Shown here: one piece after another, positions 1 to 64,000 of the stretch | Layout of the letters: every line of letters begins with the position of its first letter | Numbering within the stretch: position 1 is the stretch's first letter | Assembly (NCBI GenBank): GCA_038247415.1 | Contig: JBBRUX010000021.1 | Span: 3,207-67,206 of the forward strand | Direction: 5' to 3' | Source of the DNA: Chitinivibrionales bacterium | GTDB lineage: Bacteria; Fibrobacterota; Chitinivibrionia; Chitinivibrionales; WJKA01 | Length of the DNA stretch: 64,000 nucleotides | Made by a program: the position numbers and the translations under genes | Notes under the pieces: generated by a model | What the model saw: the letters and a program-made list of their open reading frames with translations, nothing else | What the model was told of the DNA's origin: nothing | The model's database searches: none

Positions 1-1229
1 GCGATATGATCTTTCAGGTATAAAAATGTGTTGCGTTCAAATCTGAACGTTTCGACAAGTGAGAAGATGGGCAGTTCATGTGAAAGATACGCAAGCTTTG
101 TCTGACACTCCTGCCACTCTTCTGAAGGATTTGAATCTGCAACAATCCCGCTGCCCACCGGGGCATGATAAAAGCTTTCGTGGGAGTACTTATACAGCGT
201 GCGAATCGGAACAGAAAAAACAGAACTACTCATAGCAGGAGCTCCATAGCCAATAGCCCCACAGTAAACACCACGAACATGTGATTCTAGCTCTTTTATA
301 ATTTCCATGGCTCTTATTTTTGGAGCCCCCGTTACCGAACCACACGGAAAGAGGGCGTTCATGATGCTTGCAAGTTTAGGCAATCCCGTTAATCGTCCCT
401 GTATTGCAGAGGTCATTTGATGCACCGTTGGGTGCGTTTCCACATCAAAAAGCGACGAAACACGAATCGACCCAATGTCGCAAATCCGCCCCAGATCATT
501 TCGCAAAAGGTCAACAATCATGAGGTTTTCTGCTTTATTTTTTTCCGATGTAGCAAGCTCTTGTTTGATCTTCCTATCGGACGCTTGATACATTCCCCGC
601 TTTGAAGTCCCTTTCATGGGCTTGACACGGATAGTATTGGATCGTGTCTCAAAAAAAAGCTCTGGAGAACAAGACACAATAGAACATTCTGATGTTTGGA
701 TTACCGCCCCATACCGCGTGGGTTGTTTTTCTCTCAGGTATGCATAAAGAATAAGAGGTTCTTGTAAACAGTTTATTGTTACATCGGTCGTTAAATTTAC
801 TTGATAAGATTCGCCATTGCGGATATAGTCTAAAATTGCAGCCACCGATTGCTGGTAAGCTTTTTCATCGGTGCAATATCTAGGGATCAAACGATCTATT
901 TCAGTCATTTGATGTGCCTGGGCGCCTAAGAGCGTTTCTAAGGTAATAACTTCTGGCTCATTAAAAACACCAAACCAGCAGCAGTCGGTACCGGTAGACG
1001 ATTGGTAATCAGCTGCAAAACGAGGCTCCAAAGCATACCCCGATTCATAGCTCATGTAGCCTGCTACATAATATCCCGAAGCGGTGTAGCCATCGCATTC
1101 GGCTAAAATGGCTTCTACCTGAGAATTCTTCTTGGTGGAAAGGATACATACTGGGTTAGAAAACAAGAGCGATGGAGCAGATGGATCTGAGGCAGGATCG
1201 AGGAATACAAATGGCGTAGAAGGATTCAT
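1..1229 (-). CDS. pabB: aminodeoxychorismate synthase component I (chorismate-binding enzyme), probably fused to an ADC-lyase-like domain; 3' end lies beyond the window
   Basis: The reading frame is open on the minus strand from the ATG at 1229-1227 to the window edge, so it is absent from the ORF track. The translation starts MNPSTPFVFLD. Chorismate-binding motifs were read directly: AENLMIVDLLRNDLGR, KPMKGTSKRG, FPCGSVTGAPKIRAMEI and RGVYCGAIGYG. After EEWQECQTKLAYL the frame continues FSLVETFRFERNTFLYLKDHI, which resembles the start of a class-IV aminotransferase / PabC. Confidence 0.8.
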   Translation of the reverse strand, partial: MNPSTPFVFLDPASDPSAPSLLFSNPVCILSTKKNSQVEAILAECDGYTASGYYVAGYMSYESGYALEPRFAADYQSSTGTDCCWFGVFNEPEVITLETLLGAQAHQMTEIDRLIPRYCTDEKAYQQSVAAILDYIRNGESYQVNLTTDVTINCLQEPLILYAYLREKQPTRYGAVIQTSECSIVSCSPELFFETRSNTIRVKPMKGTSKRGMYQASDRKIKQELATSEKNKAENLMIVDLLRNDLGRICDIGSIRVSSLFDVETHPTVHQMTSAIQGRLTGLPKLASIMNALFPCGSVTGAPKIRAMEIIKELESHVRGVYCGAIGYGAPAMSSSVFSVPIRTLYKYSHESFYHAPVGSGIVADSNPSEEWQECQTKLAYLSHELPIFSLVETFRFERNTFLYLKDHI

Positions 1230-1237
1230 GATTTTAG

Positions 1238-1552
1238 TTACAAAGAAAGCCCTTCAACATCATTAACAAGCGTAAATATGGTATCGAGCTTAACAGATGC
1301 AATCATACCCGAAAAATAGGTATCGGGCTTATAGAGGAGCAAAGCCATGTTTTTTTCTAACGTGACCCGGTGAATCGAGAGGAGCATACGGATTCCGGAT
1401 GAATCACAAATTTTCACCGATTCCATATCAAGAACAACCCTTTTAACACAGGGGTCGTTAAGTCCCTCTAGTATCCGTGCGCGTTGAAAATCTGCATTAA
1501 CTATAGTAATGCTTTCACTGCAGCGGTAGACAAATGTGTCTAGAATCATCAT
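1238..1552 (-). CDS. STAS-domain protein (anti-sigma-factor antagonist-like)
   Basis: The ORF track gives 1238..1615. I prefer the tandem ATG ATG at 1552/1549 because a GGAG lies about 9 nt upstream. The sequence VVLDMESVKICDSSGIRMLLSIHR is typical of SpoIIAA/STAS folds. The gene sits 8 nt upstream of the pabB start. Confidence 0.65.
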   Translation of the reverse strand: MMILDTFVYRCSESITIVNADFQRARILEGLNDPCVKRVVLDMESVKICDSSGIRMLLSIHRVTLEKNMALLLYKPDTYFSGMIASVKLDTIFTLVNDVEGLSL

Positions 1553-1615
1553 ACGAGCGCTCCAGCGAAGCTGCAAAAACCAAGACGCTGGCATACAGCC
1601 AGCGTCTGATAGCAC

Positions 1616-4600
1616 TCAGTATACATCGAGAAAAACTTCGCCAATAATTCCCGCTGGCCTTCCGCTCATGCGCATGATATTATCGATCGTATTGGACACC
1701 CGGATAACGAGTTCGTTACGCTTTGTATCACACGAGTCGGTAATGTCAAATTGACACGGAGCGCACAACGACGAGCCAAGCGCCTGGCCATTAAGAAGAA
1801 CATCGACTGCACCCGAAACATGCGATATATTGAGCACAAGCCGAGTATAATCGGAAGGAACTTCGATAACCTGATGATATTCTCCAACACCGCTTAAATG
1901 TGGAAAACCGTATTTAGTCCAGGAATCGTATCCTGCAATTTGGCTGTGTGCACCCACAACCCATCCTTTTGAGCCTTTCTCTACCGCAAAGTCACCTGCA
2001 ACATACATTGGATATACAATTGTTGGTGGATTATCGGTGATACCAACCGTACGCACGGCAACGCGATTAAATCCTTTGTTAAGGAGGCCGTTACACGCGC
2101 CAATAAAAGACTGCGCCATATAAGGAGATGCGGCTGCCATGAGCGCAATTGCGGGATCGGTTCCCATGATAGCTGAAAGGGGAGTGTGCTCGAGCTTGTT
2201 TCCATTAATGGATATTTCGAGCATCTTTTTAGAGTGCTCGTTTGTAAGTTGACTATTAGAGAGAACATTTCCCAGCACAACAAACGCATGCGCTGGTATA
2301 TCTTTTACTTCGAAATACGATTCGTAATAGTGTGAATAGCCGCCCGATTCACGCGAAATGCCAATTCGAGTATTCCAGCCGGCCAAAGGCAGTGCATTAA
2401 AACTCTTGGGTGTAAACTTCCATTGATTGCGCAGTACCAGACGATAATTTCGCGCTCCAATTTCGAAAACCGCCGGCTGCAATTCAACGTTGTCTGTGTC
2501 TAAAGATGAAACGTACTTCTTTTCGGTTCCAATTATCACCGCAGTTTGTTGTGGAACAAAGTTCATCAAAATACCTACAGATTCTTCTATAGCTTCTACA
2601 TTGACAAGTTCGGTGATTTCTCCTGTCATGGCAGAGACAAGATACCAATGAGCGTGTGGCGGCATTTCCAAAAGAACTGAGTGTTCTTGTGACTCGGATG
2701 TATTATGAAACATGAATACCGTATGTCCGGGAGCGTACATCTGAGAGGAAATAATATCAGCGCAGCGCTTTCCGTGTGTTGTCGCATTGACTAGAGGAGC
2801 TCCTAATCGAGCAAGTGCTATTCCTGCTTCCATAGCATCTACGACCAAAACCGACGGAACTTTTCCTTTAAGCAGCTTTTCTACGCGAGTTGTAAAAGCA
2901 GCACTAATACCATCATCCTGATTCCCGACAGGAGCCGTATCAATAAAAATGACGGGCGACTTTTTAACTGCCATTTTCTCTATTTGTACAAAGGCACTTC
3001 TGTCGATCATGCGAGAATAGGGAACAATCAATGCTCGGTATCCATTTTTACGTGTTTTATCGGTTCCAATTAGCTCGCCAGTTGGTTTTAGGGTCATTGA
3101 CCCAAGGCGACTCTCGGAAATAACATCATATTCAAAGCCCGCTTCACCGATGCGCTCGAGCGTTTCTCGCATTTGTACACAGGTCGATTTAACCACTTCG
3201 TTGTGATACGGAGTAAAATCGGTTGCAACTGACGATGCGGGGCTTAGGACTGCAATATCACGCGTTCCATGTGTTCCAACCACAAGCTCTTGCATACGGC
3301 CTACATATTCGCATAATTGCTTCATGCGAGAAGCTTCAACAGAGTACCAGAAAGGAGCATAGCCCGTTTTAAGTTGGCTTCGGTGATCGATTGCAGAATA
3401 AAATCCATCGATGATAATGATAGATTCTCCCGCAAGGGTAATCAGATCGATTTCTTGCTTGAGAGACTGTAACGATTGAGCAGCACCTGTTTTATTGCGG
3501 CCAATTACCGATACGGTAGTTCGCTTATATTCAACAGCGTTCTGATCTGCCATGGTCCGTATCGCACACAAATTTTCGAAGGTGCCTTCTTGATTCTGAA
3601 CACCAACGCAAGCGAGTGGCACCTGAGGAACAATAAAAGAGTCGCGGAGGCATGACACACTGCCGGTAATTGACTTTTCTGGAACTAATACCCACTGACT
3701 CATTTTGTACTTTTTAGCCCACGTCTCAAGTGTCAAGGCTGTTCGTTCGAACATCGACTGAATCATGAACGAATAAACGTGTGCGCGAACTTTAATGCTT
3801 TGAGAATCGGCATCACAAAAAAGAATTGGCAATGTCTTAAGGAGTTCCTTTTTGTATTTAGACCGATATTTAATAACGAGATCATCGTCCCAGGGAATAG
3901 AATTATCGCCAGGAAGTGTTGCCGGTAGTTCGGTAATAAAACCTTCCAAAACAGTGCCGATGTATTTAGGAAATCGCTCGTTGAAAACTTCGAGGACGCT
4001 ATTGATATACACTTGCGGAGATTCAACATTAAAAGGATTCATGAGATAATTGCCAAGTGGATCGAGAATATATTCTCGTTTGAGAACAATTATCCTATAG
4101 GTGCTGCCCGTTGGAGCCTTAAAGGAATAATGAGACTTGGCAGCAGTAAAAGGAATCTCTCGAATGTCCGATGAATCGATACGATCATTTTTGCTTTTAG
4201 AAGCGAATGCGAACGTATTGCCATCTTTTTCGATCGGATAATCGAACGTTTCGCCCGAATTGAGAATCTGATTGTGGATGACTACCAATTTTTGAGCTCT
4301 GATTGTTGCATTTCGCTTGGTAGGTTCTTTAAAAACCTCATTTTGTGGAAATGAAAAATCATCGGCTAGACGAATGCCAAGACCAGCTTCCTTAGCCTGT
4401 TCCAAAATATGCCCAAACAAAACCAAGAACTCTTCGGAGAGATATGCGGGAACAAGATCTCGTCCTGCGCGTATCGCTACGCCAGCAAAGCCACTTTCAA
4501 CAAAAAATTTAAACTGATCATTGAGCTGTGTTTGAGTAATTGATTGATTCCAGATCCAAATGGCCCATGGTCTGGTACCTTGAGAGGGCTTCTGCAGAGA

Positions 4601-4618
4601 TGCTTTCAGATCTTTCAA
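1616..4618 (-). CDS. large cytoplasmic glycoside-hydrolase-like protein (GH106 / GH2-sugar-binding-domain type; family uncertain)
   Basis: 1000-aa ORF with no signal peptide. The N-terminus is TRPWAIWIWNQSITQTQLNDQFKFFVESGFAGVAIRAGRDLVPAYLSEEF. The C-terminal segment VLLNGQALG..FDITD..NELVIRVSN looks like a galactose-binding-like domain. The pattern is recalled from large 'glycosyl hydrolase' proteins, so the family assignment is not verified. Confidence 0.65.
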   Translation of the reverse strand: MKDLKASLQKPSQGTRPWAIWIWNQSITQTQLNDQFKFFVESGFAGVAIRAGRDLVPAYLSEEFLVLFGHILEQAKEAGLGIRLADDFSFPQNEVFKEPTKRNATIRAQKLVVIHNQILNSGETFDYPIEKDGNTFAFASKSKNDRIDSSDIREIPFTAAKSHYSFKAPTGSTYRIIVLKREYILDPLGNYLMNPFNVESPQVYINSVLEVFNERFPKYIGTVLEGFITELPATLPGDNSIPWDDDLVIKYRSKYKKELLKTLPILFCDADSQSIKVRAHVYSFMIQSMFERTALTLETWAKKYKMSQWVLVPEKSITGSVSCLRDSFIVPQVPLACVGVQNQEGTFENLCAIRTMADQNAVEYKRTTVSVIGRNKTGAAQSLQSLKQEIDLITLAGESIIIIDGFYSAIDHRSQLKTGYAPFWYSVEASRMKQLCEYVGRMQELVVGTHGTRDIAVLSPASSVATDFTPYHNEVVKSTCVQMRETLERIGEAGFEYDVISESRLGSMTLKPTGELIGTDKTRKNGYRALIVPYSRMIDRSAFVQIEKMAVKKSPVIFIDTAPVGNQDDGISAAFTTRVEKLLKGKVPSVLVVDAMEAGIALARLGAPLVNATTHGKRCADIISSQMYAPGHTVFMFHNTSESQEHSVLLEMPPHAHWYLVSAMTGEITELVNVEAIEESVGILMNFVPQQTAVIIGTEKKYVSSLDTDNVELQPAVFEIGARNYRLVLRNQWKFTPKSFNALPLAGWNTRIGISRESGGYSHYYESYFEVKDIPAHAFVVLGNVLSNSQLTNEHSKKMLEISINGNKLEHTPLSAIMGTDPAIALMAAASPYMAQSFIGACNGLLNKGFNRVAVRTVGITDNPPTIVYPMYVAGDFAVEKGSKGWVVGAHSQIAGYDSWTKYGFPHLSGVGEYHQVIEVPSDYTRLVLNISHVSGAVDVLLNGQALGSSLCAPCQFDITDSCDTKRNELVIRVSNTIDNIMRMSGRPAGIIGEVFLDVY

Positions 4619-5029
4619 AATCCTGCTCCGGGATAAAGTTTAGCGATACTATAGTAAAACAATTTATTCGTTTAACATATACTATATATATAAGAGTACA
4701 AATTCAAACTATATTGAGCCAGATTTCTTGTCAAGCATATTTTTTTGAGCATGGCTCCTGACTTACATCGTAAGTTATTGAATTAAAAAGAAATACATAG
4801 TTTACTGAAATGTGAATATTAATTACAAATTGTTCTTTTAAAGCACCACCCACTCGATAAACAACCCATTTTAGCCCTATTCAAGAAATTTTTTAGCTAC
4901 CTTCATTTCGTAAAAATTCACCCCTTAAATACATTTTTTTAAAAAAGTATTCACCCTGAAAGGCCAAACTGATATACTTTAATAAACTTGACTACCTCTG
5001 TATCCACATCCAACCTTGAAAAGGTGTTT

Positions 5030-5425
5030 ATGAAAAAGCATATTGAACTCTTGGCCATTCTTCATATCACCCTGGGGAGTTTAACACTCATTGGCGGGAT
5101 CCTTCTGATTTCCATTCTTCTGGGAACCGGATACCTTGCTTCAACCCTTAGCGGCGAACCATCGGTTGCATTCATTGTACGTTGCATTGCGATAGGGCTT
5201 TCCATCTTTGCCTTTATTATTGGGGCCCCCATACTCATTGCAGGAATAGGCCTTTTAAAACTCAAATCGTGGGCACGCGTCCTTTCGCTTATCTTGGCAT
5301 TCATCGATATCATAAACTTTCCCTTTGGAACGCTCGTTTCGATTTATACTTTTTGGGTACTTTTAAAAACAGAATCGACAAGCCTCTTTGGAATGTCAAT
5401 TACAGGTATTGACATACGCGATTAG
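5030..5425 (+). CDS. small polytopic membrane protein (about 4 TM), unknown function
   Basis: The track ORF 4988..5425 starts at a TTG. An in-frame ATG at 5030 (MKKHIELLAILHI) follows AAGG. The protein has four hydrophobic Gly-rich segments. Confidence 0.6.
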   Translation: MKKHIELLAILHITLGSLTLIGGILLISILLGTGYLASTLSGEPSVAFIVRCIAIGLSIFAFIIGAPILIAGIGLLKLKSWARVLSLILAFIDIINFPFGTLVSIYTFWVLLKTESTSLFGMSITGIDIRD

Positions 5426-5461
5426 GCATGACCATTTCACCGCTGGGTACCGGTAAAGCGT

Positions 5462-6610
5462 ATGCTCTGTATAGGATTTCTTAACCAAAGCCATCTTGTT
5501 CAGCGCGAATGCATTGCTGCACTTTCGCGGGTACCACACATTCGCCTTGTTGTTATAGATATTGTCGAAAACCCTTCGCTGCTCCAGATTCAAACACTTA
5601 CCGAACAGCTTGCCAAACAGTCCGTTACGTGCCTTTTTACCATTAACGAATGGGGATTAGACACCCAACAAGCATTAAGCACCTACTGTACAGTCAAGGA
5701 TATTGTTCATATCAACTGGTTTGTTGATGATCCATTTTTTTTGGAGACCATGTATGCTATCCCCCTTACACCCTCTCACAATCGCATCGATTTTGTATCT
5801 GATCGCGGGTATGTGCAAAAGCTTAGAGAACGAGGGTTTTCTGCCCACTTTTTACCCCTAGCAACCGATCCGGCTCTATTTACTCCTCGAAATCAATCTG
5901 AGCGCTATCAGCACAGGATCTGCTTTGTCGGCAATAGCTACAAAGAAGAATTCGATGGATTTTTGACTACGCTCAACATTGACCTAGAACCCTATATTAG
6001 CGGCATTAAAAAAATTCTTGATACCTATAGCACCAACACGCACCTATCGCTTGACCAGGCCATTGAGACCATGCTTACGCACTACCCCACGCTCTCTTTT
6101 GTGCAGCACTCGCAAACAATCTTTCTTAGTAAATTTTTTATTGGCTACATGTTCCGCAAACAGCTTATTACAAATTTGTGTACACACTACCCCGACTGCA
6201 TGGTATTTGGCGATGCTTTGTGGACAGAAATAATTCCACGGCATCAAGTGTCAACGGCCGTTGGCTATTATATCAATTTATGTCAAACCTATCAATCGAC
6301 TGCCATCAACATCGATATAAATCGTACGGTCATTCGCGATGGATTTACACAAAGGATATTCGACTGTTCGGCATGTGGTTCCGCAATCATAACAAGCAGC
6401 AAGCCCTGTGTTGAGGAATTCTTTGAGACATCGGGTCCTTCTCAAGATATGGTGATGTTCACCGATGCCGAATCATTTATGGATCTTACCCGGTACTATC
6501 TCGCTCACGAAAAAGAGCGACAAACTATTGCATTACGAGCGCAAAAAAAAGTATGTTCTCTTCATACGTATGACCATCGAATAAACTCTCTTATGCAGGC
6601 ACTTTTGTAA
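5462..6610 (+). CDS. CgeB-like glycosyltransferase (DUF3880 / Glyco_trans_1_2 type)
   Basis: 382 aa. The C-terminal half, NIDINRTVIRDGFTQRIFDCSACGSAIITS..VMFTDAESFMDLTRYYLAHEKERQTIALRAQKKV, matches the CgeB-family spore-maturation-like GT pattern. Confidence 0.6.
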   Translation: MLCIGFLNQSHLVQRECIAALSRVPHIRLVVIDIVENPSLLQIQTLTEQLAKQSVTCLFTINEWGLDTQQALSTYCTVKDIVHINWFVDDPFFLETMYAIPLTPSHNRIDFVSDRGYVQKLRERGFSAHFLPLATDPALFTPRNQSERYQHRICFVGNSYKEEFDGFLTTLNIDLEPYISGIKKILDTYSTNTHLSLDQAIETMLTHYPTLSFVQHSQTIFLSKFFIGYMFRKQLITNLCTHYPDCMVFGDALWTEIIPRHQVSTAVGYYINLCQTYQSTAINIDINRTVIRDGFTQRIFDCSACGSAIITSSKPCVEEFFETSGPSQDMVMFTDAESFMDLTRYYLAHEKERQTIALRAQKKVCSLHTYDHRINSLMQALL

Positions 6611-6619
6611 GGATAGGCT

Positions 6620-7564
6620 ATGAATGCTCTGGAACTTGTTTCTGTTACCAAAATTATGCAAAAGCATTTTTGGACACCCAAATTTATTGCTGTTGATGCA
6701 CTCTCCTTTACCGTTGCGCAGGGAGGTATTGTTGGCTTTGTGGGGCCAAATGGTGCCGGCAAAACCACATCTATAAAAATGCTTCTGGGTCTTTTAGCGC
6801 CCACGAAAGGATCGCTCTATATTAATGGAGTGTCCGCACATGTCCCTGCAAGCCGCAAAAAAGTTGCATTTATAGCAGAACAACCATACCTTTACGCACA
6901 CTTAAGTGCTCGCGAATCACTGATACTCTCGGCAAATCTACTGGGTATTTTTGGTGAGGAAGCAACCACGGCGGTTGTTGCAGCACTTGAACGTGTAGAC
7001 CTTGCTAGTGCAACCAATAAACCAGTTAAGGAGCTTTCTAAAGGAATGCAGCAACGGCTTTCTATGGCATCGGCGCTTTTAGGAAACCCCGACATTTTTA
7101 TTTTCGACGAACCTATGAGTGGCTTGGATCCACTGGGGCGAACACTCTTTCGTTCTCTCTTTTTAGATCTTGCAAGCACGGGTAAAACCATTTTCTTTTC
7201 GACCCATATCCTAGACGATATCGAACAGCTTTGCCAAAGCATTGTGGTTATCTCTCACGGTAAACTCATGTACAATGGCCCTATGAAACCAATTCTAGAA
7301 TTAGGGTTTGCCGGCACCGACATTCATGTGCCGCTCTTGGCCGACGCTTTAGCAACCAAACTTTTTGAAATGGGATTTACCCTCACACAATCGGGGGCGC
7401 ACGATCATATCCTTTTTGTTCCTAAAAATCTTGATCCCACTCATGCTCAAAAAATTCTTTATGACAATGGCATTTTCATCACATCTATACAACGGCGAAT
7501 GACTTCTCTCGAGGATTTGCTCTATCGCTCGCCTCAATCTCTTGCATCGATTTTCGTTAGCTAG
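6620..7564 (+). CDS. ABC transporter ATP-binding protein
   Basis: Walker A is GPNGAGKTT, the ABC signature is LSKGMQQRLS, and Walker B is IFIFDEPMSGLD. Confidence 0.92.
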   Translation: MNALELVSVTKIMQKHFWTPKFIAVDALSFTVAQGGIVGFVGPNGAGKTTSIKMLLGLLAPTKGSLYINGVSAHVPASRKKVAFIAEQPYLYAHLSARESLILSANLLGIFGEEATTAVVAALERVDLASATNKPVKELSKGMQQRLSMASALLGNPDIFIFDEPMSGLDPLGRTLFRSLFLDLASTGKTIFFSTHILDDIEQLCQSIVVISHGKLMYNGPMKPILELGFAGTDIHVPLLADALATKLFEMGFTLTQSGAHDHILFVPKNLDPTHAQKILYDNGIFITSIQRRMTSLEDLLYRSPQSLASIFVS

Positions 7565-7573
7565 GAGGAATAT

Positions 7574-8338
7574 ATGAATACAATTTTTATTATCACCAAA
7601 AACACCTTCTCCGAAAGTATTCGCAATAAAATACTCTACACGATTTTTGGTTTTGCTGCAGCAATTATTATCCTGTCTATCTCTTTTGGCGAATGGTCGG
7701 TTTTTGCACGCGTACAGGTTATGGAAGACTTTGGCCTGGCTACCATGTCGATTGCAGGGCTTATGCTTGCGGTATTTATTGGTGTTGGACTTTTAGGTAG
7801 AGAAATTGAGTCTAAAACATCGTATGCGATTCTTGTCAAGCCTCTTCCACGGTACCTGTTTGTTATTGGAAAATATCTGGGGCTGTGCGCAACGCTCCTG
7901 CTTACCTTTTTTCTTATGGCGCTTATTTTTTGTATTACTATTGTATGGCTTGGCGGAGCGCTTACCATGGGGATTGCAACCAGCATTTTACTTATCGGTA
8001 TCGAAATGATGATAATTGTTGCGGTTTCGATCCTTTTTTCGGTATACACAACAACTACGCTCGCAGCTCTTTTTACCCTTGGCTTTTATTGCATTGGTCA
8101 TTATAACGATTTACTTGACGTATCTGTATTTGAAAAATCTTCGCCCATTCTCGTTTTATTGCTCAAAATTGTATACATCGTAATTCCTAATCTGGAGCAT
8201 TTTAATATCAGGGCTGCAGTAATTTACGGATCGGGTATGAGTCCGCTGTATATTGGATCAACGGTTGCCTATGGCCTTTTGTTCGTTACCTTCTTTTTGG
8301 TACTTGCTTGCAACGGCTTTTCCCGGAAAGATATCTGA
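7574..8338 (+). CDS. ABC-2 family transporter permease
   Basis: 254 aa with six predicted hydrophobic segments. It starts 9 nt after the ATPase gene ends. Confidence 0.8.
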   Translation: MNTIFIITKNTFSESIRNKILYTIFGFAAAIIILSISFGEWSVFARVQVMEDFGLATMSIAGLMLAVFIGVGLLGREIESKTSYAILVKPLPRYLFVIGKYLGLCATLLLTFFLMALIFCITIVWLGGALTMGIATSILLIGIEMMIIVAVSILFSVYTTTTLAALFTLGFYCIGHYNDLLDVSVFEKSSPILVLLLKIVYIVIPNLEHFNIRAAVIYGSGMSPLYIGSTVAYGLLFVTFFLVLACNGFSRKDI

Positions 8339-8340
8339 AA

Positions 8341-9015
8341 ATGCATTTAAAATTTCCTGTCAAATCATATGGATTAGCAGTGGTGCTTTTGCTTGCAATT
8401 GCAGGCTTACAAACAAGCATTACAAAGCAGAAGAGTACGCTGCAAACGCTCGAAAACATGTCCTATCTGCCACAATCGGATAAACTTAAGCCTTTTTTGT
8501 GTGGTTTTCATACGACCTATGCTGCTTTTTTATGGATAAAAACCATTCTTTATTTTGGGGGAAATACCCAACTGGGAACAGCCGTTCCTTGGTTACCGCA
8601 TATGGTTGACGTTGTTACAAAACTGAATCCCGAATTCTTCCCCCCCTACGAATTTGCCGGCCTTATGCTGACGCAATATGCACAAGATCCCAAAGGCGCG
8701 CTCATCATTCTTGCCCGTGGCGGAGCACACCTTAACAAAGACCGTTGGAAAGCCTATTATTATATGTCTTGGATATATAATACGTGGTATCACGATACCC
8801 TCCGCGCTGCCGATTGTTTATCCATGGCAGCTAAGGTGGATCCTAAACAGCGGGAATACATTATCTCTCTGGCAGCAAAATTCTATAGCCGTTCCAATGA
8901 AAAAGAAAAAGCCATACAATTCCTTACTTCAATGTACGATATAGCGGAAAGCCCCAGTGTTAAGCGCGCTATTATTGACAGACTTAATAAGCTTACCACA
9001 CAAGGAAAGCTATAG
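8341..9015 (+). CDS. membrane-anchored helical-repeat (TPR-like) protein, unknown function
   Basis: The ATG at 8341 lies 2 nt after the permease TGA; the track ORF 8308..9015 begins inside the permease gene. The protein has an N-terminal TM segment (YGLAVVLLLAIAGL) followed by an alpha-helical repeat-like body. Confidence 0.6.
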   Translation: MHLKFPVKSYGLAVVLLLAIAGLQTSITKQKSTLQTLENMSYLPQSDKLKPFLCGFHTTYAAFLWIKTILYFGGNTQLGTAVPWLPHMVDVVTKLNPEFFPPYEFAGLMLTQYAQDPKGALIILARGGAHLNKDRWKAYYYMSWIYNTWYHDTLRAADCLSMAAKVDPKQREYIISLAAKFYSRSNEKEKAIQFLTSMYDIAESPSVKRAIIDRLNKLTTQGKL

Positions 9016-9103
9016 CCCCATTACACTCCAGATGATATTACACCCTTCTAGCTTCTTTTCCTTTCTATTTCGAAAATTTTTTTAAAAATAATTAATTTTT
9101 TCC

Positions 9104-9132
9104 TTGATGCTCTCAGAGGATACTATTATATT
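9104..9132 (+). promoter_or_regulatory. sigma70-like promoter candidate (TTGATG - 17 nt - TATATT)
   Basis: The hexamers were read directly in the AT-rich 9016-9677 spacer. The promoter consensus for this phylum is unknown to me. Confidence 0.25.
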
Positions 9133-9164
9133 TTTTGTCAGTTGACCGAACCTAATCATTCGCA

Positions 9165-9470
9165 TTGCGTAGTGCTTATACCATTTTTTCTAAAAGAGTA
9201 TGCATGATTTGCTTTAAAGATTTTTCCAAAGATTCCTACCAATCCGATACACGTCCATCTTCATCGAGCGATATGGGTGATGTCAACAAAGACATCCACG
9301 CATGGATTAATGCCTCACACAAGCATATCGTCAATATCGAAATAGTTAAAGCCCTTGCATCAAGCCCAACACACAAGTCTCCACTAGCTATGCAACCATC
9401 CAATGCTGCTGCTCAATCAGACCAGTACATTCGAGTCTGGTACACAGACCAAGAAAGCTCCTCGCAATAA
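9165..9470 (+). CDS. hypothetical small protein (doubtful)
   Basis: Only ORF in the 660-nt spacer. It starts at a TTG at 9165 or an internal ATG at 9204. I recognise no motif, and the composition is Ser/Gln-rich. Confidence 0.25.
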   Translation: MRSAYTIFSKRVCMICFKDFSKDSYQSDTRPSSSSDMGDVNKDIHAWINASHKHIVNIEIVKALASSPTHKSPLAMQPSNAAAQSDQYIRVWYTDQESSSQ

Positions 9471-9677
9471 CCTTTCTCTAAACCATTTTTTTTCTAATCA
9501 CACATACCGAAAAAACCCTCTTAACTACTTTTTTTGCCTAACCAAGACATTTATTTGCGCCGATGATACTTGATGTAGCTGCAACTCTATGATATGATTA
9601 AGAATCTAAAGCATACTAAGGTAGCACTCAAGCATCTCAGAGGATTTGATCATCATCATTCTTACAAGGACAATCTC

Positions 9678-10484
9678 ATGTATCGAATAATGGGCTCTTT
9701 ATTTCTATCGTGTAGCATTTGTTGTGGGCTCTTTAGTTGTGCTTCTACCATAAAAAAATCCGATGCTGCAATGCTCTTGCCAGAAATAGACGTTGTGCAA
9801 GTAAAAGAAAACTCCGACGAAGCTTTACGTATTGCCCAAGAAGCAAAATTAAATGTTGATGTTGTTAATACAAAAGTTGCCGAAATCGACAACAAACTTG
9901 TTGCTCTTTCGGAAGAAGTTTCGGCTGTTTCCCTTGCTAAAATAGAAGAATTGGAAAACAGGTTGTCGCTCTTGATTGAAGCTCTCAAAGATATTCAAGC
10001 ACAATTATCTGCTATCGAAGTAATGCCGCAGGTTAGAGTCAATACGCCAGCCAACAAGAATCCTGGCATTCCAACCTTTGCGCCATCATCGGCTGGTGGT
10101 GTTTTGCTAACAACCCCAGAATTTGACGCATACCAGAAAGCCCTCGACTCATTTAAGTCTAAAAATTACAAACAGGCTAGCCAATTATTTTCCGACGTCA
10201 TTAAGCAATTTCCCGACGGAAAATTTATTGATAATTGCCAATACTGGATTGGAGAATGCGCATACGCACAACGCGACTTTGCCTCTGCAATTGCAGCATT
10301 TAACAAAGTTTTTGCCTATCAGAACAGCTCCAAAGGTGATGATGCCCAGCTCAAATTAGCGCTTTCGTATCTAAAAATGGGTCAAAATGCTCTTGCAAAA
10401 GCAGAATTCAGTAAATTAATAGATCGTTATCCCGGTTCAGAATATGCGCCGCGTGCAAAAGAATATCTCCAGACGTTGCAATAA
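9678..10484 (+). CDS. ybgF: Tol-Pal system protein YbgF/CpoB-like lipoprotein
   Basis: The internal ATG at 9678 gives MYRIMGSLFLSCSICCGLFSCAS, a lipoprotein signal. A coiled-coil follows (VAEIDNKLVALSEEV..IEELENRLSLLIEALKDIQAQL). The C-terminus carries TPRs: YQKALDSFKSKNYKQASQLF..FPDGKFIDNCQYWIGECAY..YPGSEYAPRAKEYL. Confidence 0.8.
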   Translation: MYRIMGSLFLSCSICCGLFSCASTIKKSDAAMLLPEIDVVQVKENSDEALRIAQEAKLNVDVVNTKVAEIDNKLVALSEEVSAVSLAKIEELENRLSLLIEALKDIQAQLSAIEVMPQVRVNTPANKNPGIPTFAPSSAGGVLLTTPEFDAYQKALDSFKSKNYKQASQLFSDVIKQFPDGKFIDNCQYWIGECAYAQRDFASAIAAFNKVFAYQNSSKGDDAQLKLALSYLKMGQNALAKAEFSKLIDRYPGSEYAPRAKEYLQTLQ

Positions 10485-10503
10485 TACGCACCTAGCTTTG
10501 AGC

Positions 10504-11388
10504 ATGAGCCAAATGCCATTGATATCAATTGTAATTCCTACCTGCAATCGGGCTCATCAGATTGGTGCGCTTCTTGATATCTTAGAGCATGAAGTAACTC
10601 CTCTCTGTGAAATTATCGTGGTTGTTCAGGGCACTATTCCAAGCACCTGCCATCGCCCATGGGTAAAGCTTATTCACCTTAAAAAGCCATCCCTTACCAA
10701 AGCGCGCAATGCAGGAATTAGCGCGAGTACGGGAACTATTATTCTTTTTTTAGATGATGATGTTGTTCCAGCAAACGGGCTCTTAGACATGCATCTTCTT
10801 CTTCATAAAGAATTTTCTAGCCATGCTGTTATTGCAGGAAGAGTTCTAGATGCCCATAATAAAGGCACTTTACAGCATACCGTTTCTTTTACCACTTCGA
10901 AAATGGTTTACAAGGCAGACTACGGACGCATCGATTCTTCCGACATAGATGGCATGCCTGGTTGCCATATGTCGTTTAAACATTCGATCCTGGGCCATGT
11001 GCGCTTCGACCCTTGGTTTAGAGGAAATGCCCATTTTGAAGAGATCGATGTAGGCATGCGAATCCGCAAACGCGGAGGATTGATTCGTTTTGATTCTCGG
11101 GCCTCTCTTACGCACTTGCTTACACCATTGGGAGGATGCCGTAGTGTTGCAGAAAAAAAACGATTCTTGTTCGATCATCATTTTAATGTTTCTTTCTGTT
11201 TTGCAAAGAACATTTCATTGCTTCATGCAAGTACGTATTGTAAGAAACAGTACCACGACATTGAATTTGAAACACGCAGCGGACGCGGTCATTCTAAACG
11301 ATTAGTATTTTTCTCCTTTTTAGGCCTTGCAGTTGGCCTTTGCGCAGGAATACTTCGTCGTTTTTATGGATCGCAAAAATATCGGTAA
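10504..11388 (+). CDS. family 2 glycosyltransferase
   Basis: The ATG at 10504 gives MSQMPLISIVIPTCNRAHQ. The sequence also contains ARNAGISASTGTIILFLDDDVV with a DxD-type motif. Confidence 0.8.
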   Translation: MSQMPLISIVIPTCNRAHQIGALLDILEHEVTPLCEIIVVVQGTIPSTCHRPWVKLIHLKKPSLTKARNAGISASTGTIILFLDDDVVPANGLLDMHLLLHKEFSSHAVIAGRVLDAHNKGTLQHTVSFTTSKMVYKADYGRIDSSDIDGMPGCHMSFKHSILGHVRFDPWFRGNAHFEEIDVGMRIRKRGGLIRFDSRASLTHLLTPLGGCRSVAEKKRFLFDHHFNVSFCFAKNISLLHASTYCKKQYHDIEFETRSGRGHSKRLVFFSFLGLAVGLCAGILRRFYGSQKYR

Positions 11389-11501
11389 ATGCAAAATCAT
11401 GCAATAATGTAATTGCATTGGACGGGCTTCAGAAGCTATTTTTTGGAATCTCATACGAATTTTCAAGTAACAGTAGTATATGTTTTTTCAAGGAGAACTC
11501 C

Positions 11502-13796
11502 ATGTTTAAGCGTCCCGATCCGTATCTTGCCATTGCACCTTGGACCGTTTCTGAAAAAGGGTTTAGCGATTCTAAAAGTCGTCGTAGTGAATCGATTTTT
11601 TCCCAAGGAAACGAATATATGGGCGTTCGTGGTTTCTTTGAAGAAGGGTATTCGGGCGATTCTCTTTTAGGTTGCTATTACAATGGTTCTTTCGAAAGCA
11701 TGAAAATTGAGCATCCTTATGTTTGCAAAGGTATGGCCACACAAGGTCGATTTATGGTGGCTGCACCAAACTGGCTTTATACTCAAATTTCTGTGGATGG
11801 CGTAACGCTCGATATTCATAAAAGCTCTATTAAGAACTTTTCTCGTACACTCGATATGAGAAACGGAATTCTAACGCGAAGCTTTACTTGGAATATTTCA
11901 AAGACAAAATCTGTCGATATTGTTTTCGAGCGTTTTGTATCTATGGACAACAAGCACCTTGGCTGTCAACGTGTTCGATTTACATCGGTTAATTTTACCG
12001 GATCCGTTGCTATTACCTGCGGCGTTGATTTCGATGTAGTGCACGAATTTTCCGATGGACGTTACTGGACAATGCAGAATAAGGAAATCAAAGGATTATC
12101 GGTTGGTGCCATGGGTATCACCACAGGAAGCAAACAACGAGTTACATCACTTGTCAACATCGTGGCTCCAGAAGCCAAAAGCATCAGCGCACTTAAATCC
12201 GATACTTTAGCAGCCTGCAGCTTTTCCCTGCCTCTTAAGGCCGGCGTAGAAATTGGCTACGATCGCCAGTGTATGAATACCGTTACCTTTGATGAAAAGA
12301 TCCCCCAAGCTTCTGTCTGGAACGCATGTGTAAAAAGCGCTACTCCCGTATTTGCCAAATCGTACGATGCGCACAGCGCAAAGCATTGCAAAGCATGGGA
12401 AGAACTTTGGAAAACATCAACCGTTACCATTGATGGAGACGAAGGCGCACAGCAAGGTCTTCGCTTTTGTATTTTTCAACTTCTTCAAACGTATCATGGA
12501 GCCGACACACACACCAATGTTGGAGCAAAAGGCTTAACAGGTGAAGTTTACTGGGGATCTGCTTTCTGGGACATAGAAACCTATTGCCTACCCTTTTATG
12601 CCCTCACCTGCCCACCCGCTGCACATAACCTTATTGGATTTCGGCATCGCACATTACCACAAGCAAAAGCAGGTGCTCTAGAACGTGGCTGCGAAGGCGC
12701 ACGGTATCCTATGGTAACCATCGATGGGAACGAAAGCTGCGGCCCTTGGCAATACGGAGAGCTCGAAATTCACGTATCAGCTGCTGTTGCCTTTGCAGCG
12801 TGGCATTATTACATGATTACCAAAGATGAAAAATTCATTCAGACAATTGGCCTCGAATTGCTTATTGAAATCTCTCGCTATTTTGCAAGCCGTGGTTTAT
12901 GGAATAAGAACGATGGCAGCTTCGGATTTTATGGCGTCATGGGTCCCGATGAATTTCACATGATGGTGCATAACAACCATTATACCAACACCATTGTTAA
13001 AAATATTTTTGAATTTACTTGTTCAACGGTACCGACTCTTGCCAAAAAAGACAAAACCGCTTTTACCGCGCTCGCAAAAAAGACTAAAATTTCGGATACC
13101 GAACTTGCGACCTGGAAAAATATGGCTAAAAAGATGCGTTCAAAACAAGATCCTAAAACGGGTCTTATTGAACAATTCGACGGATTCTTTGACCTTCCTC
13201 ACATTGAAGTTGCAAAGATCCCGCTCGATCAAATTCCTATTCAGTCACACTGGGTATACACCCGTATTTTCGAGCGCGATATGATAAAGCAACCTGACGT
13301 GCTCATGCTTCAGTTCTTGTATGGTACACAGTATACGGCAGCTCAGAAAAAAGTAAACTTCGATTTTTATGAACCGCGCTGCGCCCATGAGTCTTCTTTG
13401 TCACCAAGTATTCATAGCATTATCGCGTGCGAAATTGGCTACGAAAAAATGGCATACGATTATCTCCAATATTCGATGCGATTGGACTTAGACGACTTCA
13501 ATCGTAATACCCGCGAAGGTTTACATGTTACATCAATGGGTGCTGCATGGATGAATGTAACCTATGGCTATGCTGGGATGAAAACCGATGGAGACCTTCT
13601 CGTATTGTCGCCTACGTTACCACAAGCATGGAATGGGTATTCGTTCCGTATTATTTATCGCGGATCATTGCTCGAAATTGCTGTCAATAAAGAAGGTATT
13701 CAACTTAACTTGATCGAAGGTTCGTCGCTTACTATAAAGCTTTATGGTAAATCGGCCAAGATTGGGAAGTCGGGGTTTGCCGCTTCGCTTCAGTAG
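11502..13796 (+). CDS. GH65 family glycoside phosphorylase/hydrolase (kojibiose/maltose/trehalose-phosphorylase type)
   Basis: The ATG at 11502 is preceded by AAGGAG; the track ORF 11340.. is an upstream extension. The sequence contains SIFSQGNEYMGVRGFFEEGYSG near the N-terminus. The catalytic region VMGPDEFHMMVHNNHYTNT matches the GH65 GPDEY..NNxYTN motif. There is no signal peptide. Confidence 0.85.
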   Translation: MFKRPDPYLAIAPWTVSEKGFSDSKSRRSESIFSQGNEYMGVRGFFEEGYSGDSLLGCYYNGSFESMKIEHPYVCKGMATQGRFMVAAPNWLYTQISVDGVTLDIHKSSIKNFSRTLDMRNGILTRSFTWNISKTKSVDIVFERFVSMDNKHLGCQRVRFTSVNFTGSVAITCGVDFDVVHEFSDGRYWTMQNKEIKGLSVGAMGITTGSKQRVTSLVNIVAPEAKSISALKSDTLAACSFSLPLKAGVEIGYDRQCMNTVTFDEKIPQASVWNACVKSATPVFAKSYDAHSAKHCKAWEELWKTSTVTIDGDEGAQQGLRFCIFQLLQTYHGADTHTNVGAKGLTGEVYWGSAFWDIETYCLPFYALTCPPAAHNLIGFRHRTLPQAKAGALERGCEGARYPMVTIDGNESCGPWQYGELEIHVSAAVAFAAWHYYMITKDEKFIQTIGLELLIEISRYFASRGLWNKNDGSFGFYGVMGPDEFHMMVHNNHYTNTIVKNIFEFTCSTVPTLAKKDKTAFTALAKKTKISDTELATWKNMAKKMRSKQDPKTGLIEQFDGFFDLPHIEVAKIPLDQIPIQSHWVYTRIFERDMIKQPDVLMLQFLYGTQYTAAQKKVNFDFYEPRCAHESSLSPSIHSIIACEIGYEKMAYDYLQYSMRLDLDDFNRNTREGLHVTSMGAAWMNVTYGYAGMKTDGDLLVLSPTLPQAWNGYSFRIIYRGSLLEIAVNKEGIQLNLIEGSSLTIKLYGKSAKIGKSGFAASLQ

Positions 13797-13822
13797 CAGA
13801 AACTATTCCTCAGCATATAATC

Positions 13823-13856
13823 AAAAGGGACATTGCCTCATGGGATGTCCCTTTTT
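13823..13856. terminator. bidirectional rho-independent terminator
   Basis: AAAA-GGGACAT (13827-13833) - 11-nt loop - ATGTCCC (13845-13851) - TTTTT, located between convergent genes. Confidence 0.65.
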
Positions 13857-13868
13857 GTTTAAACTTTT

Positions 13869-15332
13869 TTAATCTACAGTAAACGTTTGTGCCTTATAGC
13901 TTTTCTGGCCATCTAGCCTAATTTTAGCTACATAAACACCCGACCTAAAATTCCGGGTTGAAATACGCATCGACGAACCAGTCGATGCAAAATTCCCTCG
14001 CACTACGCCTTTTGCATCCACGATGGTAATCTGATGCGTTCCTTCGGTATCAAAGCGCAAAGCAATAGAACCACCTTCAAAGTTTGCAACTCCTGGCTTT
14101 ATAAGTTTTGTACCATTTTCGTTATACAAGCCTCGATTAATCGAAACATATTGCCGCAAATCAGCATTAATTTCGGAATCGGGTGCGGTAACCACAAAAT
14201 CGCCGGCTTCTTGTTTGCGAATATACTTTCCTGTAAATGAAGCAGCAGGACAAAATGCAGCCCAGTTTTCTGTGCATGCCCGGGGATTAAAAGAAACCAT
14301 GATGGTTTTCTTATCTTTCCAATTGACAAGTACTTGATTACTTCCGCACCGATCATCCCACCGGCCACCCTGCTGCCAACCAATTCGAAAACTTACCCAC
14401 TTATCGGAATTAGCCGACCACCTGTTTTCTTCACAGCCATCGCCTACTGTATACACATTTCCATCATCACACGTCATTTTGATTGCATTGCAATTGACAG
14501 CCCAATCGTTATAATTCTTTGCAAGTACCAAAGATGCTCCTGTGGAACTTGCATAATTACCAAATTGATACGAAGAATGTCCAGCATCCACAGTCCAGAA
14601 TATGTAGTTTCCAGAAGGGGAAATTGCATTGGTGCATCCTTGACTATATGCTAATGATTGATTTGAGCACGCTGTTGTTGCCTCTGAGGGGAAGGCAAAC
14701 CGAAGAATCTCGTTTGAGCACCTAGAAGAATCACCTTTACGTACCGTCATTTTATCGGCATGTGCGGATAAGCTCCACACCCACGCCGAATACGGAAGCG
14801 TAACTACTTTTTCTTTTACCAAAGTCTTTTCGTTAACACGCCAGATTTGGCTTGACCCCGCGGTATTATTGCCTCCGATATTGAAATAGATCCAATCGCC
14901 AACCGGCCAATCCATATACCCTTGTGCATCGCCACTTACATCTTTAAGATCCAAAAGTATTCGTCGATTTGAACCATCGGTATTAATAACAACAATGTAC
15001 GAACTGGCTGCCATGAATCCACCACCACCATTGGGCCCGATGGTCTCACTGAAATAGGCACATTTAGTTCCAGAAATATTTAGTGTAGCCCACCGTGTGC
15101 AAAAATTTGCTGTAGTATCCAGCACTTTGTCGGAGATTACCTGATCATTTTGAATTCTGTAAACATGCAGTTTTCCAAATGTTGGTGATTCGGTACAACA
15201 AAAAGGCTTATTGATTCCCGGATACAACGTAGTGCTATCTGCACGCATAGAAACTGCTATACCGGAGGTTGCAAAGACCTGTAACGATCCTGATAAAAGA
15301 ATTCCCATAAAACGCAAACTCTTGAAAGACAT
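13869..15332 (-). CDS. secreted beta-propeller-like protein with T9SS-type C-terminal sorting domain
   Basis: The ATG at 15332 has GGAG 8 nt upstream, whereas the longer track ORF starts at a GTG at 15353. The signal peptide is MSFKSLRFMGILLSGSLQVFA. The C-terminus THQITIVDAKGVVRGNF..RSGVYVAKIRLDGQKSYKAQTFTVD resembles a Por secretion tail. Confidence 0.7.
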   Translation of the reverse strand: MSFKSLRFMGILLSGSLQVFATSGIAVSMRADSTTLYPGINKPFCCTESPTFGKLHVYRIQNDQVISDKVLDTTANFCTRWATLNISGTKCAYFSETIGPNGGGGFMAASSYIVVINTDGSNRRILLDLKDVSGDAQGYMDWPVGDWIYFNIGGNNTAGSSQIWRVNEKTLVKEKVVTLPYSAWVWSLSAHADKMTVRKGDSSRCSNEILRFAFPSEATTACSNQSLAYSQGCTNAISPSGNYIFWTVDAGHSSYQFGNYASSTGASLVLAKNYNDWAVNCNAIKMTCDDGNVYTVGDGCEENRWSANSDKWVSFRIGWQQGGRWDDRCGSNQVLVNWKDKKTIMVSFNPRACTENWAAFCPAASFTGKYIRKQEAGDFVVTAPDSEINADLRQYVSINRGLYNENGTKLIKPGVANFEGGSIALRFDTEGTHQITIVDAKGVVRGNFASTGSSMRISTRNFRSGVYVAKIRLDGQKSYKAQTFTVD

Positions 15333-15431
15333 ACAATTCTCCTCTTCTAACACATTTCTAAATAAGATTCTAACGATAAGATATCATTTCTTGGCGGCAT
15401 TTTCTCTTAAATTTTTTGACTTTCCGGCTAA

Positions 15432-15445
15432 TTCGTACTAGTTTT
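15432..15445 (+). promoter_or_regulatory. conserved T(T/C)GTACTA(A/G)TTTT box upstream of the decayed regulator paralog
   Basis: TTCGTACTAGTTTT lies 30 nt upstream of the ancestral start position (15475). TTTGTACTAATTTT lies 28 nt upstream of the intact paralog start at 19973. Confidence 0.3.
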
Positions 15446-15474
15446 GGCACACTACTTTTGATAGGGAGATCCTT

Positions 15475-16241
15475 ATAAATTCCATTGCTCGTCCTGCTCA
15501 ATCCAAAGCGTTTAAGCTTCTTTCTGAAATGATACTATCTTTCCAATTTCCCGCTGGCTCGCCGCTTCCATCAATCCGTGTTTTATCAAAGATCTATGGT
15601 GTGAGCACTATGAGCATGCAAAAAGGGATAGCGCAAGCCAAGGAAGTTGGTCTTGTGACCCAATTGCCCAATCGCCGATTAATAGCTTCCATTCTGCCCG
15701 ATACCCCTTATGATACAAAACAATTTTTCTGCTTACCAAATAAAGGTACAACAAACTCATACGCTAATTCCCCTGTGTTACCCTATTCCTCATCAAAACA
15801 AAGAATCTTGCAAGATATTCGCAAAAAAATTCTCACAGGAGAACTCAACAGCAAAATCAATTTTCCCTCCCTCAAAATGTTTTGTCAACAGTATAAAGCA
15901 TCCCATCGTACAATTCGGGCAGTTTTACAGGAACTCTTTGCAAAAGCGACCCCATTCCTACAGCTTGGATTGCTGTAAACGACTTTACAGCTGCCATAGC
16001 ACAATAAGGCCTTAAAAATCTATCCAAACCAGACAGTCCTCTATCGCTGGTTTCTTTTGAAAATTCAAGCCTTGCACATAACGCTCAAATTGCGTCCTAC
16101 GATTTTAATATCCCTGGAACGGTTGCAGCAGTTCTTAACTTTATTGTATCGGATTCAAAAGCGTCGAGTAGGTTTGGTGTTGAGCAGGAAGAAATTCAAG
16201 AGACCCTTATTGAGAGATGGTCCTTGAAAAGAGAGGTATAA
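15475..16241 (+). pseudogene. decayed paralog of the dual-GntR/LacI-type regulator (start codon lost, large internal deletion)
   Basis: Homology to the 19973..21547 product begins upstream of the first ATG: INSIARPAQSKAFKLLSEMILSFQFPAGSPLPSIRVL aligns with MKTISQPALEKATQWLTELIRIKRFEAGSVLPSIRLL. ATA occupies the position of the start codon. The frame stops at 15978 after the second wHTH. In another frame, SLVSFENSSLAHNAQIASYDFNIPGTVAAVLNFIVSD..ETLIERWSL (about 16040-16241) aligns with the last ~65 aa of the intact protein. About 300 aa of sensor domain are missing. Confidence 0.6.
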
Positions 16242-16295
16242 GCATGATGATTGCAATGAAAACAGCCAATCCTTTTTTGCTGCTCTAATTACGTT

Positions 16296-17114
16296 TTACT
16301 GAAGTATAATTAGATTGCTCGCACCTGCTGTATATACATCGCTAGCTATTATTTTTGCTCCTCTTAAACCTTTAGTCCCATTTGTTTGGACACTTCTTCT
16401 ACCATTTACAAAAAAACATCCTCTTTCTTTTGTATAAGCTTTACTAGCACTTGATCTGATTGGGACACGGACTCCAACTTTGCCTTTAATGACCAATTGC
16501 TCCAAGAACGCCAGTTTATTCCTGTCAAAATAATACTCAACTTTAATACTGCAATTCGTCCCTAGCTTAAGAGAATCAGCAAGCGTCCACTGATATGACG
16601 TTATCCCCGATGCGATAGGACCATCATAAATAGACAAATAATTTTTGCCGCCATCGGTTGAAATGTACAATAAAACAGCAACCGCTTGAGGCACTTGCCA
16701 CTTAAGATTTACAGTTGATCCTATTGTTAACGTATCGCCAGCTTTAGGAGATGTAATTTTAAAGACAACAGAATCTGCAACGGTGACAGCAATCGTATCT
16801 TTTGAAGTAGCCTTTCCATCGGTAGCGCTGAGTGCAAAAGTATAGTTTCCTGCAACGGTAAATTTAACACCGGAAATCGCATATCCAGGATAGTATATCT
16901 GTGCACCCGGAATAGGACCAGTCAATTGCTGCCATTGGATATTCAAGGAATCTTTTGGAAGACTATCATCCGATACTGTTCCTTTTAAGGTAAATGGTAG
17001 ACCCAACGAAATTGTCGTGTCATGTGCAGTTTTTACAACAGGGGGGAGATTTACGGCCGTTGCAATATTTACAAAAACAAAACTTAACGTTAAAATACTT
17101 ATCGAAAATCTCAT
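16296..17114 (-). CDS. secreted PKD/Ig-like repeat protein
   Basis: The signal peptide is MRFSISILTLSFVFVNIATA. Two Ig/PKD-like modules are present: LKGTVSDDSLPKDSLNIQWQQLTGP..YTFALSATDGKATSKDTIAVTV. A basic C-terminal tail may be a sorting signal. Confidence 0.7.
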   Translation of the reverse strand: MRFSISILTLSFVFVNIATAVNLPPVVKTAHDTTISLGLPFTLKGTVSDDSLPKDSLNIQWQQLTGPIPGAQIYYPGYAISGVKFTVAGNYTFALSATDGKATSKDTIAVTVADSVVFKITSPKAGDTLTIGSTVNLKWQVPQAVAVLLYISTDGGKNYLSIYDGPIASGITSYQWTLADSLKLGTNCSIKVEYYFDRNKLAFLEQLVIKGKVGVRVPIRSSASKAYTKERGCFFVNGRRSVQTNGTKGLRGAKIIASDVYTAGASNLIILQ

Positions 17115-17229
17115 GATCTAATCCTTCGTAAATTTCTTGTTTGTTACTAATCCAACCCAAAGATAAAAAAGCCCCACCACATACACTTGCACTGATAGGG
17201 CTAAATAAAATCTGCCGCACGCGTATAAG

Positions 17230-18462
17230 TTATCGAGCTATAAGGTCACAAGAAAGACTTGCTTTCCCGTTTTGCGCAGTGCGGATAACAAGCCCATTAG
17301 AGAGCTTACTTGTTTGCAGCAATTTGCGTCCGTCAATAGCATACGATGCTTGTTTAGCCTGTGATTCTTGAGCCCTTACAGACACCAGATTTTTTACACT
17401 TGTTGGCACGGGTGTATAGATGCAAAGAGACAAGCTGCTTGGCCAATTACAAGGACTTGCTGTATTCGCCTCCAGTGTAATAAAAGTCATATCAGAAATT
17501 CGCATGATGTAGGGATTTTGAGCTGTAAAATATCCAAAAAACGTATAAAAATTTGAATGATTGCTATAGCGAGTACATTCATATTCGTTGTGAGTCGTCT
17601 CACCGCAGTTAGAATTTCCATTTTCAGCAAGAATTAATGCTGATGTATTTATAGAAACCTTAACAGATCCATCTGGATTATAAATATTATGCAGGCTGTG
17701 TGTGCCATTTTGTAATATTACATTGTAATTATTATCGGGAGAAATCGACGGATAACAAGACTCATTGCTTATTTGTTTAAGAACACTTGCACCTGTTCCT
17801 GGGTTTTGAATAAGATTCGTAATGGGATGTGGGTTTAAACACATGCGTTTGCCATCCCGAGAAAGAGTAACCCAAATTGACATAAAGTCGCTAGTTTTGT
17901 TCCACAATACAGATTCATCGGATGGTTTATCAACATTTACTTTACAAACTCCAATATTCGTTTTCATTATAATTGCATAATCTTTATTTGTTACCGGATC
18001 GCGCCAATAACCTTCGATCACAAATCTTTCCACACCTGGCCCCCCAAAAAATCGCTTTAAGCCAGTCCCGTCCCAATTAATGACATATCCTGAATAAGTG
18101 GCATCCCAATTTTCTTGGTAATCCTGGAAAATGACCCGTGTGCCATCATCGGTAATAAATGGGTTCACACAGCGATGGTTCGCGTTTACAGAAGGAGTTA
18201 TGCTCGAAAAAATTGAATTAGGGGTAAGCTCACTTATAACGGCATTATCAGCATCCATTTTGACAATTGTTCTAACAACATTTGCATCAGACCATGAAGC
18301 CTGATTTGGACCCTTATTCCAGGCCATTTTTGCCTTCTGCGTTCCTGTCAACTGTAAAAACAACTTAAGTCCAGCAGATGTAGTTACAGGCGCTGCTGCC
18401 ATAAGCTGGGCCAGAGCCCCAGAAGCAATAAGCACTGCAATTGCTCTTTTCAAGCTTTTCAT
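17230..18462 (-). CDS. secreted beta-propeller-like (TolB/PD40-like) protein with T9SS-type C-terminal domain
   Basis: The signal peptide is MKSLKRAIAVLIASGALAQLMA. PD40-like strings are present: ITDDGTRVIF, LSRDGKRM, ISPDNNY. The C-terminal tail is YAIDGRKLLQTSKLSNGLVIRTAQNGKAS. Confidence 0.7.
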   Translation of the reverse strand: MKSLKRAIAVLIASGALAQLMAAAPVTTSAGLKLFLQLTGTQKAKMAWNKGPNQASWSDANVVRTIVKMDADNAVISELTPNSIFSSITPSVNANHRCVNPFITDDGTRVIFQDYQENWDATYSGYVINWDGTGLKRFFGGPGVERFVIEGYWRDPVTNKDYAIIMKTNIGVCKVNVDKPSDESVLWNKTSDFMSIWVTLSRDGKRMCLNPHPITNLIQNPGTGASVLKQISNESCYPSISPDNNYNVILQNGTHSLHNIYNPDGSVKVSINTSALILAENGNSNCGETTHNEYECTRYSNHSNFYTFFGYFTAQNPYIMRISDMTFITLEANTASPCNWPSSLSLCIYTPVPTSVKNLVSVRAQESQAKQASYAIDGRKLLQTSKLSNGLVIRTAQNGKASLSCDLIAR

Positions 18463-18494
18463 AGATTTCTCCTTAAATAGATATATTCAAAATC

Positions 18495-19799
18495 CTAGTT
18501 GCTATTGTGATAATTAAAGATAATAACGCGGCTGAGATTCCCGCTTTGATTCCTCTTTAGTACCAGTGCACTTTTGCCAAAACTTTTAGAAATGCGTTTT
18601 CCTTGTATTGTGAACAAGCTAATGCCTAGCGTGCTGTTTCCAATTTCAACACCCGCCACAGGCTGTTTACCAAAAGAGGATTTCACATCAACGCTTGCCC
18701 CTGTTATGCTCTTGATACCTGCATACAGGAGATTTCCCATGCGGCCATATTCCGAAGATCCAGGATGTAAACAATCGCCGCCAACAGTATCGTTTGTAAG
18801 TATACCTTCCATAGTATTCATGTAGAGGGCGCTTTTTCCTGCAGTGGTATATTTTTGGGCAAGAGTTTTTAAGCCTGCATTAAATTGATAGATTTTAGGT
18901 TTCATTGCATTAATTTCAGATGCAAACTGTGTAAAGCACCATTCAGGCAAAGGTACTAAAAGCAAAGTCGTTTGGGGGTTAAGAGCATAAATCCTAGAAG
19001 CGAGGGTATCGTATTGTGCTAAGAAATTAGGAACATTCTTTTCCGCTATACTTGTTGCACCGCTATTAAAGTCATTTGTTCCGATCTCTAAAATAACAAT
19101 ATCGGGACGGAAATTTTTAATAGCGCGATCAACAACGCCACGTGTTAAATCGCCAATTGCTCTGCTATTCCATCCCTCATGATATGGATCGACCATACCA
19201 GCAGCAGATTGACGAGTAAAACTTCCAACAAGCAAAAAATTATAGCCGCCTTTTGTAAGGGAATCGTACAAATTTGTCCGATATCCACCTGCATTATTGG
19301 GCCCATCGTAGCCAGAAGTAATTGAATTTCCAAGCGGTAGTATTTTTAAGAATCTATTTTTTACAATAGTGGTTGTTGTTGCAACAGGTGTAGCGTTTAC
19401 TTCTGCTGATTTAGTCGCATCTGTTCCAGCCGTTACCTGATAATAATATTTTGTACCATTTGCTACCGTTGTATCTGCAAAGTCGACACAAAAAAGCTGC
19501 ACGGTTGTTTTGTTATCCCACACAGAAACCGCAGAATCGGAAGAGAAGAAACCATTAGCCTGTTTAATATTCGGAACAGCCGCAGGTAGCACGTTTGCAT
19601 TAAGCAGTGATGTACCAGTATTCCCAGATGTGGTAGACCTATATACTTTATAATTAGTTGCACCAGCGACCCTGTTCCATACCAGAGTAACCATACCATT
19701 ACCTGGAATTGCTCGCACGCCGCTAGGAGCAGCAGCAAAGACAGCGCTGCATGAGAGCGCAAAGAATACTTGTATCTTGGTCAATTTTTGGGATTTCAT
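18495..19799 (-). CDS. secreted Fn3-SGNH/GDSL carbohydrate esterase with T9SS-type C-terminal domain
   Basis: The protein has a signal peptide. The Fn3 module is VRAIPGNGMVTLVWNRVAGATNYKVYRS. The SGNH blocks are LGNSITSG (Ser nucleophile), GTNDF and DCLHP (DxxH). The tail is LFTIQGKRISKSFGKSALVLKRN. Confidence 0.8.
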   Translation of the reverse strand: MKSQKLTKIQVFFALSCSAVFAAAPSGVRAIPGNGMVTLVWNRVAGATNYKVYRSTTSGNTGTSLLNANVLPAAVPNIKQANGFFSSDSAVSVWDNKTTVQLFCVDFADTTVANGTKYYYQVTAGTDATKSAEVNATPVATTTTIVKNRFLKILPLGNSITSGYDGPNNAGGYRTNLYDSLTKGGYNFLLVGSFTRQSAAGMVDPYHEGWNSRAIGDLTRGVVDRAIKNFRPDIVILEIGTNDFNSGATSIAEKNVPNFLAQYDTLASRIYALNPQTTLLLVPLPEWCFTQFASEINAMKPKIYQFNAGLKTLAQKYTTAGKSALYMNTMEGILTNDTVGGDCLHPGSSEYGRMGNLLYAGIKSITGASVDVKSSFGKQPVAGVEIGNSTLGISLFTIQGKRISKSFGKSALVLKRNQSGNLSRVIIFNYHNSN

Positions 19800-19931
19800 A
19801 GCAATTTCCTGTTTCTAGCTCTTCAATTATAAAGTGTATACTGTATAAGTTATTTAAAAGAATCGTCTTTGATTCATAATGTATTGATTCTCGTTCGTGC
19901 TTACTACTAGCAAATTTGATTTTATAATCTC

Positions 19932-19945
19932 TTTGTACTAATTTT
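19932..19945 (+). promoter_or_regulatory. conserved TTTGTACTAATTTT box upstream of the regulator gene
   Basis: Same box and same spacing as at 15432-15445. The GTAC core is compatible with a GntR-type half-site or a -10-like element. Confidence 0.3.
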
Positions 19946-19972
19946 ATATCAAACCATTATCCTGGAACTCAC

Positions 19973-21547
19973 GTGAAAACAATTTCACAACCAGCTCTCG
20001 AAAAAGCTACCCAATGGCTTACAGAGCTGATTCGAATAAAAAGATTTGAAGCAGGATCTGTTCTTCCCTCAATTCGACTATTAGCCCACGAATGCAGTGT
20101 AAGCCCGATGAGCATGCACAAGGCTATAGGAATTTTGCGCGAACAGGGACTTATTGCGGGCTCACCAAACCACCGTCCGCACGTTACCTTCCGAAACCCA
20201 ATCTCAGAAAAACCTCTTAATGCTCCCCTTGCAATGGTGGCAATAACAAGTATAGAGCGTATTGAAATAGATTTACGAAAGCGTATTCTTGGCGGGGAGC
20301 TCGCTACGGGGCAACAAGTTCCTTCTGTAAAGGAACTTCGGCAACATTACCAAACCTCGCATAAAACTCTCCAGCGCATCATTGCCAAACTTCACCACGA
20401 GGGTTTGCTCGAAATCGATCGTCGGTGGTTTCGTGTAAAACTTCATGGGGCACGAAAAGCCACGGCCAGAATTGTATTGATCGGATTTTCGTATGTACAG
20501 CAAACGGCTATTATTTTGGGTCACCACGACGGGTATTTATTCAATTTGCTTCAAACGGATTGTTCGCGGCGAAATCTTATCCTCGAACAGGCAATTTGCC
20601 CAATGGATACCTGCGCCGAAGTTTTCAGGGTTGATGATGGTCGACCACTCAAATTCACCGATGAAGTTGAAGGCTATGTTGTCTTGCTTAATCAATTTCC
20701 CGAAAAAGTAGGTACGCTCTTTAAACTTCTGGAAACTATAAAGCGACCTGTCGCTATTATCGACGAAATGGGCTATTGGACTCCCGGAGAATACTTCAGA
20801 ACAGATAGTAAGGTGAAGGTTTTTTCATTTTCATCGGGACACCTTGCAGCGAGGGAAATTGCCCAAATTCTTCTGCACTATGGACATCGCTTTTTTGCCT
20901 ATGTATCCCCATTTTCGCGGGCAGCATGGTCTATGGTTCGCCGTAATGCATTGAGTAAAGAGCTTTTAGACTCTGGTTTAGAGCATCAGTTGTATCTTCA
21001 CGAAATTTCCATTCCAGATGATTTTCCCTCTCACAATCTTATTGAGCAGGCACAAGCAACGCATGCAGAAATGTTGAGCATCCTTAAAAAAAGATCCGAA
21101 ATGGACTACAAAGCATATGAACGATCTTTTTCGTGGTATTGGTGGCATCAGGAGCTCGATTCGATTTTCATTGAAAGCACAATAGCACCACTGGTTACAG
21201 ACATATTCAAGGATGCAAACAGACCCACTGCAATCATAGCAGTCAATGATTCCACTGCAGCCATTATTCAATCTTGTTTACAAAAATTAAAATCGTATGA
21301 CTCTCAAGAAATTGCTCTGATTTCTTTCGATAATTCCAGTATCGCCCAGCACAAACAGATTTCCTCATACGATTTTAATGTTCCAGGCATTGTAGCTACT
21401 GTTCTTAATTACATCCTCGATGAATCCGATTCGCGTCAAACCTTTGCCATACAGCGCGAAGATGTCAAAGGAACCCTTGTAGAACGAGCATCAATGAGAA
21501 TAAAAATGGCATCAGCTTCCGATAAATCCCATGATTTCTTCAGCTAG
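19973..21547 (+). CDS. transcriptional regulator with two tandem GntR-type wHTH domains and a LacI/PBP1-type sugar-binding domain
   Basis: GTG start. wHTH 1 is SVLPSIRLLAHECSVSPMSMHKAIGILREQGLI. wHTH 2 is QQVPSVKELRQHYQTSHKTLQRIIAKLHHEGLLEIDRRWFRV. About 350 aa of a LacI-like periplasmic-binding fold follow (IVLIGFS.., AIIAVNDSTAAIIQSCL, ALISFDNSS). Confidence 0.8.
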   Translation: MKTISQPALEKATQWLTELIRIKRFEAGSVLPSIRLLAHECSVSPMSMHKAIGILREQGLIAGSPNHRPHVTFRNPISEKPLNAPLAMVAITSIERIEIDLRKRILGGELATGQQVPSVKELRQHYQTSHKTLQRIIAKLHHEGLLEIDRRWFRVKLHGARKATARIVLIGFSYVQQTAIILGHHDGYLFNLLQTDCSRRNLILEQAICPMDTCAEVFRVDDGRPLKFTDEVEGYVVLLNQFPEKVGTLFKLLETIKRPVAIIDEMGYWTPGEYFRTDSKVKVFSFSSGHLAAREIAQILLHYGHRFFAYVSPFSRAAWSMVRRNALSKELLDSGLEHQLYLHEISIPDDFPSHNLIEQAQATHAEMLSILKKRSEMDYKAYERSFSWYWWHQELDSIFIESTIAPLVTDIFKDANRPTAIIAVNDSTAAIIQSCLQKLKSYDSQEIALISFDNSSIAQHKQISSYDFNVPGIVATVLNYILDESDSRQTFAIQREDVKGTLVERASMRIKMASASDKSHDFFS

Positions 21548-21599
21548 TATTATGAGAACCTAGGTTGGCAATAAAGAAATTGAGTATCTGTTTTGGGCA

Positions 21600-23003
21600 C
21601 TATTTTTTGTAGATTTTCACAAATACTATACCATGCGTTTTTTCTAAAGCTTTAGCATAATTGGGCGAAATAGCGTGAGTTTTCGAATCAAAGACTAGTG
21701 CTCCCTTCGCATTTGTAATAAGAATATTTTTACCTAGATACGGGGCACAATCTCCCTTAAGTACATAGCGGGATGTAACTCTCTGATCATGCTGTAGTCT
21801 TGATGGCAACTTGGGAACAACAGGCGTTGCATTGCCTCCGATGAGCGGTGCCATATACGGCTCAAGCTTATCGATTTTCCATTGAACCGGGGTTTTCCAA
21901 TCATCACTAAGAATTCCGCCCGTGTCTCCAGAGTTTGGGTTAAGACACCAAAAAGTCCAGGAAATAGTTGTTCCCATATACGCAAGAAACGTATCAAACC
22001 AGATGCCTTCGCTTCCCTTAAAACTTGTTGCGTCTTTAATACCAAATTCTCCCACCAAAAGCGGTGCCTTTTTTTCCCGTGCAATATATCCAAAGGCCGA
22101 ATCCCACACCATACTCAAATTTGTTGGAAATGAAGCGTCCGTAAACCAAGTTTGATTAAATACTTCTGGCCCATATTCATGGGGTGAATACACCAATTTA
22201 GCCGGATTGCTTAAGAGTACTGGATTTGATCTAACCCCCCTGAGATTACCGCCCCACCAATACGTTGTTGCGCCATATTCCTGAACTCCCTCAACAAAAA
22301 TAAGCACATCGGCATTAGCTGCAAGAATTGCATTTCCACACCGAGTGGCTGCTTTATCCCAATCGTAAAGTACATTGCCGCTAGCCCACAGCGATCCGGT
22401 AGCAGGTCCTTTTCCATGGGGCTCATTATCAAGATCACAGCCCACCACAGTAGCATTGTTCTTATAGCGGGTTGCAAGCATAACCCAATCAGCAATCCAT
22501 TGCGCCTCGGAAGTTTTTGCGGTATACCATACTAGCTCATTCATATAGCCATCTGGTTCGCGCGAATGATTATCAAGTATTACTTTTAACCCTAATTGAC
22601 CACATGCGGAAATTATAGAATCCATAACCACCAACGCCGTTTTCCCTTGAAGTTCAGCATTCATGACATTTGTAGCACTGGGGCGGGAAGGATCATTGCC
22701 ATAAAAATTGATACTTGTAGGCATTGCGCCATCTCGCAGCATTGCATTACAAAACGGGAGCCGGATGCAATTAAACCCAAATTTTTTAACATCGGTAAGC
22801 ATGCCCTTATAATCCCGAGCCCATAAACCATGAGGACACATATTGGATGTTTCTAAACCAAACCAATTAACACCGGTAAGACGCACTTTTTGATTGTTTG
22901 CATCAAACAGATCTGAGCCGGAGGTATGCAAATAAGTGGCGCCATTTGGTAAATACATCCCTATAAGTAAGACACATGCGGTGCGTAATATCTTCAATAT
23001 CAT
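21600..23003 (-). CDS. GH5 endoglucanase (cellulase) with T9SS-type C-terminal domain
   Basis: The ATG at 23003 has AAGGA upstream; the track ORF starts at a GTG at 23018. The sequence contains VRLTGVNWFGLETSN..FNCIRLPF, the acid/base motif CDLDNEPHG and the nucleophile motif LLVGEFG. A ~60-aa basic tail ends IVFVKIYKK. Confidence 0.88.
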   Translation of the reverse strand: MILKILRTACVLLIGMYLPNGATYLHTSGSDLFDANNQKVRLTGVNWFGLETSNMCPHGLWARDYKGMLTDVKKFGFNCIRLPFCNAMLRDGAMPTSINFYGNDPSRPSATNVMNAELQGKTALVVMDSIISACGQLGLKVILDNHSREPDGYMNELVWYTAKTSEAQWIADWVMLATRYKNNATVVGCDLDNEPHGKGPATGSLWASGNVLYDWDKAATRCGNAILAANADVLIFVEGVQEYGATTYWWGGNLRGVRSNPVLLSNPAKLVYSPHEYGPEVFNQTWFTDASFPTNLSMVWDSAFGYIAREKKAPLLVGEFGIKDATSFKGSEGIWFDTFLAYMGTTISWTFWCLNPNSGDTGGILSDDWKTPVQWKIDKLEPYMAPLIGGNATPVVPKLPSRLQHDQRVTSRYVLKGDCAPYLGKNILITNAKGALVFDSKTHAISPNYAKALEKTHGIVFVKIYKK

Positions 23004-23059
23004 TTGTCTATCCTTCACTGGGCACTATTTTTAAGAATTACAGGCACTTTTGTAGTGCA

Positions 23060-25201
23060 TTAAAAAGAAATTACCTGTTTGATGGAAGTTTTTGTTTTAC
23101 GATCTTGTACAATAATTACTCCCTGAGATGTATTTCTTTTTTGTAAATTAATACTACGGAGTGGTTGTGCAGTAATTGCTCTTCCCTGCAGCGAATATGC
23201 CTGGGCCGAAAACGAATTCTCCCAAAAATTACCCCTTTGTTGTAAAGATTCTGTTTTTGAATTTGGCATTATGCCAGTTGCAATCGGCGAGGCAGAACCA
23301 AACACAAGTTTGCCATCATCATAGACAGGGATTCTTACTGAACGGATTGGCGTGGAATTTGTTAACCCAAGATACGACCAATCATTGTTCGGATTCCACC
23401 CAGAAATAGCTGCATTATCGGGAAGGCTTACGCGAAACTGTATTTCGCGCTTGTATGAATCTTGAGTACCAGGATACAAGGTATCTCCAGAATAATCGAT
23501 GAGGACATAGTACAGGTTTTTGGATTGATCTGCAACTTTCAGATCTGAGACTACTCCTTTTCCCTGAACATAATTCTTAGACACTTTTATGGCAGAAGGA
23601 GAAATACCCGCAGCAATAGCTTCGGATACATCTACATAATATCGAAAAGAAAGTTTTGAGGTGCCGCGCGCTGGCCAAGCAGTTTTATTAGAAAGCGTAG
23701 CTTTTATTTCTGTAAATCTATCACCATGGGCATTAATTGAAGCCATTACAAATAATTCTGTATCTACCACTTCTGGCGATGGAAAATTTGCCATGGGAGT
23801 ACCGCCATACTCTTTGTAAAGACGTGCCAATGTTCCCGTAAACGCGGCATTATAATCGCACGCGACTTCGTTTGTTGTATAATTATTGCGTTCATCGGTA
23901 TAATCATCTGTTTTTGTTGGTCCGCCAACTAAGGCCCCATAGAGCACATGCTTAGAGGCCGCAGTATCACTTGCCTGGCTTGGAAAAAAGCCAGTACATG
24001 TCCTGTGATGAGGATGTGTGGGAGGATTATTTCCAAAACCTACCATGAAACTTCTTTTGGTGGGATTATTTCCCAGCATATAATTGATTTGCGAAAGTGC
24101 AAAATCATGATACCGTGTTTTGAGACCGCCATCTGTAATGTAATCGGAATATATCAGTGCGCAAAAAGCAGTATTTGCAGCATATCGACACGATCCCCAC
24201 GTATCAAGCCATGCGAGGCCCCCGGGTGTATATGCAATCTTGGCTCCATTAACCCCCACGCTCCAAAAATCGAGCCATCGCTGCGCATCATCCTTGTACT
24301 GTTGCTTCCCGGTTAGTTTACTTAAAAGGACATAACAAGCGTATGATTTATCATCCCAGGATGTTGTCCATTTATACGATTTAATGGTTGACTGTGGTTC
24401 TGTTCCCAGTAAACTATAATTAGCTTCTGCCGACGATACATACGAGTTGTCATTTGTTGCCATAAAGAGCCATAATGCACTCCACACAAGCTCATCATTA
24501 TAACCGCTCCATGAATTATAGTATCCTTGCGCATCTGATATTGATGATGAATATTTTCCACGATAGGTATCTGCAAAAGTGTACAATTCTTTGGCATGTT
24601 TGAGCAGTGTATCCGCATAGAGCGGATCCGTTTGCCGCAGTACTATTGATGCTGCCGCGAGTGCAGCACAGGTTTCGCCAGCCAAATCTGTTCCCGGGTT
24701 TGCTGCGTCGATTTTATAGGCGGGGCGGCTCATGTAGTACTCAACCGACTCGGCAGGCCCCCAAAAAGCATGATCGGTTCCACCATTGCCCACTTGTCCA
24801 TACAATTCATTTGGGGCAGTATGACACTTTACAAGATAGCGTGCGGCAAATTGTATGGTATTCAAAATGGCAGTTAGTTGTCCCGATGATTGATAGGCAT
24901 CCCGGTATTCCTTTACGCCCCACGCAAGCATGGTTACGCTATACGCCATAGGAAAATTGAATTTCACATTGTCGCCTGCATCATACCATCCTCCTGTAAG
25001 ATCGTGTTCAACCGATCCACCATCATGAATACATGAGGGCCCCCGCCACATTACGCGATTCCACGAGGGCAATGATCCTGATTGCTGACATTCATAAAAG
25101 TAAATAGACTTTTGCAAAGCCTCGGCATAATTAAATGCCCCTGCCCCAAAAACGCCGCTGCTTAAAAAAAACCCCAGTGCGATTGATTGTATTCTTCTCA
25201 T
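23060..25201 (-). CDS. GH9 endoglucanase with CBM3c-like module and T9SS-type C-terminal domain
   Basis: Signal peptide. GH9 motifs are FNYAEALQKSIYFYECQQSG, DLTGGWYDAGDNVKFNFPMAY, HPHHRT, ALVGGP and NEVACDYNAAF. A CBM3-like block follows (ELFVMASINAHGDRFTEIKATLSNKTAWPARG..LSFRYYVD), then the sorting tail. Confidence 0.9.
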   Translation of the reverse strand: MRRIQSIALGFFLSSGVFGAGAFNYAEALQKSIYFYECQQSGSLPSWNRVMWRGPSCIHDGGSVEHDLTGGWYDAGDNVKFNFPMAYSVTMLAWGVKEYRDAYQSSGQLTAILNTIQFAARYLVKCHTAPNELYGQVGNGGTDHAFWGPAESVEYYMSRPAYKIDAANPGTDLAGETCAALAAASIVLRQTDPLYADTLLKHAKELYTFADTYRGKYSSSISDAQGYYNSWSGYNDELVWSALWLFMATNDNSYVSSAEANYSLLGTEPQSTIKSYKWTTSWDDKSYACYVLLSKLTGKQQYKDDAQRWLDFWSVGVNGAKIAYTPGGLAWLDTWGSCRYAANTAFCALIYSDYITDGGLKTRYHDFALSQINYMLGNNPTKRSFMVGFGNNPPTHPHHRTCTGFFPSQASDTAASKHVLYGALVGGPTKTDDYTDERNNYTTNEVACDYNAAFTGTLARLYKEYGGTPMANFPSPEVVDTELFVMASINAHGDRFTEIKATLSNKTAWPARGTSKLSFRYYVDVSEAIAAGISPSAIKVSKNYVQGKGVVSDLKVADQSKNLYYVLIDYSGDTLYPGTQDSYKREIQFRVSLPDNAAISGWNPNNDWSYLGLTNSTPIRSVRIPVYDDGKLVFGSASPIATGIMPNSKTESLQQRGNFWENSFSAQAYSLQGRAITAQPLRSINLQKRNTSQGVIIVQDRKTKTSIKQVISF

Positions 25202-25223
25202 GTGGAATATCCTTCGTGCTACG

Positions 25224-25246
25224 ATAGAGGCCTTTTAGGCCTCTAT
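25224..25246. terminator. perfect 9-bp hairpin between the two GH9 genes (no U-tract)
   Basis: ATAGAGGCC-TTTTA-GGCCTCTAT sits in the 47-nt spacer. It could attenuate, terminate or stabilise mRNA. It is not a canonical intrinsic terminator. Confidence 0.3.
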
Positions 25247-25248
25247 GA

Positions 25249-27825
25249 TTAATTTACAATTGTTACCGATTGCGAAACCCTAAAATTGGTTCCGTGCATT
25301 GAAACGGTATAAACCCCTCGTGCAAACGACTTAAGAGAAAGTGCCAAAGATTGCTCTTTACCCTCTCCAAAATTCGTTTTATATACACATCGACCAGAAA
25401 TATCACTCACAACAACACTCACCTTTTGTGGGGTTTGTAATGAGGCTCTTAGTACATTCTTATGTACCTGTATGCGGCATGCGTTTGCAGAACGTACTGC
25501 AACGTGAGGTTCATTGATTGAAGTTGCTTGTTTTTCGTCAAGGAAAGCAGCAACCCATGCAAGAGGAGCATTCCAGTTAATAGTTACTTCATTTGTAGAC
25601 CATGCTTCGATATTGTCTAGATAACATTTCTGCGCAGAGGTTCCCAAAATACCTGCCGAACGAACCCATGGGTCTTCTAACCCCGAATTTGGTCCACCAC
25701 TTATCGCCCCAGCCGGAGCTGTTGGAAAAAGGGAATTTGATTGAAAAGCCCAAAATCTGTGATGGGGATTTGCAACTGGATCTGAACCATAGCCTGTCAC
25801 ATAGGCTTTATCCATTGCATTGCGACCAAGCAGATAATCCATGCTTTCGGAAACACCATCCAGATATTTTTTATTGTTTGTAAAGTCGTATGCCAGAGCC
25901 ATGGCAAGTGCTTCATTCAAGATAAAAGAATTAGATCCCCACGGATAACCTTTTGCACCCTTTGGAATAGGCACGCGGTATCCTTCCTTACCTATAATCC
26001 CAATCCAATAATCTGATGATGCCGCAATTGCAGCACGAGCTTTGGCAATTTCCGTTGATGCGAGTGCGTTAGGAACCATAGCAAGGGTTATTGTACCACA
26101 ACCATACGTTGTACCCCATGTAAATGCTCCAGTAAGGCCATTATCTTCTCCAGCAACATCAAAAACTGTTGGCATTTTCAAATAATACGCCGAATTTTGA
26201 AGATATGTTTTATAGACATCTTTTCCTGTTGTTACAAAGAGTTCGCAGGCAGCCCAATAGAAATCATCGGTAACACAAGAATCACCATACGGCCCACCAC
26301 CAAGTTTATCGGTATTTAAAGCATACTTAGCTGGGTTTGCAATAGCGGCAAGCCATGCTATTTCTGCTGCGTCAAGGCATTTTTTCGAAAATGCAGGGTC
26401 GAGCATTTTCCAGATACGTGAGCTTGTTGCCCCAACTGCCGCTAGATTAAGTGTAGCCGCGGTGCTTGGCGGCTTAATAATTCGCTTTTCGAGATCTTGA
26501 TCGGGCCGCGTTGCCAGAGCAGTCCATTTTTCGTCGTGCATTTTATGATGCACCATTCCTGCCATGGGCTTATCTACAGGAACCTGCATCTTAAGAAGCA
26601 TCGACATTTCCCACCTACCTTCGTCGAGAATATCGGGAATACCATTTCCCTTTTCGGGAATATTCATGCTTCCATCTGCAAATGGGGCTACTACACGTGC
26701 ACCGCGAAGCGCTGCACGCTCATACTGATTCATCATTGTCCACACTGCAATTCCCCCATTGACAACGTATTTTCCATGATCTCCGGCATCATACCATCCC
26801 CCTGTGATGTCAAGCGTATACACCGATGGAATTTCAACCGTTGTGGCAATATCGGATGGATGACCAGCCGCGCGCGCCAGATCAGGTCTTGTGCAATAGG
26901 GCATTTTGATTTCTATGCCGCTACGATTATGATAGAAATACGCAAGCGCATCATACTTCAATTTTGCATAAATATTTTCTTGCACATCAAAAGGATGGCT
27001 TGTATTATTGCTACCCGGCACATTTACAGAAAGGTCATAGCCCTTGCCAGGAGTAGTAAAGCTCGAAAAATCGATAGTATGAACGGTATCACCCGAAGCT
27101 TCGTCTTTTCCAAAAACCGTGGTAGATCCCGAAGCAACAGCTGCTCCGGATCCGTTTTTGATTGTCCAGGTTAACGGTGTAGTTGAAGCGGACAACACAG
27201 TAGCATGCTTTTGCGCAAACGGTAAGTAGCCAACCTGATTTACACGAACCAATGGCTTGGGCACAGGAGGTGGTTTAATCGGCTTCGTATATTGAGGGTC
27301 GGAAAGATAAATATCATCGAGTCCAATGTCGATGGGATACGGGCTCAAAACGAGATCTCCTCCTACATGAAACGCAAATTCACACGTGGCATCAGTTGCA
27401 TCATTCATTGTAAATGTTTGCTTTATGGTAGTTGGACTATTTGCTGCAATTGAGAATGGATTCCAATTATTATTCCAATACTCTTTGTATGGCGTAGCCA
27501 TTTGACCAATTTTTGCATACACTTTAGTAGCTTTGGTGGCGCGTATTTTAAACGTTACAGTATAAGTATGCCCTTGTTGAAGAGTTAGCCCCCGGTGCCG
27601 AGTTTGTGTATCCCATCTATTAGGTACACCTTTTAAAAGCGTAATAACATACTCACCATTTACTAATGCAAAATCGGAGTTTGCTTCTTCACTTTCCGAA
27701 ACATTCCAAGGCAAAATTATGCCATCATTAAAATTATTTTGATCGAGTAATTCACCTGCGTGCCCCTGCGTGCACACCATGATGACAGCAAAGATAGTCC
27801 CACGTAGTAGAGCCCCTATTTTCAT
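25249..27825 (-). CDS. CBM4/9-like + Ig-like (CelD_N) + GH9 endoglucanase with T9SS-type C-terminal domain
   Basis: Signal peptide. The N-terminus is a CBM-like beta-sandwich. The Ig-like module is VRVNQVGYLPFAQKHATVLS. GH9 motifs are DITGGWYDAGDHGKYVVNG, NPHHRFW, ISGGPN and STNEVTINWNAPLAW. The tail is VSVVVSDISGRCVYKTNFGEG..ARGVYTVSMHGTNFRVSQSVTIVN. Confidence 0.9.
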   Translation of the reverse strand: MKIGALLRGTIFAVIMVCTQGHAGELLDQNNFNDGIILPWNVSESEEANSDFALVNGEYVITLLKGVPNRWDTQTRHRGLTLQQGHTYTVTFKIRATKATKVYAKIGQMATPYKEYWNNNWNPFSIAANSPTTIKQTFTMNDATDATCEFAFHVGGDLVLSPYPIDIGLDDIYLSDPQYTKPIKPPPVPKPLVRVNQVGYLPFAQKHATVLSASTTPLTWTIKNGSGAAVASGSTTVFGKDEASGDTVHTIDFSSFTTPGKGYDLSVNVPGSNNTSHPFDVQENIYAKLKYDALAYFYHNRSGIEIKMPYCTRPDLARAAGHPSDIATTVEIPSVYTLDITGGWYDAGDHGKYVVNGGIAVWTMMNQYERAALRGARVVAPFADGSMNIPEKGNGIPDILDEGRWEMSMLLKMQVPVDKPMAGMVHHKMHDEKWTALATRPDQDLEKRIIKPPSTAATLNLAAVGATSSRIWKMLDPAFSKKCLDAAEIAWLAAIANPAKYALNTDKLGGGPYGDSCVTDDFYWAACELFVTTGKDVYKTYLQNSAYYLKMPTVFDVAGEDNGLTGAFTWGTTYGCGTITLAMVPNALASTEIAKARAAIAASSDYWIGIIGKEGYRVPIPKGAKGYPWGSNSFILNEALAMALAYDFTNNKKYLDGVSESMDYLLGRNAMDKAYVTGYGSDPVANPHHRFWAFQSNSLFPTAPAGAISGGPNSGLEDPWVRSAGILGTSAQKCYLDNIEAWSTNEVTINWNAPLAWVAAFLDEKQATSINEPHVAVRSANACRIQVHKNVLRASLQTPQKVSVVVSDISGRCVYKTNFGEGKEQSLALSLKSFARGVYTVSMHGTNFRVSQSVTIVN

Positions 27826-28022
27826 ATGTATCCTCTTTTTTGTAAGTGATTTTTACTAAATAATTAGGACTTAAAAAACGTCGTGCTCTTTCCTCCTCAT
27901 AAAAATCTTAAAAAATTGTGATACCACGTTGTTTTAATGCATATACTAGCCATGATTGCTCTCAAAAGATACACTCCCAAGTCTTTTACTGCTTGCTTAT
28001 TTGAGCACTTTTTACATTTATA

Positions 28023-28046
28023 GGTGGCATGTTTGCCACCATTTTT
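28023..28046 (+). terminator. orphan intrinsic-terminator-like hairpin
   Basis: GGTGGCA-TGTT-TGCCACC followed by ATTTTT. No plus-strand gene lies upstream; it is 167 nt upstream of the TIGR02147 gene start. Confidence 0.4.
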
Positions 28047-28212
28047 GTCCTATATATACTTTATTTGTTTGTATATTATTGAACGATTCTTTAGAATTTC
28101 GTTTAAAAGAGTTGTTTTTTTAATTATATTATTATAGTATTGAGAAGTCCTCAGATTACATTTTGATTGATTTTATATAAAAGATGTCACCACTTTGGCA
28201 CTAGCAAACACT

Positions 28213-29076
28213 ATGAAACCTATTTTCGAATACCTTGACTACCGACCTTTTCTTGCAGACTTCTACGAAGAACAAAAGAAGGGCAACTACTTTTATTCGT
28301 ATCGTTATATGGCAGGCAAGCTGGATATGGATCATAGTCAGCTTATAAAGATTCTCAATGGCACACGACACATCACAGAACTACACATTAAGCCAATTGC
28401 TGTATTGTGCCATCTTGCTAATCGTCAAGCACAATTTCTAGAAGCGCTGGTGCAATTTTGCAAGGCAAAAACAGAACGGCAGGAAAAGATATTTTTTGAA
28501 AGAATGCTCGCGCTTAAAAGCTATGAATCACAAACCCTCGAAGCTTATCAATTCGAATATTTTCAAAAATGGTATTACGCAGCAATTCGATCGCTTCTGG
28601 ATTACTTCAAATATAAGGGCGATAACGAACGCCTTGCCAAGGCACTCAATCCTGCCATTACAACCGCCCAGGCAAAAAAAGCAATCGATTTACTTTTAAA
28701 ACTTAATTTAATCCAAAAAGAAGCATCGGGACACTATATTCCTACTCAAGCTCACGTAAGTACTGGAGAATCGTGGCAGGGCAGGGCAATCGAAACATAT
28801 CAAAAAGAAACAATCGAACTTTCGGCAACAAGCATCGATCGTTCTCAAAAAAATGAGCGGGATATATCTTCTATAACGATGTCTGTGGACAAGGAATGCT
28901 TCGAAGATATCTCCCGGCTCACAAAAGAATTTAGGGCATCAGTAATTAAAAGGGTTAACGAAATCCCAATTAATACTACCGATCGAGTTTACCAAATGAA
29001 CATACAAATAATTCCACTTACAACCATTTTAACAAATTTGGATGTTCCCATTCCGCAAGGGAATACAGAGCCATGA
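28213..29076 (+). CDS. TIGR02147-family (Fibrobacter-type) HTH protein
   Basis: The ATG at 28213 gives MKPIFEYLDYRPFLADFYEEQKKGNYFYSYRYMAGKLDMDHSQLIKILNGTRHIT. This matches the remembered N-terminal pattern of TIGR02147 proteins (Y.DYR.FL.D.Y...K......S.R.fa...g..s...l..vi.G.R.l). The track ORF starts at a TTG at 28195. Confidence 0.7.
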   Translation: MKPIFEYLDYRPFLADFYEEQKKGNYFYSYRYMAGKLDMDHSQLIKILNGTRHITELHIKPIAVLCHLANRQAQFLEALVQFCKAKTERQEKIFFERMLALKSYESQTLEAYQFEYFQKWYYAAIRSLLDYFKYKGDNERLAKALNPAITTAQAKKAIDLLLKLNLIQKEASGHYIPTQAHVSTGESWQGRAIETYQKETIELSATSIDRSQKNERDISSITMSVDKECFEDISRLTKEFRASVIKRVNEIPINTTDRVYQMNIQIIPLTTILTNLDVPIPQGNTEP

Positions 29077-30743
29077 GAATACTTTCTGCACTCCTTTGTT
29101 TTGCCGTATGCGCATTACTTGCGTGCAGCCATAGCACTACTCTTTCGGGCGGTACCACAACAGAAACCACCAATGGGCTCACTGCATGCGTTCGTTATGC
29201 CGATGGGTCGCTTGCTGCCAACGCGATAATTTCAATTCGTCCGCAACTATATTTGCGCGGGATTGATACTGTTAGCACCGCCGATTCAAACGATGCAGTA
29301 ACATCCTCAAAAGGCATGTTTGTAGTGGGAGGATTACGGGCAGGAATGTACCGCCTAACCATTCTAACCCGCGATTCTCTCTTTGGTGCAAGCATCTCAG
29401 ATCTTTCTCTGGGAAAAGGAGCAAACTCCAAAGCGGATACTATTCAGATCGATACCATTATTCTTGAGCATACTGGTTCTCTTGCTGGATTTATACCCTT
29501 CGATAGCTCAACAAGCGCACCACGTGTTGTCCTTCGTCTTTACGGAACAGATTTTATTGACACCATTAATCCTGGTACCCGATTTGTCTACGCTGGTTTT
29601 GCACCAAGCAGCTATCTTCCGGCTGTATCAATTAACAGGTTGCCTAGCTTTTCAATAGATACCGTACAAGTTCTCGCACATGATACCGCCATACTTACAG
29701 GTGCTCCTTTTTTTAATCCAACTGCCTTTGCAGGCAATAAAAAAATTCTGGTCAATACCTCGCAAAGCGGAACGCTCCTCACAACAGATGTCACGCAGTT
29801 TCCGCTTTTAGTGCGTCTTAACTCTACCGACCCCACAGATTCTGCTATCTTTGTGCATTCACCTAATTCTAATTATATCCAATTTTTTTCTAACGATTCG
29901 ATCCCTTTACAATTTGAAGTCGAAGAATGGGACACCCTAGCCTCACCAAAAACAGCCTGTTTTTGGGTAAAAGTCCCCACACTCTATGCAAATGATTCGA
30001 TTCAGGCGATACACCTTTATTATGGGATTTACACAAAACCCTCCCACCCAACCCTGCGTCTATTTGACAAAGGCTATGGCTATTCTGCGGTGTGGCACCT
30101 TTGCGAAAAAAGCAGAGACTCTCTTTACGACGCAACAGGAACCGTAACCCTTGTGTCGTCATTTTCTCAACGCCAACCGGGACCTGCCCTTATTGCAGGT
30201 GGACAAAAATTAAATGGGGTATCACAGTATATTGACGGAGGCGATTTTAATTATTTTAACGGGGCCACTTCCTTCACTATTTCGATGTGGGTAAATGCCG
30301 ACACATTCCCTTTTGAGATGATTCATCTAACCTCCACAGCTGGATTGCCTCAAGAGCTCAATCGCGCGTCGTTAACCATCGATAGCCTTGGGAACATAAT
30401 CGCCTACGGCTCAAATAGTGATTCATCGAGATCACTACTCACGGCGTATAGCACATCAAAACTATCTACTCATACATGGTACTTAATAAGTGGCATTTTT
30501 ATGTTTGCTTCAGATTCTATCGTCATTAATGTTAACGGTACCGAGGCTCCCACTCTCCGCAGTGGAACAATGGGCAGCGTGCAAGGCTCAGGTATCACTA
30601 CTGCACCTGTAAAGTGCTCAATCGGCTACGACCCATTACAGCACAGCGGTTATTCTAAGGGCACGCTCGATGAAATAAGAATGTTTCGTTCTGCACTCTC
30701 AGCCGATTGGCTAAAGCTATGCTATACAAGCCAGCTACCATAA
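29073..30743 (+). CDS. lipoprotein with DUF2341-like and LamG/concanavalin-like domains
   Basis: The start forms an ATGA overlap with the upstream gene. The lipoprotein signal is MRILSALLCFAVCALLACS. The DUF2341-like block is TQFPLLVRLNSTD..IQFFSNDSIPLQFEVEEWDT..ACFWVKVPTL..IHLYYG. The LamG-like block is AVWHLCE..LNGVSQYIDGG..TSFTISMWVNAD..GTLDEIRMF. Confidence 0.72.
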   Translation: MRILSALLCFAVCALLACSHSTTLSGGTTTETTNGLTACVRYADGSLAANAIISIRPQLYLRGIDTVSTADSNDAVTSSKGMFVVGGLRAGMYRLTILTRDSLFGASISDLSLGKGANSKADTIQIDTIILEHTGSLAGFIPFDSSTSAPRVVLRLYGTDFIDTINPGTRFVYAGFAPSSYLPAVSINRLPSFSIDTVQVLAHDTAILTGAPFFNPTAFAGNKKILVNTSQSGTLLTTDVTQFPLLVRLNSTDPTDSAIFVHSPNSNYIQFFSNDSIPLQFEVEEWDTLASPKTACFWVKVPTLYANDSIQAIHLYYGIYTKPSHPTLRLFDKGYGYSAVWHLCEKSRDSLYDATGTVTLVSSFSQRQPGPALIAGGQKLNGVSQYIDGGDFNYFNGATSFTISMWVNADTFPFEMIHLTSTAGLPQELNRASLTIDSLGNIIAYGSNSDSSRSLLTAYSTSKLSTHTWYLISGIFMFASDSIVINVNGTEAPTLRSGTMGSVQGSGITTAPVKCSIGYDPLQHSGYSKGTLDEIRMFRSALSADWLKLCYTSQLP

Positions 30744-30756
30744 CGTCGGCTTTTTT
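30730..30756 (+). terminator. weak intrinsic terminator of the DUF2341/LamG gene
   Basis: GCCAGC-9 nt-GTCGGC (one mismatch, one G-T pair) followed by TTTTTT. The stem overlaps the stop codon. Confidence 0.35.
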
Positions 30757-30759
30757 ATG

Positions 30760-30975
30760 TCAAGTGGGTTAGGGAGTACGAAATGTGACGGTGTAAACGG
30801 AGTGCCCCCGGCAGTACGTGAGGTCTCAGGCGCATAAGCGCCGCAAGAACGAGCGTACCGGCTTGCGAAGCAAGAGCGTAGGAGGAGCCGCATCGGAACA
30901 TACCCCAAGGGTACTTCCTTTGGGCGCCCGAAGGGGTGAGGCCCAACAGCGAAGCCGAAACGCCCAAAATCTTGA
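30760..30975. repeat. GC-rich hairpin-dense element, copy 1 (candidate structured ncRNA or MITE-like repeat)
   Basis: GC-rich island in an AT-rich spacer, colinear with 62824-62960. Hairpins are GGCGC-ATAA-GCGCC (30829-30842), CTTGC-GAA-GCAAG (30862-30874), TACCC-CAA-GGGTA (30901-30913), GGGC-g-CCC-GAA-GGG-gtgag-GCCC (30922-30944) and CAGC-GAA-GCCG (30947-30957). Confidence 0.5.
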
Positions 30976-31016
30976 TTTGTCACCACTCTATCAATCCCTC
31001 AACGTATATTAATTTC

Positions 31017-31178
31017 ATGTCAAGAAAAAAGCTCATCATGATTGGGATGGTTGTAGGATCTCTGTTGGGGGGTTTTGTTGTCTCCCTTTTTGGAGCGGGT
31101 GCATTTTCATTTACTTCACTGATTGCAAGTTCAATTGGTGGATTACTCGGCATCTTTATCGTTTTCAAGTATACATAA
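31017..31178 (+). CDS. 53-aa Gly-zipper small membrane protein
   Basis: The internal ATG at 31017 gives MSRKKLIMIGMVVGSLLGGFVVSLFGAGAFSFTSLIASSIGGLLGIFIVFKYT with two TM segments. The track ORF 30936.. extends back into the GC-rich element. Confidence 0.55.
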   Translation: MSRKKLIMIGMVVGSLLGGFVVSLFGAGAFSFTSLIASSIGGLLGIFIVFKYT

Positions 31179-31245
31179 CTTTGCATTCATGAGGTCGGTT
31201 TTTATTGCTCACGCATTTTACTCGTAACACTTTCAAGGAACAAGC

Positions 31246-31716
31246 ATGAATATCGGCATTGTTTTTCATTCACAAACAGGACACACATTTGCCTTCGCAC
31301 GGAGCATCGCATCTGTGTTGAGAACAAAAAATCACACTGTGGAGCTGCTGCCTATTTCTACCAAGCACAAGACACACCCCGGGATGCGCGATGTAAAACT
31401 CGATTCGATTCCAAACCTTACTGCGTTTGATGGAATCTGTTTCGGCTCTCCCACGTGGGCTTTTGCTGCTACGCCGATTTTTATGACATTCATGAACACA
31501 CTTAGCACACTCGCCAATAAAAAATGTGCCATTTTTGCCACTATGGGATTTCCACACCCCTCTTTGGGTGGAAGCAGAGCTATTTCTCAAATAAATCAGC
31601 GAATTATATCTTTAGAAGGAACAGTAATCGCCACAGAAGTTGTGCCTCTGCTCTTTCATAATTTTAATAAATGCACAAAAATTGGAGCCCAACGAATTGC
31701 TGAAGCATTTCAATAA
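31246..31716 (+). CDS. flavodoxin-like fold protein
   Basis: The N-terminus MNIGIVFHSQTGHTFAFARSIA is an FMN-binding-loop-like T/S-x-T-G-x-T motif. The sequence also contains FDGICFGSPTW. Confidence 0.7.
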   Translation: MNIGIVFHSQTGHTFAFARSIASVLRTKNHTVELLPISTKHKTHPGMRDVKLDSIPNLTAFDGICFGSPTWAFAATPIFMTFMNTLSTLANKKCAIFATMGFPHPSLGGSRAISQINQRIISLEGTVIATEVVPLLFHNFNKCTKIGAQRIAEAFQ

Positions 31717-31804
31717 AGCGAGCTGTTTTTGCATCTGATTCCTGTCTCATCCTATATTTTAGCAGACCTATCTTTTCCATTCATTTTTACGCACAACCAT
31801 AACT

Positions 31805-33349
31805 ATGCCAAATCTTATTAACAATAGCCCTTCGGCACTGCCCTATATTACCGTAGTAGTACCCGTTTACAATGAAGAATATACGCTCAAAACAACGCTC
31901 GAAAGTCTACAGTCGCAAGATTATCAAGGTCGTTTCGACATTCTTGTTGTTGATAATGCCTCAACCGATACAAGCGCTGAAATTGCCCGATCTATGGGGG
32001 TGATGGTTGTTTCAGAACTCCGTAAAGGCTATGTGCATGCAGTACGCGCAGGTTTTGGTGCTGCTCCGGGAGACATCATAGCGTGCACTGATGCAGATAC
32101 CTTCAACTCAAAAACATGGCTCTCCCAAATCGCCCACAATCTGACAGTTCGCGGTGCGGTTGCGTGTAGCGGATCTTTTCTTTTTAACGATGGAAGCAAA
32201 CTTATAAAATTTATTGGTTGGGCATTTGGTCGCCTCAATTGGCATTTGGCTGGTGCTAACATGGCAGTCTGGAAATGGGCGTATCAAAAGGTTGGTGGTT
32301 TTAATCACGATATTAATTTGGGAGCCGATGTAGAAATTGGATTTCGGATAAAAAAACTTGGGAAAATAATAATTGACAGAAAGCTTATTTCGTACACTTC
32401 CTCCCGAAGATTTCAAGTTGCTTTTTGGCAAACCCTGTTTCTGTATTACTGCAACGACCTTTGGCTTATCTTATTTCGCAAGCCGCTTTTTTATGAGTTT
32501 CCCATAATCCGTATTCCGCAAAAAATCTTTAAACGCCAAGTCCCTCATCTGCAATGGGGATTGTTAACGCTTATTCTTATCATTTCTTGTTCCTGGTTTA
32601 TAGAACGTCCTGGCAGTGACCTTTTAGGAACGGTCATGCACCAGGGGTCTGCATCACTTAAAACGGTAGCCCTTACCTTTGATAATGGACCTTCACCGCA
32701 AACACTCCAGGTACTGGATATTCTTAAGCGATATTCTGTAAAAGCAACCTTCTTTATGGCAGGAAAAGAAATTGTCCGGTATCCAGATATTGCCAGACAA
32801 GTAATTATTGACGGACAGGATATTGGCAACCATACCTTCAGCAACTCCATCTGGTCACCCATCGAGCTTTCTCATCAAATCGATAAAGAGCTCGATTCAA
32901 CGTCGTCACTTATCCAAAAGACAACAGGTATTTCGACCAAGCTTTTTAGACCACCCCACGGGCTACGATCCCCCTGGATGATCTCTCAAGCTAATAAAAA
33001 AGGCTATACAGTCATTTTATGGAATATTGCACCCAACGAATGGCTCTATCCCGATAAGAACAGAATAATTCGTGATGTTAGCAAGCGTGTTTCGCCAGGA
33101 TCGATTATTCTTCTTAATGATGGGGCCTCATCCGATGCTCCACCCCTTGCGCATCAACATACCATTGCTGCATTGCCCGGAATTATCGAGAATCTTCAAG
33201 CCCAAGGGTATCATTTTGTTACTATTTCCGAATTGCTCGTGGAAGAAGGCTATCAACAACCCGCTTCCAGTGCCTGGGCGAAATTTTCTTTTGATTCCCT
33301 CATCTCTCTCACCGCCCGCATCTACGAAGCTCGTCCCTTTAAAAACTAG
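31805..33349 (+). CDS. bifunctional GT2 glycosyltransferase / CE4 polysaccharide deacetylase (NodB homology) membrane protein
   Basis: The GT2 part contains ITVVVPVYNEEYTL..DILVVDNASTDTS..CTDADT. Central TM segments follow. The CE4 part contains VALTFDNGPSPQT..ATFFMAG..IGNHTFSN..LFRPPHG. Confidence 0.85.
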   Translation: MPNLINNSPSALPYITVVVPVYNEEYTLKTTLESLQSQDYQGRFDILVVDNASTDTSAEIARSMGVMVVSELRKGYVHAVRAGFGAAPGDIIACTDADTFNSKTWLSQIAHNLTVRGAVACSGSFLFNDGSKLIKFIGWAFGRLNWHLAGANMAVWKWAYQKVGGFNHDINLGADVEIGFRIKKLGKIIIDRKLISYTSSRRFQVAFWQTLFLYYCNDLWLILFRKPLFYEFPIIRIPQKIFKRQVPHLQWGLLTLILIISCSWFIERPGSDLLGTVMHQGSASLKTVALTFDNGPSPQTLQVLDILKRYSVKATFFMAGKEIVRYPDIARQVIIDGQDIGNHTFSNSIWSPIELSHQIDKELDSTSSLIQKTTGISTKLFRPPHGLRSPWMISQANKKGYTVILWNIAPNEWLYPDKNRIIRDVSKRVSPGSIILLNDGASSDAPPLAHQHTIAALPGIIENLQAQGYHFVTISELLVEEGYQQPASSAWAKFSFDSLISLTARIYEARPFKN

Positions 33350-33504
33350 CACCTTCACACACAAGATGCAGACAATTCTCGCCCTTGGCTAACAATCTAT
33401 TGTATGATAATTGTACATCACGTATATTATTTTTTAAGCAGCGTACACCACTTCGATACACAATACAACAACGTAAACAAAAAACTACCTATCGCGGTGG
33501 TACT

Positions 33505-33843
33505 ATGCTTATGCAGAATTTTTTAAAACACTTTTTTTTGCCGATACTATGCGTGGCTATCCCGTGTACGGGCGAAGTTTCTCAAACGCACAAGTCAACA
33601 AAAGCAAGTAATGCAAAAAAGGATTCTGCAGTTTTAATAAAAAAAGGAACGCCGAAATCTTTTTCTAAAACCGAAGAAATCGATTCGATGCTTATTTCTC
33701 CCAAAGAAAGTAGCAACGACTTTTCTTTAGACAGCACCGATCATTTGTTTTCCGAAAAACATCAAAATGTGGATGCCGATTTTTTAGATACCAGTGGTGG
33801 AAGCTTCGATACTCTTGTGCAATCTAAAAAAGCTGATAACTAA
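33505..33843 (+). CDS. secreted low-complexity protein, unknown function
   Basis: The internal ATG at 33505 gives MLMQNFLKHFFLPILCVAIPCTG (signal peptide). The remainder is Ser/Lys/Asp-rich. Confidence 0.45.
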   Translation: MLMQNFLKHFFLPILCVAIPCTGEVSQTHKSTKASNAKKDSAVLIKKGTPKSFSKTEEIDSMLISPKESSNDFSLDSTDHLFSEKHQNVDADFLDTSGGSFDTLVQSKKADN

Positions 33844-33896
33844 GACACCGCTAGGGTGCGTTTGTTTTGTAAACGTTTTAAAGGAGTTTTGCGCAC

Positions 33897-35231
33897 GTGA
33901 AGGAAAGGACTACTGTTTCTGCTGAACCCGAAATGTGTGCCGACACAGAGCCCCCCAGTACCCACAGCAGAAAAAAATCTCCCGCTGCTTCATCGTTTGC
34001 ACTTTCGGGCGCTAAGCTTGACACATCTTTAGAGGCTTCAATTGCTTCGGTAATTGCAAGCAATCGTCCATCTTCCAAATCTACTGCATTTCGCAAGAAA
34101 TACTTTCCCACTGCAACGCTTGCCGACTGGAACGATTGGAAATGGCAGCTTACTAATCGACTCACCACAGCCGAAGACCTTGAACGGTTTCTCGAACTTT
34201 CGCGCGCAGAGCGGAGTGCATTTACAAACGATAGCACCGTTCTTCCCTGTGCGGTTACGCCCTATTACGCATCGCTTTTGCGAGACAGTGAGCCCCTCAA
34301 CCCTTTGCGGCGCAGTGTTATTCCAACCGACAATGAACATGTCCGCTCGCCGGGCGAAGCAGACGACCCTCTGTGTGAAGATCTTTACAGTCCACACTCC
34401 TGTCTTGTGCACCGATATCCAGATCGTGTACTCTTTCTTGTTACCACACAATGTGCCACCTACTGTCGTTACTGCACCCGATCTCGCATGGTTGGCAAGC
34501 CACACGAAACAGGCACGCGCGCATCGTGGGAAGAGGCTCTTGACTATATACGATCAACGCCAACCATTCGAGATGTTCTTATTTCTGGTGGAGATCCACT
34601 TACGCTTGCCGATGACCAGCTCGAATGGCTCCTCTCGCGCCTTCGTGCAATTCAACACGTTGAGATAATCCGGATTGGAACCAAAACACCTGCAGTTCTC
34701 CCTCAGCGTATCAATCTATCACTCATTCGCATACTCAAGCGGTTCCATCCTTTATTTATAAGTATTCATATCACGCACCCCTCAGAGCTTACCCGAGAAA
34801 TGAATCAAGCCTGTATCCGGCTTGCAGATGCGGGAATTCCTTTGGGAAGCCAAACCGTACTTTTGGCAGGTATCAATGACGATGCAGAAACCATGAAACT
34901 TCTTACCCAATCGCTTCTCAAAATTCGCGTTCGTCCCTATTATCTTTATCAATGCGATCCCATCACCGGCTCATCTCACTTTAGAACCCCCATTGCAAAA
35001 GGTATCGATATAACGCGAAGCCTTCGAGGGTTTACAAGCGGTTATGCGGTGCCAACGTTTGTTGTTGATGCACCCGGCGGTGGTGGCAAAATTCCACTCG
35101 CTACCGATTATACGGTCGGTAAGGAAGGTGGCGATTTAATCCTGAGAAATTTTAGAGGAGATCGATTCCGCTATCCAGATTATGCAGGTGCCACTCCTGT
35201 GCGATTTAAGCAAATGGAGCTTCCACTGTAA
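33897..35231 (+). CDS. kamA: lysine 2,3-aminomutase (KamA-family radical SAM enzyme)
   Basis: The GTG start is preceded by AAGGAG. The sequence contains DWNDWKWQLTNR, HRYPDRVLFLVT, the radical-SAM cluster motif CATYCRYCTRS, YQCDPITGSSHFRT and VVDAPGGGGK. Both Asp residues that I recall binding the lysine epsilon-amino group (in QCD and VVDAPGGGGK) are present. Confidence 0.9.
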   Translation: MKERTTVSAEPEMCADTEPPSTHSRKKSPAASSFALSGAKLDTSLEASIASVIASNRPSSKSTAFRKKYFPTATLADWNDWKWQLTNRLTTAEDLERFLELSRAERSAFTNDSTVLPCAVTPYYASLLRDSEPLNPLRRSVIPTDNEHVRSPGEADDPLCEDLYSPHSCLVHRYPDRVLFLVTTQCATYCRYCTRSRMVGKPHETGTRASWEEALDYIRSTPTIRDVLISGGDPLTLADDQLEWLLSRLRAIQHVEIIRIGTKTPAVLPQRINLSLIRILKRFHPLFISIHITHPSELTREMNQACIRLADAGIPLGSQTVLLAGINDDAETMKLLTQSLLKIRVRPYYLYQCDPITGSSHFRTPIAKGIDITRSLRGFTSGYAVPTFVVDAPGGGGKIPLATDYTVGKEGGDLILRNFRGDRFRYPDYAGATPVRFKQMELPL

Positions 35232-36214
35232 TGCACCTTGGTATTACCTACGATCTCCGAGAAGAGTATCTTGCTCTTGGGTATTCTCTCGAAGCAACTG
35301 CCGAATTCGACAGCATCGAAACGATCGATGCTCTTGACAAAAGTCTTGTATTGTTAGGGCACACAACTTCCCGCATAGGAAATATCCGGTCGCTTGTTGG
35401 AGAATTGGCTCAAGGAAAAACGTGGGATCTTGTTTTTAACATTTCCGAAGGAATGTACGGATTTTCCCGTGAAGCACAAATTCCTGCACTGCTGGATGCC
35501 TATGCCATTCCCTACACATTTTCCGACCCGCTCACGCTCACGCTCGCCTTGCATAAAGGTATGGCCAAGCGCGTTGTTCGTGATGTGGGAATACCTACTG
35601 CACCATTTGCAATAGTCAATGTTTTAGCCGATTGTGATACCCTTACGTTGCCGTATCCTCTTTTTGCAAAACCAATTGCAGAAGGTACTGGAAAGGGAAT
35701 TACCGCAGCTTCCCGCATTTCATCATGTCAAGATCTTAAAGAAACTTGTTCGGTACTTCTTGCAACTTATAAACAACCGGTGCTTGTTGAAACGTATCTT
35801 GCAGGAAGAGAATTTACTGTTGGCATAACTGGATATGGAGCGCTGTCTAGCGTTATTGGTAGTATGGAAATTGTGATGCGCGATAAAGCAGACCAGGGTG
35901 TATACACGTACCGAAACAAAGAGTTTTGCGAAGAACTTGTAGACTACCGCACTACAGCCGACGCTGATGCACAAAAAGCCGAAGCAGTTGCCCTAGCTGC
36001 CTGGAACGCGCTCGGTTGTCGCGATGCAGGAAGAGTTGACATACGGCTCGATGGGACAGGAGTTGCGCATTTTATTGAAGTGAATCCAGTAGCAGGAATG
36101 CACCCGACACATTCTGATCTTCCCATGATTTGTTCTCTGAATAAAATATCCTATACAGAACTCATTGAGCGTATTATCAAATCTGCAGCAGCGCGCTCTG
36201 CACTCTGTTTATGA
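35231..36214 (+). CDS. D-alanine--D-alanine ligase-family ATP-grasp enzyme (paralog 1)
   Basis: The start overlaps the kamA stop (TAATG). ATP-grasp strings are LFAKPIAEGTGKGI, LVETYLAGREFTVGI and RVDIRLDGTGVAHFIEVNPVAG. Confidence 0.8.
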   Translation: MHLGITYDLREEYLALGYSLEATAEFDSIETIDALDKSLVLLGHTTSRIGNIRSLVGELAQGKTWDLVFNISEGMYGFSREAQIPALLDAYAIPYTFSDPLTLTLALHKGMAKRVVRDVGIPTAPFAIVNVLADCDTLTLPYPLFAKPIAEGTGKGITAASRISSCQDLKETCSVLLATYKQPVLVETYLAGREFTVGITGYGALSSVIGSMEIVMRDKADQGVYTYRNKEFCEELVDYRTTADADAQKAEAVALAAWNALGCRDAGRVDIRLDGTGVAHFIEVNPVAGMHPTHSDLPMICSLNKISYTELIERIIKSAAARSALCL

Positions 36215-37209
36215 GTAACCCTTGTGTTAAACATATAGCTATTGTTTTTAATGCCCCCTCAGCGCACGCGCTTATTGATGAAGCAGACGTCCTGGTTGAA
36301 GTTGAAGCCGTTAAACATTCTCTTGTGCAGCTTGGCTTTGCAGTTTCGGTTTTTGGAGCTACGGTTAATCTTCTTCTTCTCAAGGATTTTCTCCTTAGTC
36401 AAAAACCCGACCTTGTTTTTAATCTTACCGAATCACTCGATGGTAAAGAACGGTTAATTTGTGCCATCCCCTTGCTTTTAGATACTCTTAACATTCCCTA
36501 CACCGGTAGTGCGGCAGATCCGATGTATCTCACAAGCTGCAAAAAAATAGCCAAAGAAATTATGCTCCTCAAGGGCATTTCAACCGCTCCGTACGCAATG
36601 GCTCAAGAAATCTTGGTCCAAAAATCCATTTCCTTCGATCCGCCTTATATCATTAAGCCTATCGATACTCACGGATCCCTAGGTATAGAAGAAGATTCTA
36701 TTTGTGAATCTTTAGAGTGTCTGCTCGTTAAACTCTCTGGCTATTCTAAAGCTGCTTTATCTCGGATAATGGTTGAAGCATTTATTGACGGTCGCGAATT
36801 CAATATTTCTCTTATGGGTAATGCTCGCTCTCTAGAAATTATGCCACCCGCAGAAATTCTTTTCGAGGATCATTTTACGCACAAGCATAATCTTGTAGGG
36901 TATAAGGCAAAATGGATCGAGGACGCTCCAGAATATGCCGGAACACCCAGATCTTTTGATTTTGGATCATCCGATGCACCTCTGCTTATCCGCGTCAAAT
37001 CCTTAGCACGCGAAGCTTTTCTTGCATTTGATCTGCACGGCTATGCTCGCGTTGACATGAGAGTCTCTATGGCAGGCGTTCCCTATGTTTTAGAAGTAAA
37101 TGCAAATCCTTGTATTTCTCCCGAAGGCGGCTTTGTTTCGGCTACTGCCATGGGAGGATACGATTATACAGCGACACTACACAAAATCGTGGAGATTTCG
37201 CAATGGTAA
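36211..37209 (+). CDS. D-alanine--D-alanine ligase-family ATP-grasp enzyme (paralog 2)
   Basis: ATGA overlap with paralog 1. ATP-grasp strings are YIIKPIDTHGSLGI, VEAFIDGREFNISLMG and RVDMRVSMAGVPYVLEVNANPCISP. Confidence 0.8.
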   Translation: MSNPCVKHIAIVFNAPSAHALIDEADVLVEVEAVKHSLVQLGFAVSVFGATVNLLLLKDFLLSQKPDLVFNLTESLDGKERLICAIPLLLDTLNIPYTGSAADPMYLTSCKKIAKEIMLLKGISTAPYAMAQEILVQKSISFDPPYIIKPIDTHGSLGIEEDSICESLECLLVKLSGYSKAALSRIMVEAFIDGREFNISLMGNARSLEIMPPAEILFEDHFTHKHNLVGYKAKWIEDAPEYAGTPRSFDFGSSDAPLLIRVKSLAREAFLAFDLHGYARVDMRVSMAGVPYVLEVNANPCISPEGGFVSATAMGGYDYTATLHKIVEISQW

Positions 37210-37715
37210 CTTTTCGTACCGATGTTGTGCCCTACGACTCTAAAAATGTTAAGGCTCTTGTAGCATCCACGGGAGTTTTTCACGACTACGAAATAGACGT
37301 TGCCCAAGAACTTGTTGACGCCAGGCTTGAGCAGGGTATCGCAAGTGGCTATTTTTTTATTTTTGCGGAACGCGAAGGCGCTCTGGTCGGCTATTCTTGT
37401 TTCGGCCCCATAGCCTGTACTCGCGCGCGATTCGATTTATACTGGATTGCTGTTCATAAAGCATCGCAGCATTCTGGTATTGGTAAATTAATTCACGAAG
37501 AAACAGAACGCGCAATCGCATCTGCACAGGGTGAGCGACTTTACGCAGAAACGTCCTCCACGCTTCATTATACGCCAACACGGCGGTTTTACGAATCAGT
37601 AGGATATTCTCTTGTAGCTCAGATCGCAGATTTTTATGATAACGGGGATGACAAATGCATTTTTGAAAAGAAAATTGTAACCCAGTATAGTTCTTACGTT
37701 GATGAATTCTTTTAA
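37203..37715 (+). CDS. GNAT-family N-acetyltransferase
   Basis: The ATG at 37203 overlaps the upstream stop by 7 nt. The acetyl-CoA-binding segment is LYWIAVHKASQHSGIGKLIHEETERAI, followed by TRRFYESVGY. Confidence 0.8.
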   Translation: MVTFRTDVVPYDSKNVKALVASTGVFHDYEIDVAQELVDARLEQGIASGYFFIFAEREGALVGYSCFGPIACTRARFDLYWIAVHKASQHSGIGKLIHEETERAIASAQGERLYAETSSTLHYTPTRRFYESVGYSLVAQIADFYDNGDDKCIFEKKIVTQYSSYVDEFF

Positions 37716-37746
37716 CACGCATTTATTTAACCGGGAGTGATATTCT

Positions 37747-39930
37747 ATGCGATATTTCTTTTTTTGTGTACTTGCACTCGCCAGCCTCCACTTTATACCA
37801 TCGCTTGCTTTTGCAGAAAGCACTTCTGATTGTACCCAAAAACCTATTGCATCTGGGTATGGTGCCGATGGCAGATTTACCGTGAAGCTCGATAGCATTA
37901 TGCTCAAAGGGGAAGGAAACGATCGCGTGTATTTCTTTCGGCCTGATACAGCGGGCCAATTTCCTTGTATCTTTTTTTGTCATCGCTATGGAGATATTTC
38001 ATATGAAGAATACTCTCACCTTATCAATCATCTGGTAAGCCGAGGAAATTGTGTTATCTATTCGCCCGCACGCACAATAGATTTCACCGAAAAACAAATT
38101 CGCAGCACCGCAATTCCCTACACAGGGATCGTTGATGCTGTCAATTATTTTAAGACATATCTCGATACAACACTTATTGGGTGTATTGGTCACAGCTTTG
38201 GCGCCGGTGCAGCCCCTGCAATTGTTTACAACTATCTTACCGAAAAGCATTGGGGCACTCGTGGTTCCTATCTTTACCTCATGTCTCCTTGGTACGCCTA
38301 CGGTAACGACATACGCAAACTGAGGGCATTTCCTTCACAAACTTCTCTTGTTGTGCAAATTTTCGATCAGGATCGGATCAATGATCCACGCATTGGTCTT
38401 GACATTTTCAATTCTATTGATATCCCATTGCAGCGCAAAAAATTTCTTATTGTGCGCTCAGATAAAAGAGGGGATTGTCAACTGAGGGCAGACAACTTTA
38501 CTCCGTTTAGTAATAATGCCATACTGGGAGAAGAAAACAGTTTAGATTATTATGGGATTTTTAGGATTGTCGACGGCTTAGCAAACTATGCCTTTTACAA
38601 GGACACGAGCGGATACTCAATTGCCCTGGGCGGTAGTGGCGCGCGCGATATCACGATGGGACAATGGCCCGATGGTATCGGCATAAGGACAATGCTTGCT
38701 CTGGATTCACCTTCCGTTTATTTTCAAAATGGCCTTTTTGTAAACAATTGGGAAAGCTTACGCAATCCCCGCATCGATGCAACACGCTTTCGTCAGGCGA
38801 GAAAGGTTTTTGGGGGCTTTATTAAAAAAACTGCCAAACTCTATGCTACAACAATAAAAACTGCTCTCAAAGAGCCCCGCGTACAGGTCGCTAATCTCGA
38901 GTCTGAGGGTCTTGATATAATGCCTAATCCAATACTTCACGGATTCGGCGCGGACAGCAGCTTTGGCATGACGGTTGACAGCTTTCCACGACCGGATCTT
39001 CCTTTTCCTATTCAACAAAAAGGGTGGGTGTACGTTTTTCGTCCAAACGGCATTCACATCAAAACACCTGTTCTTTTCATGTTGCACGGCTATATCGGCC
39101 AAGATTACCAAAGTTTTCAACCGCTTATATCGCATATTGTCAGTAAGGGGATTTCGGTTGTATATCCTACATATCCGTTTTTGCCCAAATTTATAAATGA
39201 AAAAGGCGTTTTAGATAAATACGCTTATGTGTATGCTGGCCTCGATTCGGCACTTGTACGCTTTTCGAAAGGCTTTGATACTACCCGCATCGGTTTCTTT
39301 GGGCAATCGTTTGGCGGGGGCATGGTTCCTGCTGTAGCCTATAAAATGATTGTTACCAAGCACTGGGGAAGCATGGGATCCTTCATGTTTATGAGCGCCC
39401 CTTGGTATTCGTTTGATATCACACCCGAACAGCTTGCATCATTTCCGTCTAGCACCATGCTTCTTATGCAGGTCTATAACGACGACTGGATGAATGATCA
39501 TGAAATGGCAGTTGACATTTTCAATTCAATTGGTATTCCTCAAAGTCAAAAGGATTTTGTAACACTCTATACCGATTCTCTGGATGGTTACACAATGCTT
39601 GCTAATCACTTTTTGCCCTACGGTGTCAAGAATATGTATGGGCAGCTCAATTTACACGATTATTACGGCGTATTCAGATATTTCGATGCTCTTGCAGCCT
39701 ACTCGTGGTATGGTACAGAAAGCGGCAAATCTATCGCATTGGGCCATGGGAGTAAAAAGCAATGCTTCATGGGCACATGGCCAGATGGCAAACCTATTCG
39801 CCCTGCGTCGGTTTTATTGCAGCCAAAGGCACTTCATCCAGAATTGCAATATGTTTATTCTTGGGACAACAAACTCAATCCGCGACGCCTGGTATCTGCT
39901 CCCGTTGCGCAAGACTCTTTATCACACTAG
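37747..39930 (+). CDS. secreted tandem-duplicated alpha/beta-hydrolase (dienelactone hydrolase / chlorophyllase-like)
   Basis: The signal peptide is MRYFFFCVLALASLHFIPSLAFA. Two homologous halves each carry a GxSxG motif: CIGHSFGAGAAPAIVYNYLTEKHWGTRGSYLYLMSPWYAYG and FFGQSFGGGMVPAVAYKMIVTKHWGSMGSFMFMSAPWYSFD. Confidence 0.75.
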   Translation: MRYFFFCVLALASLHFIPSLAFAESTSDCTQKPIASGYGADGRFTVKLDSIMLKGEGNDRVYFFRPDTAGQFPCIFFCHRYGDISYEEYSHLINHLVSRGNCVIYSPARTIDFTEKQIRSTAIPYTGIVDAVNYFKTYLDTTLIGCIGHSFGAGAAPAIVYNYLTEKHWGTRGSYLYLMSPWYAYGNDIRKLRAFPSQTSLVVQIFDQDRINDPRIGLDIFNSIDIPLQRKKFLIVRSDKRGDCQLRADNFTPFSNNAILGEENSLDYYGIFRIVDGLANYAFYKDTSGYSIALGGSGARDITMGQWPDGIGIRTMLALDSPSVYFQNGLFVNNWESLRNPRIDATRFRQARKVFGGFIKKTAKLYATTIKTALKEPRVQVANLESEGLDIMPNPILHGFGADSSFGMTVDSFPRPDLPFPIQQKGWVYVFRPNGIHIKTPVLFMLHGYIGQDYQSFQPLISHIVSKGISVVYPTYPFLPKFINEKGVLDKYAYVYAGLDSALVRFSKGFDTTRIGFFGQSFGGGMVPAVAYKMIVTKHWGSMGSFMFMSAPWYSFDITPEQLASFPSSTMLLMQVYNDDWMNDHEMAVDIFNSIGIPQSQKDFVTLYTDSLDGYTMLANHFLPYGVKNMYGQLNLHDYYGVFRYFDALAAYSWYGTESGKSIALGHGSKKQCFMGTWPDGKPIRPASVLLQPKALHPELQYVYSWDNKLNPRRLVSAPVAQDSLSH

Positions 39931-39947
39931 CTTATCAGGAAACAACC

Positions 39948-40361
39948 ATGGGCACTCTCTCTTTTTGTCACGACTATGAACCGCTTTCCTATCCAGAATC
40001 GGACCTCATCAAAGTAGCCGCGTCAATCTTTAAAAAAGAGAACGTTAAAAAGTCGACTTCTATTACTGTGATCCTCTGTTCCGATTACACAATCCGCAAA
40101 CTCAATAAGCAGTTTCGGAAGAAAGACAAAGCCACCGATGTTCTCTCTTTCCCCATTACTTCCGATGATGGTTTTTTGGGGGAGATTTACATCTCGCTAC
40201 AACGGTGTGCAGTCCAAGCAAAAGACTATGGATGGAGCTACAACGAAGAAATTTCCCGGATGCTTGTTCACGGCATTTTTCACTTGCTTGGATACGACCA
40301 TCTAAAAAAAACCGAAAGAGCTGCCATGGAAGCCAAAGAACGCCTGTATTGCTCCTTTTAG
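39948..40361 (+). CDS. ybeY: rRNA maturation RNase YbeY
   Basis: The internal ATG at 39948 follows AGGA. Motifs are TDVLSFP and the zinc motif HGIFHLLGYDH. Confidence 0.9.
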   Translation: MGTLSFCHDYEPLSYPESDLIKVAASIFKKENVKKSTSITVILCSDYTIRKLNKQFRKKDKATDVLSFPITSDDGFLGEIYISLQRCAVQAKDYGWSYNEEISRMLVHGIFHLLGYDHLKKTERAAMEAKERLYCSF

Positions 40362-40477
40362 GCACAGTATGCTTACGCAAACAATCTAAATGCCATTCTG
40401 ATTTTGATTGCGATGTATTTTCCTTTTTTGGGTGATGTACTGGATACTTTACTTTTTTCTAGGGTCTTGGAGGATGT

Positions 40478-41767
40478 GTGAATTTGTACGCGCTTCAATT
40501 GATACTTCTATTTCTGTGTGTTGTAGGGTCCGCTTTTTTTTCTATAATTAAAATTGTTTTTATTACCTTTAGAGCCAATCAAGCAATTGTAGAAGACGAA
40601 CTCCCAGAAAAATCGATACTTGCCATAGAGGCAATCCTTAAAGACACCCTACGATTTGCTGCTACAATCTCTCTGGGAAAAAGTGCCTCAACTGTAGGAA
40701 CCGCAATTCTTGGAGTTGTTTTTTTAATGTCCCATGTTCCATCAAGAACCCCCACCCTCATATTCTTTTTTGTTATTATGCTTTTGGCTCTGGAAATATG
40801 TGCCTACACCATTCCCCATGCCCTTGCACTGCGGTACTACCGGGCCCTGGCACCCCTCTGCATTGCACTTTACAAGAGCATAAGTTGGCTCTTATTGCCT
40901 GTTGTCATTATTCTGAGTACGCTTTCCGCCATTATTTTATCTCTTGTTAAATACGATAAACGCTTAGCCTTTTTATCCGAAGAAGAAAAACAGAGAATTA
41001 GCAAAACCGAAGACGCCGAAACGCATCTCGACGAATCGGAAAAAGAAATGATCCATAGCATCTTTGAAATGAGCGAAACCATTGTCAAAGAGATTATGGT
41101 CCCCCGTATCAATGTAACAGGAATACCAATAACTGCCGATCTTAAAAACATTTTGGGTATTATCCGCTCGCAAGGCCATTCACGCATGCCGGTGTATAAA
41201 GATACGATAGATTCTATTGTTGGTATCCTGTATGCAAAAGATATTCTTGGGTGGCTTGCCGAAAACAAAGAGACTGCAACCTTTACCCTTAACACGGTGA
41301 TGAAAAAGCCACATTTTGTGCCAACAACTAAAAAGATCGACGAACTCATGCGTGAGTTCAAACACAAACATTTACATATTGCAATTGTTGTCGATGAATA
41401 TGGCGGGACCGCAGGGATGGTCACCATGGAAGACATTCTGGAAGAAATTGTAGGAGAAATCAACGATGAATACGATGTTGAAGAAGCAGAAATAGTAGAG
41501 GTGTCAGAGAATATCTACACCATCGATCCGCATATCGATCTCTCCGATCTTGAGGAAAAACTCTCTATCGACCTCGGGCTCAATACACCAGGATACACCA
41601 CACTCTCTGGTCTTATTTATCATGAATACGGAGATATTCCAACCGAAAATGGAATTCTTGACTTTCGCTCGATTCGCATTAAAGTTCTCAAGATGAATCA
41701 CCAGCGCATAGAGCGCGTTTCCGTTACTGTCCTCTCTCCCAAAAAATCGGACAACGATCCCGAATAG
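40478..41767 (+). CDS. hemolysin-family / CorC-type protein (DUF21-CBS-CBS-CorC_HlyC)
   Basis: GTG start. The protein has four N-terminal TM segments, a CBS pair (IMVPRINVTGI.., HIAIVVDEYGGTAGMVTMEDILEEIVGEI) and a C-terminal transporter-associated domain. Confidence 0.9.
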   Translation: MNLYALQLILLFLCVVGSAFFSIIKIVFITFRANQAIVEDELPEKSILAIEAILKDTLRFAATISLGKSASTVGTAILGVVFLMSHVPSRTPTLIFFFVIMLLALEICAYTIPHALALRYYRALAPLCIALYKSISWLLLPVVIILSTLSAIILSLVKYDKRLAFLSEEEKQRISKTEDAETHLDESEKEMIHSIFEMSETIVKEIMVPRINVTGIPITADLKNILGIIRSQGHSRMPVYKDTIDSIVGILYAKDILGWLAENKETATFTLNTVMKKPHFVPTTKKIDELMREFKHKHLHIAIVVDEYGGTAGMVTMEDILEEIVGEINDEYDVEEAEIVEVSENIYTIDPHIDLSDLEEKLSIDLGLNTPGYTTLSGLIYHEYGDIPTENGILDFRSIRIKVLKMNHQRIERVSVTVLSPKKSDNDPE

Positions 41768-41868
41768 CCACTAAGGAGGTTACTACGAATAAAATTGTTT
41801 TTGCAGGTCTTGTTGTAGCTACAAGCATTTCTCCTCTGGCGGCATTTACCGAAATAAGTATCGATTCG

Positions 41869-42318
41869 TTGCATGCGCGTATCGCTAATAGTGCCCCCAT
41901 GATAATGATTGACGTGCGAACAGCTTCTGAATATCAATCGGGCCATATTGCTAACACTTCATTGCACACGTGGGTAAGCCCAACAGTTTCCGACTGGCAA
42001 TCCCTGCCGTCTGGTACCGATATTGTTGTAATTTGTCAATCTGGAAACCGCGCAGGGGCGGCATCTGTTTTTTTAGATACTGCTGGTTCAAATAAATTTG
42101 CGGGGCATGTTCTGCGTATGACCGGAGGGATGACTTCCTGGTCTGCCAAGTATGCAGTTGTTGCACTTAAAGAAACTTTGGCGCGGGCGTCGGGCTCTTT
42201 TGCAGCTGCGCACGTGCAAACAAATACCTACGATCTCTCTGGCAAAGTATATCATGCACATCCAACATCTCGACGTACTCTTTTAACTTTTCAGAACAAG
42301 AAAATCATCAAGCACTAA
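41869..42318 (+). CDS. rhodanese-domain protein (true start probably upstream of the annotated TTG)
   Basis: The rhodanese domain reads MIDVRTASEYQSGHIAN..VVICQSGNRAGAA with the active-site loop CQSGNR. The in-frame upstream sequence encodes a signal-peptide-like KIVFAGLVVATSISPLAAF. Confidence 0.75.
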   Translation: MHARIANSAPMIMIDVRTASEYQSGHIANTSLHTWVSPTVSDWQSLPSGTDIVVICQSGNRAGAASVFLDTAGSNKFAGHVLRMTGGMTSWSAKYAVVALKETLARASGSFAAAHVQTNTYDLSGKVYHAHPTSRRTLLTFQNKKIIKH

Positions 42319-45300
42319 AATGTAAGTCGAACACTTCCTTTAAATGAGTGCTGTTCAGTTTTGGAACTTAAAAGTTCATCGTTATTATGTGTAAACGAAT
42401 ATGAAATCGTACTAACTACATTATCAGTAAAATCGTAACTTACATGCGGTGTGAGCGAAAAGTTGTTAGTATTACGCAATTCGGCCTTGCCCCCTTCTGG
42501 AATTGAATCAGTATAATTCTCCCAGCTATGTTTGTATTCCGCCTCTGCTCCCATAACCACGCGGCCCTTGATAGAGATTGTATATTTGAGCAGTTTAATA
42601 TCACGGGCAATTCCCGATTTTTCTATAGTATAAGCAGTACTCCATTTATTTCCTACTTCGGTTGCTTTAGAGCGGCGTGCAGTAGAAGCGACGAGAATAT
42701 CGGAATTAGATAGATTAATATCGTATGAGAGGGAGATTGGCAATGCTTTGATTATTGACGAAACGCCAACCAGCGGAGACCAACCGTTTCTAATCTCTTC
42801 ACCATACTGGTATTCTACTTTTAATATATTGTCCCGCCTAACCGACGTTGTATTCTTTTTAGAATAACTATACGACGAGCGAAGCGTTGGAGTTTCTAAA
42901 TTATCCTGTACCACCTTGAGCTGGCTTAGCATCCCACTGGATGCAGATATGCCTAATCGCGGAGACGTTATTGCGGTATCGAGTGAGCTGAGTGGATTTG
43001 CTGGAACAGTAAATGATTTTTCAAAGTCCAAACTTATTTCAGAAAATTGGATGTCAATTGGTTTTGGAAATGAGAGAGAGGCGGTAGACCATTTCCAATT
43101 TTGCGTGGTTGTACGTTTATCATTTGTTGCATTGGGCATAATCCCGCCGTTTGCAGCAAGTCGACTCTCTGTGCCGCCAAAACCGCGTGGATTATCCATT
43201 GTGCCTTTTATTCGACTTAAAAAAGGCCTACTTCCCATAAAACCTAAACTATAGCGCATAAGGCCAAAACCACCCCAGTTTTTGTCAATCATTTCGATAT
43301 CATCAACTGAATACAACCCATTGAGCAAACTTAACCTTCCTGTATAAGTCACTGATATCGACGAAAAATTAACTTGATCGAGCATTGCACCAAATTGCTT
43401 AAATGTTGTTGTTAAGAATGCGGATCGCTGTGTTGCCAAGGTTGCATCACGAACCCAATCTCGAATATTTACATTGCCAGAAAATCCAAACGAATTATCA
43501 AGCGCAAGCGTAAGCTTTGTTCCGGCAGCTTTGCGATCGGGAGTAGCTGTATAATTAGACGTATAATCGAAATTATTATCAAGCCATGAAATAAGTTTTG
43601 GATTAAACTTTAAGCTGGTATTTTGCGTGCGCGAATCTTCTCCCATAAAAAACCATAACGTTGACAAAGCTTCGTCCCGAGCAAAGAAAACATCTCGTGC
43701 GGATTGAGTTTGCGAAAGATACGGTGCAAGGTTTCGCGCAGAGTTTAGGGAATAATCTAGTGACAACAAAGGGGAAATAGGAGCCCAACCAAAGGTAAAA
43801 CCATGCCCAGCCGAAAAACTTCTAGAATCGTCGTAAATCGGGGTACTTTCGAAATGCTTTTGGGCAACACTCCAGTTTATTGTTGCAATAGTAAGCGAAA
43901 AGCGGGAGGGCAAAAGCATTACCTCGTACCTTTTAAAATCTTCTGGAAGCCACGCGAGCGTGTCTGTATCCATAAAACCAAAAGGCCGCCATTTGGCCCA
44001 CTCTGGCTGATTACGTGGTGTTAAATCGTAGGTAAGGCCACCGCCATACGAGGTGTTTCGCGTGGTATCAACATAATCTCCAAAACCGCTTGGTTTAGAA
44101 CCCTGCGATGCTTTTGTTTCATTAAACTGGTAGGTTACATTTTCTATACCAACACGTTCTGTTAATAAATTAATAAAGATGTTATCTGAAGAAGATTTGT
44201 GATAACTTGTTGAAAGTGATGTTGTAGCAGTTGACGTTTGATAATGACGAGAGCGAGACTCTGCGAGAGAACCAAATCTGTTTGGCACCACATTCTGGAC
44301 CAGATCATGATACATGTCCCCTAAATTGTCTGGTTCCCCCGGAGATTTTGTGAGAGTAATATCCGTTCCTGGGCGAAGTTGCGGTCTATCGAGGGTACTG
44401 GTTACTGCAGCTGCAACGGGAATTGACACTTTCCACTCGTCGGGTAAAAACTTATCAAATTTAAGGCTCCCGTCCATTCCCACCGTAACACGAGAATTAT
44501 TACGAGATCGTGCATCATCGGTCATGGTTCTAAAGTTGCCATCTCGATAATCCATAGAACCTCGCAAAGACACAAAGTCTGCCCACTGGGTAGAAATAGA
44601 TGCAATTGCAGCGGTACCAGAAATCGATTTAAGTCCCGAAGCTTTTAATTCATCTACCCATATTTCTCCGGACGAAACGGCATTGCCATACCCCAAGCGA
44701 GACACTCCAACCGTCAGTTGACGAATAGACGAAAAGCTGGGAACTCCCTTATTGCGAGAATAAATGCGTAAGGTATCCCCAGGTTTAGGACTATATGCTT
44801 TATTGATCGATAAGAATGCAGGATATTGCTCGAAATAGCGCAGTTTTTGAGAAGCTAGCTCTGCAAGGTCAATTTCAATAGGATGGCTCCACGGGGAGTC
44901 ATAGTTCCAACCTGTTCGTATAGGAGTTTTGTACTCATAATAAGTCGAATCGTTTGTTCCAAACCTTAAAACCAAATAAAGAGAATCGTTGGGAACAAGT
45001 GTCTTTCCATGAACAAGCATGGTAATTTTATCGTAGGGAGATATATCGATATTGCCATAGGTTAGAATTTTTCTGGCTACCACGCTTTTGTTTTGTTCAA
45101 CATTGGTATAGCTAATAAGCAGTGATTGTTCTTTGGTTAGAATATTATTGGCATCTCGCGTTCTAATCAGGTACGGTTCTGTAGGCGCAACATAAATGCT
45201 CTTGTCATCTTCGGTATTTACTACTGAGACATTTACAAGGTTATTTGTTCCTCTTAAATCGGGGGCACTTTTATACCCGCTATCGGCAGAAAGTGCTTCC

Positions 45301-48300
45301 CATTGACTACCAACAAATTGCATGCGTATAAGTTGGAGACTACGAATACCAGAATTCTCTAAACCAAATTTTTTCCTACTCATTCGCACAAAGCCAATAC
45401 GTTCCCAAGAAGGGGTCCCATGAATCGTGTCAACTTTTGAGGTAACTTTATTGAGGGGGATTCTTATTAAATACCAGCCCTTTTCCTTTCGCGCGCGAGA
45501 AGCGGTAACAACATAGTTGGCTGTATCGAGACTATCGAGATTAATTGTCATGCGATAATAATTATCGTTAATCCGCTTGAATCCATCCCCATTAATATCC
45601 TCGGTATTGGCATAAATAGCAGAAGCCGATGAATTTTCCGCATTTCCTTGTAAATGACAAACGTTAGCATACTCCTTATACCTGTAAGTAGATGTCAACG
45701 AGTAGGGTTTCCAATTGTCATTGCTTGGATCTGTCGGATCAGGCAACTTGGGGTCTCCATACAAAAGAGTATCATACCTTTTGCTCGGATCAGCTCCCGG
45801 GATTAAAAACGTTTCCTTTTTATCATCGAGGATATTATCGAGCCCGGTATTAAGGTCTGCTGTCATGATCCCATTTTGTGCAGTATCTTCTGTATTGAAT
45901 CTAACATTAGGCGCTGCTCCGGCAATGCAGATATCTTCGCTCACCATTCCCAAATCTACAAGAAGTTTTCCACGCGTACTTTCGTTTGGGTCAACTTTCA
46001 TATAAAATTCGAAAAATTTATCCTGGGTGCGATTTTCCGCCGATTTCGGAAGCCAGGTCATAATTGACGACCAAGAATTGTCATACCGGCTTTTAAATTC
46101 ATTATCAGGTGCAGGCTGAGTCTCCCAAAAAAGGGCCGACTCATATAAATTTGAAGCACTACTCCCAATCTTGTAAAGATTAGAAACCTCCTCTTTTGTT
46201 AAGCTATCCACATCTTCTTTACGCACTCTATGACTCTCATCGGTTCCATCGCCAGGTGCTTCGAACCAATATGTTTTCCAAGCAGGAGGATGATAATACA
46301 AGCTGTCCAATGGAACGGGGGGGCTCCCCATATACCACATTGTAGTAGTAGTAGGTAAGGTATACACAATCTTAGCAGATTCAAAATCATCGATATATGC
46401 TTCGCCATTCTTATTAGTTACCGCTTGAATGGGCGAGGTAATACTGTGAGCTGCTTCTATATCTATTTTTACCGAAGACGGTGATTCCGAATGAACAAGA
46501 GGGATTGCATTAACCGCCTTGGTCATCCATTCTGGCTCATAATCAATACTTGTATTTATGTCAAGTAGTAGCTTATTATACGGCTCCTGACCAACACGGG
46601 GAATTTTTTCTCCTGTAAGCGATGCATTTTGAAACAGGATTGATGCGCCTACCAAAGAATTTTTTCCTATGGTTGGTAGCTTAAGCTCGGCCCTTGATCC
46701 AATAAAAGTTTTATTATCGGGAACACCCGTTTCGCGCTGATAGGTGGTCACTATTTTTGGTGACGCTTTTGCCTGATTCGACAACAACTCTATAAATCCC
46801 GTTTCGGGAGTTATTCTATAGTCAACATCACGCACCAGATCAATGTTACCCGGAGATGTCCTTACCTTATCTGATCCTGAAATAATGGGAGAACTTAAAT
46901 TAAAGCTCGTTTTATTTGCTGCAGTAGAAAGCCCCTTCAAATGAAAAGAAAAGCGCTGTTCAAGGTTTGCAAAATCGGTAGATGATTTTTTTAAGGCGTA
47001 AATGGCGGGCGCTTGGGACCCTGCATCAAGCTCGGGATTTACAAAAGGCTGTGCACCATTCGTTCCATCAGAAAATGGAGGGATAATAAAATAACCCGAA
47101 TCGGGCCTACAAACAAAACCACCTATGGGTTGATTTTTGCTATCGGTAAGGCCCAAAAGCTGAGCAATATCTTTTCCCTTTTCGGTAGTCCTGCGCCCAT
47201 CAAGCTGTCCGGGCAAAGGCAATTGATACACCTCTAGCGAAAAGCTCCCGGAATAACTCTGCATTTGATATACGTTTTTCCACATTAGTTTATAGCCAGG
47301 CGCGGTTGTATCATTATTAGGCTTGGTAATAAACCATAGTCCTGTGGTTGTGTCACCTTGTGTAAGAACGACGGCTTTAGTAGCGGCTTCTGTAATAGTA
47401 AACGTGAGTCCAACCTCATCTTGTTCAGTAATATTAGTTTTAAAGCTAATATAGCCTCGTTGACGATCAAGACTATAATCGGCATCGGGAACCAATTTGC
47501 GGTATTTAGTCCCATTTATTGTTTTGCGTACAATATCTGCTGTCTGCACAGTACCATTATCAATAATCCAGGCACTAAAACTGGTTATTTGTTTACTTGC
47601 AGGTACTGGAATATTTCCCGCGCGATACACCTGATAATTTTTAAGGTAATAATTTTGATACATAGTATCTAAAAAGTAAAATTTATACGGCCAATACGAT
47701 TTTTCTGATGTGCTTGTATCAACGTTAGACGATGCCGATTGCGCAAGTGAAACAGAATCGGCTGCGGATTGTGCTTGCATATGACTAATAATAGTATTTA
47801 CCGTAACTGGCCCAAATTTAGATTTTACCGATAAGCCAAACAAACCTTGTTGACTTTCGCTATATCCCGATAATTTTGTTGACGGAAGCTCAAAACGAGT
47901 ATACCCCGCAGTCACTTCCTGAATGATATCGTCTTCGAGTTCGTTTCCCTCTCCTTTGTATTCGAGCTTAATATCTTTAAGGGGGTTTGTAAAAGCAAAA
48001 TCCTCGGCGTTGCTTGTTTTAAGCGTCACGTTAATGAGGCGCCCAACACTGCCCGTTACCGAAAGTTCATATTTATTATCGAAATCAGGATTTTTATTTA
48101 TCACTGGCTCCGCCTTACCAATTGTACGCTTCGAGACATCCCCACCAAAGATCACTTCTTCAAAACCATGGATTGCAAGCTTTGGCGGATCTTTCCCCAG
48201 GATTCTTTTTGCCCACGAAGGATATTGTACTGGTAATTCGAGGTCCAGTGAAAAACTACGCCCCTTATTAGCAGTACCTGCTGATTTAGGCGTTGCATTT

Positions 48301-48653
48301 TGCTGAAACCATGCTTGACTAACTGCAAAATCCCTTCTGCTTTGTATATATTCATCAAGTTCGGGATAGCGATATTGCCATATGATATTTCCCATTTTAT
48401 CTATTTTTTGAAACGTAATTTGTCGGCTTTCGAAATCGATAGTTTGCGAATCGGCAAAAATAGAAGAAGGTTTTGGTTTAAGTAGTGCGGATCGTGGATT
48501 TTTAAGCGGATTAAGCGGAGCAAGATCTTTATCGAGCGGGTAATACCCAGGAATAGCAGGATCGGACCATACAATGCCAGCGGCGTTAAGCGCAACACAA
48601 AATGGCGCAAAAACACCCACTGCGGCTACACATACGAGTCGTAGAAAAATCAT
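42315..48653 (-). CDS. sprA: T9SS outer-membrane translocon SprA/Sov
   Basis: 2112 aa with a signal peptide. The core block ELEDDIIQEVTAGYTRFELPSTKLSGYSESQQGLFGLSVKSKFGPVTVNTIISHMQAQS matches the remembered SprA signature (EDDIIkkIEaGNVs.PL...LI.GsQsLFG.K..lqFG.l.vT.v.SqQks). The protein is beta-rich throughout and ends with an aromatic residue (..VRLTF), as outer-membrane barrels do. Confidence 0.8.
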   Translation of the reverse strand: MIFLRLVCVAAVGVFAPFCVALNAAGIVWSDPAIPGYYPLDKDLAPLNPLKNPRSALLKPKPSSIFADSQTIDFESRQITFQKIDKMGNIIWQYRYPELDEYIQSRRDFAVSQAWFQQNATPKSAGTANKGRSFSLDLELPVQYPSWAKRILGKDPPKLAIHGFEEVIFGGDVSKRTIGKAEPVINKNPDFDNKYELSVTGSVGRLINVTLKTSNAEDFAFTNPLKDIKLEYKGEGNELEDDIIQEVTAGYTRFELPSTKLSGYSESQQGLFGLSVKSKFGPVTVNTIISHMQAQSAADSVSLAQSASSNVDTSTSEKSYWPYKFYFLDTMYQNYYLKNYQVYRAGNIPVPASKQITSFSAWIIDNGTVQTADIVRKTINGTKYRKLVPDADYSLDRQRGYISFKTNITEQDEVGLTFTITEAATKAVVLTQGDTTTGLWFITKPNNDTTAPGYKLMWKNVYQMQSYSGSFSLEVYQLPLPGQLDGRRTTEKGKDIAQLLGLTDSKNQPIGGFVCRPDSGYFIIPPFSDGTNGAQPFVNPELDAGSQAPAIYALKKSSTDFANLEQRFSFHLKGLSTAANKTSFNLSSPIISGSDKVRTSPGNIDLVRDVDYRITPETGFIELLSNQAKASPKIVTTYQRETGVPDNKTFIGSRAELKLPTIGKNSLVGASILFQNASLTGEKIPRVGQEPYNKLLLDINTSIDYEPEWMTKAVNAIPLVHSESPSSVKIDIEAAHSITSPIQAVTNKNGEAYIDDFESAKIVYTLPTTTTMWYMGSPPVPLDSLYYHPPAWKTYWFEAPGDGTDESHRVRKEDVDSLTKEEVSNLYKIGSSASNLYESALFWETQPAPDNEFKSRYDNSWSSIMTWLPKSAENRTQDKFFEFYMKVDPNESTRGKLLVDLGMVSEDICIAGAAPNVRFNTEDTAQNGIMTADLNTGLDNILDDKKETFLIPGADPSKRYDTLLYGDPKLPDPTDPSNDNWKPYSLTSTYRYKEYANVCHLQGNAENSSASAIYANTEDINGDGFKRINDNYYRMTINLDSLDTANYVVTASRARKEKGWYLIRIPLNKVTSKVDTIHGTPSWERIGFVRMSRKKFGLENSGIRSLQLIRMQFVGSQWEALSADSGYKSAPDLRGTNNLVNVSVVNTEDDKSIYVAPTEPYLIRTRDANNILTKEQSLLISYTNVEQNKSVVARKILTYGNIDISPYDKITMLVHGKTLVPNDSLYLVLRFGTNDSTYYEYKTPIRTGWNYDSPWSHPIEIDLAELASQKLRYFEQYPAFLSINKAYSPKPGDTLRIYSRNKGVPSFSSIRQLTVGVSRLGYGNAVSSGEIWVDELKASGLKSISGTAAIASISTQWADFVSLRGSMDYRDGNFRTMTDDARSRNNSRVTVGMDGSLKFDKFLPDEWKVSIPVAAAVTSTLDRPQLRPGTDITLTKSPGEPDNLGDMYHDLVQNVVPNRFGSLAESRSRHYQTSTATTSLSTSYHKSSSDNIFINLLTERVGIENVTYQFNETKASQGSKPSGFGDYVDTTRNTSYGGGLTYDLTPRNQPEWAKWRPFGFMDTDTLAWLPEDFKRYEVMLLPSRFSLTIATINWSVAQKHFESTPIYDDSRSFSAGHGFTFGWAPISPLLSLDYSLNSARNLAPYLSQTQSARDVFFARDEALSTLWFFMGEDSRTQNTSLKFNPKLISWLDNNFDYTSNYTATPDRKAAGTKLTLALDNSFGFSGNVNIRDWVRDATLATQRSAFLTTTFKQFGAMLDQVNFSSISVTYTGRLSLLNGLYSVDDIEMIDKNWGGFGLMRYSLGFMGSRPFLSRIKGTMDNPRGFGGTESRLAANGGIMPNATNDKRTTTQNWKWSTASLSFPKPIDIQFSEISLDFEKSFTVPANPLSSLDTAITSPRLGISASSGMLSQLKVVQDNLETPTLRSSYSYSKKNTTSVRRDNILKVEYQYGEEIRNGWSPLVGVSSIIKALPISLSYDINLSNSDILVASTARRSKATEVGNKWSTAYTIEKSGIARDIKLLKYTISIKGRVVMGAEAEYKHSWENYTDSIPEGGKAELRNTNNFSLTPHVSYDFTDNVVSTISYSFTHNNDELLSSKTEQHSFKGSVRLTF

Positions 48654-48680
48654 GCTACTTCGCTTGTCTAGTAAGAATTA

Positions 48681-49817
48681 TCATTTATGAGCGGCTGCCT
48701 GTGCGCAGCACCGAAAACCAACTGGATTATGACGGTTTTCGGGAAAATAGCTATATCGATTTGAAGTGCACGCAGATTCTATGCCACTAGACCAATATCC
48801 GCCCATCACCATAAAATACCTCTTGTTTTTAATGGATGGTGATGATGTCCATTCTGAGAGATTGCCCGACATATCGTATACATCAAAGTAACCCCTGCAT
48901 TCTGATCTACTCCCCGATTTCTTGCTTGTCGTATCGTCGGTAACGCATGCTCTGGGCTCGTATTTTTCGCCATACGAATAGGTGTAGGAATAAGGGCCGC
49001 TACATGCCAGCGTCCACTCTTCTGCAGTGCATAAACGCTTTTTTGCAAGCAGACATGAGTCTGCAGCAGCATATTGAGAAACGTATGCTGAAGGCAGATT
49101 GCCCTTCCTATTGGGCCACTCAAATCGATCGATACAAAATCGAGTGGTTCCTACCGAAATAAGAGCCATATCTTTGCTACAACTACCACTTGTATCGGGT
49201 GGAAGAATTTCATAAACTGCCTTCTTTGACTCCATGCTATTTCCACACGAATCGATTGCCCGATAATACACAGCGGTTGTTTGCGCAATAGTCAATATTT
49301 CTCCAGAATACGCATGATAGCTAGAATTATTTCCTATACTCACCTCAATTGCGCAAACCTTATTGCTTATAAGCTTACAATGTACAATCTCATGATGCAA
49401 CCCACCTGCTGGATCGGGATACACATATGGTGCTATTGTATCATTGTGGCACCGAATCGTCGCAGATTCGGTAGTATCTTGGGAGGGCGCTGCTACAGAA
49501 TCGATCATCGTCGTATCGATGATGGGCGCTGGATTTTTAACCTTTCGGACATGCTGCAAAGTAGGCATTGCTGCTCTTAACGAATCGCTCTTAGCAATAC
49601 TACTCTGGGAAGTGTCTTGAGACGATTTTTCCGCGACCTCATACTTTGAAGCAGAATTACTCTTGTCAATGCTTGCACTCGATACCCCGGATAGGTATTG
49701 GCTTTTCTTCCAGGTATAAAATCCACCCACAAGAAGAAGCAAAAAAAGTATAATACCAATCCAGACCCATTTTTTTGAGAGTTTTTTTGGTACATTTTGT
49801 GTCACATTTTTTTTCAT
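48681..49817 (-). CDS. membrane-anchored CHB_HEX_C-like + FGE-sulfatase (SUMF1/GldK-fold) domain protein
   Basis: The TM anchor is WVWIGIILFLLLLVGGFY, followed by a Ser-rich linker. The chitobiase-C-like module is DTIAPYVYPDPAGGLHH..AVYYRAIDSCGNSMES. The FGE domain is FCIDRFEWPN..YDMSGNLSEWT..GGYWSS..NPVGFRCC. The gene ends 27 nt upstream of sprA. Confidence 0.78.
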   Translation of the reverse strand: MKKNVTQNVPKKLSKKWVWIGIILFLLLLVGGFYTWKKSQYLSGVSSASIDKSNSASKYEVAEKSSQDTSQSSIAKSDSLRAAMPTLQHVRKVKNPAPIIDTTMIDSVAAPSQDTTESATIRCHNDTIAPYVYPDPAGGLHHEIVHCKLISNKVCAIEVSIGNNSSYHAYSGEILTIAQTTAVYYRAIDSCGNSMESKKAVYEILPPDTSGSCSKDMALISVGTTRFCIDRFEWPNRKGNLPSAYVSQYAAADSCLLAKKRLCTAEEWTLACSGPYSYTYSYGEKYEPRACVTDDTTSKKSGSRSECRGYFDVYDMSGNLSEWTSSPSIKNKRYFMVMGGYWSSGIESACTSNRYSYFPENRHNPVGFRCCAQAAAHK

Positions 49818-50226
49818 AATCTAACAATAGCTGCAAAGCAGCCGCACAAGGGTGACTAGAGTTACAACTGAAAGCCGACAAGTAGAAGCGCTGGAAACGA
49901 ATGGACGGGCGCATTTTTCTTTCGGGGCGGAACCTAATTGCTTTACGAAATGTTCCAAATCATTCTCTTATCTGATTCATTCGTTTTTCGCCTTATTGTC
50001 AATGCTACTTTTTGCAGCTGAATAAGGATCGTACTCTGTTCCTCAGCGGTATCAGATCTTACTTAAAATACAAAAATGCACAGTTTCCTGCGCTATTGAT
50101 TGCCTTGAATTCGCATTCTGCCCAGCCCACAATATTTTGCATTTTCTGCGAGTTCTGGATTTTTCCATTGGGCAGGCACATTGCGGCCACCTACCCTTAT
50201 GGTACAAGAATTTTTTTTGAGCCTGA

Positions 50227-50919
50227 CTATTCTGCACACTTCGCTAAAAAAGTACGCAGTTGTGGCCAAGAAAGTGCCGAAGATGTCTTGGTGCGATCAT
50301 TGATTTGCACAAAATTCATTCCAGCTGCTTTTGCTGCCTCGCCATCGGTATCAATTCTATCGCCTACAACCAATACCTGTTCGGGATCGATGTTCCATGC
50401 TTTTGCAATTTCTAAAAAAGGTCGGGGATGAGGTTTTAACGCTCCAACTTCTTCGGATGAAGCAATAGTATCAAAAAGTGAAACAGGAATAGCAAGATTT
50501 TTTAGCCGTGCTTCAATCTTTCCATAATCGGAAAGTACCCCAAGCTTAATGCCTCGCTGCCGTAGCGTGTTAAGCGTAGTGTTTAAGTGCGGGCGGGAAT
50601 ATCGCATACACGTCATAACACCAACAAACGCCTTGTAAAAATCGCATTGTATCCACCTGATCCACTCAGATGCAGAAAGGGAATATGTGGGTAGAGCCTC
50701 ACATACGATCCCAATTTGATGATATAATGCAACTGAATTTTCCCAATCAACCCCTGCAAGAGTTTCTCGGGAACGAATGAATCGAGGGAGTCTGAAAGAA
50801 TGGGGAATAAGCCAAAGAAACATGATTGGCCGCATATACCAGCGCATATGATACAATGTACCATCGAGGTCAAAAATTATTCCCTTGGGTGTCGCGGAAA
50901 GGCCGTTACCAGTATCCAT
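50227..50919 (-). CDS. HAD-superfamily hydrolase
   Basis: Motif I is IIFDLDGTLY. Motif IV is VLVVGDRIDTDGEAAKAAGM. Confidence 0.85.
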   Translation of the reverse strand: MDTGNGLSATPKGIIFDLDGTLYHMRWYMRPIMFLWLIPHSFRLPRFIRSRETLAGVDWENSVALYHQIGIVCEALPTYSLSASEWIRWIQCDFYKAFVGVMTCMRYSRPHLNTTLNTLRQRGIKLGVLSDYGKIEARLKNLAIPVSLFDTIASSEEVGALKPHPRPFLEIAKAWNIDPEQVLVVGDRIDTDGEAAKAAGMNFVQINDRTKTSSALSWPQLRTFLAKCAE

Positions 50920-51077
50920 GAAAATTTTATGCTCTCGCTGTGTAACTACCGAAGCAAAAAACCTATTTTATACAAGAGAAACATGAGAAGAGAGTTTCTT
51001 GAAAACAGGTGTTGTGCGTAACTTTCAGCTTTTGTTCGCATAAAAAATAATTTGTTGAAGCCACAAAGAGTTTAACT

Positions 51078-52274
51078 ATGGAAAAAAAAGACGAATCCAC
51101 GCTTCTTTCGCGCGAACGAGCACTGATGGCCGTTTACGCCATGGCAACAACTTACAACAGCACCCCGGAAGCCATTTTTGACCAAGTCGTGTTGAGCATC
51201 ACAACCATACTCAATGTGCCATTCACGTCTTTGGGCATCTTTGAAAACAATAATTTCTCTACACTCTCCAGATTTTACAAAGGGGAAATTGGCCCGGCTT
51301 CACGACACTCCCACGCGTGCCCCTCATTCCAGAAAATGCTTACGCTCAAAGAACCCTATCAGTGGTCGAACGCCCAGATGAATAATAAAATGTGTGGTTT
51401 ATGCATCGATGAATGCGGGTTTTTATCATACATTGGTGTTCCGGTACTGGGTGCCAAGGGAGATCTTCTTGGCGTTATCTGCTCTGCCGACACTAAACCC
51501 CGTTTGTTTACCGAATCGGAAATTCAGCTCATAGAGATCTTTGCCCGCTATGTATCGCACGAGATCGCCTCAAGTCGTATGACACAGCAACTTACGCTGG
51601 CGCATAGCATGAATGTTATAGGTCGCATAGCCGCGGGCGTTGCTCATGAGGTACGCAATCCGCTCAATGCTATTCTTGCCATTTCGGAAGCACTCTTTGC
51701 AGAAATTGGCAACACGCCAAACTTTGCGCCCTATATTTCTCATATCCGTACACAGGTGGGGCGCCTCTCGTCGCTTATGCAAGATCTCCTTGAATTGGGT
51801 CGCCCGTTGCCCTTAGATGATATGCAACGCATGGAAATAGGTGTCATTCTTAAACAAACGATTGAGGCCTGGACGCAATCACATCCAACCGATACGCGTT
51901 TAGTCGATTTATCAATCCCGGAAGATTGTTTACATAAAGAAATTAAAGTGAGTCATCATAAAATCCAGCAGGCGTTTTTTAATCTTATTGAAAATAGTGC
52001 CGATCATAGCCAACCCGATACCCGCATCGATATAACGTGCTCTACCGATTCGAGCACTTTTATTATTGTAAGAGTTATCGATTCTGGAAAGGGCATTCAA
52101 CCCGAATACTTAGGCAAGGTATTTGAGCCATTCTTTACAACAAGAAAAAGTGGCACGGGACTTGGGCTCGCAATAGTCAAACACATTGTTGGGCTACACG
52201 GGGGAGCAATAACCCTCTATAATAACGAAACAGGAACTGGCGCAACTGCAGAGGTTAGCCTACCACTCGCCTAA
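51078..52274 (+). CDS. cytoplasmic GAF-domain sensor histidine kinase
   Basis: A GAF-like N-terminal half is followed by the H-box GVAHEVRNPLNAI, the N-box NLIENSADH and the G-boxes DSGKGI and GTGLGLAIV. Confidence 0.85.
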   Translation: MEKKDESTLLSRERALMAVYAMATTYNSTPEAIFDQVVLSITTILNVPFTSLGIFENNNFSTLSRFYKGEIGPASRHSHACPSFQKMLTLKEPYQWSNAQMNNKMCGLCIDECGFLSYIGVPVLGAKGDLLGVICSADTKPRLFTESEIQLIEIFARYVSHEIASSRMTQQLTLAHSMNVIGRIAAGVAHEVRNPLNAILAISEALFAEIGNTPNFAPYISHIRTQVGRLSSLMQDLLELGRPLPLDDMQRMEIGVILKQTIEAWTQSHPTDTRLVDLSIPEDCLHKEIKVSHHKIQQAFFNLIENSADHSQPDTRIDITCSTDSSTFIIVRVIDSGKGIQPEYLGKVFEPFFTTRKSGTGLGLAIVKHIVGLHGGAITLYNNETGTGATAEVSLPLA

Positions 52275-52675
52275 GAGGCTAGACTAGAAGCTATAGAATA
52301 GATCCCTTGTTCAACAAGCAGGGCTCTTATTTTTTGAGGATACACAGGTTTTTCGAGGTAATAATCGGCACCCGACGCCATCACTTTCTCGTAGGTATCG
52401 GCGCCACCAAAAGCCGTCATAACAATAATAAATATCCCAGAATTTCTAGGTCGAACCGACCGAATAATTTCCAGGCCTTCCTCTTTTTCTGATCCGGCAA
52501 GTCTCACATCTGCAATAATAGCGCAATACGTATTTGACGCAAGCAACTCGTAGGCCCGTGGTGCTGTTGCTGCCGTATCAACGCTCACCCCATGCCCTTT
52601 CAAAAGTCGACTCAAGGCAAAGAGAATCGCTTCCTCATCATCAATCAGCAAAATTTTTTTGTTGTATATATCCAT
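52271..52675 (-). CDS. stand-alone response-regulator receiver protein (CheY-like)
   Basis: The sequence contains KILLIDDEEAILFAL, the phospho-acceptor context AIIADVRL, and TAFGG..KP. Confidence 0.85.
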   Translation of the reverse strand: MDIYNKKILLIDDEEAILFALSRLLKGHGVSVDTAATAPRAYELLASNTYCAIIADVRLAGSEKEEGLEIIRSVRPRNSGIFIIVMTAFGGADTYEKVMASGADYYLEKPVYPQKIRALLVEQGIYSIASSLAS

Positions 52676-52820
52676 AACTACTTTAATTCTAGCAATTTGT
52701 TTGCCAATATGCCAGACAATAGGCGATAAGTTACTATTTTGGATAAATTAGAGGCTCGCACTTGGCAAATGTTAATTGAGATTTAAATAGATGAGTTACA
52801 GGAAAAACTATATTAAACAA

Positions 52821-52914
52821 CCCTTCGAGAGCCTCAGGGTACGGTCCATAAGGATCAAATCAACATCTCAGAAAGGCGTACACTGATGCAATGGCCCCTG
52901 ATTATGTCGAAGGG
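52821..52914. repeat. bipartite palindromic GC-rich hairpin element (family copy B)
   Basis: CCCTTCGA-gagc-CTCAGGG (52821-52839) and CCCCTGA-ttat-GTCGAAGGG (52895-52914) form two stacked helices around a 55-nt insert. Confidence 0.45.
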
Positions 52915-53297
52915 TCGAAGTGCACTCGAAAGGTACTTCTGAAAAGAGTTTCGTAAACAGCAGTCTCTCACCCGATCCTTTTATGTGGCTACACCATACA
53001 AAATAGTTTTCATTCAAGTAAACTTTGAGAAATCTTCTCAATTTGATAGAACTCGGAGTAAATATTCCGAATTAGATAATTTTAAAATGCTTGCCGATTA
53101 AAGCGACGTTTTTTTTACCATGCATCCCGACTTGAAAACTGACGTTGTTTTATTCAAATAAATTACATAACATGCTTAAATAATTGAAGTTACGAATTTA
53201 TGGCGCTACACATTCTCTGTTTGAATAGGGCTTTATTCCCAAAATGGGCACGAGCTTTGCATTCTTTAAGATTATTCATTGCATTAGAGGAGGAACT

Positions 53298-53642
53298 ATG
53301 TGTGAACGAATTGGTGGATTTGTAGTAAGCTGTGCACTGCTTGGATGTATACTCGTAGGAATTTCTCTGGATAATCGGAACGCCGAAAGAGCCATAGCGT
53401 TTGAAAAAATCATACAAAGTCCTGGTGTAATGCTCGAAGCGATTACAACGGGATCTTTGCCATCAAATGAGATTCAACCTTTAATCGTGGTTGTGCATCA
53501 GCCCTTGATAGTAAGAAATAGTGCTTCGGTGTTTTCTACCCAAGACATTGCGAATCCAAGGCCTTTGGTAGCATGTGGTACACAAGAATTCAGCTCAAAA
53601 TGCGTTTTAGATATTCATTTATGCAGAGATACTGCTCCCTAA
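53298..53642 (+). CDS. hypothetical lipoprotein-like protein
   Basis: The ATG at 53298 is preceded by GGAGG. The N-terminus MCERIGGFVVSCALLGCILVG looks like a lipoprotein signal. The gene overlaps the 3' end of the convergent kinase gene by 24 nt. I recognise no motif. Confidence 0.4.
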   Translation: MCERIGGFVVSCALLGCILVGISLDNRNAERAIAFEKIIQSPGVMLEAITTGSLPSNEIQPLIVVVHQPLIVRNSASVFSTQDIANPRPLVACGTQEFSSKCVLDIHLCRDTAP

Positions 53643-55934
53643 AACGTGCAGAAGTTCTGCTTTACGGTAGGGTTTAACCAGGCACGTATCAAAACCGGCT
53701 GCTTTAGGCTGAGACATGCTCACATCCGAAGAATAACCCGATGAAGCAATAATGCGAATCGCAGGAAAAAGTTGTCGGACCTCATGAGCTATTTCACGGC
53801 CTCCGGGCCCTCCGGGAATAGTGAGATCTAGAAGCGCATAGTTAATTAGTTTCCCATGGGCAGCACACTCTTTACAAATAGAAAGTGCCTCGGAAGTATT
53901 TTCTGAACATACAACGATATATCCCGCCGGAACTAACATTTCCTTTACAAGTTCAAGAATAAAGGATTCATCATCCATGATGAGCACACGTCCACTTCCG
54001 TGCGTAATCACAGCGTGCGGAATACTTTTATGCTCCTGAACACCTCGCGTTACCGGAAGGTACACATGAAATGTTGCCCCTTTCCCAAGCACCGAATCTA
54101 CCGTTATGATACCATCGTGTTTTTTGATAATCGAAAACGATGTTGCAAGCCCTAGTCCATTGCCCTGTTGCTTTGTTGTAAAAAACGGATCGAAAATATA
54201 CGCAAGATGCTCGGGAGCAATCCCAACACCCCCATCGGCAACCATCACGTGTATATATTCCCCTTTAGCAAGCGTTGGTGGAGGGTCATCGGATAGTGCG
54301 ATAGTCGTAACACGGATAGCAATAGTTCCCCCTAAGGGCATTGCTTGACGAGCATTAATGAGCAAATTATCGATTACCTGGGATATCTGCCCACTGTCTG
54401 CCAAACAATCGGGCACATGCGGCTGACAATAAAGATCTGCCTTGGCATTAGAACCGCTTAATACGAATTTTACGGCATTTTCAACAACAACTCCAACATT
54501 TACATTCGATTTTATGGGAGCTCCACCTTTACTAAAAGTAAGAAGCTGCCGTGTAAGATCTCGCGCGCGCTCAAAAACCGATTTAATACTATCAAGTGCA
54601 TACGTAACTTCATCTAGTTTACCCTCGTTCAGATACTCTCGGGCTACTTCCACAAACCCAAAGATTCCCCCAAGCAAGTTGTTAAAATCGTGGGCAATCC
54701 CCCCAGCAAGAACACCCAACGATTCTAATCGTTGTGCATTTTGCAAAAGTGATTCGGTATGATGCTTTTCGGTTACATCACGAAATACGAGCACAACGCC
54801 TATAATAGTACCTTCACTATTGCGAATTGGGGCCCCGCTATCTGCAATCATGTATTCTTTGCCATTACGCGCAAGAAGCGCGGTATGATTTGCCAATCCG
54901 ATAATAGCTCCTGTTTCTAAAACCTTTGAAACAGGATTTTCGCAGGGGATACGCGTTATCTGATTAACAATAGTAAAAACTTGTGCCAAGGGGCGGCCCT
55001 GTGCATCGGCAGCATTCCACCCTGTCAGAATTTCTGCAACGGTATTAATAAGCACAACACGACCTTCTACATCGGTTGTAATAACTCCATCCCCAATAGA
55101 CCGGAGCGTAACCAAAAGCCGCTCCTTTTCGGATGCCAATTTTTCTTCATACTGTTTTCGGCCAGTGATGTCGAGAAAAATGGTTGCAAAACCGGCATCT
55201 CCCCAAGGGGTAACTGAAATTTGGAAATGCTTTTGCAGCGGGGAGAAATAGGTTTCGAACGTATAGGGAATACGCGTAAGCGCTACCTCGGAATATTCTT
55301 TAAGATACGCAGGTGTATCTGTTTTGTAAAGATCTGTTGCCACGGCATTTTCTGCGTCGCTGCGCTTTATGCCAATAATGGCCTCAAACCAAGGATTCAC
55401 GTCGATAATGCGATAATTAACAGGCTTGCCCAATTCATCAAACAACAGTTCGTGAAGTGCTACCCCTTCTGCCATATTGTCAAAAAGCGAATGAAATTTG
55501 CTTTCGCTTTGAATAAGCGCATTGGTACTTTCTATCTGATCGGTAACATCGTGCGCTGTAGCATACAGATAATTGTCAATGCGAACCACCCGCCATTCGA
55601 GCCAGAGCTGCTGCGCAGATTTTTTATTGCACCGAGTAATAAAGACACAAGCGCTGTTCTTGGATGCAGCGTCTTCGAGCATTTTTGTGGTGAGTATTGT
55701 ATCGTCGGAAAAAATAAAATCGATAAGTTTTTGATTATGGGCTTTGGCCGAAGGTATGCCTAGGAATCTTTCGCATGCAGGATTTGTTGCTACGAGTACG
55801 CCACTAAAATCTAATACACAAAGGAAATCTTGGGTAAGCTCAAAAAACTTGCCAAGAATTGTAGCATCCAATACAATAGACCCCTCAGTATGATTCATAC
55901 ACATCCTGTGCTTAACAAAAATGGTATCGGGCAT
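53619..55934 (-). CDS. multi-PAS hybrid sensor histidine kinase / response regulator
   Basis: Several PAS modules are followed by the H-box GGIAHDFNNLLGGI, the HATPase boxes (NLLINARQAM, DGGVGI, GNGLGLA) and a C-terminal receiver (RVLIMDDESFI..ALLDLTIPGG). Confidence 0.9.
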   Translation of the reverse strand: MPDTIFVKHRMCMNHTEGSIVLDATILGKFFELTQDFLCVLDFSGVLVATNPACERFLGIPSAKAHNQKLIDFIFSDDTILTTKMLEDAASKNSACVFITRCNKKSAQQLWLEWRVVRIDNYLYATAHDVTDQIESTNALIQSESKFHSLFDNMAEGVALHELLFDELGKPVNYRIIDVNPWFEAIIGIKRSDAENAVATDLYKTDTPAYLKEYSEVALTRIPYTFETYFSPLQKHFQISVTPWGDAGFATIFLDITGRKQYEEKLASEKERLLVTLRSIGDGVITTDVEGRVVLINTVAEILTGWNAADAQGRPLAQVFTIVNQITRIPCENPVSKVLETGAIIGLANHTALLARNGKEYMIADSGAPIRNSEGTIIGVVLVFRDVTEKHHTESLLQNAQRLESLGVLAGGIAHDFNNLLGGIFGFVEVAREYLNEGKLDEVTYALDSIKSVFERARDLTRQLLTFSKGGAPIKSNVNVGVVVENAVKFVLSGSNAKADLYCQPHVPDCLADSGQISQVIDNLLINARQAMPLGGTIAIRVTTIALSDDPPPTLAKGEYIHVMVADGGVGIAPEHLAYIFDPFFTTKQQGNGLGLATSFSIIKKHDGIITVDSVLGKGATFHVYLPVTRGVQEHKSIPHAVITHGSGRVLIMDDESFILELVKEMLVPAGYIVVCSENTSEALSICKECAAHGKLINYALLDLTIPGGPGGREIAHEVRQLFPAIRIIASSGYSSDVSMSQPKAAGFDTCLVKPYRKAELLHVLGSSISA

Positions 55935-56020
55935 GTGCGCCCAAAACCTCCAAGGTTTTGATACGTATTAGTAAAATAACGATGGATACAAGGATTGTCA
56001 ATACATCAGGGTAACTTTTC

Positions 56021-57703
56021 CTACACTTTGAATTGTCTGACAATCTGCGTTAGTTCGGCCGAAAGCGACGCTACATCGATACTACGAGATTTTATTTGCT
56101 CTACCCCGTGTGCTGTATCAAGCGCAGCACTGTTGACACCTTGGATATTTGAGGATATTTCTACAAGGCCTTTAGCCGATTCGCCAACATTGCGCGCAAT
56201 TTCCGAAGAAGCCTGGCTAGCACCGCCAATAGAGCGGGATATTTCGTTTACGGTAGCGCTTTGCTCTTCCACGGCACTTACAATGGTCTGACTGATACGA
56301 TTGATTTCTTCTATTATAGTAGTTATGTCACCAATGGCATTAATAGATGCTGTCGTGTTGGTTTGCATAGCCTCTACCTGTGCTCGAATCTGTTCTGTTG
56401 CCTGAGATGTTTGGCGCGCAAGATCCTTGACCTCACTTGCGACAACCGCAAATCCTTTTCCAGCATCTCCAGCCGATGCCGCTTCGATTGTTGCATTAAG
56501 TGCCAGCAAATTTGTTTGGTCGGCAATATCATTAATTATCTCAACTACTTTACCAATTTCTTTAGACGAAACCCCAAGCCTCTTAACCATTTCGCGCGTT
56601 GACAATGCTGTGGTATTTGCTTTATTGGCAATCATGCTCTCTTTTTGACAATTTTTTGCAACCTCGTTAATCGAGGCACTCATTTCTTCTATAGCCGTTG
56701 CAACCGTTGAAACACTCGCCGACATTTCTTCTGCAGATGCCGAAATGCTTTGTATATTTGCAGTAGATTCTTCTGCACTACTAGCCACGGTCTGACTTTG
56801 CGAAGTCATTTCTTCTGCATTGGCTGCAAGCTGTACGGCCGTAGCAGAAAGCTCCTGGGATGAACTCGTAAGCGTTGCAGTTCCACCTGAAATTTTTTGA
56901 ATAATTTTTTGTAGCTTGTCTACAAAGGAATTAAAATAGCTTCCAAGCTCCCCGACTTCATCTCTGGAATCTACGGGTATTCTTTTTGTTAAATTCCCTT
57001 CTCCCGATGCAATATCTTTTAAAATGAGCGCAGTAGCTGCAATTGGCCGTGCAATAATACGCGAAAGAACACCTGCTACAACAATAATTAAAAGAATGGC
57101 TAGCGATCCAAAAAGAAAGGTTATGATAAGTGCACTTGTTACCGATTTTTGAAGCGTTTTTGAAGCCTCATCAGATTCCTTTTCAATAGACACATGAATG
57201 CCTGCCAGAGGTTCAGAAAGTGCCGATATAAACCCATCGGTTTTTGTATCAAGCGCGCGGATTTCATCGGTTACCCCCTCAGAATTGGCAAGGAGCGCTG
57301 ACATTTCGGTGCGTATAGCAAGAAGCGTTGCAAAGGCGTCTTTCGATTTTTTTAAAAGATCCTTTTCAGTGTCGGTATCAATAATTTTTTCAATAGAATC
57401 AAACATGGCTGAGTTCAGTGCACTATGAGTATCCCACAGCCGATTATTTTCTTCGAACTGACGATTAAGAATTGCATCTGCCATTATCTGGTAGGTTTTA
57501 CTCCCCATTGCAGATGCTTCTAGTAAATATTGAGCATCCTTGCTGCGCTTATCCGCTTGGATGCTTTGCTTGTCAATATCCAAAAACGAAAAAATATTAA
57601 TACCAACAAGAAGAGAAACTATTGCAATAACAACGCTAAATCCAAATATCATTTTGCCAAAAATTTTATATTTTTTCATAAAATCAAACATGGCTTGCCA
57701 CAT
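56021..57703 (-). CDS. methyl-accepting chemotaxis protein (2 TM, helical sensor, HAMP)
   Basis: The protein has TM1, a ~170-aa helical periplasmic region, TM2 and a HAMP domain. The signalling hairpin is [40 protein letters not shown]. Confidence 0.92.
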   Translation of the reverse strand: MWQAMFDFMKKYKIFGKMIFGFSVVIAIVSLLVGINIFSFLDIDKQSIQADKRSKDAQYLLEASAMGSKTYQIMADAILNRQFEENNRLWDTHSALNSAMFDSIEKIIDTDTEKDLLKKSKDAFATLLAIRTEMSALLANSEGVTDEIRALDTKTDGFISALSEPLAGIHVSIEKESDEASKTLQKSVTSALIITFLFGSLAILLIIVVAGVLSRIIARPIAATALILKDIASGEGNLTKRIPVDSRDEVGELGSYFNSFVDKLQKIIQKISGGTATLTSSSQELSATAVQLAANAEEMTSQSQTVASSAEESTANIQSISASAEEMSASVSTVATAIEEMSASINEVAKNCQKESMIANKANTTALSTREMVKRLGVSSKEIGKVVEIINDIADQTNLLALNATIEAASAGDAGKGFAVVASEVKDLARQTSQATEQIRAQVEAMQTNTTASINAIGDITTIIEEINRISQTIVSAVEEQSATVNEISRSIGGASQASSEIARNVGESAKGLVEISSNIQGVNSAALDTAHGVEQIKSRSIDVASLSAELTQIVRQFKV

Positions 57704-57708
57704 CCTTC

Positions 57709-58968
57709 CTATAAGGTAAATCGGGAGGTCAGCTCCTTGAGCTCTGCACTTAAACCGGAGAGATTACTACTTCCAGCACTTGTTTGTGCAGCTGTTGAAG
57801 CAATCTCCTGGATTACTGCAGATTGTTCTTCTACACTTGAGCTTACGGTTAACGTGATATTATTGAGCTTTTCCGAAACAGTAACATTGATATCTGCCAC
57901 AAGACCAGAGAGTGCCATAATGCTTGACAATACACTTTCGGTAATCGAGGAAATCTCACCCGTTGACGCTGCGGTTTGACGCGAGAGTTCTTTTACTTCG
58001 CTTGCGACCACTGCAAACCCTTTGCCGGCATCGCCCGCACTTGCAGCTTCTATGGTGGCATTAAGAGCAAGTAAATTTGTTTGGTCGGCAATGCCATCGA
58101 TGGTTGTTACAATTTTGCGAATTTCCTGGGCCGAATTTTGAAGCACTTCAAATGCTTGTTTCATTTCGGCCAATTTCTTGACAGATTCCTCTGTAATGGA
58201 TCGTTGCTGAGCAAATGCTTTGGAAATTTCTCTAAACGATGAATTAAGTTCTTCTATAGCTGCAGCTATCTGATTTGACGAGGACGAAGCTTCCTCCGAT
58301 GTCGAAGCCAGCACATTGGTGGAAGATGCCAATTTTTCTATAACTGCACGGGTAGAACCGATTGAATCATTCAGTGACTTAGAAACCATTTCCCAAAGTT
58401 GTGCTGCATCTTTAGTATACTTATCAGCAGCATCAGCTTTTAAAGATCCGGTTAAATTACCTTGCGCAAGAAGATGCAAGACACCTTGCAACTTTTCTGA
58501 CTGAGCTCTTTGATACATTGCATCCCGTTGTTTCTCTGAAATATCCTGGACAACTTCTATGTGGCCAACCTTTGTTCCAGTCGTATCTGTTAAGTAGCGT
58601 ACATCAACCTGGAAATCCATATCGATCCCGGGTTGTGTAAACGTTGAGGTCAGTTTGCCTTTTCGTAAGCATTCTATACCACAGCGGTCTGTTTTGCAGA
58701 TATCCGCTCCCCATTCGCAGCAGGCCTTGCCCACAACATCTTTTCTTTTTTTGCCTGTCACACTTTCGGCTGCTGCATTTACAAATGTCCACTTCATGTT
58801 CATATCGGTTACCGAAATCGGGAAGGGAATAGAATCGAGCATTGATTCATACCAGTGATTTCTTTTAGCTGTTTCAATGGCAGCCCGCTTGCATTTTGAT
58901 TGTTGCATATATCCATAAACTACTGCACACAACGATACAACAGAAAGCACTACAATAATCATCATCAT
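57709..58968 (-). CDS. methyl-accepting chemotaxis protein with single TM anchor and Cys-rich PAS-like sensor
   Basis: The N-terminal TM anchor is followed by a PAS-like region containing [19 protein letters not shown]. The signalling hairpin is [40 protein letters not shown]. Confidence 0.92.
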
Positions 58969-59013
58969 AACTGTCTCTCCTTTAAAATTTGTATAATGGA
59001 CACATCTGGAGTA

Positions 59014-59077
59014 CCCTTATCGTTTCGACAGGCTCAACGACCGGCAATCCGAATCGGACCCTGAGCATGTCGAAGGG
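59014..59077. repeat. bipartite palindromic GC-rich hairpin element (family copy C)
   Basis: TTCGACAGGCTCA (59024-59036) and TGAGCATGTCGAA (59062-59074) are inverted repeats with one mismatch. They are flanked by CCCTT (59014-59018) and AAGGG (59073-59077). Confidence 0.45.
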
Positions 59078-59141
59078 TTGGTCAAAGGGTGCTAAATAAA
59101 AATTTTGCAATTACCCCTGATCATTTTTACAATCCACAAAA

Positions 59142-59624
59142 CTAAACAGAATCGTGCGAAAGTATTTCGCGCAAACGGAGAACCACGAGTAGCTCTTTTT
59201 CGAGCTTTACAACACCTTGGATATATTTACCATCTACTCCACCGCTATTTGCCGGAGGTGGCTCTATAGCCTCTTCGTCAACTATTACCATGTCGCCGAT
59301 TTTGTCTATTAAAAGGCCTATAATATCGTGTGCTCCGCTCATTTCATCGGTATCGGTAGCTCCACTCTTTTTAGATTCATCGGAAGTTTTAAGAACGATA
59401 CACCGTGATGTAGATAAAACATCTTTAACGGGCAGCCCGATACGAACCGCGCAATCGAGTATGGTAACAATTTGCCCACGCAAATTGAGAAGACCCCTAA
59501 CATAGGGGGGCGCAAGCTCTACCGGTGTAATATCGGTATTCCGATTGATTTCACGAACATATCTTACATCGATCCCATAGAGGCTATCGTCGATATAGAA
59601 TGTTGTAAATTGACTTTGGGCCAT
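59142..59624 (-). CDS. cheW: chemotaxis coupling protein CheW
   Basis: 160 aa. The sequence contains YGIDVRYVREINR, VRGLLNLRGQIVTILD and the remainder of a typical CheW fold. Confidence 0.9.
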   Translation of the reverse strand: MAQSQFTTFYIDDSLYGIDVRYVREINRNTDITPVELAPPYVRGLLNLRGQIVTILDCAVRIGLPVKDVLSTSRCIVLKTSDESKKSGATDTDEMSGAHDIIGLLIDKIGDMVIVDEEAIEPPPANSGGVDGKYIQGVVKLEKELLVVLRLREILSHDSV

Positions 59625-59687
59625 AATCTATTCTCCTTGAAAACACTTCGTATATGCATTTACCAATTGAGTGAACCTGCTTTTTAT

Positions 59688-62558
59688 CTAAAACATCTCT
59701 GGTTCTGCTGCTTTAAATAAACTATCAATATCCACAAGAATAGTCAGTTGCTTATTAATAACAGCCGAGCCGCTCATTCCAACTCCCTTGATATTGCTCG
59801 TATCAATAACCAATTCTGTTTGAACTACGTCGTCTACATTGCCCGCTACTATACCAAGAGGATGCGCTTGATTTTTAGGAATTATTACATACGCCTCAGC
59901 ATCTGATGATGTTGCTCCAGAAACCGGAAGGTATTCTTCGAGCCTAACAAGGCGCATCGATTCGTCCCCGTGATTGATATACTCTTTTGATCCCACGCGT
60001 TGAATTGTTTCTAAAGGCACTTTTTCTACGCGGGCAATAGAAGCAAGCGATAGTGCAAAATGTTCTGCACCACCGTTGGTAAATAACAGCATTTCATGAA
60101 TCTGTTTTGCAGCCTGTTTGGCAAACTTTTCTTTTTCGGCTTCTATTTCTTTTTCGAGCTCATTATATTTAAGCCCTGCCAACCGCGATATTCCGTTAGT
60201 ATCAAGTATCATTGAAACCATGCCATCGCCCATTATAGTTGCCCCAGCATAGCACGAGCACGTTTTCATATAGATCGAGAGTGGTTTGACAACTATTTCC
60301 TCCGAATCGTGAACTTCCTCTACAATCAGCCCATAGCGCTGCTCACCTATGCGTAATACCACCACTTTAACTGCATTTGCAATGGCAACGCGCCTATCTG
60401 GTCCTTGACGGCGTTCATCAGTTTTTGTACCCACATTTGCTGTTGACTTTGGTTGGTCATCATCTAATTCTTTCTTGCGTGCAACGCCTCGTCTATCCGA
60501 CCATCGGCTGCGTTTATCGGGTTTGCGTTCACCCGTAACCGGGTCGACAAAGGTAGGATTCATACCAAGTACATCTTCCAATCGAACTAAAGGCAATAAT
60601 TTGCCCCGCAACCGCAGAACTTCAGCCGTGGCTACCCGTTCTATGCGTGCGGTTATATCGCTTGCTCTTATTCTGACAAGTTCCTCTATGCCAACCTGAG
60701 GAATTGCAAAACGCCGCCCTTTGACACTTATGATAAGTGAACTTATAATTGCAAGCGTAAGCGGCAGCTTCATGATAATGCGCGTACCTTTACCAAAGGT
60801 CGATTCGATTTCTAGCGATCCACCCAAACGTTCGATATTGGTTTTAACAACATCCATTCCAACACCACGGCCCGACACGTCGCTTACCACTTCGGCTGTA
60901 GAAAACCCTGGCTGCACTATAAATTGCTGAATTTCTGTTTCGCTCATCCGCGCACATGCTTCTGCGGTGACCAAGCCTTTTTCGATTGCTTTTTCGCGCA
61001 CGCGTTCCGCATTTATTCCTGCGCCATCATCAAGAATTTCGATGTGTACTTTTCCACCCTCGTGGTATGCCCGCAAAGTAACCTGCCCCACAACTTTTTT
61101 GCCAGCAGCTTTTCGTTTTGCCTGGCTCTCTATCCCATGATCAACCGAATTGCGGATAAGATGCGTTAACGGATCGGAGAGAAGTTCAACAATAGATTTG
61201 TCGAGTTCGACTTCTTGCCCGACAATTGTTAAATTAATTTCTTTGTCAAGCTTTTTTGCTAAATCGCGAATTACGCGCGGGAATTTAGAAAACACTACGG
61301 ATATTGGCTGTAACCGAGTTTGCATAATATCTTCTTGCAACATGCTGGTTACCATATCGATGTCTTGCATAATTGCGCTCACACCGGGTACATCAACAAG
61401 CCTAAATCCGAGCGCTTGTTTATAAGCTTCGCGAATACGAGCAGTTTCTGAAGCAATGGATGCTGCCATGCCCTGTGAATCGCGTCGGGCAACATCCGTT
61501 ACCGCAACAAACGATTGCGCAATTGTTCTATCGAGATCTTTAAACATCCGATCCGATTCAAGCGCTTCGGAAAGCTTTCTGTTTACACTTTGAATAAGTT
61601 GATTGCGCGATAATACTAATTCTCCTGCCAGATTCATTAGATCGTCAAGGAGCTTTACCCGCACGCGTAGCACATCTTCGATTTTTGTTTCGCTTTGCTT
61701 GGTTGCGGCAACTTTTACCGCGGCATCTACGTGTGGTTCTTTGTCTTTAGTTTTTTCTGAGTGTAAGAGCTGACGCTTTAATTCTGAAGTATCGATACTA
61801 ATAATTTTTTCTGCAGACAAACCCAAACCTTGCTCAATAAGATCTGCTTCCAGAACCGTTGCAAGCACAACTAATATTTGGGTAGATGGCAATGCTTGCG
61901 CAAGCTCTTCGAGAGGGGGAATTACATCGAGGATTATGCTTATTTTTTCCCATGCATCAAAAAACGCTGCAGGTTTTTTACCCTTGTCAAGAATATCCGA
62001 TCCTAAGGTTAGTGCTAATTCGTACAATAATTTTCCATTACGAATTGCTTCGATAACTTTTTCTTGAGTAATTGACGGATGAGCAGCGAGCGCATCGCGC
62101 TCTATTGCTGCTTCTATTTTTTCGGGCATTTTTGCAGGCGCTTGTACTTGAACAGGAACAGCTTTTTTGGGTTTTTCTCCCAGAAATGGCGCCAACGCCT
62201 CAACTTCCGCTTTGATCTCGATTGAATCTGAATTCGCCGCATCATCAAGCATAACGCGGAGCTTATCGATACCAGCAAACAAAGCATCTACAATACCTGG
62301 TTCTATACGTATAAGCTTATCACGTACCCGCGACATGACGTTCTCCATAGAATGGCTCAGCGCGGTAATATGATCGAGTCCAAAAAAGCCAAAGCCCCCT
62401 TTGATGCTGTGGACTGCTCTAAACACACGATTGATAAGATCATCGGAAACCGATTGCCCGTTTTTCTCTAGCTCTAAGAGATCGGGTTCAATACCACTGA
62501 GATGTTCCCGTGATTCAATGATAAGTTCATTGAGCATTTCCTGATCATGATCGGCCAT
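59688..62558 (-). CDS. cheA: chemotaxis histidine kinase CheA with two CheW-like domains
   Basis: The Hpt motif is AVHSIKGGFGFFG (His50). An extended dimerisation region is followed by HATPase boxes (HLIRNSVDHGIE, DDGAGI, GRGVGMDVV, GKGT). CheW-like domain 1 is split by a basic insert at aa ~668-727. A second CheW-like domain spans aa ~820-950. Confidence 0.92.
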   Translation of the reverse strand: MADHDQEMLNELIIESREHLSGIEPDLLELEKNGQSVSDDLINRVFRAVHSIKGGFGFFGLDHITALSHSMENVMSRVRDKLIRIEPGIVDALFAGIDKLRVMLDDAANSDSIEIKAEVEALAPFLGEKPKKAVPVQVQAPAKMPEKIEAAIERDALAAHPSITQEKVIEAIRNGKLLYELALTLGSDILDKGKKPAAFFDAWEKISIILDVIPPLEELAQALPSTQILVVLATVLEADLIEQGLGLSAEKIISIDTSELKRQLLHSEKTKDKEPHVDAAVKVAATKQSETKIEDVLRVRVKLLDDLMNLAGELVLSRNQLIQSVNRKLSEALESDRMFKDLDRTIAQSFVAVTDVARRDSQGMAASIASETARIREAYKQALGFRLVDVPGVSAIMQDIDMVTSMLQEDIMQTRLQPISVVFSKFPRVIRDLAKKLDKEINLTIVGQEVELDKSIVELLSDPLTHLIRNSVDHGIESQAKRKAAGKKVVGQVTLRAYHEGGKVHIEILDDGAGINAERVREKAIEKGLVTAEACARMSETEIQQFIVQPGFSTAEVVSDVSGRGVGMDVVKTNIERLGGSLEIESTFGKGTRIIMKLPLTLAIISSLIISVKGRRFAIPQVGIEELVRIRASDITARIERVATAEVLRLRGKLLPLVRLEDVLGMNPTFVDPVTGERKPDKRSRWSDRRGVARKKELDDDQPKSTANVGTKTDERRQGPDRRVAIANAVKVVVLRIGEQRYGLIVEEVHDSEEIVVKPLSIYMKTCSCYAGATIMGDGMVSMILDTNGISRLAGLKYNELEKEIEAEKEKFAKQAAKQIHEMLLFTNGGAEHFALSLASIARVEKVPLETIQRVGSKEYINHGDESMRLVRLEEYLPVSGATSSDAEAYVIIPKNQAHPLGIVAGNVDDVVQTELVIDTSNIKGVGMSGSAVINKQLTILVDIDSLFKAAEPEMF

Positions 62559-62721
62559 ACAATACCACCTTGTAAACTATGAAATGGTCTGATGCAATCT
62601 GTATGAGCACCTGTGTTCGTAATAAATAGATTATTCCGAGCATATTATTCGGTAGATAATAATTGTAAAATTACGGGATGAAGATAACAAGGGGAATTAA
62701 AAAAGGGGCCAGGTGAGATAT

Positions 62722-62960
62722 CTGATTCAAAATCTGGGCGCCGCGGTTGCCACCGTCGGCCCTTCGACGAGCTCAGGGCGGTGCTGAAGGGAAACAGAAG
62801 TGACACCCCTCAGTGCAAAAATACTCAGGCGCTTTGCGCCGCAAGGATTTTTGTACCGGCTCGCGAAGCGACGATGCTTCTGAGTACACCCCTACGGGTG
62901 TTCCGCGGCGGCTCCCGAAGGGGTGAGGCCCGACGGGGAACCCGGAACGCCCAAAATCTT
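62722..62960. repeat. GC-rich hairpin-dense element, copy 2, fused to a CCCTTCGAC..CTCAGGG motif
   Basis: 62824-62960 is colinear with 30824-30975. Upstream lie an 8-bp bulged hairpin GCCGCGGT-TGCC-ACCGtCGGC (62740-62760) and the motif CCCTTCGACGAGCTCAGGG (62760-62778). Confidence 0.5.
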
Positions 62961-62998
62961 ATCTTGCTGAATTGTCAACTAATCTTTTACCTATCTTC

Positions 62999-64000
62999 TT
63001 AACGAGAAACCCCAACAATCACCATCTGCTCGATAGGTTTTGTAACATTTTCAACCGCTCCTGTCAACTGATTCATGGTTGAATAACTAAGGGTCATTTT
63101 TAGAATAAGTCGATATGCACCGGGCGCAGATCGTGTTTTCTTATCGTTAAATCCATTCCAAATCACTCCAAATTGTTGAACCTGACTTGACGTTGCCTGA
63201 CCCCACACGTCTGGTGCCAGATTTTTTCCTCCATCTGAACGGCGGTGAACCAAATTTCCTGCCATGTCGTATACACTAAATGATCCTACAAGGCGAAGCG
63301 ATGCCGGATTAGAAATAAGCGGTATCGAAAGATTTATTATCGTTGCAGAAACACTCGTTTTCTGTGCTGTTTGCAAAAGCTGATCTGCAGATATATAGAT
63401 AAGCTCATTATTACGCGTTGTTGATTGCCCTGGATTATTAGGAGTGTTAGCATTGGGAACCATCGGATTTGGTGCGCTCTTTACATTGGTAACCACACCA
63501 TCAACAAAAACCCGTACCGGCAGATTATTTACATAAGGCACATTGCTCTTTATATCTGGAACTAAGGGGCCGGCATCTGTTTTAAAACTGATGTAATACG
63601 AATCATCGAGATAATTCCCATTGCCCATGACAAACTTGCCCTGGGTAGTGCTGGATGTAGAAAAGTAAAGTTCAACGACCGTTGACCCAGACTTTACCAT
63701 TCCCATAAGCACACTGGTATCTTTTACAAACGCGCTACCACTCTTTTTCCAGGCCTGATAGAAAAGTTTGGGCACGTCTGTTGAGCGGTTACCTACTACG
63801 CGTTCCAAAGGCTCAGAATACGTAATGGTAATAAGATCCTTTGCATGATCTGATGTTTTATCGATCGAATTAACAACACGCCAAATTACGGGGCCAGCAC
63901 TATCTGCACACCGGACAAGTGATGAAGAAACATCCCCATAGCCCGAAATGATTACATCGGGAGTTAGTGCGGTTTGCGGTGTATTTATTACATGATCGTC
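62999..64000 (-). CDS. secreted protein with FlgD-Ig-like / T9SS-type C-terminal domain; 5' end beyond window
   Basis: The track ORF starts at a TTG at 63808. I translated the same frame upstream and it stays open to position 64000 (..DDHVINTPQTALTPDVIISGYGDVSSSLVRCADSAGPVIWRVVNSIDKTSDHAKDLITITYSEPLERVV..). The C-terminus is FSVYDMAGNLVHRR..WNGFNDKKTRSAPGAYRLILKM. Confidence 0.7.
   Translation of the reverse strand, partial: DDHVINTPQTALTPDVIISGYGDVSSSLVRCADSAGPVIWRVVNSIDKTSDHAKDLITITYSEPLERVVGNRSTDVPKLFYQAWKKSGSAFVKDTSVLMGMVKSGSTVVELYFSTSSTTQGKFVMGNGNYLDDSYYISFKTDAGPLVPDIKSNVPYVNNLPVRVFVDGVVTNVKSAPNPMVPNANTPNNPGQSTTRNNELIYISADQLLQTAQKTSVSATIINLSIPLISNPASLRLVGSFSVYDMAGNLVHRRSDGGKNLAPDVWGQATSSQVQQFGVIWNGFNDKKTRSAPGAYRLILKMTLSYSTMNQLTGAVENVTKPIEQMVIVGVSR

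Follow-up and report, generated by a model that had tools for sequence, protein, structure and literature searches.

What is the GC-rich, hairpin-dense element that occupies two intergenic spacers of a Fibrobacterota genome, and to which known elements, if any, is it related? We focus here on a stretch of 64,000 nucleotides from a Chitinivibrionales bacterium (contig JBBRUX010000021.1, positions 3,207 to 67,206), referred to as the window. The host belongs to a deep-branching Fibrobacterota lineage near Chitinivibrionia and Chitinispirillaceae; the nearest CheA is 55–56% identical and the nearest LamG protein 35%. Genes in the window have ordinary chromosomal functions (cellulases, glycosyltransferases, chemotaxis and two-component proteins). 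Two long open reading frames, both on the minus strand, encode 2112 aa (42315–48653) and 1000 aa (1616–4618), the latter without a Pfam match. A preliminary description had singled out a two-copy candidate for an undescribed structured RNA or single-stranded DNA element. Copy 1 lies within the 273-nt spacer that runs from the stop codon of a DUF2341/LamG gene at 30743 to the ATG of a 53-aa membrane-protein open reading frame at 31017, both gene positions being as originally given. Copy 2 lies within a spacer of 440 nt whose neighbours, a 269-aa gene and cheA, are both encoded on the minus strand.

Two homologous copies and their predicted structure

The two copies are homologous by nhmmer (E = 4e-16 to 1e-17), from ~30797 to ~30979 and from ~62795 to ~62966, in the same orientation in the window. 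The colinear, same-orientation alignment proposed earlier for 30824–30975 is thus real, but its extent is somewhat longer, and AT-rich tails reaching ~31012 in copy 1 and ~62998 in copy 2 are weakly similar. The five identical blocks and the stem substitutions that had been quoted are also present, and a GC-rich, hairpin-dense element in two copies is indeed what the window contains. The GC content of the conserved cores (Table 1) compares with 0.427 for the window and 0.32–0.34 for the adjoining spacers. A covariance model built from both copies, R1, gives the two scores listed in Table 1 and detects no third copy in the 64-kb window. The longest identical block, the 18-mer CCCGAAGGGGTGAGGCCC, occurs at two sites only in the window with up to three mismatches allowed, the chance expectation being 0.

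Open reading frames that cross the element are in different frames in the two copies, with no frame common to both. The one that spans copy 1 on the minus strand has no relative in the protein database, so that no further copies could be reached through miscalled proteins. The element is best regarded as non-coding, as had been supposed, and for annotation this means that such elements draw spurious open reading frame calls, of 64–83 aa here. The statement that it matches no known non-coding RNA family holds as well: Rfam cmscan, run on the whole window at the gathering score and on both copies at E ≤ 10, returned only snoR53Y and MIR319 noise. A metagenome scan with the pattern GGGGTGAGGCCC-N10-20-AACGCCCAAAA gave one locus, which is unrelated. 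Viral contigs contained no match to the 18-mer or to the pattern of blocks 2 and 3, a plasmid and phage search gave no match, and a literature search by sequence string found nothing. Applied to 131 fetched loci, R1 recovered only the core region; full-length alignments were weak (E ≥ 1e-4) and mostly to unrelated terminator hairpins.

Table 1. Positions of the element, its parts and its flanks in the window
Feature	Position	Strand	Remarks
Copy 1, whole putative inserted segment	30765..31012	+	set by the flanking direct repeat; 248 nt, GC 0.556
Copy 1, GC-rich conserved core	30797..30979	+	nhmmer ~1e-16; R1 200.7 bits; GC 0.615
Copy 2, GC-rich conserved core	62795..62966	+	nhmmer; R1 185.2 bits; GC 0.602
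18-nt core CCCGAAGGGGTGAGGCCC, copy 1	30927..30944	+	at least 100 repeat units of other phyla have an identical core
18-nt core CCCGAAGGGGTGAGGCCC, copy 2	62914..62931	+	exact match
Identical block CTCAGGCGC	starts 30825 (copy 1), 62824 (copy 2)		
Identical block GCGCCGCAAG	starts 30838 (copy 1), 62836 (copy 2)		
Identical block GTACCGGCT	starts 30855 (copy 1), 62853 (copy 2)		
Identical block CCCGAAGGGGTGAGGCCC	starts 30927 (copy 1), 62914 (copy 2)		longest block
Identical block AACGCCCAAAATCTT	starts 30959 (copy 1), 62946 (copy 2)		
5′ domain, copy 1	30814..30858	+	P1 around H1 (GGCGC-ATAA-GCGCC, 30829–30842), with CTCAGGCGC and GCGCCGCAAG
H2, copy 1	30862..30874	+	CTTGC-GAA-GCAAG, contains a GCGAAGC minihairpin; against copy 2, one pair compensated and one broken
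H3, copy 1	30900..30914	+	(A)TACCC-CAA-GGGTA(C), GGAAC just before; one pair compensated
3′ module, copy 1	30919..30968	+	stem TTTGGGCG/CGCCCAAA, an 8-bp perfect inverted repeat
Direct repeat, left, TTTTATGTCAAG	30753..30764	.	P = 0.0025 against shuffled flanks
Direct repeat, right, TTTCATGTCAAG	31013..31024	.	includes the start codon of the 53-aa gene (ATG at 31017)
5′ extension, copy 2	62739..62775	+	degenerate inverted copy of the sequence that surrounds its own 18-mer
CAAAATCT, copy 2	62728..62735	.	8-nt direct repeat of the 3′ block 62952–62959; not significant alone

A secondary structure was drawn by hand on the pairwise alignment and consists of P1, H1 to H5 and P5, with 36 pairs. It pairs in 91.7% of cells, 6 cells being broken over the two copies, where slid controls pair in only 28–44%, and unpaired conserved blocks alternate with variable stems. 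P1 is a further compensated stem, missed earlier, which encloses the GGCGC hairpin H1. Its sequence is nearly all different between the copies (ACGTG.. against AAAAA..) in the same pairing register; 3 of its 10 pairs are compensated, and H1 is invariant. This 5′ domain is present in the minimum-energy fold of both copies. Further downstream, H4 is CCC-GAA-GGG, H5 is CAGC-GAA-GCCG in copy 1 and P5 is a short closing stem. Inside the closing stem of the 3′ module, copy 1 reads CCC-GAA-GGG, GTGA, a hairpin (GGC..GCC or CAGC-GAA-GCCG) and GAAA. In both copies, the 5′ strand of H3, (C/T)ACCCC, is also complementary to the GGGGTG of the 18-mer (30901–30939 and 62887–62925). On this model, H3 and H4 can refold to one long hairpin, which would give the element two alternative conformations.

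A structure of this kind could belong to a lineage-specific, dedicated structured RNA gene family, either an sRNA or a cis-acting leader or 3′UTR element, read from the plus strand and selected for its fold. Changes on both sides with pairing kept, found in 6 of the 36 pairs and spread over four helices (P1, H2, H3 and H5), speak for such a gene, as do the overall pairing, the conserved unpaired blocks between variable stems, the recurrence of P1 and H1 in both minimum-energy folds and the lack of both a conserved frame and a known family. Against it, only two sequences are compared, and equal covariation is reached by 11 of 500 shuffles. Stem covariation from two sequences is suggestive and is no proof of structure. 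The fold z-scores are −1.5 (plus strand) and −1.7 (minus strand) for copy 1, so that ~5–8% of shuffles fold as well, and −3.0 and −2.9 for copy 2. A longer stretch of copy 2, 62700–62975, reaches −4.36, because its 5′ extension is a degenerate inverted copy of its own 3′ module. Of the compensatory stems in the preliminary description, the paired changes stand, but their weight is reduced by the number of sequences, the shuffles and the modest folds. Nor do G-U pairs favour a strand: two are seen on the plus strand, and two A.C mismatches would be G-U pairs on the minus strand. A 9-bp minus-strand helix between blocks 1 and 5 was also considered; it has four G-U pairs, is invariant and competes with H1, and it was not adopted.

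An 18-nucleotide core in a wider repeat family

The 18-mer links the element to repeats in other bacteria. In an exact-match scan of the genome collection, with one genome per species, it was found in at least 118 stretches, where ~17 would be expected by chance. A single architecture is seen in ~100 of the 122 instances analysed among the matches listed: a variable hairpin, GAA-C, a GC-rich hairpin, GC, CCCGAAGGGG, UGA, a GGCCC-loop-GGGCC hairpin and GAAUAA, with a closing stem that often encloses all of these. In an alignment of 37 units of other taxa, the 18-mer forms the invariant block, and repeats that bear the core occur in Gammaproteobacteria, Acidobacteriota and others. Both window copies carry the core, CCCGAAGGGG-UGA-GGCCC, exactly. 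The window 18-mer has turned out to be the core that stays unchanged through a family with at least 100 members, which cannot reasonably be coincidence. To call the element undescribed was too strong, since its longest block coincides exactly with the core motif of the family that includes tRNA-linked repeats and RtT RNA.

Several Gammaproteobacteria have units whose closing stem repeats the T-stem and acceptor 3′ end of the tRNA gene that immediately precedes them. Rfam calls these tRNA-adjacent units RtT RNA (RF00391), one of them (L063) at 66 bits in the same search that missed the window. RtT RNA carries the 18-mer on its transcribed strand, in the same orientation as in the window. First described in 1978 in E. 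coli, tRNA-linked repeats lie in tRNA and rRNA operons and are defined by an 18–19-nt copy of the upstream tRNA or rRNA 3′ end; transcription of the unit yields an RNA that is processed, and the function of these repeats is unknown (PMC8144298). RF00391 covers a small part of the core-bearing family, because most core-bearing units have no Rfam match at E ≤ 0.1, as was found for units at seven loci (L007, L012, L016, L017, L049, L062 and L095). In E. coli genomes, matches to an enterobacterial core-bearing unit carry no annotation.

The contexts in which the core is found are varied. At L068 (4990–5241), and at three other loci (L003, L004 and L084), a core-bearing unit interrupts the T-loop of a copy of tRNA-Arg(CCG); tRNA copies that hold the unit in this way are otherwise complete. 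The layout at L068 is ..GCAGGTTCGA, ~80 nt, ATCCTGCC.., with an intact tRNA-Arg directly after, and tRNA-Ser-like copies are arranged similarly. These split T-loops suggest that the unit or its vehicle targets tRNA T-loops. In Intestinirhabdus alba (L001, 7323–7471; L022, 6440–6574), the core unit sits in a ~150-nt element with imperfect 25–33-nt terminal inverted repeats (TATACCC...GGGTATA); it is repeated at many loci within one genome and has a MITE-like appearance. Tandem arrays bearing the core are found at L095. Five loci of Geothrix and other Holophagaceae (L016, L039, L047, L051 and L099) have 150–250-nt GC-rich intergenic repeats with GAA-capped hairpins and the 18-mer, away from tRNA genes and in some cases at the same position in two genomes. 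The 18-mer also occurs outside repeat units. Two loci on Gaiellaceae-type contigs (L005 and L093) have a common non-repeat context, and at three loci on Acidimicrobiia-type contigs (L053, L061 and L118) it apparently falls in a conserved coding region.

How far does the resemblance to tRNA-linked repeats extend? Like the E. coli repeats, including RtT RNA of the tyrT operon, the window element is non-coding, GC-rich and made of short hairpins. Over 18 nt, its CCCGAAGGGG-UGA-hairpin-GAA(U)A matches the most frequent form of the family core exactly, and the core of copy 1 is likewise enclosed by a closing stem. Around this core, copy 1 keeps the family order: GGAAC, a hairpin, the core hairpin, UGA, a GGC..GCC hairpin, GAAA and the stem TTTGGGCG/CGCCCAAA. 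R3, a family-core model from which the window was left out, was run on 21 sites that hold the 18-mer. It ranks copy 1 first of the 21 (19.7 bits) and aligns it as GAAC..GGC-core-GGC..GCCGAA; copy 2 scores 17.3 bits, and the 18-mer in unrelated contexts 11.5–18.6 bits. Family members and random-context controls could not be told apart by the length of the closing stem around the core. A likeness of the upstream sequence to Geothrix and Marinobacter-type units (ACCGGCTGCGAAGCAG, GGAGGAAC) is convincing by eye and was rejected as not significant, Smith-Waterman comparison with dinucleotide shuffles giving P = 0.17 and 0.08. Outside the 18-mer, no significant similarity to the tRNA-linked-repeat family was found.

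The differences are equally clear. First of all, RF00391 has no match in the window at the gathering score, or in either copy at E ≤ 10. Second, neither a tRNA (ARAGORN) nor an rRNA (Rfam) gene is found in the 64 kb, the neighbours being protein-coding. Third, the 3′ ends read ...CGCCCAAAATCTT followed by an AT-rich tail, with no T-stem, acceptor or CCA sequence after either copy. Fourth, 12–13 nt lie between the upstream hairpin and the core, a position at which tRNA-linked units have GC. Finally, the 5′ domain, comprising P1, H1 and the GTACCGGCT block, is not known from tRNA-linked repeats and has no counterpart in the 131 fetched loci. We thus do not file the element as RtT RNA or as a tRNA-linked repeat, because the tRNA linkage, the tRNA 3′-end copy and the RF00391 match are all missing, and we place it with the wider hairpin-rich repeats that carry the core. 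That it is nevertheless a true tRNA-linked repeat, or the decayed relic of one left after loss of the associated tRNA gene, would account for the exact core and for the order of GAAC, hairpin, core, hairpin, GCCGAA and closing stem retained in copy 1. It would also fit a CCCTTCG upstream in copy 2 that is complementary to CGAAGGG and recalls the long-range helix of RF00391. With the first three and the last of the differences set against these points, we regard such an origin as highly improbable.

Also comparable are the I. alba, L095 and Geothrix repeats, which are likewise free-standing and intergenic, with the same 18-mer amid GAA- or GNRA-capped hairpins. These repeats have many copies per genome, in contrast to the two known here, in 64 kb, and their sequence outside the core is unrelated to that of the window element. 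The terminal inverted repeats of the I. alba element, clear over 25–33 nt, also have no clear equivalent at the ends of the window copies.

Evidence for insertion and the competing explanations

Several features of the two sites bear on how the element arrived. On either side of copy 1 stands one unit of a 12-nt direct repeat, the two units differing by one mismatch; a flank match of equal length is obtained in 0.25% of shuffles. Deleting 30765–31024, that is 248 nt and one repeat, would place the ATG of the 53-aa gene 14 nt after the LamG stop codon, a compact junction. This direct repeat looks like an insertion footprint. No flanking duplication was found at copy 2, and neither copy has clear terminal inverted repeats. 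Copy 2 has instead a 5′ extension (Table 1) with inverted matches to its own 3′ part, an 8-nt CGCCGCGG complementary to 62903–62910 and an 11-nt CCGTCGGCCCT complementary to 62926–62936; copy 1 contains no comparable inverted matches. Relative to the neighbouring genes, the orientations are opposite. Copy 1 runs in the same direction as both flanking plus-strand genes, and copy 2 is antisense to both flanking minus-strand genes. No promoter-like or terminator-like site is common to both copies, and no transposase, integrase, reverse transcriptase, RAYT or IS200/IS605-type gene was found in the 64 kb.

Comparison with the nearest relatives also speaks for insertion. The spacer after the LamG gene is 8–104 nt long there and 273 nt here, and cheA adjoins a STAS gene with no spacer of this kind. 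The element is absent from both sites in these relatives, which are too distant (CheA 55–56%, LamG 35%) to serve as empty sites. Distant relatives (L129–L131) keep the order of GH5 cellulase, GH9, (GH9), DUF4423 and DUF2341/LamG genes found at 21600–30743 in the window, and the gene after LamG differs among them. Independent Logan contigs of the same sample, SRR19962012 (L119 and L120), end inside copy 1 (at 30915) and copy 2 (at 62852). These breaks fit repeats that tangle the assembly graph, and could equally reflect low coverage at GC-rich hairpins.

What do these observations imply for the dedicated RNA gene suggested by the compensated stems? Such a gene could draw on the orientation of the 18-mer, which in RtT RNA lies on the transcribed strand in the direction seen here. 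However, the neighbours and the relative orientation differ between the copies, and there is thus no common cis target; the absence of a shared promoter or terminator, the lack of a favoured strand and the direct repeat flanking copy 1 also count against it. We consider a dedicated RNA gene unlikely. Insertion of a repeat is favoured over it because of the opposite relative orientation, the absence of a shared promoter or terminator, the direct repeat at copy 1 and the inverted copy at copy 2. The earlier proposal of a structured RNA survives in its hairpins, but as a gene in its own right it is less favoured than an inserted repeat.

The second part of that proposal was that the element acts as single-stranded DNA. 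In this case, GAA-triloop hairpins would be recognised by an HUH/RAYT-type enzyme, or by replication or recombination proteins, in the manner of REP sequences and REPINs, and RNA would be irrelevant. The oligonucleotide d(GCGAAGC) is an unusually stable DNA minihairpin. Each copy has three triloop hairpins of the C-GAA-G or G-GAA-C type (H2, H4 and H5), and GCGAAGC itself occurs at 30865, 30949 and 62863. The hairpins form equally on both strands, the orientation is independent of the neighbours, and the partial inverted copy at copy 2 resembles a REPIN-like doublet. On the other hand, GCGAAGC is found 8 times elsewhere in the window and is thus not diagnostic. The window lacks a RAYT or IS200/IS605-type gene, the element, with its ~180 nt, greatly exceeds REP units in length and complexity, and the related tRNA-linked repeats are transcribed and processed as RNA (PMC8144298). 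Taken together, these points make an action purely as single-stranded DNA distinctly unlikely in our view.

The element nonetheless resembles REP/BIME, ERIC and similar bacterial hairpin repeats. All are small, non-coding palindromic units that lie in spacers of co-directional genes, in either orientation, with stems maintained by compensatory change. REP elements act as RNA structure after co-transcription. REP units are 20–40 nt long, have a conserved head of the GTAG type, occur in hundreds of copies and are tied to RAYT genes. In contrast, the element described here is ~180–250 nt long, has at least six helices, is seen in two copies and has no RAYT gene in the window.

Proposed explanation and its significance

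The explanation that we prefer, and to which we give about an even chance, is that both copies are a non-coding, non-autonomous repeat of ~180–250 nt that was inserted at two unrelated intergenic sites, and whose hairpins and invariant junction are recognised. The repeat would consist of short GC-rich hairpins, mostly with GAA triloops, and its 3′ module would be a version of the conserved RtT-type junction, made up of the CCC-GAA-GGG hairpin, UGA, a second hairpin, GAA(A) and the closing stem. Its movement or copying would be due to an enzyme whose gene lies elsewhere in the genome. Its hairpins, chiefly the invariant 18-nt junction, may be recognised either on DNA during spread or on co-transcribed RNA. 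Within a transcript, by analogy with REP elements, it might form a stable structure with an influence on processing, decay or read-through. A role as a ligand sensor or as a base-pairing regulator would not be expected of such an inserted repeat.

A broader proposal, which we offer tentatively and consider doubtful, is that the 18-nt core and its hairpins form an ancient, horizontally spreading structured module that is read by one conserved cellular or element-encoded factor. The core resembles a junction with tandem G.A pairs and is unchanged, base for base, in Fibrobacterota, Acidobacteriota, Bdellovibrionota and Gammaproteobacteria. The vehicles of such a module would be tRNA 3′-end duplications, insertions into tRNA T-loops, MITE-like elements and tandem arrays.

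On its own, the window element is an ordinary two-copy, hairpin-rich repeat, and its interest comes from the link to the core of the tRNA-linked repeats. If the core is indeed a spreading module, the Fibrobacterota element would be a new vehicle with a 5′ domain of its own, and comparison of the vehicles would show what tRNA-linked repeats do, a question that has been open since 1978. Furthermore, if one factor reads the core, a lineage in which the core is uncoupled from tRNA genes would help to separate the features that belong to the core from those that belong to its tRNA context.

Follow-up and report, generated by a model that had tools for sequence, protein, structure and literature searches.

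A conserved operon of a predicted lysine 2,3-aminomutase, two Ddl-fold ATP-grasp ligases and a small GNAT: a candidate pathway to acetylated beta-lysine amides

The window analysed, a stretch of 64,000 nucleotides of DNA from a Chitinivibrionales bacterium, includes at positions 33897-37715 an operon of 3.8 kb, in which four genes of the + strand code for a KamA-family aminomutase, a Ddl-fold ATP-grasp ligase (LigA), a second ligase of this kind (LigB) and a GNAT N-acetyltransferase of 170 aa, in this order. Such a set raises the question of which compound these enzymes produce. The open reading frames and junctions were read base by base, and each gene was found to overlap the next one. At the KamA/LigA junction the stop codon TAA and the start codon ATG have A35231 in common (TAATG, 35229-35233), the LigA/LigB junction is an ATGA (36211-36214), and LigB and GNAT overlap by 7 nt, the GNAT start codon ATG (37203-37205) lying within the last codons of LigB, whose stop codon TAA is at 37207-37209. 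A GGAG sequence is located 8 nt upstream of this ATG. The longest ORF in the GNAT reading frame begins at TTG 37110, the length of 170 aa being counted from the ATG. The four genes are translationally coupled, and the same-strand overlaps listed in the initial annotation were correct to the base. None of the four proteins matched any family of the PADLOC anti-phage defence models.

With the identical gene order recurring in distant phyla, the four-gene arrangement goes far beyond what chance would give. Relatives of LigA were found in at least 536 species-level genomes, mostly of anaerobic bacteria from more than ten phyla, including Desulfobacterota, Planctomycetota, Bacteroidota, Ignavibacteriota, Spirochaetota and Fibrobacterota. 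The survey of gene neighbourhoods suggested in the initial annotation was run within 7 kb on 83 loci from more than ten phyla, 61 of them with full flanks, and the gene set proved to be co-conserved. Of the 61 full-flank loci, 46 contained the complete set, and 15 were without one or more members inside 7 kb. In 65 of 76 loci the gene immediately preceding LigA is KamA; 62 of 71 contain LigB, and the GNAT lies downstream of LigB in 53 of the 65 loci with enough flank. The carriers originate from freshwater, soil, groundwater, digester and sediment samples, which are not specially saline, and this speaks against a classical salt osmolyte. Neither the full-text literature searches nor the family libraries contained a described product for the KamA-LigA-LigB-GNAT set, in agreement with the initial annotation, which likewise named no characterised product.

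KamA (444 aa, GTG start, 33897..35231, + strand) is a radical SAM/PLP aminomutase with matches to the Pfam families Radical_SAM and LAM_C and a score above the cut-off of the KamA-subfamily model TIGR00238 (340.3 bits, cut-off 199.2). The best equivalog was AblA (TIGR03820), at 461.5 bits still short of its cut-off of 525.4; the arginine 2,3-aminomutase model gave 373 bits, the glutamate-type model scored lower than the lysine-type one, and no equivalog model was passed. Residues 68-434 align to the solved lysine 2,3-aminomutase 2A5H (E 7e-126), and the AF2 model has a mean pLDDT of 82.7. In this alignment D354 and D391 correspond to D293 and D330 of 2A5H, the Asp pair that binds the epsilon-ammonium group of lysine, and K398 corresponds to the PLP lysine K337. 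In the glutamate-type 2,3-aminomutase these two Asp residues are replaced. Among 68 cassette homologues the D293 equivalent is kept in all and the D330 equivalent in 67, and the lysine-type Asp residues noted earlier were confirmed; the PLP lysine is kept in 67, and the Fe-S cysteines C186, C190 and C193 (CxxxCxxC) in all 68. The prediction that KamA is a lysine 2,3-aminomutase, converting L-lysine to beta-lysine, is well supported by these comparisons.

The alignment to 2A5H begins only at residue 68, hence the N-terminal extension of about 67 residues (about aa 1-67, 33897..34097, + strand) is real. It is absent from clostridial lysine 2,3-aminomutase (LAM), and KamA in turn is without the C-terminal Cys cluster of that enzyme. 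Residues 1-40 have an AF2 pLDDT below 50 and are predicted to be disordered, and residues 43-55 are modelled as a short helix. The initial annotation was right in noting this extension, which is not peculiar to this gene: almost every cassette KamA has such a tail, the median length ahead of the core being about 80 residues according to longest-ORF calls. The sequence EPP[SGDP] occurs in 58 of the 68 tails, and K/D/Q-PP variants in 5 more; the local copy is T-E-P-P-S (aa 17-21, 33945..33959, + strand), whose residues E18, P19 and P20 hardly vary in the homologue alignment. The motif is situated 30-113 residues ahead of the catalytic core on a linker of variable length and low complexity, and it is wholly missing from the two Bacillota KamA-LigA loci. 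Judged from the alignments, a tail predicted to be disordered and bearing a conserved acidic E-P-P-[S/G] motif is a family-wide trait. A plain small-molecule pathway offers no explanation for this conserved tail, a point against such a pathway. In the boldest version, the motif could have a function of its own, for instance as an arm to which the ligases dock or on which their substrate is carried, or as a proline-proline translation gate.

Both ligases, LigA (327 aa, 35231..36214, + strand) and LigB (332 aa, 36211..37209, + strand), match the Pfam family Dala_Dala_lig_C (PF07478), with E values of 1.7e-25 and 1.7e-16, respectively. They miss the cut-off of 243 of the Ddl model NF002378 by about 100-145 bits (146 bits for LigA, 98 bits for LigB), and score 113.6 and 77.3 bits against TIGR01205, the cut-off of which is 245.65. 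The LigA model (AF2 pLDDT 90.7) can confidently be predicted to have the Ddl fold, the best 50 matches in a fold search being all Ddl, with TM values of about 0.67-0.82. The equivalents of DdlB K97, K144, E180, E187, K215, R255, D257, E270 and N272 are invariant in 78 LigA and 54 LigB sequences. The D-Ala site, read for both ligases from a sequence alignment to DdlB and not from a liganded structure, is changed in a way that is specific to each family and conserved inside it. In the LigA family, Glu takes the place of Y216, Asp that of L282 and Thr that of S150, while S281 stays S; E231 is found in 73 and D296 in all of the 78 sequences; in LigB, Y216 is replaced by W and L282 by G (both 54 of 54), S150 by A or G, S281 by A and G276 by C. 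LigA is the most conserved member of the set (about 56-64% identity across phyla) and the one most tightly linked to KamA, and LigB is more divergent. By comparison with DdlB, LigA and LigB are catalytically intact Ddl-fold enzymes and not the cell-wall Ddl; that they are two distinct enzymes of the Ddl family agrees with the first reading of the DNA.

The GNAT (37203..37715, + strand) matches the Pfam families Acetyltransf_7, _1 and _10. In NCBIfam no AblB-type match was obtained, the sole match being rimI with 33.9 bits, below the cut-off, and the GNAT is not an AblB-type enzyme. The PDB entry 2R7H (E 5.6e-41) was deposited as a 'putative D-alanine N-acetyltransferase of GNAT family', a function that is only putative. 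In 10 of the best 120 LigB homologues, LigB and GNAT are fused in one protein, and these fusions tie the ligase and acetylation steps together. A gene for an acetylpolyamine-amidohydrolase (APAH)-type deacetylase, absent from this window, is found in 20 of 82 related loci. Its product is much closer to the solved APAHs 9GKZ, 6PHR, 3Q9B and 3MEN (E 6.7e-69 to 1.4e-58) than to histone deacetylase-like amidohydrolases (HDAH) and single HDAC6 catalytic domains (only about 1e-32), and carries an extra N-terminal GNAT-like domain; 19 of 20 copies retain the catalytic motifs PGHH, DxDxHHGNG and EGGY. By these similarities it is classed as a small-molecule acetyl-amine enzyme. The deacetylase and the LigB::GNAT fusions point to a small acetylated amine and not to protein modification.

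On balance, and with some reserve, the operon is considered to encode a small-molecule pathway leading to an N-acetylated amide or short peptide containing beta-lysine. KamA would convert L-lysine to beta-lysine (3,6-diaminohexanoate), the step well supported by sequence. LigA would then use ATP to give an acyl-phosphate and an amide bond in which beta-lysine takes part; two acidic residues have been gained in the LigA pocket for the second substrate, and the partner is therefore probably also a basic amino acid such as beta-lysine or lysine. LigB, with a pocket that appears more open owing to the Gly, Ala and Trp substitutions, would add a further amide bond to the LigA product, and the GNAT would acetylate a remaining free amine. 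In about a quarter of the related loci the APAH-type enzyme may take the acetyl group off again. The pathway would end in an N-acetylated di- or tripeptide-like compound of beta-lysine, used in the cytoplasm as a solute or polyamine-like cation, with acetylation setting its charge, and maybe exported in some lineages. Genes for small-solute exporters next to two-gene KamA-LigA loci agree with this, although the association is weak, with two loci. We infer the identity of the product and the substrates of the ligases from the enzyme families.

The scheme can be compared with several known systems. In the AblA/AblB route to N-epsilon-acetyl-beta-lysine (KamA/YodP of B. subtilis), a KamA-family aminomutase and a GNAT are co-transcribed as here, with beta-lysine as the committed intermediate and an acetylated amine as the likely end group. 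The present operon differs in having two Ddl-fold ligases between the aminomutase and the GNAT, a GNAT of 170 aa that does not match the AblB model, and a KamA below the AblA cut-off. With Ddl (DdlA/DdlB and the Van ligases), LigA and LigB have in common the three-domain ATP-grasp fold and the ATP, Mg and catalytic residues; unlike Ddl, they have the D-Ala-site residues replaced, low Ddl scores and no cell-wall gene context. N-acetylglutaminylglutamine amide (NAGGN) is an acetylated dipeptide solute made without ribosome or NRPS, and Ngg is an ATP-grasp ligase fused to a GNAT; the Ngg/AsnO pathway, which Sagot and colleagues are said to have described in 2010, leads to this compound. The Ngg fusion resembles the LigB::GNAT fusions by analogy only, as its ATP-grasp domain is not of the Ddl type and its domain order is reversed; moreover, the cassette has no amidotransferase, and the building block of NAGGN is glutamine and not a beta-amino acid made by a radical SAM enzyme. 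The acetylation on/off pair of polyamines (a SpeG-like small GNAT and APAH) is matched by the GNAT and the deacetylase of the 20 loci, although this deacetylase has the extra GNAT-like domain and its substrate amine would be an amide of beta-lysine and not a classical polyamine. Finally, in the EpmB/EpmA system of EF-P, too, a KamA-family aminomutase makes beta-lysine for an ATP-dependent amide bond, but EpmA is a LysRS paralogue whereas the cassette ligases are ATP-grasp enzymes.

This last likeness could suggest that the operon modifies a macromolecule, either EF-P in the manner of EpmA/EpmB or, the ligases being Ddl-fold, peptidoglycan. Beta-lysine is the modifier of EF-P in E. coli, and E-P-P-G/S is the kind of proline-proline motif whose translation is EF-P-dependent, so that it could couple KamA synthesis to EF-P activity. 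Such a role is nevertheless very improbable: tblastn with E. coli EF-P and EpmA revealed no efp or epmA in the window or the 83 loci, no mur or cell-division (fts) genes adjoin the operon in the window, and KamA, which shares only 34% identity with E. coli EpmB, falls short of the EpmB model TIGR03821 (254.6 bits, cut-off 369.3), as against its close match to clostridial LAM. The replaced D-Ala-binding residues and missed Ddl cut-offs also argue against it, and an APAH-type deacetylase is better suited to a small amine. Only slightly less remote is the idea that the E-P-P-[S/G] motif of the KamA tail is an acceptor or carrier arm, one ligase putting lysine or beta-lysine on a Glu side chain as in LysX/LysW and the chemistry taking place on the tethered substrate. 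The occurrence of the motif in 58-63 of 68 KamAs on a low-complexity linker of 30-113 residues, within a tail predicted to be disordered like a swinging arm, fits this idea, and LysX and RimK, ATP-grasp enzymes able to acylate protein carboxylates, provide a precedent. The cassette ligases, however, are of the Ddl and not of the RimK/LysX type, the core cassette is without a release enzyme, KamA retains both Asp residues for a free epsilon-ammonium group, the accessory deacetylase belongs with the acetylpolyamine enzymes, which act on small molecules, and both Bacillota KamA-LigA loci are motif-free.

The two other alternatives leave most of the chemistry as it is. KamA does not reach the AblA equivalog cut-off, and another basic substrate (arginine or ornithine) is therefore possible, in which case beta-arginine or beta-ornithine would enter an otherwise unchanged pathway. 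We hold this to be unlikely, since the top score belongs to the lysine enzyme model, the identity to the solved LAM is high, the epsilon-amine-binding Asp pair is kept almost throughout, and the glutamate-type model scores lower. Rather doubtful, too, is the export of a cationic beta-lysine peptide with bioactivity, such as an antibiotic, a signal or a metal ligand; acetylation by the GNAT would then protect the producer itself or give a pro-form, with the deacetylase as the activator. The enzymes would be identical to those of the small-molecule pathway preferred here, and the purpose alone would differ. A precedent is set by the streptothricin acetyltransferases, small GNATs for which acetylation of the beta-amino group of a beta-lysine residue is the means of inactivation, the acetylation/deacetylation pair exists in a quarter of the loci, and MarC/LysE-type or AzlC-type small-solute exporter genes, or an efflux fusion protein, adjoin two-gene KamA-LigA versions (in two loci, a weak association). 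On the other hand, according to the window annotation no exporter, immunity gene or regulator lies within or beside the operon, and a search of 72,556 plasmids gave no copy of LigA. With about 60% identity across phyla and a tree partly clustered by phylum, LigA resembles conserved physiology and not a fast-evolving specialised metabolite.

The pathway is thus real, widespread and built from known enzyme kinds, and its product is undescribed. It is tempting to speculate, though we regard it as a long shot, that KamA-LigA-LigB-GNAT, with the optional APAH-type deacetylase, stands for an unrecognised class of beta-lysine-based polyamine-like amides, made without ribosome or NRPS, switched in charge by acetylation and common to anaerobes of more than ten phyla. 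Identification of the compound would correct the annotation 'D-alanine--D-alanine ligase' of many, probably thousands, of such proteins, and would add two new substrate specificities to the Ddl family. The 3.8-kb pathway is small enough for direct testing by expression. These four enzymes occur in at least several hundred species-level genomes, and the identity of the compound would provide a new beta-amino-acid metabolite, be it a solute, a polyamine analogue or a signal, for the anaerobes that dominate sediments, digesters and soils.

The cassette lies on the forward strand at window positions 33897-37715 and consists of four genes: KamA (33897-35231, 444 aa from a GTG start), LigA (35231-36214, 327 aa), LigB (36211-37209, 332 aa) and GNAT (37203-37715, 170 aa counted from its ATG). 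The overlap at every junction, already described in the initial annotation, was confirmed by base-by-base reading. At the KamA/LigA junction the sequence is TAATG, the last A of the KamA stop codon TAA (35229-35231) being the first base of the LigA ATG; LigA and LigB share ATGA (36211-36214); and the GNAT ATG (37203-37205) precedes the LigB stop codon (37207-37209), so that the two genes overlap by 7 nt. A GGAG element is found 8 nt upstream of the GNAT ATG, and this start is supported by the alignment to PDB entry 2R7H, which begins at residue 2. The GTG of KamA at 33897 is preceded by GGAG about 10 nt upstream; its choice over an alternative start at Met residue 13 is less certain.

The genes flanking the cassette in the window showed no similarity to any of the 83 related loci, which were found through LigA relatives, and the unit is therefore taken as exactly four genes. 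The upstream neighbour is an ORF of 152 aa that belongs to no Pfam family, and downstream follow a secreted tandem alpha/beta-hydrolase, ybeY and a CNNM/CorC gene, in this order. The two-half hydrolase (37747-39930, 727 aa, with matches to Chlorophyllase and Abhydrolase_3) begins 31 nt past the GNAT stop codon with its own GGGAG in front; since it is without counterpart in any related locus, it is regarded as a neighbour outside the cassette. The ybeY endoribonuclease gene (39945-40361) is ordinary, and the gene of the CNNM/CBS/CorC transporter (40478-41767) stands directly after it. The Syntrophaceae locus L001 likewise has a CNNM/CorC gene, some 6 kb downstream of its cassette, and the presence of such a gene near both cassettes is probably a coincidence. 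The window further encodes, at 31805-33349, a single 514-aa protein that combines a GT2 glycosyltransferase and a polysaccharide deacetylase (CE4) domain.

KamA matched the Radical_SAM and LAM_C families and passed the KamA subfamily model (340 bits, cut-off 199). Every equivalog cut-off was missed, the best score being that for AblA (461.5 against 525.4), followed by those for glutamate 2,3-aminomutase (419, cut-off 650), arginine 2,3-aminomutase (373, cut-off 600) and EpmB (255, cut-off 369). Residues 68-434 align to 2A5H, the solved Clostridium lysine 2,3-aminomutase, with E 7e-126; in this alignment KamA D354 and D391 correspond to D293 and D330, and K398 to the PLP lysine K337. The retention of both aspartates had been the basis of the original proposal of a lysine enzyme, and it extends beyond the window: among 68 full-length KamA homologues from related cassettes, the D293 equivalent and the three Fe-S cysteines are kept in all 68, the D330 equivalent and the PLP lysine in 67 each. 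Both aspartates are reported to bind the epsilon-ammonium group of lysine, and the glutamate enzyme reportedly has other residues in their place. KamA differs from the clostridial enzyme in its C-terminal tail past GGGGK, which is about 40 residues long and devoid of a Cys cluster. By its sequence, KamA can be assigned as a lysine-type 2,3-aminomutase.

The only family matched by LigA and LigB was that of the Ddl C-terminal domain, and both proteins scored well below the cut-off of the NCBI Ddl model (146 and 98 bits, respectively, against 243). When 78 LigA and 54 LigB sequences were aligned to the DdlB of E. coli (from NC_000913.3), nine residues proved invariant in both families, namely K97, K144, E180, E187, K215, R255, D257, E270 and N272 in DdlB numbering, whose roles are ATP or Mg binding or the stabilisation of the transition state. 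The substrate positions are changed in a manner that is specific to each family and conserved within it. Y216 is replaced by E in LigA (73/78) and by W in LigB (54/54), L282 by D in LigA (78/78) and by G in LigB (54/54), and S150 by T in LigA and by A or G in LigB, while S281 is retained in LigA only. The AF2 model of LigA (pLDDT 90.7, pTM 0.89) had Ddl structures as all of its best 50 fold matches, with TM scores of about 0.67-0.82 at 17-26% identity. Profiles of both ligase families, searched against all PDB sequences, placed Ddl first, with an L-amino-acid ligase and purine ligases far behind, and no characterised ligase closer than Ddl was found among these sequences. Since the catalytic residues are invariant, the substrate residues are changed and the Ddl cut-offs are missed, LigA and LigB are read from sequence and, for LigA, from the model as catalytically intact Ddl-fold ATP-dependent amide ligases, predicted not to join two D-alanines. 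Their earlier description as two distinct ATP-grasp enzymes of the Ddl family is thus borne out.

The GNAT is a plain acetyltransferase domain of 170 aa, for which no AblB-type match was obtained. It aligned with 2R7H at E 5.6e-41, roughly half of the residues in the printed alignment being identical; the deposited name of this entry is merely 'putative D-alanine N-acetyltransferase', and we take it to be a structural-genomics entry from a Desulfovibrio. Fusions of LigB with GNAT (506-534 aa) accounted for 10 of the best 120 LigB homologues, and both fusion contexts looked up had the order KamA-LigA-LigB::GNAT. These fusions tie the GNAT step to the LigB step.

LigA relatives number in the thousands, with identities of 58-64% throughout the best 120. 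Those with names come from Gammaproteobacteria, Alphaproteobacteria, Syntrophaceae, KSB3, Calditrichales and Nitrospirota, and each of the three such proteins looked up stood in the order KamA-LigA-LigB-GNAT. Virgifigura deserti (L042) is a cultured carrier of an orthologous block. With one genome per species, at least 536 loci encode a LigA relative; the best 80 of these belong to Planctomycetota, Desulfobacterota, Myxococcota-labelled bins, Alphaproteobacteria, Spirochaetota, Fibrobacterota, Bacteroidota, Ignavibacteriota, KSB1, KSB3, Bacillota, Lentisphaerota and Sumerlaeota. Co-conservation in other genomes, on which the initial annotation had made its proposal depend, was counted by tblastn of the window proteins over 83 distinct loci, only loci with enough flank being considered. 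KamA was immediately upstream of LigA in 65 of 76 loci, LigB downstream of LigA in 62 of 71, and GNAT was found in 53 of 65; among the 61 loci whose flanks are complete, 46 have the four genes together. Sequencing runs with matching sequences were of DNA only, from sediment, soil and freshwater metagenomes. The LigA tree showed clustering by phylum above that of shuffled labels, its backbone being unresolved, and the window LigA paired with that of a Spirochaetales bin, not with that of the one Fibrobacterota bin. The GC content of the cassette is in line with that of its surroundings. The tree pattern and the matching GC content therefore indicate that descent and old transfer both contributed and that the cassette did not arrive recently; a mobile origin was rejected on this GC content and because no LigA was found on 72,556 plasmids.

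Some of the related loci carry additional parts. An accessory deacetylase of about 580 aa is encoded in 20 of 82 loci, between LigB and GNAT or after GNAT (for example L012:10802-12601, L029:8999-10774 and L078:9013-10761, each a related locus). It has a weak GNAT-like domain at its N-terminus and a complete domain of the histone deacetylase family, and the version in locus L036 (749 aa) additionally carries the cassette GNAT fused at its C-terminus. The deacetylase domain matched solved acetylpolyamine amidohydrolases at 6.7e-69 to 1.4e-58, and histone deacetylase-like amidohydrolases (HDAH) and single HDAC6 catalytic domains at only about 1e-32; its catalytic motifs are kept in 19 of the 20 copies. 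Enzymes of the acetylpolyamine-amidohydrolase type take acetyl groups off small aliphatic amines. Loci with KamA and LigA but without LigB and GNAT were found in KSB3, Bacillota and some Planctomycetota, and two of these are directly followed by a gene for a small-solute exporter of the MarC/LysE or AzlC type. The genes following such two-gene loci comprise a MarC/LysE-type translocator (L008:8101-8745), an AzlC-type protein (L052:7078-7830) and MarR together with an HlyD-type efflux fusion protein (L043:8176-10132). In four Planctomycetota loci KamA and LigA are separated by an ORF of about 160 aa that is rich in Cys (CxRCxxHxxTCCQ ... CRLYP; L006:6451-6996, L067:6407-6886, L080:6512-6997 and L081:6505-7035) and might assist the radical SAM enzyme as a metal or Fe-S factor. 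In eight Desulfobacterota loci, including L001:6245-6514, the gene just upstream of KamA encodes a small, conserved cytoplasmic protein (about 90 aa) with the motif VIPVDWDE and no Pfam family, and genes of sigma-54 activators (enhancer-binding proteins) are upstream or nearby in 12 Desulfobacterota loci (for example L041:248-1663). None of these parts, from the deacetylase, the LigB::GNAT fusion and the exporter to the sigma-54 activator, the 90-aa protein and the Cys-rich ORF, is present in the window. Of 73 loci, only that of the Fibrobacterota MAG L026 (L026:492-507, TGGCATAGTTGTTGCA) has a match to the strict sigma-54 promoter pattern upstream of its KamA; the window has none. Rfam scans of 20 related loci at gathering thresholds gave tRNAs only and no riboswitch, and when the operon was scanned for sigma-70 promoters and terminators, the results did not surpass those from shuffled sequence.

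The N-terminal extension of KamA had been noted as unusual. Its presence is confirmed, but it is shared throughout the cassette family: in longest-ORF calls of the homologues, the LAM core is preceded by about 80 residues (median). The tail is variable and of low complexity. Its sole conserved element, acidic-x-E-P-P-[S/G], occurs in 58 of 68 tails, with K/D/Q-PP variants in 5 more, and sits 30-113 residues N-terminal to the core. The window copy reads T-E-P-P-S (aa 17-21), and E18, P19 and P20 are near-invariant in an alignment of 61 sequences. The motif is absent from two Bacillota loci that lack LigB and GNAT and is kept in other two-gene loci. It might serve as an arm for docking or as a carrier, or as a proline-proline translation gate; docking onto the KamA core itself is not predicted, as AF2 gave pLDDT <50 for residues 1-40.

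Among described systems, AblA/AblB (and KamA/YodP), the route to N-epsilon-acetyl-beta-lysine, comes closest. The cassette shares with it the kind of first enzyme and an acetyltransferase, but it failed the AblA and AblB model tests and has two ligases added. The nearest analogy is the NAGGN pathway, in which a GNAT and an ATP-grasp ligase act on a small acetylated peptide. No paper on the four-gene set was found in the full-text literature searched, which misses most subscription journals, and related mentions were confined to AblA/AblB or COG lists. This agrees with the initial annotation, which knew of no characterised product; a match to a characterised pathway, named there as a refutation of its proposal, was not encountered in that literature. 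The cassette is real, widespread and, as far as that literature goes, undescribed, is built from known kinds of enzymes, and has in the window a clean, fully overlapped example.

A lysine-type 2,3-aminomutase, two intact ATP-grasp ligases with pockets predicted not to be for D-alanine, an acetyltransferase, tight coupling and co-conservation are all apparent at the sequence level. In the proposed pathway KamA would supply beta-lysine, and LigA, its adjacent partner, would link beta-lysine with, or attach it onto, a further basic amino acid. The second substrate of LigA is suggested to be basic because S281, which in Ddl binds the second substrate's carboxylate, is kept and E231 and D296 are added in the pocket. 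LigB, with its roomier pocket, may extend or cap the LigA product, the GNAT would acetylate a free amine and, where present, the acetylpolyamine-amidohydrolase-type enzyme may undo this acetylation. An aminomutase substrate other than lysine is possible but improbable; KamA passes no equivalog model. Modification of a macromolecule, EF-P or the cell wall, is unlikely: efp and epmA are absent from the window and the 83 loci and KamA is only 34% identical to EpmB, while for the cell wall the D-Ala residues of the ligases are lost and the window locus holds no mur or fts genes. Also unlikely is a pathway tethered to the KamA E-P-P tail as a carrier, which would be left without a release step. A role in defence was rejected for want of a PADLOC match.

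On balance, a small N-acetylated beta-lysine amide or peptide is somewhat favoured as the end product. The same chemistry serving another purpose, an exported bioactive peptide, appears rather improbable. The acetylated product could serve the cell as a solute or a polyamine-like cation, or it could be exported; a purely salt-driven osmolyte is disfavoured because both marine and non-saline samples yielded carriers.
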